Assembly (NCBI GenBank): GCA_046563655.1
Contig: CM102286.1
Coordinates: forward strand, 12,462,001 to 12,526,000
DNA from: Yuukianura sp. NJ FZ-2021
Taxonomy: Eukaryota
Direction of reading: 5' to 3'
Length of the DNA: 64,000 nt
A program made the translations under genes and the position numbers. Every line of letters begins with the position of its first letter. Positions within the stretch are counted from its first letter, which is position 1. Positions 1-64,000 of this stretch are shown piece after piece. The notes beneath the pieces were generated by a model. That model did not search any database, was not told the origin of the DNA, and saw only the letters and a program-made list of their open reading frames with translations.

Positions 1-1917
1 TGGAGCAAAAGTGTCCACGACGTCAGAAGTGTCAAATGGATCTTCAAATTCTTTTTCAAATTGTTTTGCCGCTGAATACGGTAATGTTGGTTGCGATTTT
101 AGAGGTGGATGTCGTAGTTCTAAAATTTCGTTGATGCAGTCGTCAGGAGCGTCCAAAGGATGATATTCCTGTTGCGCAGGCGCGGCAACGGTAGAATTTA
201 GTATTGAACCGGCAAAATCCAAATTTTGAAACGATTTGTCTGATTCTCCGGGAGTGATAAGTTCGTCTTCGAGAAGTCGGAGTTCTGACTTTCCCGGAAT
301 CGCAATATGCGATACTGCGGAAGTATCGAATGGGTCGATTTCTTCTTCGTCTTTTGTTTGTGGCGTGAGTGCTGCTGTTTCAAAATTTGAATCGGGATGA
401 ATTATATCCAGAGGATGAAATGACTCTTGTGGTGGTTCGTCTTTTCTTGGATCAAAGTCAAAATCGTCAAGAGATTCAGCTTTTTGAGATACTCCTGGCG
501 GTTCTGGTGGTGCTGACAAAGATACCGCCTCTGGCGGGGTCAAAGGTTGGCAAACCGCAGGTAAAACTGATTGGTCACTTTCACTATTTAGCAATTCGTC
601 TTCAAGTTGTCTCAATTCTGATTTGCCAAACCCGAGTTTCTCAACCACTGAAGTATCAAATGGATCAACTTCAACTTCTGCAGCACTTTCACTTAAAACT
701 TCAACTTTTGTTGGAACAAGATCATCTTCCGTACGAAACCAAGCATCATCATCATCATTCACGCCGATTTCTGCTTCTTCTACTTCCGGTTGTGTGAGAA
801 GGTCAAGGTTTGACACTTGAGATTTTCCTCCGACTGGTTTGATTGGTTCGTCACTTTCAAATTCACGAACTAAATCTGAAAAATCTAATTCCGCTGGTTC
901 AGTTTTTGTTTTCGCTGCGGCTGGAACTGGTTGCGGTTGCGCAGATTCAGACGAATCGTCACCTCCATCAAATCCAAGAAGGTCAACATGCACAGGACGA
1001 CCTCTTTTGGTCTTTTTGATTTCTTCTGTTTTGTCTTCGTATGGAACAGTTTTTGAAACTGGAGCAGCGTCTCCCTTTTTAGTTAAAACTTCAACTGCAC
1101 AGCCCAAGTTAATTTTCCGTTTTTCTTTTACTTCTTCTTCCTGGATTTTCTTAACAACGTCGGCTACTGCTGAAGTGTCGAATGGATCGTCTCCGTCGTC
1201 AGCCTCTACTGGACTGTCTGGAATGTAGGCCAATTGGATTTGGCCAGTTTCGATAGCATCGAGATAAGAAGTATCAAATAATCCATCGTCCAAAACAACA
1301 ATTTCTTTCTCAACTTCTTCGAATTTTAGTACTTCTGGTTTCGGTTCAGCAGGAGTTGGCTGTAATTAATAATTAAATATTTAGATTCCTATTTTTAACC
1401 TTGAACACGCGCAGCTCTCGTCACAAGTTGCTCAAAAATTTATAATTTTGAGGAGTTTCGAAAAAAAATTTACCAGAGGAGGTCCCCAGGAACCATCAGT
1501 TTCGTCAGTTGTGGGAGAAAACGGTTGATCAGAGTGAAAGTCTTGTGATTTCTCAACGTCTTCCCACTGAACTTTCTTTTCTTCAACAACAGCAGCAGAA
1601 ACTTTCTTTTGGTAGTAACTTGTAGTTTTGATTCGATCAAGGTCACCCGAAGTTTTTTTCAAAGTCACGTCAATCCCAGCAGTCAGTTGCTTAAATCGAG
1701 CCCATTCGTCATCTTGTTCAGAATCAGGAGCAGTGGCGGATTTTTTTGAATCAGGATTTTCAGATTCTGTAGCAGTAGAAGTCCCTTCACCACTTTCAGC
1801 CTTCCTTTCCTCAAGTTCTTTTTTGAATTTGGCTAAATTCTCGGGGTCAAATAAGTCCTCTTCCTTGTCCTTCTTCCCTTTGATTTTCTTCTTAATCCCT
1901 TTCTTGATTTTTAGCAT
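1..1917 (-). CDS. stnA: Stoned-A (synaptic vesicle endocytosis protein), 5' part; continues beyond the left edge
   Basis: ATG at 1917 (MLKIKKGIKKKIKGKKDKEEDLF...DDEWARFKQLTAGID...GDLDRIK). Exon 1917-1474, GT-AG intron, then exon 1359 to <1. Contains LFDTSYLDAIETGQIQLAYIPDSP, four DPFDTS motifs and two DPFDTS-x-GKSELRxLEDEL repeats, typical of insect Stoned-A. Confidence 0.85.
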
Positions 1918-2437
1918 ATTCCAATAACACACTACTGCGGCTTTGGACTCGCTAAAAAATATTTTTAACAATCATTGTAAATTTAGTTTAATTACACAAG
2001 CATTTACTTCAGGAAGGAATTATGAAATTACTTTAACAAATAGAACATTCAGCGATTTTCGCACTATCGAAATTGGTCCCAAAAAATTTAAAGCCTCCCT
2101 AATTTGTCTCCATTTTTAATTTTTCTTCACGCAGACTGATTAATCCGTGTGTCAAATGCAAAAAAAAGTTTAAAAAAAATTGACAAAAAAGTGACCGCTG
2201 AGTGATGCTTATTACTAGTCATTTGATTGAACAGACAAATTTGGAAAATTAGACATCCACAATTACTAAATGTTCAAGTGAAGCTTAAGCTACCAAAATT
2301 ATGGTAAATGCAAAACCACGTTTCAAATTACAAGAATTAAAAACTTTGGACTAGAAAGGAATCGAGTAAAGGGCTTGGCTCACTTCTCTAGTTCAAAATT
2401 TTGGTGTCGAATTTTAAAAAAAACATGCCGTGCTTAC

Positions 2438-3495
2438 CAGATTAGTCATTACTCCATAAGTGTAATCGATGTGAAATGGAATGGAAGTGAAAACTGCTCA
2501 AAATGTCACAAAATTTAAAAGTCCTTGTCTTCTGAATGAATGCCGTAGGAACACTTTCACTAGGGAAAGTCAAAGGAACTATAGGGAGGGTGTGCCTCTG
2601 TCTCACTCCGTCGTATAATCCATACAACTCTGGAACTTTCGCTCCTGCGTAAATCGTTTGTAACTTTCCCCTTTCAAAAGCCAAACAGATTCAACCCCAC
2701 ACTAAAATCAATTCTGGCCAATTCCCTGAATCACTCTCCTGTGCAATCCAATATCCTTGCTTTCCCTCCTCTAAGTTTTATCTTCTACGAGAGAAAGTGT
2801 CAAATGTCCATTGTGAACCAGGAGTAGGTCAAAGGTCAAACGGACTTAATGAAACTCCTGAGACGCTGTTTGAACAAAATCCTGTTTGAACAAAAAACAG
2901 AAGCCAGAGGATCATGCTTACAACTCATGAATTCCCACAGGAATTTACACATCTTTCCGGAGAAAGGCGTAGTTCTTGATCTGCTCCCATCTTGATCGAC
3001 CTAGTTTCTTCTTGGCTGGACTTGCAACACAACTTCTACCGTGCGGTTTTCCAAAAATTGGCTCACTTTTCAGAAAAAGAAGCTAAAAATGTTAAAATTC
3101 AATTTAAAAGTGACTAATTTTATAGATGAAATTGGACAGTAACTTCATTTCCTACTTTAGCTGGCTAAATTTTTATTGAATTTATATTCTAGGTACTAAA
3201 ATTTCGTGGTACGGAAATTTAATTTTAGCTCTACTCTGGAAAAATTACGGTAACGAATTTTAGCGGAGAAAGCACGCGAAGTGGTTTTCTTTAATGCCAT
3301 TTTGCTACAGTTCTTCTTTTGTTCGTAAAAGTTTTGGTGTGTCCTCGCCAGTATTGATTTGATGCGCAGAGGAGCACATGCTTCTGAAAGAAATTGGGAT
3401 TTAGGTGACAGGCTCACGCAACGATCGAAACGAATACAATGGAAGTGTAATTTTAGCAAGAATTTTTGCAGTTTTGCACAAAATCTGCACACTCT
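2438..3495 (-). other. Probable spliced 5' leader exons of stoned (about 3495-3418, 3082-2922, 2865-2438), joined to an acceptor 34 nt before the stnA ATG
   Basis: Consensus minus-strand donors at 3417 (gtgagc), 2921 (gtaagc) and 2437 (gtaagc). Acceptors at 3083, 2866 and 1952. No long ORF. Confidence 0.45.
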
Positions 3496-4799
3496 AACAA
3501 ATGTAACTAAGAATAAGGGGAAAGTGTTTCTGTTTCATACATTCAATCAAAATTTAGATTACGCTAGAAATGACTCTATATTTTCCCTTGAAAAGAACAT
3601 TTTTAAAATATTTATACATGAAACCGATGGGAATATTTCATTAAAATTTCCAGTTGAAAAAAGTGTAACATTTAAACATTTGTTTCAATAAAGAGTAGAA
3701 AAAAATTTGAAATTGAAAAAATTTAATGAAAAATACAAAAAGAAAGAAGCTTCAAGAAATTTCACAACTTTGCGCCTACTACTTAAATTTCAGAAATTGC
3801 AATTAATTTATGTTGCATGCTGTACCTTAGTTTGTCTTGTCTGAGTTATTTGAGAAATAAGGTTTTGGGGTCACGGTCTTGATTTTTCAATTTTGAGTTT
3901 TCAGTTTAATTTCAAATTCAATTTAGTTCGTAACAAGGTTAAATGAATTGTCTCTAATTAGGATTAATTCAACGACTATTTGGAGAAATATAACTCACTT
4001 CAATTCTTTGACTTGTTTTTAACAATCGCTACTCCACCATGCACCAATCAAAATTTATTTTTACTCAACATTTTCATAAACTCTGATTCCAAACCTTGTC
4101 ACTATTTTTCTAAAATCTTCACGCATGTTTCTCTCTTTTTCTTTTTGGTTTTGAAAACAACTAGAATTAAATATTGCTTATAATTCTGTTAGAATTAAAA
4201 TTAATGCAAAATGTTGAGTTGAGGTTATATTGAGTGATTGTTGGCAATTCGGAGAAGATTCCACAAGAAATGGGAAACCCAAAGGCTTCCTCCAGTATAC
4301 TTCAGTAACTTCGCAATTTTGTAGAAATTGGGCATTTAGGAGGAAATAGTAGGAAGCAATTTTACTTTTTGCAAGGATTTTAGGAATAACGGTAAAGGAT
4401 AACAAGGATAAGTTGGAGATAATACTGTTTTGGAGGATAATTTGTAGGATAATTTTTAAGATTATGGGAGAAAACAAATTTTGTATAGCAAGAGGCAGTT
4501 TGAAACGACCTTGTTCATAGTCGGAAGAAAGTGATTATTTTAGCGTTCAAGTTCCATGAACCCTGGATATAGAAAATGCATTTTTGAGGTCATTGACCTC
4601 CGTCAAAGGTGATTCACATTTCCCGCCAATTTTGAATCCTGGATTTCCAGAAAACTGGATATTTGATATTGGCGCGATCTTCTAATTTTTTCAAGTTCAG
4701 TTCTATGGTCTCCAGCAGGCAAAAGATGATGGATATGGCTTAATTTGACAACCTTTGTTCAAACAACGACAGTCTTTGTTCAAACACGTTCAAACAGGG

Positions 4800-7097
4800 T
4801 TACTTAAACTCGTCCTCAACTTGTTGTCGTCTCAAGTTCCTTGGATTCCTTAACCCCATTTCAGCAAAATCTGTCCAAGGTTTAGGATTGTCGCGTTTCG
4901 GCGTTTTCGGTTCTCCCTCTAACGATTCTTCCTTTGGCAAACTGATTTTCATTTTTTCAGAAGGACGCGCCTGTCCAGAAGCACCTTTACTGTCTCCCTT
5001 GGAGTGTGAATTGACACTAATGTAGTCTTCAATTGACGTTAAATTTGGTGGTTGGGTTGAGCGAGGGCGGCGTATCGGAGTGGTCGGTACAAAGTGTCCA
5101 ACTCGATCTTTCACCGGTACGATCGGAACTGCTACGGATTTTTCTTGCGGAAGTGTCGTCGGAACATAGGGTAGGTTTGAGTCATCGTCAAGCGTTTCTT
5201 CCAGAAAGAGGCCTTTGGTTTCTTGTGGTGTACTGATATCGTTTGGTGGAATTGGAAACTTAGTTTGAATTTGATCTTCCCGCCGATCATCCTGGTCACC
5301 CTCCTCCCCCTCGGATATGTTTTCATCTACTTTTTCACTATTGTCTGTCGATTCTTCTTTTGCACAACAGTTGAGACGTGGAGTAGGTCCTGCACAGGCG
5401 CCTGAATCTGCTTGGGCATGAGGTGGAGTAGAAGTGACGCTTGCGCATGCTGCAGAAGCGGGAGTTGGAGTCCACGGAACTTTGTCTAAGCTGTCATCAT
5501 CAAAATCAAGTGAAGGTTGATTCGGTATGACGAAGCGTTCTGACCAAGGTGGAGCCACAATTTTAAAAGTGGCGCTGGAAGTTGATGGGCCAGCGACAGG
5601 AGACCTAGGAGGTGACGAGTGCTGAGCTACGGCTACTTCAGCTTGAGTTGTACTGAGTCGGCGCTGATTTTCGGATTCTGAATCTACTGCAGGAGACGAG
5701 TGAATTTGGGCTTGAGACGTTACGATTTCTGGAGGAGCAAAAATTTCGGGTTCCAAGTCTACTGTTGTTGGTCGATTGCCACAAAATGAAGTTTCGTACA
5801 TCATAAGATGTGGTGATACGGATCTTCTGCCAGAACCTGTCATACGGACAAGATTGACGACAAAAGATCAATATTGTTCAACTTTTCTAAAAAAAAATTT
5901 TTTTTAGTTCACTTTTTTTTTAAAAGTGACTTACGACATGTCGGAGTAGGTGATGGAGCACAGGATTTTGGTCTAGGAGAAGCAGCTCCAAACGACGCAT
6001 GTCTTCCCGCCCTTGGAGAAATCGCGTCCGTATGAAGACTATACACTGACGGTTTGCGAACAAAGCTGTCGTTGATTGTCACTGTAGAAACTTTACGTGA
6101 AAATATATTTGCAGGATGTGAGCCACGACGAAGGGCCTCAATAGCAATGCGTTTTGCTTCGAGTGGCCCTTCAGGGGTGGTGGTCGACTCCTCAAAGGCA
6201 ATTTCTTCAGTACTTGAGCGGAGGTCTTCCACTTCCTCGGAACAGTCCAGCCCAAGTCCATACCTGCGCAGTTCCTTCTCGGAAGAGGGCAGTTCATCAC
6301 TAATTGTACTTGAACTACTTGCACAGGAAATGTCTATTCGGGGAGTTGGAGGAGTGACGTTGTCTGACCCGGAGTCATCCGGCAGCACCGGAACGGGGAT
6401 TGGTCTTATTGTTTCTGGACGAGGATGCTTGGATTTTATGGGGACTTGGTGAGCTGACGCTGTACAACCGCTTGCTGCAATTCCTGACGCAGACGCAGGA
6501 GCATTTTTTGAATCTTGAACTCTTGAATCTGCAAAAAGTTCAGAAAATTATCAAAACGAATCTCAATTCTTAAACACTTGAATCTGCAAAAACTTCAGGA
6601 AATTATCAAAACAAGGAACGAACTCTAAGATTAGTTTTATGATTTGAAATTTTTAACATTTGGTGAGTATGAGGTGCGATTAGGCTAAGAAGTTATATCT
6701 AAGTTAAGGCTAAGTTTTGAAATTTTTGAAGTTATGTTAGTTACTCACCAGTAGCACAATCTTCAACTATCGGAAGGCAATTTCGAACAGCGCTTGACGG
6801 TTTGCTGGGTTTGAATTCTTCCAAATCTTCAAAAGAAGCCAACGGAGCAAATTCACGTCGTTTGGATTTCACAGTCTTCTGTTCAGTATTTCTTTTCAAA
6901 CCAAAAATTTTGAAAATTTTTAACAGAAATTTTTTAATTAGTAATAATTTTGAAAAATTTGAACCTCAACTTACTTTTGTGGATGACACTCCACTGAACC
7001 CGTCACAGTTTCCATTTAAATTTTGAACAGAAGTTATAACTTTTGGAAAATCGTGACCACGACCACTCCCTTCTCCTTACTCCGTCCAGTAGTCCAT
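4800..7097 (-). CDS. Uncharacterised Ser/Pro/acidic, largely disordered protein (~600 aa); 3' end ambiguous
   Basis: In-frame model: ATG 7097-7081 (MDYWTE), 6891-6749 (KRREFAPLASFEDLEEF), 6528-~5935, then ~5885-4804 (SGRRSVSPHLMMYETSFCG, LPYVPTTLPQEKSVAVPIVPVKDR, RPRST). Ends at TAA 4800 if unspliced, or uses the donor at 4803. Confidence 0.6.
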
Positions 7098-8821
7098 AGT
7101 TTAGCGAGAGTAATTTTCAGTTGAGGCTTAAATCCTGAGAAAGTAAAGTAAAAGTGAGGTGTAGTAGTTGGAAAGGGCACATGTTAAGAAGTGGATCTTT
7201 TCACTTGGATCAAGTGTATGGGAAAGTCTTTTTTTGATTTACAAGGCCCTGGGAGTCGGTGCAGTCGAACCTCAACTTATTGAGGCCACCAAAAACTATT
7301 CGGCTAAATCCGGGAGTTCCGCCTTCTATGTTTCTGCAGTCTGACTGGAGATAGTAGCTGTTTCTGTGTGGGACTCAAGAATTCCAGCAGAGCTTATTGT
7401 ATACGCATCTATCGACTGCAGGATGGGCCTGGAAGGAAACTAACTTTGACAAATGAATTTGTGGGGCTGGAAATTGTGTGAGGCTTTTGTATGATGTAGG
7501 AAGCCCAGTAAAGCCCAGGGTTCCATCGATTCAGTAATTATTTATATAGTTTAATACCACCCGCACTTTCACTATTAACCAAGAAATTGACTTTTAAAAA
7601 AAGAGTGACAAAAAAGTTTTAACGGAAAACCGCCATAGAAATGCCAATAAATCAAACTTAAATTTAACTTTTTTTTTCTGTGTTAGCTCAAACATATTTC
7701 GACAAAAACCGCAAAAGCCACGCTACGTTACTTGCAAAGCTCAAAATTAAATCGATGTGTCTGAACATGACATGTTCAATTCCCAAAATTTGACAACCAT
7801 TTCAACTTATGTTCAAAAAATTTCTGAAAATCTTTCCAGTTTCAAAAATTGAACACAAACTTAGCCATTGGGGTATTATAAGATTTCAAAGGAATGCAAA
7901 GGAAAACCGTTGACGAAATTTTTTTTAGTCAAAAATGATCCACAATTTTTTTCTTCAGATTTTCAGCGAAGTGAGAACAATGTAAATATGACAAAACCCA
8001 CAGAATTTTTATTTTTGAAGTTTTAATTTGATTGTATGAAGGAAATGGCTTACTTATCGAAATAGGAAGCGGAATTAGTTAAGTATTTAAATCTAAATAC
8101 CGCTGCGGATAAATATCTATATTGCTAGAAAGCTCAGTTGCGGTTGTTTCAATACTAATTAAAAGCTTACGCTAAATCAAAGATAAAGCAATAAATTGAA
8201 TCCTACGGCGTATGCAACAATTCCTACGTATTTTTCGGGAACATTACGTAGTATTGCCAACCTTGTTTAAACCAAGTTTGAGCAGTTGTACTAAAACTGT
8301 AACGTCGACCGCCCAACGACTTTTCTGCAACCCCTTTGAATGCTGCTTTTGTAACGCTGCTAAGATGCTTCTGGGTGTAGTTGGTTTTTGTTGCTACTGT
8401 GCCTTACTTTCTATTTATGGACCACTGACTATCAATAGCAGTGCCTGCTAACAACGCTTCTATCGCTTCTTTATACAACTTTTTTCTTTTTTAAAAAAAG
8501 TTTTAAAACTGATTCACATACTACTTGCTCAGCCTGCAGACCTTGGTTAGTTGCTCTCTTGAGTTTGGTCTCTAGCATTTTGATTCCATCTTCCTCAACT
8601 TCTTCATCTATCAGGTGAATTTTTCAGTTTCGCAAAATTTAGCAGCTTATAAAATTTTTACAAAGTTCATGAAATTTTAAAAAGTCAATATCATCTTAAA
8701 CGGAGTTTTTAATCAAAAAGGTTTGAGCTTATATCGGTTTTAAAGTAACTTTTTGCGTTTCTGCCACTTTTAGCCCATTTTCCAGTTTCGTCCAGCCACA
8801 AGGCTCAACTAACCGGTCAAG

Positions 8822-11800
8822 ATGGACGCCATCAAGAAGAAGATGCAAGCTATGAAGCTTGAGAAGGACAATGCCATGGATCGAGCGGATGCCTGTGAAC
8901 AACAGGCGAGAGATGCCAATGCCCGGGCAGACAAAACGGAAGAAGAAGTGCGAGCCCTTCAGAAGAAAATCCAACAAATTGAGAATGAATTAGATCAGAC
9001 GCAAGAACAACTCGCACAAGCAAATTCCAAATTGGAGGAAAAGGAAAAAGCACTTCAAAATGTAAGCTCCATTTTTCTTTTTTCAAAAAAATGTTTTCGT
9101 TTGTGTCTGAAGCTACCACGTTTCAAAAGCCCACTTTCACTTTTTGTGAGAAGGAAAGTGGGATTACATTTCCCAAAATCCCAGAGACACATTAACAATA
9201 GACGCAAGAAAGAATACCATAATCGACGGCACTGAGATGCCAAAGGCAGTTTTTTGTTACTTTCTTCGTCTTGTGCTGATGATGATGGAAAAACTTTTTT
9301 GAAAAATAGTACAAGGATTTGCAGCCACTTTTCTGCGACTTAAGCCATTGCTAAAAGGCTAACAAACAGAAACACAAAGATGCGTTCCATTTTTTAGTGT
9401 AATCAATTTTTTTAACAAAAAAAAAAACATTTCAAAACAAAAGAAAAAGAAACTTCCATTTTTTTTGTTTTTGATCAACACTGCAAAATTTTGTACAATT
9501 TTTTTTTATTTAAAAATTTGAAAGCATAATTTCGTAAAAACAGTGTAATTTTTTTTTGTACGAGTTTTTTTTTTTTTGATCTTGAGCTTTGTGACAAAAT
9601 ATCGTTCATGTTTCATGTAACTTGCTCTTGGTTGGCAAAAATTTGAAAAACTTTGGTTAAAGCGTCCAAACATCTAAGAAAACCAGGATATTGAAAAGTC
9701 AAAGGTCAAAGGTTTTCGTGTGATGGCATTTCTGGGAGAGATTGAATTCCAAGACAAAGAGTCAGAAGTTCGATCAAAGAGGAATTTTTTGCCTGATCCG
9801 GAAGTAGGTTTTAGTAGAGGGTGGTGGTGGTATGGTGTAAGAATTGAGTGACATCAGCTATAATTCAGGGACATTCAGGACAAAGAGCAGCAAAATTTTA
9901 AAGTTGGCGAAGAAGTCCGGACAGGCGGGAGGATATGAAAAGAATTCGGGTTGGCAGGGAACGGCTTATTCGGAGATGCAACAGGAGAGCAAAAAAAAAG
10001 TTAAAAAATCCGAATAACCCGGTTCCAGCTTAGCAGACGGCGAAAGCTCCTATTTTTAGACAGAAATGTGATCTTTCCCTTTCTTTTTGGCAATGTTGCA
10101 TGGAGGGCTTGAGGCTTTGGGCTTGGCCGTATAAGGACAAGCCTAAGCTACACTTCAAACCAATACGAGTTTTTATTTAGACAAATTCAGTTGTAGTGGG
10201 CGTCTTTAGAAAAAGATCTGAAAATATTTTGTATTACAAATTTTAGTTGCGAAACTTAGTGTTGCAACTTGTTTCCAATGCTGCAGTTTCGTAATCAAAA
10301 GAATGCGGAAGCAGTAACTTGTTAAGAAGTTGTGAAAATCTTTCGAAATCTTTTGGATTCTGGAATCTGCAAACAAAATTGCTTTGCATTTCGAAATTGA
10401 AAGCCGTTTAAATATATATATTTTCTTTTTATTATTTTCAATTTTGTTTCAAAATTCAGATTAAATTCAGTTCTCCTGGTCAATGGTTTGAGTTGTCACT
10501 TCATTTTTTAAAGTTGAATTCTTGAATTTCAATTGAATAGAAATCGAAATTCACAAATAGTATTTAGAATGTAAAAAAGAATTTTTTTTTGTCGACAAAA
10601 TTTTGTGTTCAATGAAAATTGGCAGCAGCTATAGGTTTTTTCCATAAAATTTCTTAAAACCAAGATTCGTTTTTATAGCACCAAGCAGCCTCCACTTGTT
10701 CTAATTTTTCTTCTAAAAATAAACTTTGCTAGATTCTCCCCTCCAAAAATTTTAGTCTATGTTCTAAAAACCAGATGTCAAAAGAGCATGGCGTATAAGA
10801 GCTACAGCTAACACAAGTTTGAAAATCTCTACTACTTTTTCCTTACCTACAAACGTTTTAACTTTTTTTTTAAAACCGGGTATCACCGAATAGTTTTTCC
10901 CCTGCATAACTTATGTACATTTACTTTACAGAAAGGATACCACAGAATTCATCCTTCAAACCTCCCCAATGCACAAATCTTAATGACTCCCAGGATCCAG
11001 TTGACTACGGTAGCCCCATTGGTCCACTACTTTAAATGAGCTTGTACATTAAGAAAACTTAACTACTCAAGTTAACTGTATAGTTAAATTTAACTACCAG
11101 TCCAGAAAATTTTGAAATCAGACGCTGATAACTTTTTGGCATCACGTTGTTTCAACCTTAGGCTTAGGATTTCAATTTCAGTTTCGAAATGAAAAAGTGG
11201 CGTTGGTGTGAATGTGCGACGGTCTGACTCTGTGCCAAAAATCATTCGTAAACAAATGATGAAACTAACGTTAGTTCTTAAGAGTTAGTTTCATTGTACT
11301 CCACAGCAAATCTTTCAAGTTTCTTGACGTTCTTTCTGCCTTCACTTCAAAAAAAGTTAAAAACTTTTTGAAAAAAGTGCTTCCAAATCTTAAATTCCAA
11401 AAACTTTGGAGCATAACTCAACTTTAAAGTGGGACGCTTCACCCAAAATTTTGAAATTCTTGGATAGTTTTGGCACAGGATTGAAAATTGAAACTGTGAA
11501 GACATTTTGCAATTGAAAAGTGACTTTGTATTGCAGTTTTGGCTCGTTCTGAAGCCAGTATAGACTTATTCAGTGGGAGGATTGAAAGTTAGGGGAGATC
11601 TTTTTTTGGCCTGACATTAATAGAAGGCATAGGATGATCTTGACGGGGAAGACATCTCTGTACTAAACCTATGATAGTCTGTACTACTACAGTGAAGTGT
11701 TCAAAAGTAATCGTGTTATAGTGAAATCCAACTGCTTAATTTGGCATCAACTTTGAAATAGACAAATTGAAACCAAAATAAAACTTGACGTTTCGGGTAG

Positions 11801-14800
11801 ACTTTTTTACTTGAAAGTGGAAAGTGTATAAGGTGGAAAGCGGAGTGAAAAGAGAAAGTGGTTCCATTGTTTTGAATGTTCCCGGGAGAAAGTGGTAGGA
11901 CTATGCATAGTAGGGATTGGACAGAGGATTCTGGAACTTCGAATCCTGATACTACACCAAATGTCACCAGTGACCATGTTGGGTTGACAGATACGAATGG
12001 GAATCCAGTGGAACGTGCTAGTCCTTTACCACATTCTGTCACCATGACTTCATTCCAAACAACTGATCAGAGTCTAGACAATCCACTTCCAAATCGGGTA
12101 GTAGTGGAAGCAGAGGCGTCTTCTGCAGATGATCCAATCAAACATGCGCATGAACGTGTTCAACAGGTTATTGAAATGATGAAAAAACATAATGGTACCA
12201 CATGTGAGTACTTCTTCACACCTTACTATTTATGAATTCTATGTTAGAAGGTCAACAAAACAACAATTGACCGCCATCGACTCATTCCACTTTTTAAAAC
12301 TGCAAAATAATGCGCATATTTCTATTTTTAAACATTCCCAAAATTCTACCAACGATTTTAACATAAAAAAGTAGGCAAAGGAGGATTCTGATTTTCAAAA
12401 AAGCGGACGTCGGATCGTCGAAATTTTCCATTCTGCACATACAACCTGAAAATTTTCGACTCCAGTCGGGTCGTAATTTTCAAAATTATTTGTACTTGGA
12501 TTTATGATCGGAATAATGGCGTAAAAGTTTTTCGAAAAGATTTCGAAATTTCAATTTTACAAGTTTTGGTGTTGTAAATTTTGCAAACCAAAACATCGGT
12601 TTATGGATTAACGTTTCCGAAAAATTCAAATGTATCCAATCCCGCAAAATTTTTTTAAAAATTGGCAGCTATGCTATAAAAATTCCGAATGAGTCGATGA
12701 CAGTCGCCATACTTTGGAATTCTAAATTCGGTGCTAGGTTTAGATTACAACGTTCCGATTTTCTTTTGAAACCCGGCAAAATCCTTGGTTTTGATTGGAT
12801 GAATTGTAGTCAGTGAATCAACCAATGAGCGTCCTGGGACTCGACGTGCAGAAAGTCCCGCCAAGACTGAAGAGGAACAGGAGAGTCAGATACTGAGGAG
12901 ACTGCGGTGTCCCAGTGAAAGTACAGAGGTCATCTCTGAACGGGAGCAGCGCAGAAGGAAGCGAACTGGGAACTACCCGGGACTAGCATTAGGTTTAGAT
13001 GGATCCATCTTTGGATCTGACACCATGATGAAGTTTAGTATAATTCGAAATGAACTGCACAATGTCATCAAAGGACAACTCAAACGGGTAATTCAAAATT
13101 AACTAAAAGAGCGCGAGAATTTTTCATTTATGAATTCAATTGGGGAATGCGAACTTTCTCTTTTTAGTTTTGTCTCAAATTTCACAATTTCGAAATTTAT
13201 TGTTATGGCTTTCCACACCCTATGACCTCGACTTGACCTCAAGCTGTAAAGGTGATGTCTTTACTTTGCCTCATGCATAAGACACCGGTTTTTTGAAATT
13301 GAAACCTCATTTTCAATGTCGCCACAGGAGGGAAATTTGTAAAAACTCGTATTTTGACTCTCTTTGCCAAAAACAATGCAAACCAATTGCCGTTTTGTTC
13401 ATAGAAAACGAAATCATATAGGTTTCGTTTATCGTTTTTTCTTTGGTGTATGAAAAAGTGAAGATGTAAATTTTTGGAAAAGTGTTGATGAAAATCTGTC
13501 CTGGTAATTTTTTCGTGTACTTTTTGAAAGGTGTGAATTTTGACACTCTTGTGGTTTGGTTGAGTGATTTGAATAAGTGTGTGTTTGTTGGGTGCTTGGC
13601 GCCAGTACGAATTTGAATTTGGTTCATTTCATTGGGTAGGGACTAGATGTGGATGCGGGGTGGACTCAATTCGTACTTGGGTACTCCACGTAACTACAAC
13701 TTCTAATTTATACCGTGGTTTGCCAAATAGGGGTCACAGATCTACATTTGAAAATGAAAAAATTCATTCCTTAGTTTACAAGCAGTACACTTCTTATAAG
13801 TTTATTATTTATCCAAAATCCAATGTCTTTTTGTAAAACTGGAAAAATTCCAAAATGTATTATAAAGTATAAACCAGCTTTAATACCACATATACAACAG
13901 TAAAAACTTGTTCTCAACTTTAGTTATCCAATATTTCAGTAATTTCTTTATGGGGCCCGAAAGTTGGTGGTAAAAAAAACTTAGCAAGCCCTTAATCTTA
14001 GTTCACATTCTAAGAACTATATTCTAAACGCGAGCTGCGAGAAGAAGTTTTTCTTATTCCATTGTCAGTGTTAAATACATAGCCGAATTAAAAACAATGA
14101 AAATTAAAATTCATCTCAATATGGTTATACTACAAAAATAGAAAACTTCTAAAACAAACTTACTGATAGTTCGAAAACCAATTATTACAAGAGAAATTTA
14201 ACAAAATATTAGAACTTAAAGAAAGTTATAGCATTTATGTTTTTACTACGTTGAGATTTGGTAAAAGTTTATAATTTTTGTTGATGTGACTTTGAGACAG
14301 AGTATAATGCGTGTGGCAAATTCATGTCATTTTGGTCGCCATTCACCATACGCCAGACGAATTTAAAAACAAATTTTTAATATACTGAAAACTAAACGTA
14401 TGTTTATGCATTCTCGAATTGGTCACGGTCTCACGGTTCGTTATAACATAAAATTTGGTTCTAAATTCCCGATTCTGGCGCAAACAAATTTGTACCACTA
14501 AATTGAAACTATACGGTAAAGTCTGAGTGTGTGTATCGAAAAGCTTGGGTTGGAGATTCTGCTGGTCTCTGTATTAATGTGAAGGAAGGCTGGATTTGCA
14601 ATTTGTATTTACTCACACTTGTCCACTCCCAAATTCTTCTAAAAAAGGTTACTTGTGTCACTAAGCTCCATTACTCACACTTAAAAGGTGAAGAGAAGCA
14701 GTCAGTCAACCGACCGATTGATACAACACCTTCTCCAGCACCCACTTAAGTCATAATCATCCAGCATCATCTTCCGGTGTGGGGCCACTTTCACTGCCAA

Positions 14801-17800
14801 TTTGTGCTCAGTTTACATTCCACTTTAATCCAGATCACTTATAAGTTAGCCCCGGTTATCCTCAACATAAAGTAATAATTATCGTCTCAATTAGTGCCAA
14901 GTGTCAACAGAAGAGTTCTTATCACTTCACCGCTTCCGCTCACTTAAAGTCTATTCCGGGTGATTCATAAGTTAACACTTCAAATTACAAAGAAAATGGC
15001 TGCACCGGTACCCCAAGGAGCACTGCTCGATGTTCTCAAAAAGAAAATGAGACAAACAAAAGAGGAAATGGAAAAATACAAGGAGGATTGTGAAGAATTG
15101 CAGAAAAAGTTTCATTTGGAAACGATTAGACGCGAAGAAGTAAGATTTTTATGAAAATTTAAATCCTAATCTTAAAAGAATCACTGGTTACGGGTTCATT
15201 ATTCACTGAGTAATTTCATGGGCTTAGTTTATTGTTCTTTTTTAGTCTTTGTACAGGTAGATAGCGGTGGTGGGCTGGTAAATTAGTAATCAAGGTGTGA
15301 TTAAGGACCATGACAAGGCTATCTTAGGTTTAATATCGTTCCACTTGGTTCTATAAGGAAGCACAGCAAGACAGAGACACTTGTCTGAGAGTTGTCATGT
15401 CAAAATGAAGACGAGATCTACGGTATTCTATGCTGATGTCATCTTTGGAATTAGGAATTCCACGCACGGATTTCCCATGTTGCGGTCTTCATGTGTTTAT
15501 AGGCAGAGTCGCGTATAAATAGTAATTGGGTAATAGTAGCGAGATGCTAAAAAGAGTAATCTTGACTAAATTGCTTAATTTGTCAAAAAGAGGTCAACAA
15601 CTGTGACATACAGGTATATGATTAGGTAGCCGGTGTATGCATGCAAAGATCAAGTTGATATCAAGTTCTGTTTATCGTCGTTGGCGAAGACAACATTTGC
15701 TAAAGTACTGTTAAAAATGTTTCATACTACTAGGTTAGGTTACTGGACTTAATCGTTCCAGTATCAGCATCACCGTCGGATGCTGGATACTTCATAAGCG
15801 TCGACACTATTTGATCCTTACTAATGTGTAATTTCCCAGAAACTCTGAAATGAGTACACTCCCAGGAAACGCACTTCAGTGAGCATAGTGACATGAAAAA
15901 CCAATTGTCATTTTACGGCATTGTGCCATATACGTTATATGCGTAGATGTTATAATAACTACCAATGTATCTGACGTGTTATGTCAACAATTAAGGGCGA
16001 AACGGCGATAACCATGTCTATAGTACTTGTGAGTGATCCAGTTCAAATTGCAAGAATGCGAGGGTTCCAGATAAATTGCGGTTAGATTGGCTATTAGCTG
16101 TAGCTGCTGAATGTCGCTGTTTACGACGATATTTTTATATGCCGGCTAAAATTGTCCAATGTCGCTCCGATGTTGCCGATTCAATGAAAGTTTAACATAG
16201 TGGGAATTGATCTTGTGTTTTTTGGCAGTTTACGAGCCATGCCCTTCCGGTTCCGTACTTAAAGTGATGATGATGATACATCCAATTAAATTCTCAAGTG
16301 TTGACGCGTTATACCATTTTTGTTTTACATTTAATTATAAGGTGTTCGTCGTGTTTCAATGTCGGCCAACGCCTTTACTCGAATAACAAAATGCGAAGAT
16401 GCGTAAAACTACAAAAGTTTCAGTTTCATGTGATTTCTAACAATGGTTTTTGTTTTGTCTATTGTTTATAGGCTGAAGCTGAAGTTGCTGCCCTCAATCG
16501 ACGACTCCAACTTATTGAGGAAGATCTTGAGCGAAGTGAGGAACGTCTAGGAACTGCCACCACGAAACTAGCAGAAGCAACACATGCTGCCGACGAATCT
16601 GAGCGGTATCATTCCATAACAATTAACACTTATTTTTAAAACTTAATCAATGTCCTTCATGGAATTACGGGGATTAGCTACTCGGGGATTTACTTCATCT
16701 TGATTAGACGCAACTTGCAAACCTTCATCAACTGACGTCAATAATATTTTTTGGTGTGATTTGTACATGTACAGAATAAGGAAAGCCTTAGAGAATCGTA
16801 GCAATATGGAGGATGATCGAGTGTCGATTTTAGAGGCTCAAGTAGCCCAGGCAAAGCTAATTGCTGAAGAATCTGACAAAAAATATGAAGAGGTAAACCT
16901 AGGGCTGGTATACAATCAGAACCTGCCGAACTTCTGTATAGCTTTACTTGAGCTATACGTGTTGAATCTGAAGAAATGCTGAGCATAATACTGTTTTTAT
17001 GTAACTTAAAAACTTGGTTCCGTTCGGATCCGACTCAGTCCGAATAACATTGGGAACATGAAACAGTTGATTTGCTTCGGGTTTCTTCAGAGGTCAACAA
17101 TCGACGACGACGCAATGAAATACTTTTCCTTAGAATTTCCCATTCCCTTAAGCACCCCATAATCTTTAACCTTTGATTCCTGTCATATTTGGACAAGTTC
17201 AAGGTTTAGATGATTGAACTTTTTAGGAGTTTTGTATATGAACATGCGCAAACTGTGAGTAGTCAACTACTGAGCCATTTTGCATTTGAACAAAAATCTG
17301 AGCGGGAAATGAGAGGTTTTCAGGAAATTCAGAAACGTTTTTTCACTTTTTTTTTGTGTCCGTCATTTTTTTGGTCACTTCTGTTAACATTTTTGATTTA
17401 TACTTGAACAGTATGCGCAAAGTACTGGAGAATCGCTCAATTTCTGACGAGGAGCGAATGGCCGGTCTCGAAGTTCAACTTAAGGAATCGAGATTTTTAG
17501 CAGAAGAAGCAGATCGGAAATACGACGAGGTCACTAAAATCAGTCTTAATTTTTTCAGTGTTTTAGTGTGACCCCTTTTACTTTTCCTCCAAGAAAATAC
17601 TTGTCGTCGTTTTCAGTACAATTTGTATCCGTGCTTTTAAAAACCGCTAAAACCTAATCCGAAATTCAATGAATTCGACTCAATTGCTGTTAACCGGAAA
17701 CAGAGTTCTAATTTACCATAACGTTAATTTAACAAAGAGTTGACTAACTATTAATCACCACAAGTTTAGATTGGTGTGACTCATTCTTTGTTCAAGTGGA

Positions 17801-20800
17801 AACACTTACGAAATTATGAAAAACCGTTGCCGAATTTTTTTTCTGTGTCTTTTTCCAATGAAGGTTGCCCGTAAGTTAGCAATGGTTGAGGCGGATTTGG
17901 AACGGTCGGAAGAACGTGCCGAAACTGGGGAATCGTGAGTATAATTTTGACCACTGTAGCTTTGTTAACTTCGAAGATTGAATTTCAGTCGTACCTGAGG
18001 GGTTTATTAATCAACAATTTTGTTTAAAAAGAAGAATTAATGAGTGCTAATAATTAATTAATAATTTGCACGGCCATGTCCATTTTGCAATTTTCTTCCG
18101 GCGATACTTCTGTCTAGTTTGCGGCGGGGAATTGCGAATTGTTGAACGTATGATTTCGCAGCGTGATTTAAGTTACATTTTTGCCGAATTTTGTATTACA
18201 TGCGCTAAAAGTATTGAATTTACTAATGTTTGTTTGTCCTAAAAGAGTAAGTGCATCTCAAACCGGAACAGTACGTTGCATCGATGGTCACGGATTTTCT
18301 TGAAACTTGGTAAGAATGTAGTATTTGATGTCCTAAACCAGATCCCTTTTGGAAATTTGAAAAAAGTGACGCATGCCTCCGCTGTCGCCGCTTGAAAGCG
18401 CCATTTTGGAAAACTTGGTCCCCAGTTTATTCAGCGACCTTTCAACCGATTCACTTGCGGTTTTTTGCATTCACTTCAGTTTTCAAATGCCCAGAGGTGT
18501 TTTTCATCGTTTGACCCAAAAACCGAGGTCAAAGGTCACTTAAGGGTCAAAAACTCAAAAATGGGGTCAATTTTCAAAAAAACCAAATCAGGCACTAAGG
18601 GCTACAATTTATATGTCAAACAATATACAGTGACGTCACCGAACACAAAAATTTCCATATTTTGCAATTTGACCCCATTTTTGAGTTTTTGACCCTTCAG
18701 TGACCTTTGACCTCGGTTTTTGGGTCAAACGTTGAAAAACACCTCTGGTCAATTGAAAGCTGAAGTGAATGCAAAAAACCGCAAGTGAATCGGTTGAAAG
18801 GTCGCTGAATAAACTGGGGACCAAGTTTTCCAAAATGGCGCCTTCAAGCGGCGACAGCGGAGGCATGCGTCACTTTTTTCAAATTTCCAAAAGGGATCTG
18901 GTTTAGGACATCAAATACTACATTCTTACCAAGTTTCAAGAAAATCCGTGACCATCGATGCAACGTACTGTTCCGGTTTGAGATGGACTTACTCAAAAAA
19001 TAATCTCCTGTTCCATCACCTTTGACCTCCCTTGACCTCCCAGTTTTATACTTGTAATTCATTGTGTGGTTTTCATATTTTGCTTAACAAAATTATAACA
19101 AAGTTTTGATTTTGTTCTGTTTTATGTTGACAAAACTAACAATAGTGTTCGCGTGTGTTATTTTTTAGGTTGCACGAAAATTAGTTATGATGGAACAAGA
19201 TTTGGAAAGAGCCGAGGAGAGAGCTGAACAAGGAGAATCGTACGTTAAATTAACAAGTTCATAACAATGCTTTGCACGTTCTAAACAAATTGTGCCTCTT
19301 TTTCAAAATTTGTTTAAAATTTTAACAAGTTCTCATTAGTTCATGGTTTGTGTTAATTTGTTTTGCAGGAAAATTGTTGAGCTCGAGGAGGAATTGAGAG
19401 TCGTAGGTAACAATCTGAAGTCGCTCGAGGTTTCGGAGGAGAAGGTAACCGTCTTTAGTAGAAAATTTAAAAGCGCGGCAAAATCAAAATTTAGTGTACA
19501 AGAGAAATGGCGACGCGCGAATATTTTCATATTAGCAGTTTTAGTTACGAAAAATATTTTTGCTCTCTTGAAAATTTTCAGTCGTTGGGTTTGATTTTTA
19601 GCAAAAACTAACTTTAAAAATTTTTGGAAAAATGATGATGAACTTTTTGGTGTAAAAATCTACAGGCCCGTCAGCGTGAAGATGAGTTTAAAGAACAAAT
19701 TAAGAGTATGACTGCTCGATTGAAGCAGGTACAGCGGTAGTCACTAAATTAACATGCAGGCACAGCAGCAATGCTGAACTGCAATTTTAGCAAATTTTCC
19801 TCCACCTCTTTTGTCGTTTTGCAAATTTTATTTGCTGAAAAACTCCACTTTTTTATTATTTCTTTTTTGTTAAGTACAAATTCTAACACTTTTTGTAAAA
19901 ACCAAACGGAAGTTGTCGCCAGTTTTTATTGGCATTTTCATTTTTATTTTGCTACAATTCGTTTAGTTTTTTTGTGAAGTGTTTTTTAGTGTTGTGGTTG
20001 CGGTTTTGGCGGAATCTAAAAAGCTGCGCGATACTCTGGGGTTAGATTGTTAATGTTAAACAATGTTAACAGTTCAAATTAATTGCGTTCCCAAATAGGC
20101 TACTCAGCGGGAAGAGGAATACAAATCACAGATTAAGATGCTTAACTCGCGTCTTAAGGAGGTATCTTCTTTTAAGAGCTGAAAATCAGTGGACAGTGAT
20201 TGATTAAGCTCAATTAATCGGTTTTATGTCGATTTTCTGATTTAATATGCTGCATTTTTAGTGAAGTAGGGCAAGAGGTTTGCGCATATTTGAAAGTAGC
20301 GATTCGCGAATTTTTGTGAATCTGTGTATTAACTAATTTTAATTTATTCTTTATTGGTTTTCATAATTTTGAAGTGTTTGTTTTTTTTAACAATTGTGTT
20401 TTACTTTTGTTTCATGTGACACTAACAATAATTGAATAGGCATCGCAAATGGAAGAGACATATTCTAACCAACTGCGTGCGCTAACGGAAGCCCTCAAAG
20501 AAGTAAGTTTTCGCTGCTTTCGAACTTATTTTTTCAAAATCGAAAGCATTTTTTGCGTATCGCTTTTCAGCAGCAACTGGGTTACGGCAGCTATGGGGAT
20601 TAAAACTTTGCGCTGAAAAGATAAGAGCTTGAGGCGTTTTTCAATTTTCAATACGAAATTTTTACCAATTCGAAATCGATAGATTTGGTGCAGCCATGAA
20701 TGTAACCTTTTAAATACTTTTATTTTTAAATCTATGTATTAGGATAATCGTTGTCGTTTTCTTTTTCTTTTCTTTTTTGTAAATGTTGAATATTGTGATT

Positions 20801-22910
20801 TTTTTTGTACAGTTTTCATGATTGTGCTTTGCGTTTAGATTTTCCATTTTGCTTTGAACTTGCTATAAACAAAACGACATTGTCCTTGCTTTTGCTTGAA
20901 AATGTGTGTCGTTTGAATCAAATTTAATACAACAATTTATCTACTCAAGGCCGAGGCTCGAGCTGAATTTGCTGAGAGGTCAGTCCAGAAATTGCAGAAG
21001 GAAGTCGACCGATTGGAAGGTAATTTTTGCAACTTAAAAAAAATTAATTAGAAAATTTGACAATTTATTTATGAATTTTGAATTTGATGCAACATTTAGT
21101 AGGGTGTCATCGGGGTAGAAAATTTGAATGGCGTTTTGTTTTTTACAGTGCTGAGGTTTTCAATTTTTGAGATTCAAAATTTCAGTTTCAATTTGTTGAT
21201 TTATGAACTTGTAGATGAGTTAAATGGAGAGAGGGAGAAAAGCAAGTCACTGCAGGAGGAAATGGAAGCTACTTTGCACGATATCCAGAACATGTATTTT
21301 AGTATTTTTCTTGAAACTTGAACTTAATTCCACAATTTAAAACTTCATCACAATTTCAGTCTAACATTTTAACGCTACTACTGCCATAACTTTTAAACGT
21401 ATGGATAAGAAACTGAATTTGGAAGTATCGATTTCTAACAGAGATATTTGCCAACACAAATGGCTTTGTTTCACTTCGTTAGCGTTTTCGTGCAATGCCA
21501 AAGGTTATCATTTTAAACAGTTTTACGTTTTGAAGGTGACTCCACTTGACACTGTCTGTGATGCATTATACAGTAAGCTTCTTTGAGTGAAGGATTAAGG
21601 CCTTTTGCAGTTAGTTTTATGCCCATAAAATCACATATCCTATTTTGGAAGTTAGGAACAATGTCACTGTATTTCATATCTTTGTTTACATTGTTACGAA
21701 AATTACGAGAGAAGTCAAATCTAATGTGATGCTGATGACCTTCGACTATTTGCTTGTTTAGAGAGGCTGAGTACTTTTTGTCGTTAAGGTCGCATCATCG
21801 TTACATCATCTTCGGCAAATTGCAGACTTGACATCTTTGGAATCCCAGACAAAGCCAAAAACAATCACAATTTTTAACAATTGCAATTGGATTTGCTTGT
21901 ATAGGAAGGTCAGAGGTCAAAAGTTGGAAGTTCCCAAGGATTAAGGCATCACTGTCTAGGTCTTTTTCAATGATGAAGATTTTAGGCGTAGAAGTGTCAG
22001 ATTTGATTTTGAAATGTGAAATGTCTAAGAAGATAATGCAAAGCAATTTTGTTTTTGAGCAACAAGCGCAATTTGACATTTGAAATCTCCTTTTTAGACG
22101 AATTGGTGAACGAAAAGGAAAAGTACAAGTCAATTTCCGACGAACTCGACGTTACCTTTTCCGAACTCACTGGCTATTAAAAAGCATCTTTACTCGCTAC
22201 ATCAATTCAACATTCAGCATTCAAACTCTATTATACTTTGTCATGTTAGTCAAGTCCTCACTACGATTTTTTAACATAGTGTGAACTTGACTTTTTTTTG
22301 CTTTTTAGTATCTATTTTAGATTTTGCATTTTTCGAGTTTCTGATTTTGCACCACTGATTTTGCACTGCTTAAGCAGCGAATCACTCACTTTGTCGGAAA
22401 GATTGAATTTAATTTTTACGTCAACCACTACTAGTTTTTAGTTGCAGTTTTCAATTGACTTTTTATTTTGGATTTGATTTTGGCTTGAAATGATTTTTTC
22501 TTGCACTCAAAACCTGATTTGAGGGTTAAGACTTGACCTCGTCAGTTTCGATTTTGTTGAATTTTTTTGAATCTTGACTTATGAATTCACTAACTGGCAA
22601 ATAATGACTCCGTCGGTTTGCTTTGATACTACTGGAACTGACCCAATGTGTTAATATGGCTTGACGCTACAGTTCTAAATTGTAACAAGTTTTTAGAATT
22701 AAGGCGGCTGGCGCTGGATTTACTTTGCTATATTTCATTAATAGATTTGAATTTTTAAAATGCGTGTGATTTTTGTTAAATTGAAGGTAAACTGGTTCTA
22801 ATGACGATTTGTTTTGTTATTTTGCAGATGATTTGGGGAATGAGAGGGAAAAATACAAATCAATTGCTAATGAGATGGATCAAACCTTTGCTGAATTGGC
22901 TGGAATCTAG
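8822..22910 (+). CDS. Tm1: Tropomyosin 1 with alternative first exons, mutually exclusive internal exons and alternative last exons
   Basis: First exons: 8822-9061 ([20 protein letters not shown], muscle type), 11876-12203 plus 12810-13087, and 14996-15139 (cytoplasmic type). Common exon 16472-16605. Alternative pairs 16775-16892/17412-17529 (118 nt) and 17864-17934/19169-19239 (71 nt). Common exon 19369-19444. Alternative trio 19666-19728/20099-20161/20440-20502 (63 nt). Common exon 20950-21019. Last exons 21215-21293, 22098-22180 (ELTGY*) and 22828-22910 (ELAGI*). All are GT-AG and phase-compatible. Confidence 0.97.
10050..10059. promoter_or_regulatory. Consensus MEF2 site (CTATTTTTAG) in the Tm1 intron after the muscle first coding exon
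   Basis: Exact YTA(W)4TAR match. A second match, CTAAAAATAA, lies at 10713-10722. The AT-rich background lowers specificity. Confidence 0.4.
11876..13087 (+). CDS. Tm1: Tm1 alternative long non-coiled-coil N-terminus (two exons)
   Basis: Exon 11876-12203 (phase 1) joins 12810-13087, encoding [31 protein letters not shown]...[27 protein letters not shown]. This matches the insect Tm1 long-N-terminal isoform motif and splices in phase 0 to [11 protein letters not shown]. Confidence 0.8.
18245..18994. mobile_element. Fold-back/MITE element: ~340 bp near-perfect inverted arms around a ~70 bp spacer, inside a Tm1 intron
   Basis: 18245-~18589 is the reverse complement of ~18660-18994 with only scattered mismatches (GAGTAAGTGCATCTCAAACCGG...CCGGTTTGAGATGGACTTACTC). 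Flanked by A-runs, a possible AAA target-site duplication. Confidence 0.9.
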
Positions 22911-23651
22911 ATGGCTAGAGATGCTTTTAAACAATTTAAGATTACGAACAAACTGCAAATCCTTTGCTTAACCAATAAAAATGAAGAAGACTCCTCCAAA
23001 TCAGTGACAGAGTGTTGAAAGTTCAGAAATGATGAAGAATGAAGTTAAATAAAAGATGGATAATAAGATGGAGTGGTGATGGTGGGGTGTTCCTTCTTGG
23101 CCGGTTAAAACAATTTACGTCCCTTTAACTGCCTCATTGACAGTTAACTTAAAAAATCTTTCTGTTTTGTGGTGTACTTTCTGTATAATTATTATGCGAA
23201 TAATATTATGATCACATGATTAAAAGGTCAACACCTTCTGTTAATGCCGTAAATGTCGCTAGTATCCTTATTCAACTTTTTCGTTTTCAGGGTTGCTACG
23301 AAGTTGTAACTCCATTTTCTTGGAACTGAATTTAAATTAACGTTAGCCCATTGTTATGTATGGAAGGTTTTCGTCAGGTCGAATTGACACGGGAAGTATG
23401 TTAGCGTCGGAGTCGTGAACGAGTGCCAAACTTTTAACATTTGAATAAACTCGTATTCAAACTTTTTAGGAGTTTTTCGTCACTCGCTATTTTTAGGTTG
23501 AGGATGAAAACCGATCGGGCGGAATCGGCGATTCCGTGTTTTGGTGAGCCCCATTCTCTGTATATTTTTACTGAGTCCGTAATTTGTCAAATCGTATCTT
23601 TGTAGACAACGTTGTTGCGTTTGCGTATAGTAACTTCACCATCACCGCTGA

Positions 23652-23661
23652 GGTCACACTA
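23652..23661 (+). promoter_or_regulatory. Ohler motif 1 / M1BP-like core promoter element upstream of SAP18
   Basis: GGTCACACTA about 65 nt upstream of the SAP18 ATG. Confidence 0.35.
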
Positions 23662-23724
23662 ACTTGGATTAGTGTTATTTCAATTAACAGATATCTAATT
23701 ACCGTTACCGACACCAGCAGCAGC

Positions 23725-24327
23725 ATGATCGAGTCTGTAGTTGAAGAACCGAAACACACCGCGGAAAAAGCAATTGATCGAGAGAAGGTAAGAATATTGT
23801 GACTTTCATACTCTAAATAAAATTATAAAGGTCTTAAATTGAATTGTTTCATTTAGACATGTCCACTGCTACTTCGAGTATTCCCCAGTACTGGACACCA
23901 CAACGCTTTGGACGAATATGGAATGAACGGACAGGTCCCTGGCAATGAGCTCCAAATTTACACTTGGTATGCCGTATTTACTCTTACTCGTGCGTTATTT
24001 TGGTGTTGACGTTTACCGTGAAATGACATGAACCTTTAAATGGTTATGAATTTCAGGATGGATGCCACGTTATCCGAGATCTCAAAATTAGTGAAGGAGG
24101 TCAACCCTGACGCCAGACGTCTTGGGACAATGTTGGATTTTTCTCTTGTCTACCCAGATGGGAAACGACTATATCGTTCGAGAGCCATTGGTTCAACTAT
24201 GACGGGCAACAAAACACAGGATGACAGCAAAACGCTGGCTCAGGCACGATTCTGCATAGGAGATTATCTGGACGTGTCGATTACTCCAAACAGTCGAGTT
24301 GTCAACAGCAACAGAAGACGCTACTGA
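23725..24327 (+). CDS. SAP18: Histone deacetylase complex subunit SAP18
   Basis: Exons 23725-23787, 23857-23966 and 24057-24327 encode IDREKTCPLLLRVF...NELQIYTWMDATLSEISKLVKEVNPDARR...DDSKTLAQARFCIGDYLDVSITP. Confidence 0.95.
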
Positions 24328-24525
24328 GAACTGTCCTGTCACATTATCTTACAAATTCCAACCAAATCGATTTCAAAATCGAAACAGGTATCCTCAAACA
24401 ACAACATATTCCCATACGTTACGCGTGAAATACTTACTACTAACTACTGTCTGTTTTCTTTCTATCCCTATTTTGTTCTATGAAATAACGTTATGAACTT
24501 TTTCAGTAAAGTGAAATTCAGGATT

Positions 24526-27500
24526 TTACTTTCTTAGCATTTGGGTAAACTTGTGCATTTGTTCCAAGAGTGCAGGCATTACTGCCGTTACTGATACGTC
24601 TATCACTTCCTGCATGTATTTCACCGCTGCTTCGTCATTAAGGTCGAGTTGGAATTTGTCCAAGACTTTCTTCACAGTTTTATCCGGTTCCAGCGCAATA
24701 TCAGGGACTGATGCTCCCACCATCAAGGAAAACAGGTTCAGGATTAGATTCGCATGTCTAGCATCACAAACATAAGTCATTCAGGATTTCCTTAGAAAAC
24801 GAACATAGTATATCACAATCGATTGACTTATTACCTTCGAAGATGGAGAAATGCCGTATAGCACAACTTCCGGAATTCCTGGTAGTACTCGGAACTTATT
24901 CCGCCCATTGCTTCAACCATTTCTTTACTTAATTTCATTGGTGGTGGCATTGGTTTTGGATCTCTTCCAAGGATATACCCAAAATCAATATGAAACAACT
25001 TTCCATCTGTTGTCAGAAGAAGATTGTCCAAATGCCTGTCTCCAACTCCAAGTAAATATGTGATGACACAGTAACCAGCTAAAAGCAAATACACAAACTT
25101 ATAATTAATCCAACAACCATAGTAGTAGGAATTAATTGATGAAATTCTATTGGCTTACCACAACTTTTGACATAAGTATCCATAACTGACGCTTTAATTC
25201 CATTCCAAGCATTGTTGTCTGGATTATGTTTTCGGAAGAAGTTGTGAATTGTTCCTTCAGAGGCTAGCACGTCTGCTACTGTTGTCGACGGAATGAACTG
25301 GACGAAACCTTTGGAGAAATACAAAGTCACTTAATTAATATTTGTACTTAGCGGCGTGCTTGCGGTCTTGGTTACACCAGTTTCAAAAATTACTTACCGT
25401 GGGTGGTGCTTGTTGCCAGCACTCGATAAGGTGTGAGCCTCAAATCCAAATTTTCTTTGCGCAGTAGTTTGTCCATGAGTGTTATAATTTGCAGGACAAG
25501 TTGATCTTGTCGAAGATCATCTCCATGTTTAAAAATTGCTGTATAAGTTTGCTTCCCAGTAGTACTGAACACGAGCTTACAAGGCATCTGACTCGATTTG
25601 AAAAGATTTGCTCTACAAATTACATAAACTCATTAAAACTTGTTCTCAAAACATGAACGTTTGAGACTGTTAACTTACTCTTTGGCTATGACTCCTTGGA
25701 TATGAATTTCTGGATCTAATGGAAACGGAAATGGATCGAACTTGGTCAGATTCATCTTCAGAACATCCGTTTCCGCTAATAAGTTTTGGAGTTTTTCAAT
25801 TTTCTTTGGTCGATTGACGTTCTCTTTTGCAACTGTCTTCACGATGTCAACCAACTTCGTAATGAGTTTCTGCTGTCTTGACAAGAGGTCTCTTCGATGC
25901 TGCCAATCAGCTTTTCCCCTCTTCAAACACTACATTTTCATAAAGAAAATGACATGCATGAAAATTCTTCGAAATTGCAGATATGCTAAAGTGTTGCTTA
26001 CTTTGATAAATCTCTTCATCACGTTGCCGTACATCACCCTTATGTAAGTATCTTGCTTCACACCGATCTCGTGATCTTCACATTCGATGAACAAGTACCT
26101 GTATAAAACATGTTGATTGATTCATTTATGTTCATGCTGAGTAAGCTCAGTAGGTTAGATTTTACCAGTAGAAGTAGTTGGCCAAGGTTGTGTTCTCACA
26201 GGCTCGGTAAATGAGGAAACTTGCAAGGTCAATATTTTCATCATCGGGAGTGGCAGTCATGAAATCACCGGAATGTTTGAATGAAGTGTTTCTTGATTTG
26301 CTTGAAATGCTTTCCTTCAAGCCCAACGTATTTGCAAGGTCACTTTCTGAGCGAGATCTGGACATGTCATCTCGGAGATGAATTGAATCAGGATGAGTGG
26401 AAGTGGAACCTGTGGAAGTAGAGGCTAGTGGATCTGCATCTTTCACCTCTTCCTGAAAACTTATACGATCTGCCCCCTCGTTGATTTGATCGAAATTTTC
26501 ATATTTCAGAGCCTGGACCAACTGGAGAAGGTAGAGAAGCAAGTCCTGAAAAAATTAATCATTCATATTAGATGCCTTCTATTGCGACATTGCGAGTAGT
26601 TAAATACTTTATGCTTACATCATCTGGTGCTTGCTTCAATCTCCCTACAGCGTATCTTCTTACGGCTGAATGAGTAAACTGTGGCCCCAGAAGCTCAAGA
26701 GCATCTTGAGGGTCCATCGGTGCCCATTTACTTAGTAATTCCAGAGCTTGCTTTTCTTCTCCAGAGATTGCCCACTTTACACATTTCAGAAACTTAGCCA
26801 GTGCCTAAAAGAAGAAAAAAAATTGTAAATCACGGTAGAATAAGCGTTTATGAATTCAAATAGGTATGTACCTTTTTGTTTGACCGCAAGTAGTATCTAA
26901 ACTTCCATATTAGATCCTGTTCTTCAGAAGACAGCAGTTTAGTCGGAGGGTAATTTACAATTGCATTCAATTGGTCCCTGTTGGCTGCATTTGGTTTGAG
27001 TTCAGCATCCGAGAACCCAGTTTGAACACATCGAGATAAAGTATGATGTTTCGTCTCCACCAAATTATCCTATGAAATATTAAAAGTTGAAACCTAGTCA
27101 ATTACACATTCCTTGAAATAGGATACTCACAAGTAAAATTTCATGATCTGGAAGCCATTGAGAATCCTGCAACGATAATTCGCTAGTCTTGTTTCCAAAT
27201 CCAAGGATGTCACGCGACAATTTCTCGGAGTAGACAATAGAGTACTGAAATCATACAAACTTCGTAAGCATTACATATGCTTAGGTTAAATTTAATTAAC
27301 ATTACCTGGACACCTCCATACTCTGCTACTGGAAACTCGACATTCAAGAACATCATGTCTGACTCTCGCTTTTCTCGTTCACAAATCGTTTCAATTTCTG
27401 AGAATGTCAATCTATCCAGCCAATCCAGTTTCGACAGTTTCCCCATACGGTGCTTCTTTGCAATCTAAAACCAACAAGTAAAAATTAATCAGCTTAACAA

Positions 27501-28270
27501 TGACAATATCGTAAAACTTAAAGGTCAAACCTTATTTAGCCGATAAAGGTTACTGTCCTTGGGTCCTTTCCCTGGTGTTGCCGAAGGAATGCATCCATCA
27601 GCAACTTGGCCTGGCCAAACCCGCAAATCCAGCATGCCCTGTAAATCCATTCCTTATTTAATCAACTTAAGACTCTCAAAATTCAGGAAACTTGAAAGTT
27701 GAAATTGAGATTTACTTGGCGAAAGACTCCATGTTTACCAAAAACAGAAATTGTAGTTCCTCCAACAGGAATGTAGTCTGACGGACCACCGCAGTCAAAA
27801 ATTGTGATACAAAATTGAGCGTTTTGCGGCAAATCACTGAATCTCATTGGTACGTGAATCCATTCATTCCAGCTGAAAACAAAACATTTGGAATAAAATA
27901 TCAGTTTAAACTGGTTTAAACTTAAACTCGGCGTACTTACTTCCATCTTGTTGTAAATGATTTGTAAGACGTGGAAACCGGAAGTGAAATTGGCTTATTA
28001 TCGGAGTATATCTGAACTATAACTTTTAGATCAGCGCATGCCCCATGTCCAAGGAATCCTGAATATTGCCAAATTGGATTCTCCATTAATTTTTCATAGT
28101 CAGGGCGTTTCACTTTGCCTTCAAGACTTCCTCTAAAGAAAAATTAAAAAATCGGAATTGAATATCATTTATAATTTGTTAATTATTACTGGTTTTTGCA
28201 CTAAATCTTACATTTTTATTTTAACTAACGAATCTACTTCACAATTAGGATATTTTCCTGTTGGCTCCAT
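24526..28270 (-). CDS. PIK3C3: Class III phosphatidylinositol 3-kinase Vps34
   Basis: Multi-exon gene from ATG 28270 ([26 protein letters not shown]). C2 domain [23 protein letters not shown], helical domain [13 protein letters not shown], kinase motifs [21 protein letters not shown] and HIDFG. Stop at 24526. Confidence 0.97.
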
Positions 28271-28599
28271 CTTGACACGGTGTCAACCTTGCGTTGTTCT
28301 TCGGTCCTTGGTTTCTGTCGTCTCAGGCGGGCTCAGTTTAACGATTTCTCCAATCCAATTAAATCAAAAGACAAAAATTACGCAAGTATTTGCGTGTGTG
28401 TGTAATAGGTTTGCAAAATTTATTGCCAGCTGATCCAAAAATGTTGACCAACACATTTGAATTCCCCGCGTTGAATTTCACCAGGTTTCTCAGGGTGTTC
28501 TGTTCACCCCCTGCTGACTGTTGGGGTAGTTTTAGAAAATATTTTACTTTCACCTGTATTTTCAATTCCGCATCCACAGCAGGAGCAACGGGAAAGAAA

Positions 28600-29005
28600 A
28601 TGGATCGTTATGAAGCGTCAGATCAGCATCTTGTCTTCGAAGGAATTAGGTAAAATTTTAAATCTTAATTAATTACTTTTGCTCAAGATTTCAAATAGAA
28701 AATGTTAGGCAAATCAACTGAAACTTCATGGGGTGTAAAAGTGCTGATTTAAATTGGCATGGTATGATTGTTCCAGCGATGGAATTGACAATAAATTCGG
28801 ACTGGAATCTATCTTTTACGCCATGGGATTTCTGATCTGGATCATCACCGTAGCTTTGTTCATTGATCTCTTCTTTACATCCATTACTTCACCGATACTC
28901 TACAGTTCCTTTGCACCAGTCAGAAAGAAAAGAAGTCTGGAAGAAACGGAAAAACATGACAACTTTCTCCAAATTTTAGAATCCATTCATACATTTAATC
29001 ATTAG
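28600..29005 (+). CDS. Small predicted single-pass membrane protein (~90 aa; start uncertain)
   Basis: ATG 28600-28649 splices (AG|gtaaaa...ttccag|C) in frame to 28777-29005. Hydrophobic segment IFYAMGFLIWIITVALFIDLFF, then RKKRS and LQILESIHTF. Confidence 0.45.
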
Positions 29006-29595
29006 ACAGATTAGTGAAAGTCACAGAAATTCAATTTAGTAAACTAATTTAAAGTAAAGGTAGACTGACTTAACATTTAGATTTAGTGCAAAAAATAAGA
29101 AACGTTCCGAAAGTATTTTCGAAAAAGTTGCCGTTAGGATTCAAGTTCAGAACAGTTTTTTGAAACAACGGGATCTACACCCTTGTATTCAAGGCGTATA
29201 AATAGAAAGTCACACATTGTTGAGACAAGTTATTAAATATTTATTAGAACTTAGGTTAACTTAAATTTTAGCATTTAGAGAAGGGGTAACTTACGTTAGT
29301 GTATTAGTAAAAAAAATTCAATTAAAATTAGTGGGTCGTGGGAAATGGCGGAATTTTGGGCCCAAAGCAACGCCATTGTGTGTAAAAGTCTGGGCCCACG
29401 AAAAACTGAGTTTTTAAACAAAGTCCGACTTGAAAATCAAATAACTAAATGCACAACCGCTGACGCCAGGGAGATTTTTATACAGTTTTATTTTCGAGGT
29501 CGATGACCTTACTTATACGTAGAATAGGTTAGGTAAAAATTAGATTAACAAAACCAAAGAGCCTTGATACGTATTTATTTGGAACTAGATTAGTG

Positions 29596-32370
29596 CTACT
29601 CATCTTCGTCACTTTGGTCTGACGCGGAAGGACTTGCGTTTGCGTCTTGCTCCGCTGCATCCAAGATGAACTCTGCAAAACGCTTGGACTTTGGGACGCT
29701 TGCCGGATGATGACGGCCATGCGATAAAAACCAGATTACTGCAGCCACGTGACTGCAGCAACCCAGTGTTCGGCTCCCTGTTTTGCAATCGCAAAACCAG
29801 CCAGTTACGTCTTCCGCTTCGACTCCGTTCGGGGTGTAGCGAACCCATACTTTCCTCTTTTGCCTTTTACAGAACCGTGACTGTAACTTGGCAGTGATGA
29901 GTGTTACATCCTCCTTGTAGATGAAAATCTCATAAGTCCCGTCTCCAGACATGTGATCCTTGGTGTACTTTGCAGCTAATTCCAGTTGATAAACACCGAG
30001 CGTTAGTTTGTGTAGCGCTGGCAATTCCAGTTTGGGGAAATCGGTAACCTCTGTGGAAGATGCTTTCTTCCACACAACTCGTCTTGTAGCCAACCTCTTT
30101 TCATTCACCTCAACCTCTAAATCATTGTTGATGGTAATTCGTCGAAGAGCCATTTCAATTAGGTGACTATGCGTTTCAGATGCAGAAAAAATTGGATTTG
30201 AGAAAGCGTTTGTCAATGCACAGGCAATTCGCAGAAACGGACGCAGCTTAGGGATGAGAGTATTCTTGACAACTTGGTCAAGAAAGTGGTACTTATTTTT
30301 GAGTCTGCCATGCACAGCTTCAACGATCCAGCGCAGAAGTGTAACTTGCCGAGATTCGTTCGCTTCTTCAGATGAGAACTTTTTCAGTTTTTTGGAAAGT
30401 AATCTTGGCATGTGGGTTGATACCGAGTTGCATTCCAATTCTGAGACGATATCTCTAAATCCTCTGTCCAAAATTGCGATGTCGCCGGCAGCAAGAAACC
30501 CAAGAACCGACTCATCTCCGCGTTTCATCATACTTCTTAAGATTGAGGAATCATTGTTGCCACCGTCTGCTCCATATGGACCTTCACATTCAATGATGTA
30601 TCCCGTACTCGTGACAATGGTCATGAATTTTGCTAGATGGCGCTGCTTTTGACCAGAATAGAGTAGCCGTTGGAGTTTGTGGTCGGATGGACGTTGAACA
30701 TATATGTATGTGCCGTCCATTATCAGTATTACACTGTCGTCATCATCGTGATGAAGTAGTTTCAGGAACGCTGGAACCGAGTGATGGGCAATGACTTCCT
30801 GCCGAGTGACATGTTGATAGCCAAGGAAACTTGGCACAAATGTTTGTTCCAAGACGTTTGCGACCGAGGTGATTGTTTCTGAGACTACCGCCTCACTTCC
30901 AACTCCAAAAATGAAGGCGATGATGCGGTTGGAGAAGTTGTGTCGTAGCTTCATCAGAAACATCGCAACCGCGTTTCGTCGGGATCTGTTTGTGCTGTTT
31001 TTAACGGAAGTAGCGTATACCTGAAAAACAAAAATATAAACGTTAGCTTAAGCTTGAATCGACCTTTAACTTAGCACTAGTGGCATTGACCTTTGACCTT
31101 GAGAACGAATTTCTGGATTCTGCCACCACAGCTTTAATGTGGTGACAAAAGGGACTTGATTTTTGGAAAGTGACCTTTTGACCCCTTAAGGGGTCAAAGG
31201 GTCAAGGACTTGGAATTTCGGGGTTCTGACGCCACAGCTTTAGTCCGGTGACCAAAGGGACTTGATTTTTGGATAGTGACCTTTTGACCCCTTAAGGGGT
31301 CAAAGGGTCAAGGACTTGGAATCTCGGGGTTCTGACGCCACAGCTTTAGTCCGGTGACCAAATTGACTTGATTTTTGGATAGTGACCTTTTGACCCCTTA
31401 AGGGGTCAAAGGGTCAAGGACTTGGAATTTCGAGATTCTGACACCACAGCTTTAGCAGGGGTACCAAAGGGACTTGTTTTTTGATAGTGACCTATAAAGG
31501 TCAAAGTCAGGAGAAACAACATTTCAATGTTGCTTACCATAAGCCTTTGGAAGTTGGCTTTGGAAATTCCAATGAGTAATTCGTAATCTGCATTGGTCAG
31601 GTCGGAATTCTCAGCAAAGTCTGTCCGAACGTTGGCATTAATGTCATTGGTCAAGAAATGGATCCATGCAGAAAGAGCTTCAGGTGGAGATGTTAGTCCA
31701 GACTGGAATGCTGTTATCTGCTGAAGCGCGTCCGATGTGAACTTCCCATCAATCAGATGATGTGCGCAAACTCTGTTGCGTGGGGAAACGAAAATCCTTG
31801 TCTTCTTCCAGGCATCATGTAAGGCCCATCCCGAAATCCTTTGTCTGCCTTTTGCGTCTCCACATAAAAAGCAGCATCGTTGTGTCGATTTAGTACGCAG
31901 AATCCCGGGAATGTGAACGTGATTGACATCGATAGAAGTTTCGTCGATGTTCATGAGTTGCTGCTGTCCATTTCTGCTGCCCAGTGTTGATGCCTCCATC
32001 ATGTAGGCTGGTGGTGGATTGTCTTGAATGGAGAGGTTGATATCGCTTTCTGATTGTATTGAATCTAAAACGTAAAACACGCATAAAAATTTTGAAGGGT
32101 TTTCAAAAAGTTTAATTGTAATTTACTCTGGTTGGTTGATGGTCTGAAAAACTTAGAAGCATGTGCTGGTCCAGCGTATCCCTTTCTTTTGAGTAGATTT
32201 CCGGAAGATTTTTGTATGTCGAGTGAGCATGATGTGCAAAGAACATCGTTTTCGTTGGCTCTAGCATCGACAGAAGTGTACAGAATCCAGAACTTTTCTC
32301 CGGTTGCTTTCCTCTTACGTTCTGAACCAGCGCAGTACCGAAGACAACGTGAACAGGTCCACTTAGGCAT
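29596..32370 (-). CDS. DDE_Tnp_4-type transposase with N-terminal Cys fingers, HTH and C-terminal SWIM finger (731 aa)
   Basis: Exons 32370-32127, 32064-31538 and 31020-29596 join in frame (2196 nt). Catalytic triad in IMDGTY, ILDRGF and RWIVEAVHGRLK. SWIM motif CDCKTGSRTLGCCSH. N-terminal CxxC...CxxC and CFLC...CAHH. Confidence 0.9.
31107..31493. repeat. 106-bp tandem repeat (~3.7 copies) inside transposase intron 2; full units carry a 22-bp perfect palindrome
   Basis: Units start at 31107, 31213, 31319 and 31425. TTTGACCCCTTAAGGGGTCAAA occurs at 31177, 31283 and 31389. Confidence 0.92.
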
Positions 32371-33005
32371 TATATATAATAACAGCTAAACTACTGACTA
32401 ACTGCGACTAAAATGATTTTTAACTGTACAATGATTAATTAATTCAATATTTAAACTTTAATGGACTCAATATTTTAATTTATAAACAATTTAATATGAC
32501 TTGAAAAAATAATGCGAGAATGAAAATGTGTAATTTTAAGTCTTTAATTTGAACGAATCATCAACATAAACAAGTATCATAGCATTTTGGTTACCATGAC
32601 TGCAATATTCGAGTTCAATTTGGCTAAACCTCCAGACTGAAGTCGAAATCGTTCCAAAATCGATACAAAATTCCTGTTAGGTTAGGGGGTCCAGCGCGTT
32701 TTTTCTTGCATCCTTTTCTAAACCCCATGACCTTTCCAGCGATACCCCAATCGCTAAGCTAGGTCAAGGATTTCCCCACTTTCTCCCACTAAATAGCAAG
32801 TCATAATGCTATTTACATTGGAGAAGGGGGTACTTTGGACACCTTTATCTCTGGTCCTAGATGGGGGTCCAAAGTTTTTATTTTTTTAATGGATTCAGCA
32901 TCCATTTTTCTACAGGAAAATATATTTTAAAGTAGTATTTTTGGCTATCTTCGCGTGGCCCATAAGGCCTCAATTTCCCATGACCTTCTTTGTGAGTTAC
33001 AATAA

Positions 33006-36000
33006 CTATTTGACCTCTTCGATTGTTTTCAAGTTTAGTTCATGCAATTCTTTTTGCATGTCTTTCGGCAGAAGTGGAATGTCAACTCTCAGCTTCCGCC
33101 TAAAATTCAAAGCACATTAGATTTTGATAAATGAGTAAATTAAAAAATGTGAAGGCTTAAGTTTCACCTTTGTTTCAGCATTTCTCCACTTTCACCACCT
33201 TTGGGTGGCATCAGCATCAAATTCCTCTTGAGGAATTCTCTGCCACAAAATGTAACAGTTTCATCCAAAAATGCTTCCAGTGCCACAATTTGTTCCAACT
33301 GGGTACACAGCTTCCAAATTTGGGCTCTCTCCCAAAAATCCTACATCAAAATTTCGAAATTTTTGAAAATTCCAATATAAATTTTTCCCTGTAATTTCTT
33401 CCTTATATTTAACACTGATCACCCTGATTTCCTCTGCTGCCAATCCAATCAAAAAATTAACTAAAAGGACCACAATGATAACAACGAAAACAGCTAGAGC
33501 CAACATCACGATTCCCAGAAATACTGTTTCCTTTTCTCCGTAAAATAAACCTGGAAAGAAATAAATTAAAAATTGTAAATCGCTTCTGTTTTTAAGTATT
33601 TCACAAGTAGATTTAACATTATACCTTCGTAGTCCAATTCTCCAATCATAAATGTAATAACTTTCACAAATGATTGTGCTGCAGAGGAGAAAGAAGGTTC
33701 ACCGGGAATTAAAATCACAAAGACAGTGGCAAATCCAAACAAAATTGGAGCCGTAACGGCAATTGCCAACAGCAGAGTTCGGGTTGACTAAAAAGAATTC
33801 AAAAAATGTAAAACTTTTACCATAATAGTGCAATAAAAAATTCTGCGCTTTGTTCACTTAACATTCACATGTCAACTTACCCGCATTAGCAGGTTAATGT
33901 AAACTCGAAATTTTGGAAACTTTCCAAGTTCGAGGTAAATCGCAAGCCAAATTAGCAGACCCATGAGCTAAACAAAAAATTCAAAACATATTCATATGCT
34001 GTTAATTTTCTTCGTTGAGAAATGCTGAATGCTCTAATTAAGAACTTACTCCTGCAATGACATAAAGCCAAGTTTCATCAAAAAGAAGCACATCCAATGC
34101 CGGTAGCGTCGTAATTACAATTCCGATGCTCAGAAAACATGGCCAACACGGGAAAATTCGAATTAGGAGTATCGGATAATACGAAACAGTTTTCAGAAAT
34201 TTTTGAGTCCATGGTGTTTTTGGCTTAAAAGTTTTCATGGGACGGAAGATCCAGTGAAATTGTTGAATCGACTGATGAATTTGGCTCAACATGTACACCA
34301 GCACTGCAAACAGGTTTAGTGACCCTCCGATTCGTACAGCGTCACTTGTGACACATTCCTTGAGACCTGCTAAAAAAATAATACGTTCAGGAATTCTCAT
34401 TTTCAAAAAACTCAGAAAACCTTGAAATGTTTTTGAAAAAAACTTGAACTTTTTGTGGAATTTGAGATGATCTGTGCTCCTGGTTGCTCATTTTCTTCTA
34501 CAGGACGGAGTGCTGTCCATGAAAATGGTTTAGCATTGGCCAGTTTGTAGGGACACTCCACTCGGTACATCGTTACCAAAAAGAAACAATTGAACAGAAA
34601 CCAGAGAATCTGGAATTTCAAGAAAAGTGGAAATAATAAATGACAGGCGAAGAGAAAAAGTTAATTGAAAACGTGTTGTAAATTGAAATTGCAATTGTCA
34701 AAATATTTGGAAACAAAAAATATTCTTACGTGCAAAAGTCGAAAAAATATGAAAAATGCTTTTACTCTCTCCCACTTCAAGTGAATGAAAATTCGAATGA
34801 AGATGTGATTTAGGACGGCTTTTCTGTCTTCAAATTTTGCGTAACAAACTTTTGCCAGTTCCTCAGCCTCTTTGTACACATTCACTCTGGACGAACTGTA
34901 GCCAAGGATTGGCCTAAATATGAAAATTAGCTTAGTTACGAATAACAAAGTAATGGTTAGTTAAGTAGATTTTTAAGGTTAAGTTAAGGAATACCCAAAA
35001 TCTAATTCAGCAATGGTATTTATGGCCCCAAGGTACGCAATGTATCCCGAACTGTCAATCGCTTTCTCCAATAGAACGTCAACTGCTTGTGGAACATTTT
35101 CGTAAACTTTTTGCAAAGGAGTTTTTCCGCGATTTGATCTGAAAATTACGAGAAAAAAAATCAGAGTCTGTTTTTTTTCGAAGTTTGCTCACCGGTAGTC
35201 AGATATTAGAAGTTTTTCATTTACTTGATATCAAATGCCGATCCTTCCAAAAGAAGGAAATTGGTAGCTTGGACATTTTTGTGTTTTGCTGCCAAGTACA
35301 GCGCTGTACATCCATTTTGATTTTTTAAATTTAGCAATTCCAATTTTTCTTCCGGTTTAACGGACTCCAAGATTTGTTTAACACACTTCTCAGCCTGTGT
35401 TTGGCTTCCTAGAGACAAAATTTTGAAAAATATTGTTTCATCAAACTAGTAAGACAGAATTTACCAAAACTGTAAAACACTACGCATCAGGAAAGCTTAT
35501 AATTAGAAAACAAAACAAAATTTCAAACTTGCCTAAACTTGCGCAAGAGTGGAGAACAGTAAATCCAGTATTTCCTTCGGCAATCAAGTAAAAGTCGGAC
35601 AACTTTGCCAAAATTTTTGAAAATCCACGTCTTGCAGCGATGTGGGTGGGACACTTTCCAGCAACATCAAAAGAGTAGAGCAATTTTGATCGTGTTTCAG
35701 TCCAATCTTCAGTTAAATTTTCTTGTAACAAGGTATCTAAGCATTGGACGGCTTTTGTTTCATAGGCTATTGTAAAGTTTAAAAATAAAAAATTGAAATA
35801 AATTCCTTCGATCAAATATATTGAATTGACTTACCATTTCCCAACGCAAGATGAAAAACATTGTATTTTAGGGAATCAACTTTGGTAGGATCTGCTCCAT
35901 TTGAAATCAAAATTTGGATGAGATCGTGATTGCCGGAAATAGCTGCTCGATGAAGTGCTGTACGGCGAGTGGCTGAAGATTCTTCGACGTTCAAGTATTC

Positions 36001-36697
36001 CCTTAATTTGTTTACATCTGAATTATAGTACTTCGCATCCAGCAATACTTCAGCACAATTTACAGCATTTTCATGGTTTTCTAAACAAGATAAAAAAGGC
36101 AAAGTTAAAAGCATGGGCATTTTACCTATCGAACTTAAATACATGAATTTTTGCTTTTAAAATAAAAACATCAGCGCTTATTACGAAACTAACATATAAG
36201 TGTTAAATCGCCTTACCCAATTTTGCCAAAACGTGGAAAGCCGTTTCATTGGTTCTGGTAAATCCAAGTGTAGCTCCACGATTAAGTAAGTTCCGAACGA
36301 CGATATGATTGCCTTTGGCCAACGCCCAAAACAGAGCTGTTTTTTGACTTCCATCTTTTTGTTCAATCAGTCGCTTCAAACCTTCGATGTTGAAATTTAG
36401 CAGAGCACGATTTAGAATTTCTTCGGTGCACTGGATGGCCTTATCAAAATCGTCTGCAGTATAAACAAATTCGAGTTGAATTGAGTTACACATTTTTCAT
36501 AATTTTGAAAATTTCTGCTTACCGTTGTATACAGCGTAGTGAAGTACTGATGCTCCATAAGTGTCATCCAGTTCAAACAAATTTCCACCTTTGTCTAAAC
36601 ATTCACATAATTCAACTATGTTTCCATCTCGAGCAGCTTCCAGTAGTCGACTTCCAGATTTTTTCGGTTGTACTTCAGTTATGCCCAAATTCACCAT
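33006..36697 (-). CDS. TRPA-subfamily cation channel (ankyrin repeats plus 6-TM pore; pyrexia/painless/water-witch-like)
   Basis: About 14 exons splice in frame. Ankyrin repeats (GASVLHYAV, KTALFWA, TALHRAA, CPTHIAA, TALYLAA), pre-S1 FIHLKW, LELGKFPKFRVYI, pore FVKVITFMIGELDY, S6 VVLLVNFLIGLA and a TRP-like helix. Stop TAG at 33006. Confidence 0.85.
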
Positions 36698-37669
36698 TTT
36701 GTATCCTTTATCCTAATTTTAAAAAATTTTAACGTTCGAATAAATTGTATTCATGTAAAGTTTAGCTTGATTGTTATGACTTGCTTAAAAAAAAGAATAC
36801 AAAAATTGTCTGAAAGAACTGCCAAACTCATGTTACACTGATCTCTGACCTGGTTTTTTCGCATGACAGGTTCAAAATTTTGATTTTTTTTTTTAAAATT
36901 TCGGTGCAAAAATAATTTCAAGGACAAAATTTCTAATAACCACAGATACAGAAGAAATCACTTTCACCGATAGCCAGAAACTAGTGTTTCAAATTTTTCA
37001 CGGACATTACACTTTTTTTAAAACTATTTTTTCACACTTTCACTGGTCACTTCACTCTCGGTTGTAGGTGGGGCAGGCGGGGGTGTGTTCGGTTCAATTA
37101 AAAACAATGATTGAACATTAAAAGTTGCAGGAGACACATTGAAATATTTGGAAGATGACAAATCAAGATGGAGGCTCTTCTGGGCGGCGGCGTCATCTTA
37201 TGATGGTGGGGAAAGTTAGGGGGTTGGATGGAAATTGCAAAGTTTAGACTTTGTCTATACCACCACTTTCAACTATTATCCGCGGAGTCGCCAAAGCGCA
37301 GATGCAATTTTGCCAAAAAATGTTCGTAGTAAGTGATTCTAAAGATCCACTCCCCAAAAAATTTACCATTTGAAATCCAGTCAGGAATCAAGGATTCAGT
37401 TAAACTAGAAACAAAACCGCAACTGCAGGCCAAGAATTAATTTAATTGTTCTTTCCAGAAGCTCTTTCATTCACCAAATCATCATCAAACTGTCTGCTAC
37501 CAACTTTTAATTTGTGTTACGCAAAGTAAAATCTGAAGTTTTTAACATTCAGAATGAGTTTTCAAAATTCACTGGCACAAAGCTAACACTGCCCCTCAGC
37601 AATTCAAGTTTCTGCAAACTGCTAAACAAATGGTAAGTAATAAAACAAAACTTGCAGAATTTTGAGAAA

Positions 37670-37806
37670 AAAAGAATGAAAACGCAGAATTAAATTTTTA
37701 CAAAAAGAATGAAAATGCAGAATTAATTGGAAGAATGGAAATGTAGAATGAAATATCAATAAAATGGAAATCCAGAACGAAATTGTTGTATAGAATGAAA
37801 ATGTTA
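37670..37806. repeat. Degenerate ~30-bp tandem repeat (AGAATGAAAATGCAGAATTAA-like, ~5 copies)
   Basis: Recurring AGAATG(A/G)AAA...AGAAT units in intergenic DNA. Confidence 0.5.
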
Positions 37807-39791
37807 GGAGCCGAAAAGTTATAAAATCGTTAATTCTTGTTCGTGTTATTTTGTCTTTGTTTTATACGTTGTAATGGCGAAGTAAATAAAATTTAGAAAG
37901 ATGTGAACGGAAAAGGCAAATAATGGGAAAATCGTGAACTATGGACCGTGAATTACTGTTGACGTGTTTTCAATTGTTGTCCTGGAAGGAGACTGGGCAC
38001 TTTCCAAACTAACCCTATGTTGTAGTAACCAAACCGCGGTCCTTGTCCATGAAGTTTACATGATCCAAAGTGTTGAAACGCTTTTGTGCCTCACTTCATC
38101 TCCCAAACATCAGAAACTTCATCAGGAATTCCATTTCCTATTTAGGAACAACTGTGGTGAGGGGACATGGGAGTTCCAATCATGATTTGCACCATGGACG
38201 ATTCCAATAGTTTTTTTTTTCATAGTGAAACAACGATTGTAACTCAACTTAATTAGAAAATGGACAATGGACGTAATTGTTAGGTTTTATGTCGATGGAA
38301 TTATGGATGAGTATGAAGGATGACGAATCGGTTTGGTCTTCGAAGCGTGTCTTCCGGATGAAAATTTGATCTGAGAAAGAAATTATTTCTCCCCTTCTTT
38401 TCATTCATCTTTGAAATTTCATAAAGTGAAAGCTTGTGCTTGTCACCCTGTTGTTAATAAGGGCCCTCCCCTTCTGTCATGATCTGCCCATCAGATCATC
38501 CGAGTATCACGAAACTATTTTTATGTTTAGTTTTGGGGTGCGTTTGATGTGAACATTTTGGGCTGAAAGCGTCAGTTCCAAAAATTTTCGATTCAATACG
38601 TTTATGTTATGTTAAGCATGACTGGTGACACCGGTTTGAACGTACGCAAGTTTCATTAAAGTCGTGTGACCCCTGACCTGTACTGTTGTCTTTTAATTTC
38701 TTTCTCGAACGTAGTACAAGAAAAAATTAATGGTTGCGTTCCCTCTTACACGTGACACTACAGACTGTAATTTACAGTTAAACTCTAGCACAGAACTTTA
38801 GATTTTATTGCCTCTTTGTAAATCGATTAAATTCGTTGTCTAACGTAATTTGTAGCTTTGAGTTAACCCCGTATTCATAGCTATAGTATGAAGTTTAAAT
38901 TTTAGCCGTTGTAAAGCTGTAGATTTTATTTTGGTGGAATGAAATTACATTTCAACGGAAAGACTTTTAGTACTGTCACTAACACGAAAATCTCGCAATG
39001 AAAAGTGACTCGTAAAAACTGAAAATCTATTGTAAATAAGAACCAGACTTTTGTAACAAAACTTTTGTTAACCTAAGTAATATTTTAAGCTTATCTTGAC
39101 CAAATGATTACGAAGCAATTAAATAATCGCAGGATTTTTGTGGCTTTGTGGGAAAAGTAAACCAATTTTCGAGACGGAATTAATTAATTTCTCGAAAAAA
39201 TATCCGCGTGACAACTGACAGACAAGTGAACTTAAGCTTAAATTCCATTATTTCATATTATAACGGCTTGCATTTGCAACATTAGTTAATTATTTAGTTA
39301 ATTAGTAATCCTAATTGTAATTCCTTATTGAATTGTTGATGAAAACATAATTGAGCATGTGGCACTTTGGAGAAAGTAGTGAAAGCACGCCTATGCTAAA
39401 GTATTTGGCACCATTTGTTACATTAACAAAGTGTTTGAATGAACCTTTTAGTCACTTTTAGTATGTAATTATTTTAAGGAATTTATACAATATAAAATTG
39501 TGATTTTCATTCTAAAATGAGTTTTACATATGAATTCATTAAAATGAATTTACATATTTTTGTGTAGGGTTTACTGTTACTTACATGCTATCAATATCTT
39601 TTACGCGCGCTATTTAAGTACATATTATGTTGAACAGCGGAAGACCGGAAGTAAAGTAGAGTCATAATATTCGGGCGAGGGAGAAAAATTAATACACAAA
39701 CCTTTAGAAAACTTTTATTAGTCGTATTTAATTAAATTTAGTTGTGAATTTAAATGGAAATGAGTAAACGTAGAAGAGGGATTGAAATTCA

Positions 39792-40185
39792 ATGACAACC
39801 GAAACCGACAGTGAGTTCCGGGCATCAGTGGAGTATATTGAACAACTTAGCGGTAATTACGGATTTAAGCTATGGGATAGGCAAACGTTTTTCATTTCTC
39901 GCCTAAAGTTATTTTTCCAGTTGTAAATATTTTGCGAACGTTTTTTTAGGAGCTCAGAAAGCACTAATTGGTAAATCGGAAATAAGTCGACTTTATGGGC
40001 TGCACAAGCAGGCGACCGTCGGGGATTGCAATGTACGAAAACCGTGGTTTTTTGGACGTGGAGACTGGAACGCCTGGAACAGACTGCGTGGTACCACCAA
40101 ACAAGATGCGATGGCTCAGTACAATGACATAACTTCCAATTGTAAATATAGAATTAGACAAACAGGGACAATGGGAGGAATGTAA
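39792..40185 (+). CDS. Acyl-CoA-binding protein-like (98 aa), not in the ORF track
   Basis: Exons 39792-39852 and 39950-40185 encode MTTETDSEFRASVEYIEQL...RLYGLHKQATVGDCNVRKPWFFGRGDWNAWNRLRGTTKQDAMAQY, the ACBP signature. Confidence 0.85.
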
Positions 40186-40920
40186 TCAAGATTAGGTTTA
40201 AAATAGCGTTATTTGATTGTTAATCTGTTCTTGCCAACCGTCCTAAGCGTTATCGCCTTTGTACTAGTAGCGGTATTTAGATAAATGTTTGACTGCTTTA
40301 ATTGAATTTTTGCACAAATTGCTCACTCTTGTTGGCCATTCCCAATCGAAAAATAAAATATTAACTAACAAATTATTAATAGATGAATATGCGGATTATG
40401 AAGATGATTGTAGTACAACAATACCTAGCCTCTCATGAATATCAAAAATAGTTTTAAAACGTCTATTTAAAATTTAGCTTTTGCATTAAAAATGGACTTA
40501 AAATATTTAAGTCATATATCATTAAGCAAGAATTGCGAAATTCCAATTTCATTTTTTCTTGCCCAACCTCATATGCAAAGGCGGGAAGCATTCGTGTCGT
40601 GTCGGTGTCGGCTACGCCAATTGCCGAATGCCGAGTCAAGTCGGCAAAATAAATAAAGTAGCCAAGCCAAGTGAACATGAACAAACGAGAAGAGGGTACG
40701 GACAACCGAAATTCTTGGACATCAGCTTCTCCGTATCTTGGGTATTTTACGTTAAGTTTGGAACGACAACTTGTAACCGGTACTATTTCGCTTAAACAAT
40801 TGAATTTCATCCTGAAATTGAACCGTAAGTACAAAACTGTTAAGCGTTAGTCACCTGGGGTATGTAAGTTTTAACGAGTGATGGTTGTGTAGGTCACAGC
40901 GTCAATTGCCACACTGAACA

Positions 40921-43900
40921 ATGAACCGAGGTGGAAGACGACGAACACATGATGACGAAGATCAAGGTGAATGTCAACACATACATAAGTGATTATTTAT
41001 TGAATGTACTAATTAAACGAGATTGATAGGTGGGCGATATAATAAAAAACGCCGAACGAGCGAACCAGTTGACGAAGACCCTCTGCGGACATTGATCTAC
41101 GATGTTGGGGAGAAGGTAAACTTTCAGAAATCGAAATCACAGTCGTTAAAGAATCTGCTGAACTTAACCGGTACGAAGTATTCAATTCCTAGAAGTTATT
41201 TGTGTATTCTTTTGATGCAGACGAAAGCATCAATTGAAAGCAGTATTGAAGGTGTTTCCAAAATGCTGGAGGTGGACTTGTCAACTCACAAAGCCAAAAT
41301 CCTTGAAACTCTGTTGGAAGTTGTGACCAAGCAGCCAGAAAAGTGTACAATTTATTCAACATTGATTGGACTTTTGAATGCCAAAAACTACAATTTTGGA
41401 GGAGAGGTAACAGACGACATTTCATATGACCATGCCATTGGGGGTGGAATGAAAATAATATCGTTCAATCTTTCACTAATAGTTCATTGAAGCTGTGGTG
41501 AAAGATTTCAAGGAACGTGTGAAGGCAGGAGAATGGACCTTAGCGGAGTATTGCCTCCGGTTTATTTCGGATCTTGTCAATTCTCATGTCATTTCTGCAA
41601 CATCGCTACTTCAACTTTACGACGCGTTTATGGATGTATCTTTTGACACGAATTCCTCTCAGGTACTTTATGCAGAGATAATCAATTTTTATTAACCTCG
41701 GATAACGTCGAACATGTAATTCATGTTTGTTTTGCTTTCATTAGGGACGTCGGGATTGGGTTGTCTTCGCCATACTCAATTGCCTTCCCTGGGTTGGCCG
41801 GGAACTTTATGACAAGAAACAGCAAACAATGGAGCGTTTGATGATTACGATTGATAATTACATGAAAAAGAGATCCAAGAAGCATCATAATTTGCTGCGA
41901 GTTTGGCTCATTGATGATCCACATCCACAAGAAGAAGTGAGTCGTCTAAAAATTAATCCGACTCGAATTCAAGTAATAACCTTGCAAAGACTCAAGCAAA
42001 ATATTTCCTTTTTTGTTTCAGTATTTGGAATGTCTCTGGGCTCAGATTGAAAAGTTGAAAATGGACGGCTGGAATGAGAAGCACATTATTCGACCATATC
42101 TGGCTTTTGATAATGTGCTTTGCGAAGCATTGCAGCACATCTTACCGCAAATTACGCTCCCGCAACCACAAGGATCTATTTCGTACCCTCTTCCGTCTGT
42201 GATCTTTCGCTTGTTTGACTACACTGACTGTCCTCAGGTAAGTTACACTCTCAATTAATGGAGCGTATTAATTTAACGTACTAAAGACATGGCAATTTGA
42301 TAACAGGGGCCTGTTCTTCCTGGAGCTCATTCCATTGAACGATATCTTATAGAACGCGAGCTGAAAGCTATTATTACCAAGCATCATGAAGACAGACGTG
42401 AATGGTATGAAACGAATCATTACGAGAGTTATATAAAACACTTCAACGTCGCGAAACGTTTTTACAAAAATACATTTTGGTTTGTAATGTTTTAGTGTCA
42501 ATGCACTTTTTGATTATCCTCACATTCATCGAGTTCCGTTGGATCACATGATCGTTGAGGTCATTTTTGGAGAATTGTTCCGCTTGCCAGTACCGGAATA
42601 CATCCAAGTTTGTTACGCTGCAATTTTGCTTGAACTGTGCAAGAAGCAAAGCGGTTTAATTTCACAGGTAAATTCAATATTTTATCAGTTTATGCTTGAA
42701 AACGAGCCTGCTTGTAACTTCAATTTCTATTTTGTCTAGGCTCTTGCACAAGCAACAGAAATGTTGTTTGACAGAATTGAAACTATGAATGTCGCATGTG
42801 TGGACCGTTTCGTTACTTGGTTTGCTTATCATCTGAGCAATAACCAGTTCCAGTGGAGTTGGGATGACTGGGGAACCGTCGTTAACTTGGATCCACAACA
42901 CCCTAAGCCCAAATTCGTCTCTGAAATTATTCAGAAGTGCATCAGGTTTGTAGTTACTACTTCTGTTGTTCTATCTCACATTACAGGTTTGCTGATTTTG
43001 TTTCATCTTCTGCAGGCTATCTTACTATGAGCGTCTCGCCGAGTTATTGCCGAAATCTTTGGAGACCTTGCTACCACCACAAAGCGAGGCAATTCTCAAC
43101 TTTGACAAGAATATGCCCAAAACTGTTCCAGGTTTGGCACAAGCTTTGCAACTTCAAACTGCTTTCCGAGAGAAGGCCAGTGTTGACACGATTCTGGAAA
43201 TTCTACTTCGTGTTCCCAATCCACTGGATGCTGATGTCGAGGATGACGAGGCTGAACCAAAAACATGGAGCTTCAATCCACTGGCTATAAATGTCTTTGC
43301 ACAAACAGTGTTCATGCTCGGTTCCAAAACTATCTCACACAGCCGTTCTGCCATCTTACAACATCAACACGTTCTTCAAGTAATTTTTCAAAAATACGAC
43401 GTCGTGAAACTTGAATCCATTGCTCTTTAATTATTTCCAGAAAATCTCCGCTGATTCAACTGAGCAAGCTCACCTTTGTATTTTGAAGGCAGCTTTCGAA
43501 GTTTGGAAGAAAGACACACAAATGCTGGGTATCGTCGTGGATTTACTTTTGAAGTACAAGATTGTGTCTTTCGTCTCTGTCGCCAATTGGATCTTTACCA
43601 AGGATATGCAAGCTGAGTTTACCCGGTAATTAAACAGAACGTTTTTATGTCGTTACCGTAAAACTTCTAATGAATACCGGCCTCTATTAGACTCCGGGGC
43701 CTTATAAACAAACCCCGGAGGTAAAAGGCAGGATTTTGAAACAACCGGGCTTTCATTGGAACTTTTACGGTAACAGTATGCTTCGTTCTAATTGAAAATG
43801 AAAATGAGTGACACTGTTTCAATCTGGTAGGATTTACGTTTGGGAAATCCTTCACATGACAATTCGGAAGATCAACAAGAACATCGATCGCTTGAGTAAG

Positions 43901-44391
43901 CAATTGGCAGAGGCTAAGGAAAAAGTGCGAATGGCTGGCAACAGTTCCAGTGACAGTGAAACAGAAGAGAAGAGTCATTCAAAGGACAAGGGGATTCTGG
44001 ACATCCCAACGGAGGACGAGATCAATTTGATGGAAGAGAAATTGGAAACGCAGGAGGGAGAAAGGAAAGACTCGTTCTTGATTATCTTTCAACGATTTAT
44101 CATGATACTGTCGGAACACATTGTTCACTGCGACACAAATGGAAAGCCGTTTAACACAAGTTGGTATCAGTGGACTGTTGGGAGACTTCAAGAAGTATTT
44201 CTTCAGGTACGTTAAAACAGAAGCTTATGTTTATAAACAGCGATATAAACTTATACTTCCCAACATTTTTTGTTTAGCACGTGGAGCAAGTGTACCAGTA
44301 CAGCTCAACATTGGAACAACTTCTGTTCACGCAGGATTTGGATAAAAATATTCTGGAGATCTTCGAACAGTTCAAAGCATTGAAGGCTTAA
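40921..44391 (+). CDS. NCBP1: Nuclear cap-binding protein subunit 1 (CBP80)
   Basis: N-terminal bipartite NLS (RRRTH...KKRR), [89 protein letters not shown]. Stop TAA at 44391. Confidence 0.97.
43656..43770. mobile_element. 115-bp Tc1/mariner-pogo-type MITE in an NCBP1 intron
   Basis: TA|CCGTAAAACTTCTAATGAA ... TTCATTGGAACTTTTACGG|TA: ~19 bp TIR with a TA target-site duplication. Confidence 0.8.
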
Positions 44392-44892
44392 TACTGAGCA
44401 GCATTCAGCTGTATAATGCTTGTAGAAAACCGGATGTACCGGAATTGCTTTGTTTCATATTTCTTGTACTTACTAAATTTTTTGTTAAGTATATTTATAG
44501 ATGGGCTATTTAGAAGTTTACATACAGCGTAGCTGCCTGTAGCTGCGTCGTTTTCCAATTTACTGTGAACATAATAAAGCACAGTAAAAGGTTACGGGAC
44601 TAGCCTAACTTGTTTTGGTTTTAATTGACCGGGTTTTTTGTTTTATGCACCAAATGAAGGCAGTAGTAGTAATAATGTCACTGTGATTAGACAATGTTCC
44701 AAGAAAGATGCTGCTCAATATTTGAAGCATCTCTCATAGAGATTATAAGTGTCACTTTGGCTAATAAACTAAAGATTGTATTGACAAGTCAGAAGTCCAT
44801 CATTCCGGAGTGTTTATAGTTTGGCAGAAGAACTGAGCAGAGCAGGGCTTTGTGATGATTAATGTTTAGTGATGCTGGATGGGCGTGGCCAG

Positions 44893-47062
<2,170 letters not shown>

Positions 47063-48707
47063 CTTGTTACAAGTGTATGGACTTCTGATGACAATGCTAA
47101 AAACTACTTGGACTTCAACGTTTTAGTGTTGTTTGGGTACTCCTGTTGCGTCGAACTTCAAGCAGCCACTTCCTGAAACATAAGTTTTAGAACAAAATTT
47201 TAGATTTAGGAAATGTGTTGAAACTTTTTTTTATAATCACTGATGCAGGTAAGGTTTAGACATAAGCGTGTTTCTGCAGTTGAAAAAAAAAATGCTGCCA
47301 ATTCCGCTATTCCGCAGCAGCAACTTACTTTTATCTAGAACAATCTGAATGCATTACAAATAAAAACGCCTTTCATGCCGCGCCTACTTTTCAATTTCGC
47401 TTTCATCTTTGTAAAAAAAAAGTAAACAATTAAATTAATAACTTACCTATCAATCTCATTCGAGCATGAGACATGCAGAGAGAGGCACAAAGTGGAGCAA
47501 TGAATATTCGTTGTTTTTGATGAAAAGGAAGTGGGCGACGAGGACGACGATGGTGAATCTTTTGGTTTCACGGACACATTTAATTTGTGGTGATGTGGAT
47601 GGATATGATTTGATTGTTCTCGTACTTGTCCGTAACTGTAACCACCGTAGCTGTAAACTGTACACAAGTTGTTTAGTAGAATATCCGGAGTCCGTCCGGA
47701 GGCACTCCGACCAGACAGGAGGATCCCAGACAGACAGAAATTGCGACGAAGATGAGAGGAGTGAGTGACTGGGGGCAGAGGCGTAGTAAAGCGTAAGCTG
47801 AGAGGAGTGTGGGGTGGGAAATGGACAATCAACTCTTAAGAGGCCACAATGAATGAGATGATTCTTATCGTAGCGGTACTACAGAAACCTCGGAATGCTT
47901 GATGGCCTTATAATGTCCGTCTGTCTGTCCTTCCGATGCTCCGAATTTTCTGGAGAACTGAAAATTAAACATTGCCAGTTATTACGATTACGGCAATAAA
48001 ACACATATATCCATGTAGTACTAGTTGTAAAACGGTACCCAAGGACATGATAGGAACGGCGATGTTTGTGGTAACTACGGTGATTGCGATAAATCCTTAG
48101 GGTTCAGTACATACTTCGAGTTAGCGAGCGGTGGACGTCCTTTTCGACATGCATAGTGCGTCTTTAGGTGCCTGCAAAGAGAAAACAAAATAATTAATTG
48201 ATTTGCCATAACTAAATGGCTACAAAACATTTGCCTACATTCCTTAGATATATCTTGAGAGACAGTGTAAAATTCGTGGAAAATCGGATGAAATCCGAGT
48301 CGTAGCTCCCGTTGTTCCGTTATCCCCATTCGTTCATAGCTCGGTGTTCACAGAAAGCTTAAGTACAACCTGCTCTGATGTTGCGCATCAATGAAGTGGA
48401 CTTTGGATTGAGAATGTGATGAAGTCATTTTATGACTTAACGCTTCTCTTGTTAATTTGAAGACGCTATTGGTCTTAAGTGACACAAATTCATTGTAAAT
48501 CCCTGTGTTGTTGAATTACCATTCTATATTATGAGTAGAGCTGAATGCATGCGCTGGAAATTATGATTTTACGATTTATGAAACTGAGTAGTGTTTGATT
48601 TATTTAAACTACGGAAAAATTAAAAACTTACAGTAATAAACGCCATCTAGTCTGTAACTTTAGTACATTAGAAATTAGTGAGTGTAAATTAATTAATTCT
48701 ACCTCAT

Positions 48708-49696
48708 TCAAGCGATGGTTGTCACGCCCTCGTCTTCGTCAAAATCCATTTCTCCTTCCATGTCGCGAGTCTTTATATCCCCATCGTCGGAGACTCCCAT
48801 TATGATGTCAATCATAAGTGTAAGTGATTCTAGATCCCTTGGTCTTCGATTATCTAATGTATAGAATCTTACCAGAGCGTAATTGTCTAAGACCTGCCCA
48901 ATTGCACTTGTCAATTTAAGAAACTTGGAATTCCACTTGGTTTCAACCTCGTTCATCAAAATAGTTTCTGCCTCTGGTTCCAGATATGAGTGGAGCCTCT
49001 TCTTGTCCTTTTTGCTCATGAGATCCATCTTCGTTAAAACGGAAACATGAGGGATTTCCAGATTCACCATAGCACTTAATGCTGACATTGCTCCAGCGAT
49101 GAACTTTGAGCCGTCAGTTAGAAAGTGAGCATCAATGGTATAGACTCCGCAAACTCGGAATGACCATGACTCCAGCGTTTGAATAAAGGTCTTCATCAAT
49201 CCCAAATGAGTATAAAGTTCGATTTGCCCCGGACAATCGAAAAGGTAGTAATCACCATCAACCTCTTCACCCAACTGCTCAAGTAGCCAGTCCATGTGAT
49301 CCATCAAGTATCTGTTGACACAAATCTTAGTTAGGTTTAATGAAAATTAATTCAATTACGTTTTAAATCTTCGGTGATAATGAACTCACTGCATGCAATA
49401 CAAAAGGGCCCCATTTGGACCCAACTTTAGGTCTTCATCTTGCATGACGTCCTTCACTTCAATTAGATCTCTAATATCCACAACAGGCTGGTAGCTGAAA
49501 TATTCTGCAGCGGGATCGAGGTTCACCACCCGAATATGTCGCTGTGTATCTAGAGCATGTCGTTCCATCGTTGAACAATACGTGCTCTGTAATAAACAAA
49601 TTCACCAAATACAACAGTCGTTACTAATTATTGATCTTTAGTTAATTTTACCTTTCCACATCCTGCCGGACCCATTACAATTTGGCCAAAACGCAT
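48708..49696 (-). CDS. GPN3: GPN-loop GTPase 3
   Basis: MRFGQIVMGPAGCGKST, VVNLDPAAE, LGPNGAL, YLFDCPGQIELYTH, KFIAGAMSALSAMVNLEIPH, LTKMDL. Three exons. Confidence 0.95.
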
Positions 49697-50362
49697 CTTG
49701 CAAAGTTTCCACTGAAAAATCTTTTGTTCCTTATTACTTCCAAGTTGATACTATCTGTCTAGCCGGTGATTCGCTCCTCGTCCCCGTTTCTATCTGTCTT
49801 GATTGCCACCCATGTACAGATTCTTGTAATCCCAACCAAAAACAAAACCGATTAATTAATTGTGACTAATTGTAAGAAGGGATTAAAAATACCAAATGAC
49901 AGTAAAGTAATGCACTAAAAATCACACCAACAAAACAAAAAACAAATGACAAAACGTCCAATGATTGTTCGCGCGCTTCCATTCAAACGCCAGAGGTATT
50001 CCAAGCCGATGGTATTTCTGGACATTAATTTTATTACAAAAGCAGTCCGTTGTTATTGTTCTTAAATTATAATTCCAGCTGGCGCACGATTGTGCCAGTG
50101 CCAGTAGTAGGTTGGTATTGTTTTTATTTAAATCGATTGGCAATGGTGTTTAGCTAGCCGTCTATTTCCGGTTGGTAGTAATGTAACATTGTTCACATTG
50201 GCCAATTAATTTGCTTGCAAAATTTCAAAGGATTAACAAAGGATCAATAATCGAAGCAAGGTAAAGTTACTAATTTATTGAACGAACATATGATTTTATA
50301 TTTTCAACATTAGCAGTGCCTTGACCATGTTTTCCGATTGTTTTTGCAGAACGTTGAAGACA

Positions 50363-51758
50363 ATGATTGAGATCACAGCACGATTGATGCAAGGAGCGTA
50401 CTTGGCGGGGGAGATGATTGAATGCGCCATTACATTTAGATGCCCGTCGCCGCCAGCGCTCGTCCAATCCCAAGGGAACGAACAGGAAGAGATTCTTGGG
50501 TTAGCTAGTGCACAGATTTACTGTCGATGTCAACTGAATCAAGCCCATGTTGCAGCGACACAAACATACGACAAGGCTGGTTTGGGTCCTGAGCATGGCG
50601 TTGGTTCCAAAGCAACGTCATTTGCGCCATTAGTAAATGATGACAACGCATCCAATGGTGGAACAGCGGGAAGCAATGCGGCAGTATCTACTTCTGCAAA
50701 TCGAGTTGTTTCTACTACTAAACCGACGATTCTTTTTTGTGATTTACGACTTCTGCCAGGAGAGTCCAAAACATGTAAGGCGTTTAAAAGTACAAATGAA
50801 TCGGTAATATTTAATCCTAAAGTTGCTAATCTGAATTCTCTTTTTAGTTTGGTACCGAGAAATCTTGCCAGTAGAAGGGCCTCCTTCATTCCGAGGTCAA
50901 ATTTTAAAATACGCCTACAAACTGACAATTGGGACGCAAAGGATACACTCGCACATTCGCTTGTTGCATGTCCCGATCAAAGTTTTGGTTCTACAAGGTA
51001 ACAGCACGGCTTGTATCACAGATTTCGGATGGGAAGCCCAAAAATCGATTCTGAATTGTTGTTTTGTTTCAGAATTTTCAGACGCAGCCATCTTGAACGA
51101 CAGTGAAGAGTTGACACCGGCGAATCCATTCTTATCCGACCAGGAAAAAGAGTCACACTCCTCTGACACAGCTTTTCAGATTCTGCAAGTGGTCACTTCC
51201 CAGAGGAACCAGAAATTTTACAACGTCACTAATCAACGTGGACACGTTGTCAAGTTCTGTGTGTTCAAACAAGCCTATAAACTTGGGGAAGACATTGTAG
51301 GATCCTTGGATTTTTCAGAGTCAACTGTCCCTTGTATTCAGTATGCCGTGTCACTCCAAAGTGTAGAGGAACTATCTCCTGAATATCGAACCGAGAAACA
51401 GCGGAACGCCATTGCCACTTACTCCAAGTTCCATGAGATGGTCATTGGCTTCCAACAGTCCCATTTCGTCATTCCAGTGCCCCTCCATGTTACTCCCAGT
51501 TTTCACACGGACTTGATCCATCTCAAATGGAAACTTCATTTTGAGTTTGTCATCAGTACATCTTCCGTTGCTCAGCTTGGACTCGTGCCGTCTCAATCCC
51601 CAGACACTGGAACAATGGATGGAAACTACTGGCAAGCACCAAGTACTGTCAACATTGAAACAATGGTATGGGATCTCCCTATTAAGCTTTATCCAAATCT
51701 GCCGTCGTATTTATCTCAAGGTTTACAAATGGTCACCCAGTTCAAACAGCGCATTTGA
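50363..51758 (+). CDS. RGP1: RAB6A-GEF complex partner RGP1
   Basis: Exons 50363-50774, 50848-50997 and 51073-51758 encode MIEITARL...YLAGEMIEC, ASAQIYC, PTILFCDLRLLPGESK, GPPSFRGQ, YKLGEDIVG, WKLHFEFV and ETMVWDLPI. Confidence 0.93.
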
Positions 51759-52270
51759 ATTACACGTAGGTTAGTAAGCTCATGATTTTTTTTAATTAAT
51801 CAACTAATTCACTATAAAATTTGACATCTAATAAGTATAAAAGACGCCAAGACGCGTTGATGTTCCTTAGATGTTAGATAAACATAATTTGCTTCGTGTC
51901 AATGAAATTGAAATCGCTTACTGAAATACTTATCTTCGCGATCCATAGCGAGCGTCGTAAAGTTATGAGATCGTTTGGCCAATGGAATGGCCCGTTTATT
52001 TGTTTAATCGCTTAAGGCTACACTCTCAAAAATACTTTGACAAGGACGGACAAATATTGAACTTGGAAGTGTCAGCATGCGCGAGGGATGCTGAATGTGT
52101 AAAAAGTGTTTGGTAGGTTCGAGGTGATTATAAATTAATTAGAGAATTTGTGAATTAGTTGTTGCCACACGATAAATCAGGGAATTTAGAAATAGGTAGG
52201 AAGGAAGAACGTTTAGAAAATTATGACGCGATGATTTAGAAAGTTTCGCTAGGTAGGCTGCTAATCATTT

Positions 52271-55200
52271 CAAAGTTCCATATCTGTGACCCCGCTACCC
52301 GCATTCAGCTGGGATTGGCTGTTACAAAAACAAAGTCAGTTCTAATTGACAGTTAAGATTTTCTAGTTACAAGACCACTGAACTAATCAAGAAAAGATGA
52401 GTGATGAGACTTTACCTTTCATCCAAGCCGATCATCTCTCGGTCTTTTTCTCCTTGAACGATTTGGAGCAAGGCTGTAGCATCTCTTTGAACCTCCGGTT
52501 TGTGTTCCAGGAGATGCTCGATTTCAGATTGAAAAGAATCTAGAATTGCTGGGTAATTAAGAGCCACGGCCTTCAGCATCATTATAAACGGCTGTGCACG
52601 TCCTTTCTCCGTAATGAAGAATCTTCTTGCATGCTGCACTATTCTGGAAAAGTGTCCCACGTCTAGATCACGACAGACCCTACAACAAAATAAGAATATA
52701 GGATAGATGATTTGAACAGTTATGTATTGAATTAACTCACTTTAGTATTAATCCAAGCCCCTCAGCTGCCCATTCATAGTACTGCATTGAAGAACTCGCC
52801 AGAAACTGACCAACAGTTCCAATAAAAGTTCTGAGATCCATTTCGTCACAGGGAAGGATCCCTGCCTTCAGAACTGCAATCACCACCAACAGTCCTAAAG
52901 TCTTGTCTTCCAGCTCGAACAAGTTCAAAATGACTTCGTGAGACTTTGCAGAAAACTTCGGTTTTATCCACGCCGATACCACTTGCCTGCAAGAAGTCAA
53001 AATAACTCACTTCAAATATGCCAGTTCAAGTAAGCAAACAAACGAATCAAACGTTTGGGAAACGTCGACACCCTTACGTCAAAAGTTCCAAATTCAGTTG
53101 CTGGACTTCCTTCTTTCGATAGAGTACTTTGCGCGAGCAGTAATTGAAAAGCTCTTCAGTTGGTGACAGTTCAGTTGAAGATGTCGCTGTAGGCGTTGGT
53201 GTGATATTCCAGTCCAGAAGCATCTGAATCTACAACAGTACACAATTACAAATACGATCCAAATTACTAAAAAGTTGTCACTTAAATTGTAATTTATGAG
53301 TCAGTTTCCTTACTAATTCTCGTTCAAATGAATTCAGACTTGTAGAATTTTCTGTAGGATGATTTTGAATACTTCCGGAAGTGATGACAAGAATGATTGA
53401 TTTCATGAACTCATCTCCGTATGGTTTGAAAGTATCTTGGCTATTGACAACCAGTGCACACAGAAACAGTTTCACATTGACAGGAACATTTTGAGTAGTA
53501 AACTTGTTCAGAAGTGCTTTCATCCACAAAGGCATCGTAGTTGTGCTCTTGACCTGTGAACGAACATTGAAACTCAAGGTGAAACCTGTGTTTTATTAAA
53601 TAGTAATAATGTATATTATGAAAAATAATTATTTTATTACCTCCAAAGATTTCAAGTAGCACACCAATTGGGTAATCCTCTCCAAACTAATATGACTTTG
53701 CAACAGGAAATACCCTCCTTTCTTTGTCGGAGGTAACAATACACCACCATGCTCTTGTGAATGTGAATTAGAACGAGAATATCCTCCAGTAAAATCGAAT
53801 CTGCCAGCATCAGTAGAAACTCGTCGTGTTGCTTCAAACCTTGACCTGACACAAATTCAAAAAATTAGTCAGATTTTGTTAAGCTAAAGAACAACAATAT
53901 TGCACTCACCTTTTGAAACGCTGATTTGTGTTTAAACTGTCGGCTCCATCTTGACTCGAATGTTCCAGTTCTAACTCCGAAGTAGCCTCTTTGGTGATAG
54001 GAAAAAAAAGCTCCATCTCAGCGTCCACAATTTTCTCCCACACTCGATTACCCTCGTAGTCTTCCAGTAGTAAACCTTGGATTAAATTCTCAGGATACTT
54101 CGAAGTGACTAAAGTTGTGGCAACGGCGTTAAATGCGGCTGCATTGAAGTCATACTGTATTTTCCTTGTTCTTTTGTTGGTGGAATCCGCGATGAACGGA
54201 TTGGCCTTTATGTTCTTCCAAATCTCAACGATTACTCTGACGACTTCGGCCGGTTTTGTTGGTGGTACTGGTAGGTGACGAACATATTTTTCATGTAAAG
54301 TGACACGCAGAAAATCACGGTGACTGGATAACGCTATGACTTCGTAAATGCACAGAGCCGTCGTTTTCGACAGAAAATCGTTTTCTGTGTTTCCTTTCAC
54401 CGTCTAAAGTGTGAACGAAAATGAAACCTTTAGCGAAATACTTGGTTCCAGAGAAATACAAATCAAAAACTTACTGCAGCAGTTAGGATGCTGAATATAT
54501 TGTCTTTGGCAAATGTTTCCAGATACTTTTTCTGCAGGTTTGACAAGCACGGGTGTAAACAGAATTTGTACAGGAGAGAAGCCGGAGCTGGATTTCCGTT
54601 TTTTATCACTTTGTAGATAGATTGGCTCAATGAAAGACCAGCTTCTTGCGTACCAATTTCCTCTGAGTTCTGAACGAATCTTTCAAAAACTTCGCGCGTT
54701 TTCAGTAATCCAGCATAATGATGACACCCAGGAACACATTCATCCTTTAGTTCCGTGTGATATTGTTGGATGGACGTAGACAATGTGAAAAAGAATCTGG
54801 AGAAAGAAATTAGCAGTTCCATGCTGTCAGGGTAACCTCGACACAGGACTATCACTTCTTCCAAAATTTGCATCATAAGGAATGCTTCCGAATCCTGTTC
54901 CAGTAGCCTTTCGTTTATCACTTCAAGGTTCTCCCTAAACACAATTTCGAAAAAGCGGAAGTCCATAACTCGACTCATGAATTGGATAACCATGTTTACA
55001 AGTTAAATTGATCATGTTAACTTACCAAATCATTTTGCGTATTTCAGCGCTGGATGAAAGGCCAAAAAGTCGTAAAAACTCTACAAACATCATCTTCTCC
55101 TGAAGCTTTTTGCGTTTACTGTTCATCGTTTCTATCCACCACTTGCAAAGGTACTCGGAATTTGCTACCGACTCTTCGTGCAACAGAACCATGCCAGATA

Positions 55201-57495
55201 AAGTTCGGAGAACAAAATCCGACTCAAAGTTGGACTCAATCCGGTCCCACACAGAAATGATGGCGTTCACTAGACTTGGTGCGTACCTTAACACACAAAA
55301 ACTTATTTAGAGAAGAATTACTTATTATTTATAGCATTCTAGTTATATATTATTATATTTATTTTATAATTTGGCAAAAGTAAAACTCACCTCTCACAAA
55401 TCCTTTCGTTTTCGCTCAGTGATTGAATCAGTCTTGTAACTAAACTTCCAAGTTTTTCATCAGTTACACGCGAAAGAGTTTCTTTGAAATCCACCGGTTC
55501 ATCGGCAGTTAAATTCGGCAAAAGAGCTTCCGCTTCATCCGTTGAAAGTTCCTCTACGTAGCCTGGTCCACGTTCTGCCTTCTTTATTCTAAAATCAATT
55601 GGAGAAATAAAATGTAATAGAATTGATATAAAACATTGAATAAGCCGTAAACTTACTCCGTGATGCATTTCTCCAGTCTTGCAAACAGTTCCGGTTGCAG
55701 TTCATTCTTTAATTGTGGTTCAAATGGAATAGCTGTAGTGATGAGACGAATGCTGTCCACGGAAACTTCAGAAATTGGACTATCCGTTTCGTTGTTTTCA
55801 AAAATTCGGACAAGTTCGGCAACCAAGTGCTAAAAGGAAAAGGAAAAGTATCAAATAAAAGTAATTCAAGTAGAACTTAAGTTTCAGAAAGTTATAAATG
55901 CCTTCACTCTCATGGCATGGCTTACATTGACGACATTAGTTTTGAAAATGACACTGTCCGCATCAAGTTCTGTTTGCAGCAAGCAGTCACAAACTACTCG
56001 GAGGAACGACATTAGCGCTAACTTGGCACGGTCGTAATCTTCTCGGTAAGTAGATTTACACCAAGTTATTAAATCTTCAAACCACAGTTTATACTTTCGA
56101 AACAATGGCTGCTGGAAGAGGGGTCCATTGTGTTCGATCAACGTTAACACGCCTGTTTTTTTATAAATCCATTACTAAATACAAATCAAAGAACTAGGGA
56201 TGTTTGAAGTTATAAAAGTGGAAACATTACCTCGCTGAAATTCCCGACGCTTAACTTTCTTCGTAGATCTTCCGTCGGTATTGTCAAACGTGATGGAGAT
56301 TTTAGGATTTATGATTTTCTGGAACATTTCTTCCAAAAGCTCAACTTGGCCGTTATACTCTTTGCCATAGGCTCGTAAGAAGAAGTCCATGCCGCGGATT
56401 GATCCCTGGAGAATTGACGCTTCTAGTTGCTTTTGCGCAGAGTCTACCTGTACACAAAAAACAGCAATGCAATTAGAATATTAATCTCAAATGGAGCATG
56501 TATTCCAAGTGAATGACTTAATGATCTTACTTGATTTTTGATACATTTCATAAGGTACAGCATGAGTTGGTCTCGTGTGTCCTTGCGGAATACTTGATCC
56601 TTGAAAATGTAAGCAATTAATCCTAGGAGCTGGAGCATTTCCCCTCGCACGGAAGGCTGAAAAGCGGATTTCTCCGAAGACAAAAGTAAAGACCGATACA
56701 AATCTGATGCGTCAAAGTCAAAGGCAGAAATGAGTCCTCCGTAGTTTTCAATTAGCGTAACAAGGCACTGAGCCGCAGCGGTTTGCAGTCTCGCTGATTC
56801 ACGTGCACTTCTCCAAATGCAATTGATGGCGTCCTGAAAACAGATAGGGAACACTATTCTGTTGGACTTATACATGCCAGAAGTCTCAAGAGTTAAAAAA
56901 ATACCTTCAATTTTATACAATGCTTGACAACAAGTGAACTGTCGACAGCTTTATTCCCGAGTAAATTCTTGATACTTGACATCGCCACTTCCTTAGGTTC
57001 ATCAAAAGGCTTTTGCCCAATTCGACTCTTCAAAAACCTGACCACACCAACTTTGTCGTCAAAGATTAAGTCCAGTATTTGATCTGCAACAACAGAAACA
57101 ACTGTATTACGTAATGCCAATTCATTGATGTCCTGTTGAGCCAAGTAACACTTAGGATCCAATTTTCAGTGTACCTATATCCGCATAATTTGCTACGTTT
57201 GCCATCAATTCCTGTAGTTGCGTCAAGAAATGGAGCGCAACGTCTTTTTCCTGGCTTGCGTTAATGCTGAGAATGACATTCCGAAACTCCACGTGACCAT
57301 TCTTACCGCATGATGGACCGGCACCTACAAAATGAAAAGAAAAAATTTAGAATGTAAACAAGCATTACGTAATTATTATTGCCCTCTACCTCCCTCAGAC
57401 GAAAGTTCAGCAACTTGTGTTCTAGTTCCTCGGCCATCTTCGTTACCATTACCGTCGCCATTCTCCAGTTTGCGTTTAAAACTGGAAGAACTCAT
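52271..57495 (-). CDS. DNA-PKcs (PRKDC)-like HEAT-repeat protein, ~1,300 aa, internally shortened and lacking FAT/kinase domains
   Basis: About 17 in-frame exons from ATG 57495. Segments resemble remembered DNA-PKcs sequence: LIFDDKVGVVRFL, AKLALMSFLRVV, FNAAAFNAV, VWEKIVD...FFPI, RFDFTGG, MPLWMKALL...NVKLFLCALVVNSQDTFKPY, AAEGLGLILK. Best last exon 52318-52271 ends ...DMEL*. Confidence 0.75.
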
Positions 57496-57857
57496 CGCTC
57501 TTCATCAAAAAATCAGTCAATCTTCAGGTATTTACCTAGTATTTGTGGAACAATCAGACGCAACTGGTTGGTTACTGCTCGAGCGTCTACTTGCACTCGA
57601 GACTGGACAGTGGAGGGAGAAAAACAGCTGATCGTGATCCGTTACCGGTAAGCTTTGCAAAACAAAAGATCGCTTTCATTGTAAAGGACTCATTATGCCG
57701 TACAGTTTGATGTTGATTAATAATTAATAATTATTAATTAATCGGATTATTCATTTTGTTTTTACCAATTCGTAAAGTAATTCAGACACGAGAATTTTAT
57801 CGAAATCTTAATGCGCCTTTCAAAATCTCGTTGTTAAACCTTGTACAACGTTCCGAT

Positions 57858-58721
57858 GGGCATACCTACTCCTCGCCCATTGGGGCTTACACAAGAAGTG
57901 TGGAGGGTCTTAGGCAAGAAAGTTGCAAAACACCAAAAGTTTACCCACACTTAAATTTCGAAGTTAAATAACTGATACGCAATATTTATGTTAATTTTTT
58001 CATATTTTGCGCATTCCTTGTGCATCCCCTAAGCAAAAAGTAAATTTGGAAGAAAAAAAAATTGTTTCAAGTTTTGAACCTTGAAACAACTCTTTCCATT
58101 GTATTTCTTGAAACAAAAGAAGAGAAAAACTATTTTCAGTTTGGACTGTAGAAAAACTCTACTACTGGAAACAAAGGGGCCCTCTTCTAGTTTTTTTTCT
58201 ATATTGGGACGTTAGTTTTGCTGGTTTGTAAGTTTTTTCAAGATTTCGTTCCAGTTCTTCAGTGGGGGTCGTAACTTGTCAAACAATGACATTGTTTTGT
58301 CGAAAAATAATTTTCTAGAATGTCATTTGTCAGAAAAAAAGAAATCCATATTTTCTAGTTTTTATATTTTATTTTATTGAATAATAATTATATTTATATA
58401 AGGGCACGCTGCCCTCCGGAAAAGAACTGAACGAAATCTACTTACTTTAAAACCTTATAACTTCTTAAATTCTCAACCTGCCATTATTGGCAGGTGTATG
58501 TTTGTCTTTTATATTAAAATTCAAAAAATTTTAAATAAATATGAAAAACATATTTAGATTATTAATTTATATTACATCATTTATAATAACAAATAAACGT
58601 TATACAAATACTTAATTCTTCAATAGTACGCGTGTTTACTTTTTCGTGTTTTGCAACTTTCTTGCCTAAGACCCTCCACACTTCTTGTGTAAGCCCCAAT
58701 GGGCGAGGAGTGGGTATGCCG
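57858..58721. mobile_element. Non-autonomous DNA transposon/MITE, ~860 bp with ~80 bp TIRs
   Basis: 57859-~57940 (GGCATACCTACTCCTCGCCCATTGGGGCTTACACAAGAAG...) is the reverse complement of ~58638-58720 with 2-3 differences. AT (or GAT) flanks both ends. The interior is AT-rich and non-coding. Confidence 0.88.
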
Positions 58722-59107
58722 ATAGGGTACACCAATTCTGAAATTTCAGCATTTTAGTGGCTTAGTATGTTTGTGAGGCAAGCTGACACTTGACAGCATT
58801 AAGTCAAGTCGCGTATTAAGCGCGCCATTTACAGATTTCTCAAGGAATTCGAAAATTTTGAAACCATTCAAACGCATGTTTGCACTACACCCTGTTTCCG
58901 AAATCGTTACGCACATGGGCAGCATTTTAATAACCTAATTTTCCCTACTCTCTTCCTTTTAATAGTTTTAATGGCGTTGTTTAAAAGTGTATTATTTGTA
59001 AATACATAATTGTAATTTCTTCCATTACATCTTCAAAATTATCTTCATGGCTCATACTAAACAATTCACATTTCATTTCAAGTAATTTGCTCAGGAGAGG
59101 TTAAAAT

Positions 59108-59115
59108 TATCGATA
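59108..59115. promoter_or_regulatory. DRE element (TATCGATA) upstream of the SENP gene
   Basis: Exact palindromic DREF consensus in the divergent promoter region. Confidence 0.35.
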
Positions 59116-59832
59116 GGTTTTTGTTAGTTCTTGCCATTTTAAATTATTATAAAGATAGGATTATTGCATTATGCGTGCATTAATGAAGTCCTAAGTTCCT
59201 CAAATAAAACTCAAGAGTGAGTAACTTTAAAGGTGGTGGTTTAATTTTAGAATCAATTTCAATTAACTAATCTTGTACGATCAATCTGCCACTGCCACCG
59301 CGAGTAACAATTTAAGATTTAAGTATAGTAAAGCAAATCTAATTCGGGATGAAAATTTGAAGAAAATTTTTGTTGTTAACATAACTGTTTTTTGGTATTA
59401 ATTCTGATGCCCATGTCCGGTTTGAGATAGGTTTGGTGTGTAGTGCAGATTTGTTTGATTTTGCATCTTCTGTCTCCGAGTATTGAGTATGATCTTAAAT
59501 TTGGTTCAGTTTTTTTCAGAAAGGAGAATTATTTCTCTGTCTGAAAGATAACAACGGGCGCCGTGTGATTGAGAAGTACTTTTTGTTCAGTGATTCAGTG
59601 AATTCATCATTTTATAAGGCTTTTAATCGTGTAATTAACAAGCTAAGGTTAAACTGTTTTTGAAATTGTCGATTGAGGAATTGGAGTCGTGGTGAATTTG
59701 GCTGGGTAAATAGAGGAAGGTTCAGAAGTACTGTTTGCTAAAACTACTTGACATTTTGCTGGTGTGGTAAAGTACTGCTTGTACTACAGTATCTGTAAGT
59801 TTAAGTATCATGATCAAGGTCCTTCGACCACA

Positions 59833-62800
59833 ATGAAATCGAGTTATTACAACGACTCTCCAGTGTTCAGGTAGGCCGGTGACCTGCCACCGAATAACTT
59901 CATCCAATGCTCTCCTCTCCGTTGTCTTATCTGCTTGTGTTAGTTAATTTTTCATTCATACTGAAATTACCGGGGGTCTTTTTAAACTGTATTTTTTCAA
60001 ATATGTAATGATCAAACTCTCCGATTTTCCAACTGAATTTGTTGTCTTTCGGAATTTCAGTCAACCACAACAAGTTCAGCAGAAGCCGGGAGAAGTACCG
60101 AATACCGGACGTGCAGGGGCACGAAGAAAGACAAAAGTTTTTATCAGAGACATTGGATACCCTGTAGATCAACACGTATATCCCTTGACAACATTTTATC
60201 CGTTCCGTGATAAGCAACAAGCTGTCCTTTGGGACAGCATTCGCAATAAATCCCAGGACACGTCCGGCATCTTTTTTAGTAACATACCCGAACACAACGG
60301 AGAGTTGCCTAGCAATATTCCACCGGTGATCGCTGCAAAAAGTCTGGTACTAGTTCATCCAGTGGTGGAGTTGTTACACCCTCATCCAATAAAACTATAT
60401 GTACCAATACGTAAGTTCAGTAACTACTAGTAGGTATCAGTACAAGTTAATCAATACATTGGGCACTTAACTAATCCCTAACCTAAGTTTAAGTTAAGTT
60501 TGAGTCAATCTATCTAGTATTCCGAGGTTTTACGTATGTCCGCTTATGTGTTTACGTAAATACGTCAAATGTAATTCAACTTTCGTTTCTTTGTAACAAC
60601 TGGAATCATTTTTTTATTATTGCAGCTGGATCTAAAGTCTCATTTACTTTGGTATACGTGAGACGTAAAGTGGAAGATCCAGCGAATGTTGAAGTCAAAT
60701 TTCAAGCCAATGTAGCGAACGAGTACTTCGATGAATACTGCAATTTTGTTGCAAATCAACAATTGGTCAAGTATTCCCGCTTTAAAAGTGCTGCCTCCCA
60801 AGTTTCGCACCGTGAGGGAACGGTAAGGAACTCAGCTTCAAATTCTTTGCATACCATATAATCAGCGACAAGTCGCGGTCAGTTAATTTTTTAATCCATT
60901 TTAATTTTGTGACCGATATGCCATAGGATATTCCTCCAGCGGATCAACTAAACACAACGGAATTGGTACCATTCTCAAATAACGGGAATAGGCTTGTAAC
61001 ATATCCTACGTCCGTTGCCATTTCTCAACCGGATATCCACGGACCACATTTCGAGCAACAGTTAGTCGCACGAATGCAAAACGTTCAAGAATCTTATAGA
61101 ACCCAACCCTACAAACAACCACAACATTACCAAATTCAAAATCCTTTGCCGCGCCTTCCAGCTATCGCACATCCTCCTCCTATGATTCCGAAAATACCTC
61201 ATTCAACACCACTCCAATCTCAATCCCCTTCAAAGACAGCTTTCCAGAAGGGCAAAGTTGCTCTTTGCAACAACTGCGGCGTCTACAGCGACAACCTTCA
61301 AACTTGCTCGAGGTGCGGAAAATCTACAATGGGTTCGGCAATTTCAGAACATGAAGCCAAAACCAAAAGTCGTCCTAACTCAAAAAAGGTAATGACACAA
61401 CACTTTCCGAGCTTAAATAATGCGCTTCTTGTACTACTTTTGGTTTCGTGCTATTTTAATTCGATATCTTATGATTTCAGCGTAATCTAGAAGGCACAGA
61501 CGCTAGAAATGAAGTAGTCGATCTTTCGTCGGATGAAAACGAAGATTCTCAGGAAGCAATCAACCCTAGTGCTTTTACAGTCGAGTCCATGCATCTTCGG
61601 ACGTCTCTTCTTCGTTCAAGTGAGAATGGAAAAGATTCGGCTAATGAAAAAACAACACCAGAAAATGGTAAGTTTTAAGTTCAGGCATGCCCCCATTTGT
61701 CATATGCGACTAAAGTTTGTAGCTAGGCGAAATCTTTTAGAAGGTTCTAATCCATAAAATTTCATAATTTTGTAGTGATTGAAAAACTTCGTGACGTGGC
61801 AAACAAGAGTAGTGGCTCAGCAATGTTTGCGCTTGCCACTTGCAGCTACGCTCGGATTGGTACCTATGTCGTCTTCTCAACTGAAAGTTTGTGTATTCGT
61901 ATAACTATTGCGGAAGTTGGACTATACTTGCAACTGCCTGCTTATAAAACTGGTATGTCAATGCACAAGGTGCTAATTTTCCTGCAAGTATTGTGCCCCT
62001 TACGTTAACGACTACGGTTTGTAGTTTGCCAATTTGTGTATCATGTGATTAGGTCCCACTTACCGTCCCAGTTTACTTGGTACAGTAATGATGAAAATTT
62101 AACAGCTTGAGAATTTGTGCTTTCCAGGTGAAACTAAGGAAATTGGTATCCCAAACCATCAAATTTTGACACTCTATTCCTATACGAAGCGGAACAAGTT
62201 TTATGTGAAAATACAAACAGGCCCAAAGTTTGCGCGGTGGATTAGAGGCGCGTTAAAAATGGACGAAGATCAAAATGGTTTGTGTTACTTCTGTCCAATG
62301 CACGGAGGTAAGAAACGATTTGGCATGGAACAACAGATGGATATGCTTTTGAAATTACTGATGATGAGATTTGTTTGATTTGTGTTTTCAGATGAAACAC
62401 GGCATCAATTGATGATAATGTTTTCTGACTTTGATGCCTACAAATACGGTGTACTGCATCGTTTATATAAGGAGAAACATAAACCTCTCGGGGAGGTTCC
62501 GGAAGATGAAGGTGATACTGATTCCGAAACAGAGGGAGCTCTTGTGAGGGTGGAATGGAAAGGCCATGGTTTAGTTTCAACAGACACAGTTACCTCAAAA
62601 GGAATTGTTGCGGAAATTCCAAAAGCCGTGGGCTCTTCAGCAGAAGCCTTGACACAAAGAGCAAGAAGCGTTGTCGATTCTCCAATGGTTAAATTAAATA
62701 ATGACGCTGAAACGGCTGGGACTCCGCTTCCACGAGCAGTCCCTGTACGAATGAAATCTGAGCCAGTGGACCCCACACGGAAGTAAGAATACTTAGTTAG

Positions 62801-64000
62801 TGCTACTGTAGGCATGCTTTTTCTTCACAGTATTAGAAAACTTATGAAAACTCCATGTTCAAATTTCAGGTTGTTCCATTATCCGTTCGTTCCCGTGGAT
62901 TCCGACTCCAGTGTGTACACAGATCCTTCCATCACGTTGACATTTGGAGATATTAAGTGTCTGGGCGACACTGAATATCTAAATGATCAGGTCATTGATT
63001 TCTGGATGCGTCATCTCGTGGACCAACTTAGTCCGGAACAGAAGGAGAAAACATATGTCTTCAACACCTTCTTCTATAAAAGACTGACGACGAAACCAAA
63101 TAACAAGCGGAAGTCTCTCAACCACTTTGAATTTGATTCGAAGCTAACATTGGCTGAGAAGCGACATTGCCGGGTCAAAAACTGGACGAAGAAGGTGGAT
63201 ATATTTGAGAAGGATTTTCTCTTCATCCCAATCAATGAGAAGTAATTCACGAATACCTGGCATTATTTTTGTATTTCTTGCAATTAGTAATTGAAGCATG
63301 ATCAAAGCTGGACTTACTAATTGATCAATTTGTGTGTATTTTCCTCAGTGCTCATTGGTTTTTGGCTGTAATTTGCTTTCCTGGAATGGTTCCATTGAGT
63401 ACTGCAACTACAACTGGACGTTCGAAAGTGAAAACTCCTCAAAAGAAAACCCATCCGTCTACTCCTAGTTCAACTCCTGCCGGAGCCGGTATGTACTAAA
63501 TATTTTTAGTAATAGATGTTTGTAGAGTTATTAACACCCTTATAATAACAATTACTAACCAGTTTTTTTACTAATGTATCCAGATAAAAATGGTGATAAT
63601 ACTACCGGGAACGAAACCACAAATGATGACTCTGAGAAAGGTAATACACAAAACCCAGCTTCTCGCTGACTACTAAGTCCACTGCAATTTAGTAATTTTT
63701 AGTTGCGTTAACTTTCATTTGTGCAGATGAAGAAACAACGGAAACCAGTGAAACCCAAACCACTAATACCGAACCAGCCCCAACTCCAACGCCAAAGCGA
63801 GCTGCCAGCACCCTACATCTGCTCGACATCAAGAAACCGTGCATCATACTGTTTGATTCCTTGGGTGAACCTCACTACAACGTCTACAGTACGTTACGCG
63901 ATTACCTTCAAATTGAGCATAACGTAAGTTGCGTCTTGTTTCATTCGTGTCCGGCATTATTAAATAGTAACGTCGGTCGGCTGCGTGAAACTTTGTTGGT
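59833..64000 (+). CDS. Sentrin/SUMO-specific protease SENP6/7-like; runs beyond the right edge
   Basis: Probable ATG at 59833. SIM-like EVVDLSSDENED and a CxxC-x9-CxxC motif. C48 domain YLNDQVIDFW, FNTFFYKRLT, RHCRVKNWTKKVDIFEKDFLFIPINE, AHWFLAVICFPG and PCIILFDSL, split by the insertion typical of SENP6/7. Confidence 0.92.

Follow-up and report, generated by a model that had tools for sequence, protein, structure and literature searches.

DNA-PKcs is usually viewed as a kinase whose catalytic head is served by an enormous cradle of HEAT repeats, and the locus described here raises the question of what a gene might do that encodes parts of the cradle and no head at all. The gene lies on the minus strand at 57495–52270 of the window, by which we mean the whole 64-kb stretch of DNA analyzed. 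On balance, we lean toward the explanation that it is a descendant of a springtail-type DNA-PKcs gene maintained by selection, and that its product, an all-HEAT protein of 1312 residues, is a putative non-catalytic binder of Ku70/80.

In the splice model, 17 exons are separated by 16 introns of 61–97 nt, all with GT-AG ends, and the spliced coding sequence of 3939 nt encodes 1312 aa followed by TGA and is free of internal stops, whereas 84 and 71 stops interrupt its two alternative frames. Retention of an intron would introduce an in-frame stop in 15 of the 16 cases and a frameshift in the remaining one. Exon 1 (57390–57495; residues 1–35, with the ATG at 57495–57493) encodes an N-terminal extension of low complexity that contains a KRK motif, and its frame is the sole one that reaches exon 2 (57175–57324; residues 36–85, placed by the splice model) through a GT-AG intron; because exon 1 is without homology support, this start is provisional. 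Exon 17 (52270–52318; residues 1297–1312 and TGA) is also without such support and provisional, and if exon 16 is read through or the acceptor at 52342 is used instead, the frame also closes within 12 codons. Exon 2 was likewise counted among the exons lacking homology, the profile alignment described below starting at residue 66. A gap of 511 nt separates the stop codon from the end of a convergent ORF (50835–51758), identified as RGP1 by the Pfam Rgp1 model (E 2.2e-29), and the stop codon is followed ~262–270 nt downstream by poly(A)-like ATTAAA and AATAAA signals (51995–52008, minus strand), which a pattern search returned as consensus matches only. No tRNA was detected when the repeat that lies upstream of the gene was scanned. 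An earlier, sequence-only reading of this DNA had anticipated the main features of the model, namely about 17 in-frame exons encoding ~1,300 residues without an internal stop, and an end so close to the convergent RGP1 stop (~500 bp) that FAT, kinase, and FATC domains cannot be accommodated at the locus.

When compared with a profile of 32 full-length DNA-PKcs proteins (4049 positions), the spliced protein gave two collinear domains with E values of 1.3e-48 and 6.6e-69, so that its resemblance to PRKDC greatly exceeds what chance would give; the profile matches of individual exons are likewise collinear. The first domain, or N block, pairs profile positions 21–390 with residues 66–452 (roughly human 30–395), and the second, or M block, pairs positions 1532–2344 with residues 484–1273 (roughly human 1580–2395) without a break. 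Residues were mapped to human and bird numbering with hmmalign, block by block, and placement with MAFFT --add was discarded because it smeared the short protein across the full-length alignment. The nearest relatives of both blocks are the DNA-PKcs proteins of the springtails Orchesella dallaii (P0131; 3895 aa) and Allacma fusca (P0127; 3938 aa). By blastp, residues 62–380 align with residues 21–343 of the Orchesella protein at 34% identity (E 2e-51), and residues 523–1293 with its residues 1489–2261 (E 1e-28).

The N block holds only the first ~390 positions of N-HEAT (150 bits against the 32-sequence profile). Its exon 3 (56905–57083; residues 86–145) matches profile positions 27–88 and, by tblastn, residues about 33–113 of the Nematostella and Gigantopelta proteins; exon 4 (56531–56833; residues 146–246) matches positions 106–202 with 33 bits and Orchesella 93–222 (tblastn, E 7e-17); exons 5 (56231–56447; residues 247–318) and 6 (55926–56152; residues 319–394) match positions 190–250 and 260–330, the latter with 33 bits, and are covered by one tblastn match to Orchesella 207–343; and exon 7 (55657–55829; residues 395–451) ends the block near human 395. 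N-HEAT, which is DNA-PKcs_N in Pfam, occurs in DNA-PKcs alone; the Pfam model (PF20500, 810 positions) is matched weakly over positions 66–160 by exon 4 and 221–275 by exon 6, with single-exon scores of 15.6 and 15.3 bits against a gathering cut-off of 26.1.

In the M block, exon 9 (55026–55301; residues 518–609), which carries the end of CC1/2 and has an alternative in-frame acceptor at 55287, corresponds to profile positions 1567–1661 and to Allacma 1501–1585 (tblastn, E 6e-5), and exon 10 (54475–54934; residues 610–763), also M-HEAT, to positions 1681–1801. A phmmer search of the PDB with the 179-aa ORF of exon 10 did not match any DNA-PKcs, including the human protein, and the family profile is therefore needed. 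There follows NUC194 (DNAPKcs_CC3), described as a signature of DNA-PKcs, with its first part in exon 11 (53910–54403; residues 764–927; positions 1848–1949, 24 bits) and its best-conserved core in exon 13 (53314–53553; residues 997–1076; positions 2066–2141, 61 bits); between them, exon 12 (53641–53845; residues 928–996, from the splice model) encodes a stretch rich in Ser and Arg that contains an SQ site at 957 and lies where the human protein has its PQR cluster. Exon 13 matches Pfam DNAPKcs_CC3 (PF08163) over positions 300–366 of 389 with an E value of 1.6e-15 and 57.4 bits, the cut-off being 28.9, matches human DNA-PKcs 2121–2172 in the PDB (E 8e-7), and retains MPxWM...NVKLFL...FKPY. The end of CC3 and the start of CC5 are in exon 14 (53078–53229; residues 1077–1126; positions 2141–2189), the start of CC5 continues in exon 15 (52741–52986; residues 1127–1208; positions 2191–2278), and exon 16 (52416–52679; residues 1209–1296; positions 2297–2345) is the final one with homology, ending near human 2395.

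The two blocks meet at exon 8 (55391–55588; residues 452–517), which is separated from exon 7 by a normal 68-nt intron and in which the first ~30–40 residues form an acidic coding linker without homology and the second half belongs to the M block. Alone, this exon scores only 1.3 bits against the profile; in the spliced protein, the second profile domain opens at residue 484, and the blastp alignment with Allacma opens at residue 493 (Allacma 1476). The sequence-only reading had assigned the exons down to 55657 to the DNA-PKcs N terminus, and this is indeed where the N block stops. It had taken the exons from 55286 as M-HEAT of residues ~1600–2400, an identification that holds with the range refined to about human 1580–2395, but the start was misplaced because exon 8 is already homologous. 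The internal loss is in frame, as had been claimed, but it amounts to about 1140 profile positions, or some 1100 residues, rather than ~1,200 aa.

Unmatched in the protein are profile positions 391–1531 and 2345–4049. The internal gap removes the rest of N-HEAT, the forehead, and most of CC1/2 (human 892–1289 onward; PF20502), of which the last ~150 positions before NUC194 are kept, and none of the 2112 ORFs of the window contains a counterpart of profile 391–1531. Of the region equivalent to human about 2210–2800, the protein retains no more than the beginning of CC5; the ABCDE loop, YRPD motif, FAT, kinase, and FATC, all located after ~human 2395, are absent. The frame closes within 16 codons of the final homologous exon (profile end 2344), no FAT, PI3K/PI4K-type kinase, or FATC is encoded in the gene, and a profile search of the ORFs recovered none of the missing parts elsewhere in the window. 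On this gene model, the predicted protein cannot be a kinase. A PI3_PI4_kinase match at 24834–25629 was rejected as the missing kinase, its PI3K_C2 and PI3Ka (PIK) domains being those of a lipid kinase. This lipid kinase gene, at 24.8–25.6 kb, lies downstream of the mini gene on the same strand and encodes the only PI3K-type kinase of the window.

Compared with human DNA-PKcs (PDB 5w1r, 7k0y), in which the two blocks include NUC194 (1815–2202), about two thirds of the protein (396–1580 and 2396–4128) is absent, together with all catalytic and ABCDE autophosphorylation elements. The springtail proteins share the order of segments with the mini protein, and N-HEAT and NUC194/CC3 are found in both, whereas CC1/2, full CC5, and the kinase, as well as the FATC detected by Pfam in Orchesella, are theirs only; springtail residues about 411–1460 and 2262 to the end have no equivalent here. 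Conversely, MPxWM of NUC194 is kept in the mini protein and lost in both the Orchesella and Allacma proteins. TRRAP/Tra1 are kinase-inactive relatives among the PIKKs, with TRRAP retaining an inactive kinase fold, and the kinase-less variants of human PRKDC arise from the full gene by splicing; all are kinase-independent members or products of the family, while in the mini gene the loss of FAT and kinase is genomic and total. Lees-Miller et al. (2020, PMC8021618) describe lepidopteran DNA-PKcs-like proteins in which N-HEAT and M-HEAT 1550–2650 with NUC194 are the only recognizable HEAT parts, and sections 3.3–3.4 of that paper describe the forehead and the YRPD motif as absent. Going by that description, nearly the same HEAT parts are kept as in the mini protein, but the lepidopteran proteins retain FAT-kinase-FATC with the residues for activity and the mini gene has none of these. 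Together with the lepidopteran proteins, the present gene suggests that hexapods have repeatedly remodelled the DNA-PKcs gene at the same domain boundaries.

The selection of parts bears on function. What is kept, the first ~390 residues of N-HEAT and M-HEAT of ~human 1580–2395 with the whole NUC194, connected by an acidic linker of ~30–40 residues, are the parts of the cradle base that face Ku and the DNA end in human DNA-PK; what has been lost, apparently together, is whatever forms or underpins the catalytic head, i.e., the forehead, ABCDE loop, YRPD motif, FAT, kinase, and FATC. Because the head-supporting parts are gone and the Ku- and DNA-facing parts are kept, non-catalytic binding to Ku70/80 appears to be the most likely activity. 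In the account of the human structures in PMC8549938, NUC194 docks the C-terminal helix of Ku80, with helices 1912–1923 and 1955–1970 as the likely contacts. Residues about 815–877, in exon 11, align to human 1912–1970 in what is a weak alignment (24 bits), and all of NUC194 is present, in agreement with the earlier claim that the retained M-HEAT part includes the Ku80 docking region. By transfer from these human structures, we infer that the mini protein is a putative Ku binder, which would contact Ku70/80 at DNA ends both via NUC194, where the C-terminal helix of Ku80 would dock, and via N-HEAT, and might act as a scaffold, an end-protector, or, if the genome has a full-length DNA-PKcs, its competitor. 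The internal loss would be explained most simply if a stretch of genomic DNA, beginning in one intron and ending in another intron or in an exon, had been deleted, joining exon 7 to the present exon 8 with the phase preserved.

If a selected protein made only of the N-HEAT start and the part of M-HEAT with NUC194 is real, it would be a natural separation-of-function allele, with which one could test whether Ku docking and end binding serve any purpose independent of phosphorylation, and it would define a minimal Ku-binding module of ~1300 residues, whose expression and study would be far less demanding than those of the kinase with its 4100 residues. Should a full-length copy coexist, the two would be a candidate natural regulator-and-enzyme pair for end joining. 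A bolder version, which we find doubtful, is that the gene is the only DNA-PKcs descendant of its lineage, a springtail-like hexapod having shed the kinase head, forehead, and YRPD motif and retained by selection just the base facing Ku and the DNA end, and that the distant relative P0002 hints at an old gene type of multiple lineages; the cradle base would then have a kinase-independent cellular function.

The gene might instead be a young relic of two recent deletions, with no function and with its frame still open for lack of time, the work being done by a full-length copy elsewhere or by none. We consider this unlikely. That a single gene has suffered two large losses and sits on a long branch would suit a relic, as would a 6-nt indel next to the stop, which suggests a loosely constrained end, but both junctions are clean and in phase, and all 16 introns have intact splice sites. 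The polymorphism data, read from a listing of the first 40 of 658 differences and 12 of 117 indels in one sample, possibly the one from which the window derives, also argue against it. Six of the seven listed coding SNPs in the gene are synonymous, against a share of 0.22 by expectation (binomial P 6e-4); as the listing holds the first 40 differences, substitutions are sampled in the last two exons only, with four of four synonymous in exon 16 and two synonymous and one replacement in exon 17. RGP1, read in the same way, has 15 synonymous SNPs out of 20. All seven listed indels within the gene span are intronic, although introns account for 24.6% of its length (P 5e-5; 9e-4 when the indels are counted as five events). 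Mostly synonymous SNPs and intronic indels, a pattern as in RGP1, thus point to a selected rather than a dead gene, and this small listed sample, which looks constrained, supports the earlier argument against a decayed pseudogene.

Divergence points the same way. In FastTree trees with SH-like support values, the Allacma and Orchesella proteins are the partners of both the N block and the M block (1.0 and 0.999, respectively), which sit on branches of 1.23 versus 0.81–0.95 in springtail DNA-PKcs for the N block and 1.96 versus 1.41–1.47 for the M block. The ratio, ~1.3–1.5, is similar in both blocks at about 1.4-fold, and, judged from branch lengths, this is moderate acceleration rather than free decay. 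In the M block, just 20–22% of residues are identical to those of the springtail proteins, compared with 33% between the springtail pair, and this could reflect relaxed constraint.

More favorable to a relic is that protein, representative, and metagenome searches did not find the same architecture in other organisms. In a word-based search covering proteins of 178/183–2000 aa, none of 78 candidates for exon 13 and none of 94 for exon 4 scored, which is weak evidence that an annotated protein of the mini type is absent. An exhaustive representative search with exon 13 gave 22 matches at E up to 0.001, none above 41% identity; seven of the nine scanned with Pfam had DNAPKcs_CC3, and P0001 and P0022 were rejected by Pfam scan as unrelated chance matches. 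Metagenome scans with exon 10, and with an alignment of exon 13 and P0002, yielded no relatives among 209 and 286 pattern matches, and a limited literature set included no relevant paper on springtail (Collembola) DNA-PKcs or kinase-less DNA-PKcs. P0002 is a distant relative with the same derived insertion and exon end.

Improbable to much the same extent is a function outside end joining, such as a nucleolar or RNA-processing role tied to NUC194, in which Ku would not be the partner. The evidence of constraint would serve this idea as well as it serves the putative Ku binder that we prefer, and the strong divergence of the M block (20–22% identity) is in its favor; however, the best-kept stretch is the family-wide NUC194 core, and an unrelated role would not require both Ku-facing parts to be retained together.

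We regard it as very unlikely that the gene is one half of a split DNA-PKcs, whose FAT-kinase-FATC half, perhaps with the remaining M-HEAT, is encoded elsewhere, so that two chains form a working kinase. The truncation within M-HEAT and the presence, 511 nt away, of a convergent gene of unrelated kind fit a rearrangement breakpoint, but the forehead (human 892–1289), which sits under the kinase head in the structures described in PMC8549938, is gone, as is ~2395–2800 with the YRPD motif, and little is therefore left for a head to sit on. With none of the missing parts in the 64-kb window, where the only PI3K-type kinase is a lipid kinase, the split-gene idea is weakened by what the locus encodes.

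It is extremely improbable that the organism does have the absent coding sequence (3.4 kb and >5 kb) and that this dropped out through an assembly or haplotype-collapse artefact, even though large genes are often misassembled or mispredicted and PMC8021618 reports prediction errors in ~40% of the public DNA-PKcs sequences on which it drew, since the internal junction is an ordinary 68-nt intron and a coding linker, and an independently built contig of a diverged second haplotype (run X5, record 25; 9763 nt) is collinear with the window over 50287–57853 with no joint inside the gene. This contig differs from the window by 335 mismatches and 122 gap letters (~4.4% divergent), and, because it is collinear over the whole locus, misassembly, which the sequence-only reading had raised for both breaks, is found at neither. 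The sequencing runs listed for this stretch were five DNA runs, with none of RNA. In X5, a joint of low depth that links 55369 with 58525 (one contig, side 22) was taken as a repeat artefact. In X4, which represents another organism and another study, contig pieces extend over 52074–52656, across the 3′ end of the gene.

Stop-to-stop reading of 50–60 kb of the window yielded open segments that form a chain on the minus strand, and splice sites placed by hand and by script, followed by a check of the model, join them into a gene of 17 exons at 57495–52270. All 16 introns are of the GT...AG type and 61–97 nt long. The coding sequence of 3939 nt comprises 1312 codons plus TGA, with no internal stop in the coding frame versus 84 and 71 in the other two frames, and retention of an intron would bring in an in-frame stop for 15 introns and a frame shift for the 16th. 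The G+C content is 42.9% in the exons versus 18–40% in the introns. ATTAAA and AATAAA signals lie ~265 nt 3' of the stop codon, and the convergent RGP1 ORF (plus strand, 50835–51758; Pfam Rgp1, E = 2.2e-29) ends 511 nt from the gene. The sequence-only reading, which had counted about 17 exons, 1300 aa, and 500 bp to the RGP1 stop, was correct in these respects.

By its similarities, the gene is a derivative of the DNA-PKcs gene. Exon 13 matched Pfam DNAPKcs_CC3 (NUC194) at 57.4 bits, above the cut-off of 28.9 (E = 1.6e-15), and aligned with human DNA-PKcs 2121–2172 in a PDB sequence search (E = 8e-7); two DNA-PKcs_N matches of Pfam, in exons 4 and 6, were both below threshold. An exhaustive HMMER search with exon 13 gave 22 matches at E ≤ 0.001, and among the nine that were scanned with Pfam, seven contained DNAPKcs_CC3 and two were chance matches. 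A set of 154 DNA-PKcs proteins was collected from a Naegleria protein (P0009), 120 of them among those listed. When the spliced protein was aligned with PRKDC orthologues as proposed earlier, here by blastp against the listed DNA-PKcs proteins longer than 2000 aa, two full-length springtail proteins stood far ahead of all others, each matching it in two collinear segments: residues 21–343 and 1489–2261 of the Orchesella dallaii protein (P0131) correspond to residues 62–380 (34% identity, E = 2e-51) and 523–1293 (E = 1e-28), and residues 7–377 and 1476–2258 of the Allacma fusca protein (P0127) to residues 52–421 and 493–1280.

A profile of 32 near full-length DNA-PKcs orthologues (4049 match positions) recognized exactly two domains in the shortened protein. 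Profile positions 21–390 match residues 66–452 (150.5 bits, E = 1.3e-48), the N block derived from N-HEAT, and positions 1532–2344 match residues 484–1273 (217.9 bits, E = 6.6e-69), the M block derived from M-HEAT; the two correspond to about 30–395 and 1580–2395 in the numbering of a bird sequence, which is within a few residues of the human numbering at the one point where this could be checked. The passages of a review (PMC8549938) on domain limits assign N-HEAT to 1–891 of human DNA-PKcs, the forehead to 892–1289, NUC194 to 1815–2202, YRPD to 2772–2784, FAT to 2801–3579, the kinase domain to 3580–4099, and FATC to 4100–4128. By these limits, the shortened protein keeps the first ~40% of N-HEAT and an M-HEAT stretch with all of NUC194, and is devoid of the rest of N-HEAT, the forehead, 1290–1580, the ABCDE loop, YRPD, FAT, kinase, and FATC, which bears out the kinase-less, internally deleted architecture described in the sequence-only reading. 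The NUC194 signature of DNA-PKcs is thus present and marks the protein as a homologue of DNA-PKcs, but because the forehead, YRPD, and kinase features are absent, it should not be classed with the DNA-PKcs kinases. The N block stops exactly where exon 7 ends, and exon 8 starts with an acidic stretch, ~30–40 residues without homology that precede the M block; therefore, the internal junction consists of intron 7 together with the beginning of exon 8. An earlier placement at 55657–55286 had the N block end with exon 7, as found here, but the junction itself is slightly different.

Mis-assembly as the source of the losses finds no favor in the sequencing data. Five DNA runs contain the stretch, and four of them were aligned to the window. 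One contig of run X5 (9763 nt), which represents a second haplotype or individual ~4.4% different from the window, is collinear with 50287–57853; its 335 mismatches are accompanied by 122 gap letters, too few to conceal 3.4 kb or 5 kb of exons. Pieces of X4, which comes from a second organism and study, span 52074–52656, across the stop codon. Because X1, X2, and X5 are from one sample that may be the source of the window, their support is that of another haplotype, not of another laboratory. The only joint listed inside the gene, low in depth and short-sided, was discounted.

Another explanation is that the missing parts are encoded nearby. None was found in the 64-kb window in an unfiltered run of the profile against 2112 ORFs of ≥20 aa from all six frames. 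Positive scores went to 13 ORFs of the shortened gene, in collinear order, and to exon 8 at a noise level of 1.3 bits, and elsewhere only to two ORFs at 24.8–25.6 kb. The latter were ruled out as a PIKK, since their gene has PI3K_C2 and PI3Ka and is a lipid kinase. This lipid PI3-kinase gene (minus strand, 24834–27994; PI3K_C2, PI3Ka, and PI3_PI4_kinase domains) is matched by DNA-PKcs kinase domains in tblastn and could pass for the missing kinase. The minus strand downstream of the shortened gene is occupied by a GPN-loop GTPase gene (48.7–49.6 kb), an AKT-like kinase gene (44.9–47.0 kb; PH, Pkinase, and Pkinase_C), an ankyrin gene, a transposase gene, and the PI3K gene, and upstream lies a Ulp1/SENP-type protease gene on the plus strand (62.8–63.2 kb). 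Because introns in the genome are 60–100 nt long, it seems unlikely that one of >50 kb connects the gene with a kinase exon farther away.

The possibility that the gene is dead, against which the intact frame had been cited earlier, meets further objections. The haplotype comparison is a small sample, limited to the first 40 differences out of 658 and to 12 indels out of 117, with substitutions from exons 16–17 only. Among the differences listed, six of the seven coding ones in these exons are synonymous (binomial P = 6e-4 for a synonymous share of sites of 0.22). Since neighboring RGP1, read in the same way, is similarly rich in synonymous differences (15/20 among those listed), the shortened gene behaves in this small sample as an ordinary constrained gene. 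All seven indels listed within its 5226-nt span are intronic, although introns make up 24.6% of the span, and one 6-nt indel adjoins the stop codon. FastTree trees of each block and of the two combined placed the protein as sister to three springtail proteins with support of 1.0 (N block), 0.999 (M block), and 1.0 (combined); both blocks fall in the springtail clade and thus have a common origin. Its branch is ~1.3–1.5 times as long as those of the springtails (1.23 versus 0.81–0.95 for the N block and 1.96 versus 1.41–1.47 for the M block), and the acceleration is thus moderate. The argument against a dead gene holds. The NUC194 core retains the family-wide motifs MPxWM, NVKLFL, and FKPY; MPxWM is retained in nearly all other eukaryotes aligned, while it is lost in the full-length springtail proteins P0131, P0139, and P0127 of Orchesella and Allacma. 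Counting against function, the M block is only 20–22% identical to the springtail proteins, which are 33% identical to each other, and no gene of the same architecture was found elsewhere in protein searches with exons 4 and 13, a representative search, and two metagenome scans.

The nearest relative of exon 13 is an 82-residue ORF on a short public contig (P0002), which is 40% identical to the shortened protein over 75 residues and closer to it than to any full-length protein in the set. The two have a derived insertion, NH..E..TSLNSFE.EL, in common, and the homology stops at the same exon boundary as exon 13. This suggests that the same NUC194 type is present in at least one other lineage, a distant one because the identity is only 40–41%. 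As for known variants, the sections on Lepidoptera in Lees-Miller et al. 2020 (PMC8021618) describe putative DNA-PKcs sequences in which only N-HEAT, M-HEAT 1550–2650 with NUC194, and FAT-kinase-FATC are moderately conserved and from all of which the forehead and YRPD are missing, with prediction errors in ~40% of the public sequences used. By that account, the HEAT parts kept in Lepidoptera are almost identical in extent to those of the shortened protein, and forehead loss thus has a hexapod precedent, whereas FAT-kinase-FATC is kept in Lepidoptera and absent here. A precedent for genome-encoded loss of FAT-kinase-FATC was not found in the literature searched, and the supplementary alignments of PMC8021618 may hold further truncated forms.

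In human DNA-PKcs, as set out in the structural passages of PMC8549938, the C-terminal helix of Ku80 docks to NUC194, probably at 1912–1923 and 1955–1970, and the forehead sits beneath the FAT-kinase head. The docking segments map to residues ~815–877 of the shortened protein, in exon 11. All elements related to the head are gone from the gene, whereas those that face Ku remain, a pattern that, by analogy with the human enzyme, makes non-catalytic binding of Ku and DNA ends the most likely role; such a protein might serve as a scaffold, protect the ends, or compete with any full-length enzyme. The sequence-only reading, which had proposed a scaffold or decoy, or one half of a split DNA-PKcs, stands in part, namely in its architecture and its case against a dead gene. 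The protein is Ser-rich at the position of the human PQR cluster, and this stretch, which includes an SQ site at 957, might be targeted by other PIKKs, although this is speculative.

Elsewhere in the window, three minus-strand ORFs at 1–1365, 4803–5867, and 5912–6547 (455, 355, and 212 aa) had no Pfam matches, and the first runs past the end of the window. An ACBP gene (within 39907–51758) and an NCBP1-like MIF4G gene (41.0–44.2 kb) lie on the plus strand. The intact transposase ORF of 483 aa (minus strand, 29599–31047; DDE_Tnp_4, HTH_Tnp_4, and a SWIM finger) is of the PIF/Harbinger type and possibly active or domesticated. A MITE-like element of 874 bp (57853–58726), with 86-nt terminal inverted repeats that are 95% complementary (57853–57938 and 58641–58726), lies 358 nt upstream of the ATG of the shortened gene, in its likely promoter region. 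The element is missing from contigs of X1, X2, and X5, in which 57853 is joined to 58726 or 58761, and is therefore an insertion polymorphism.
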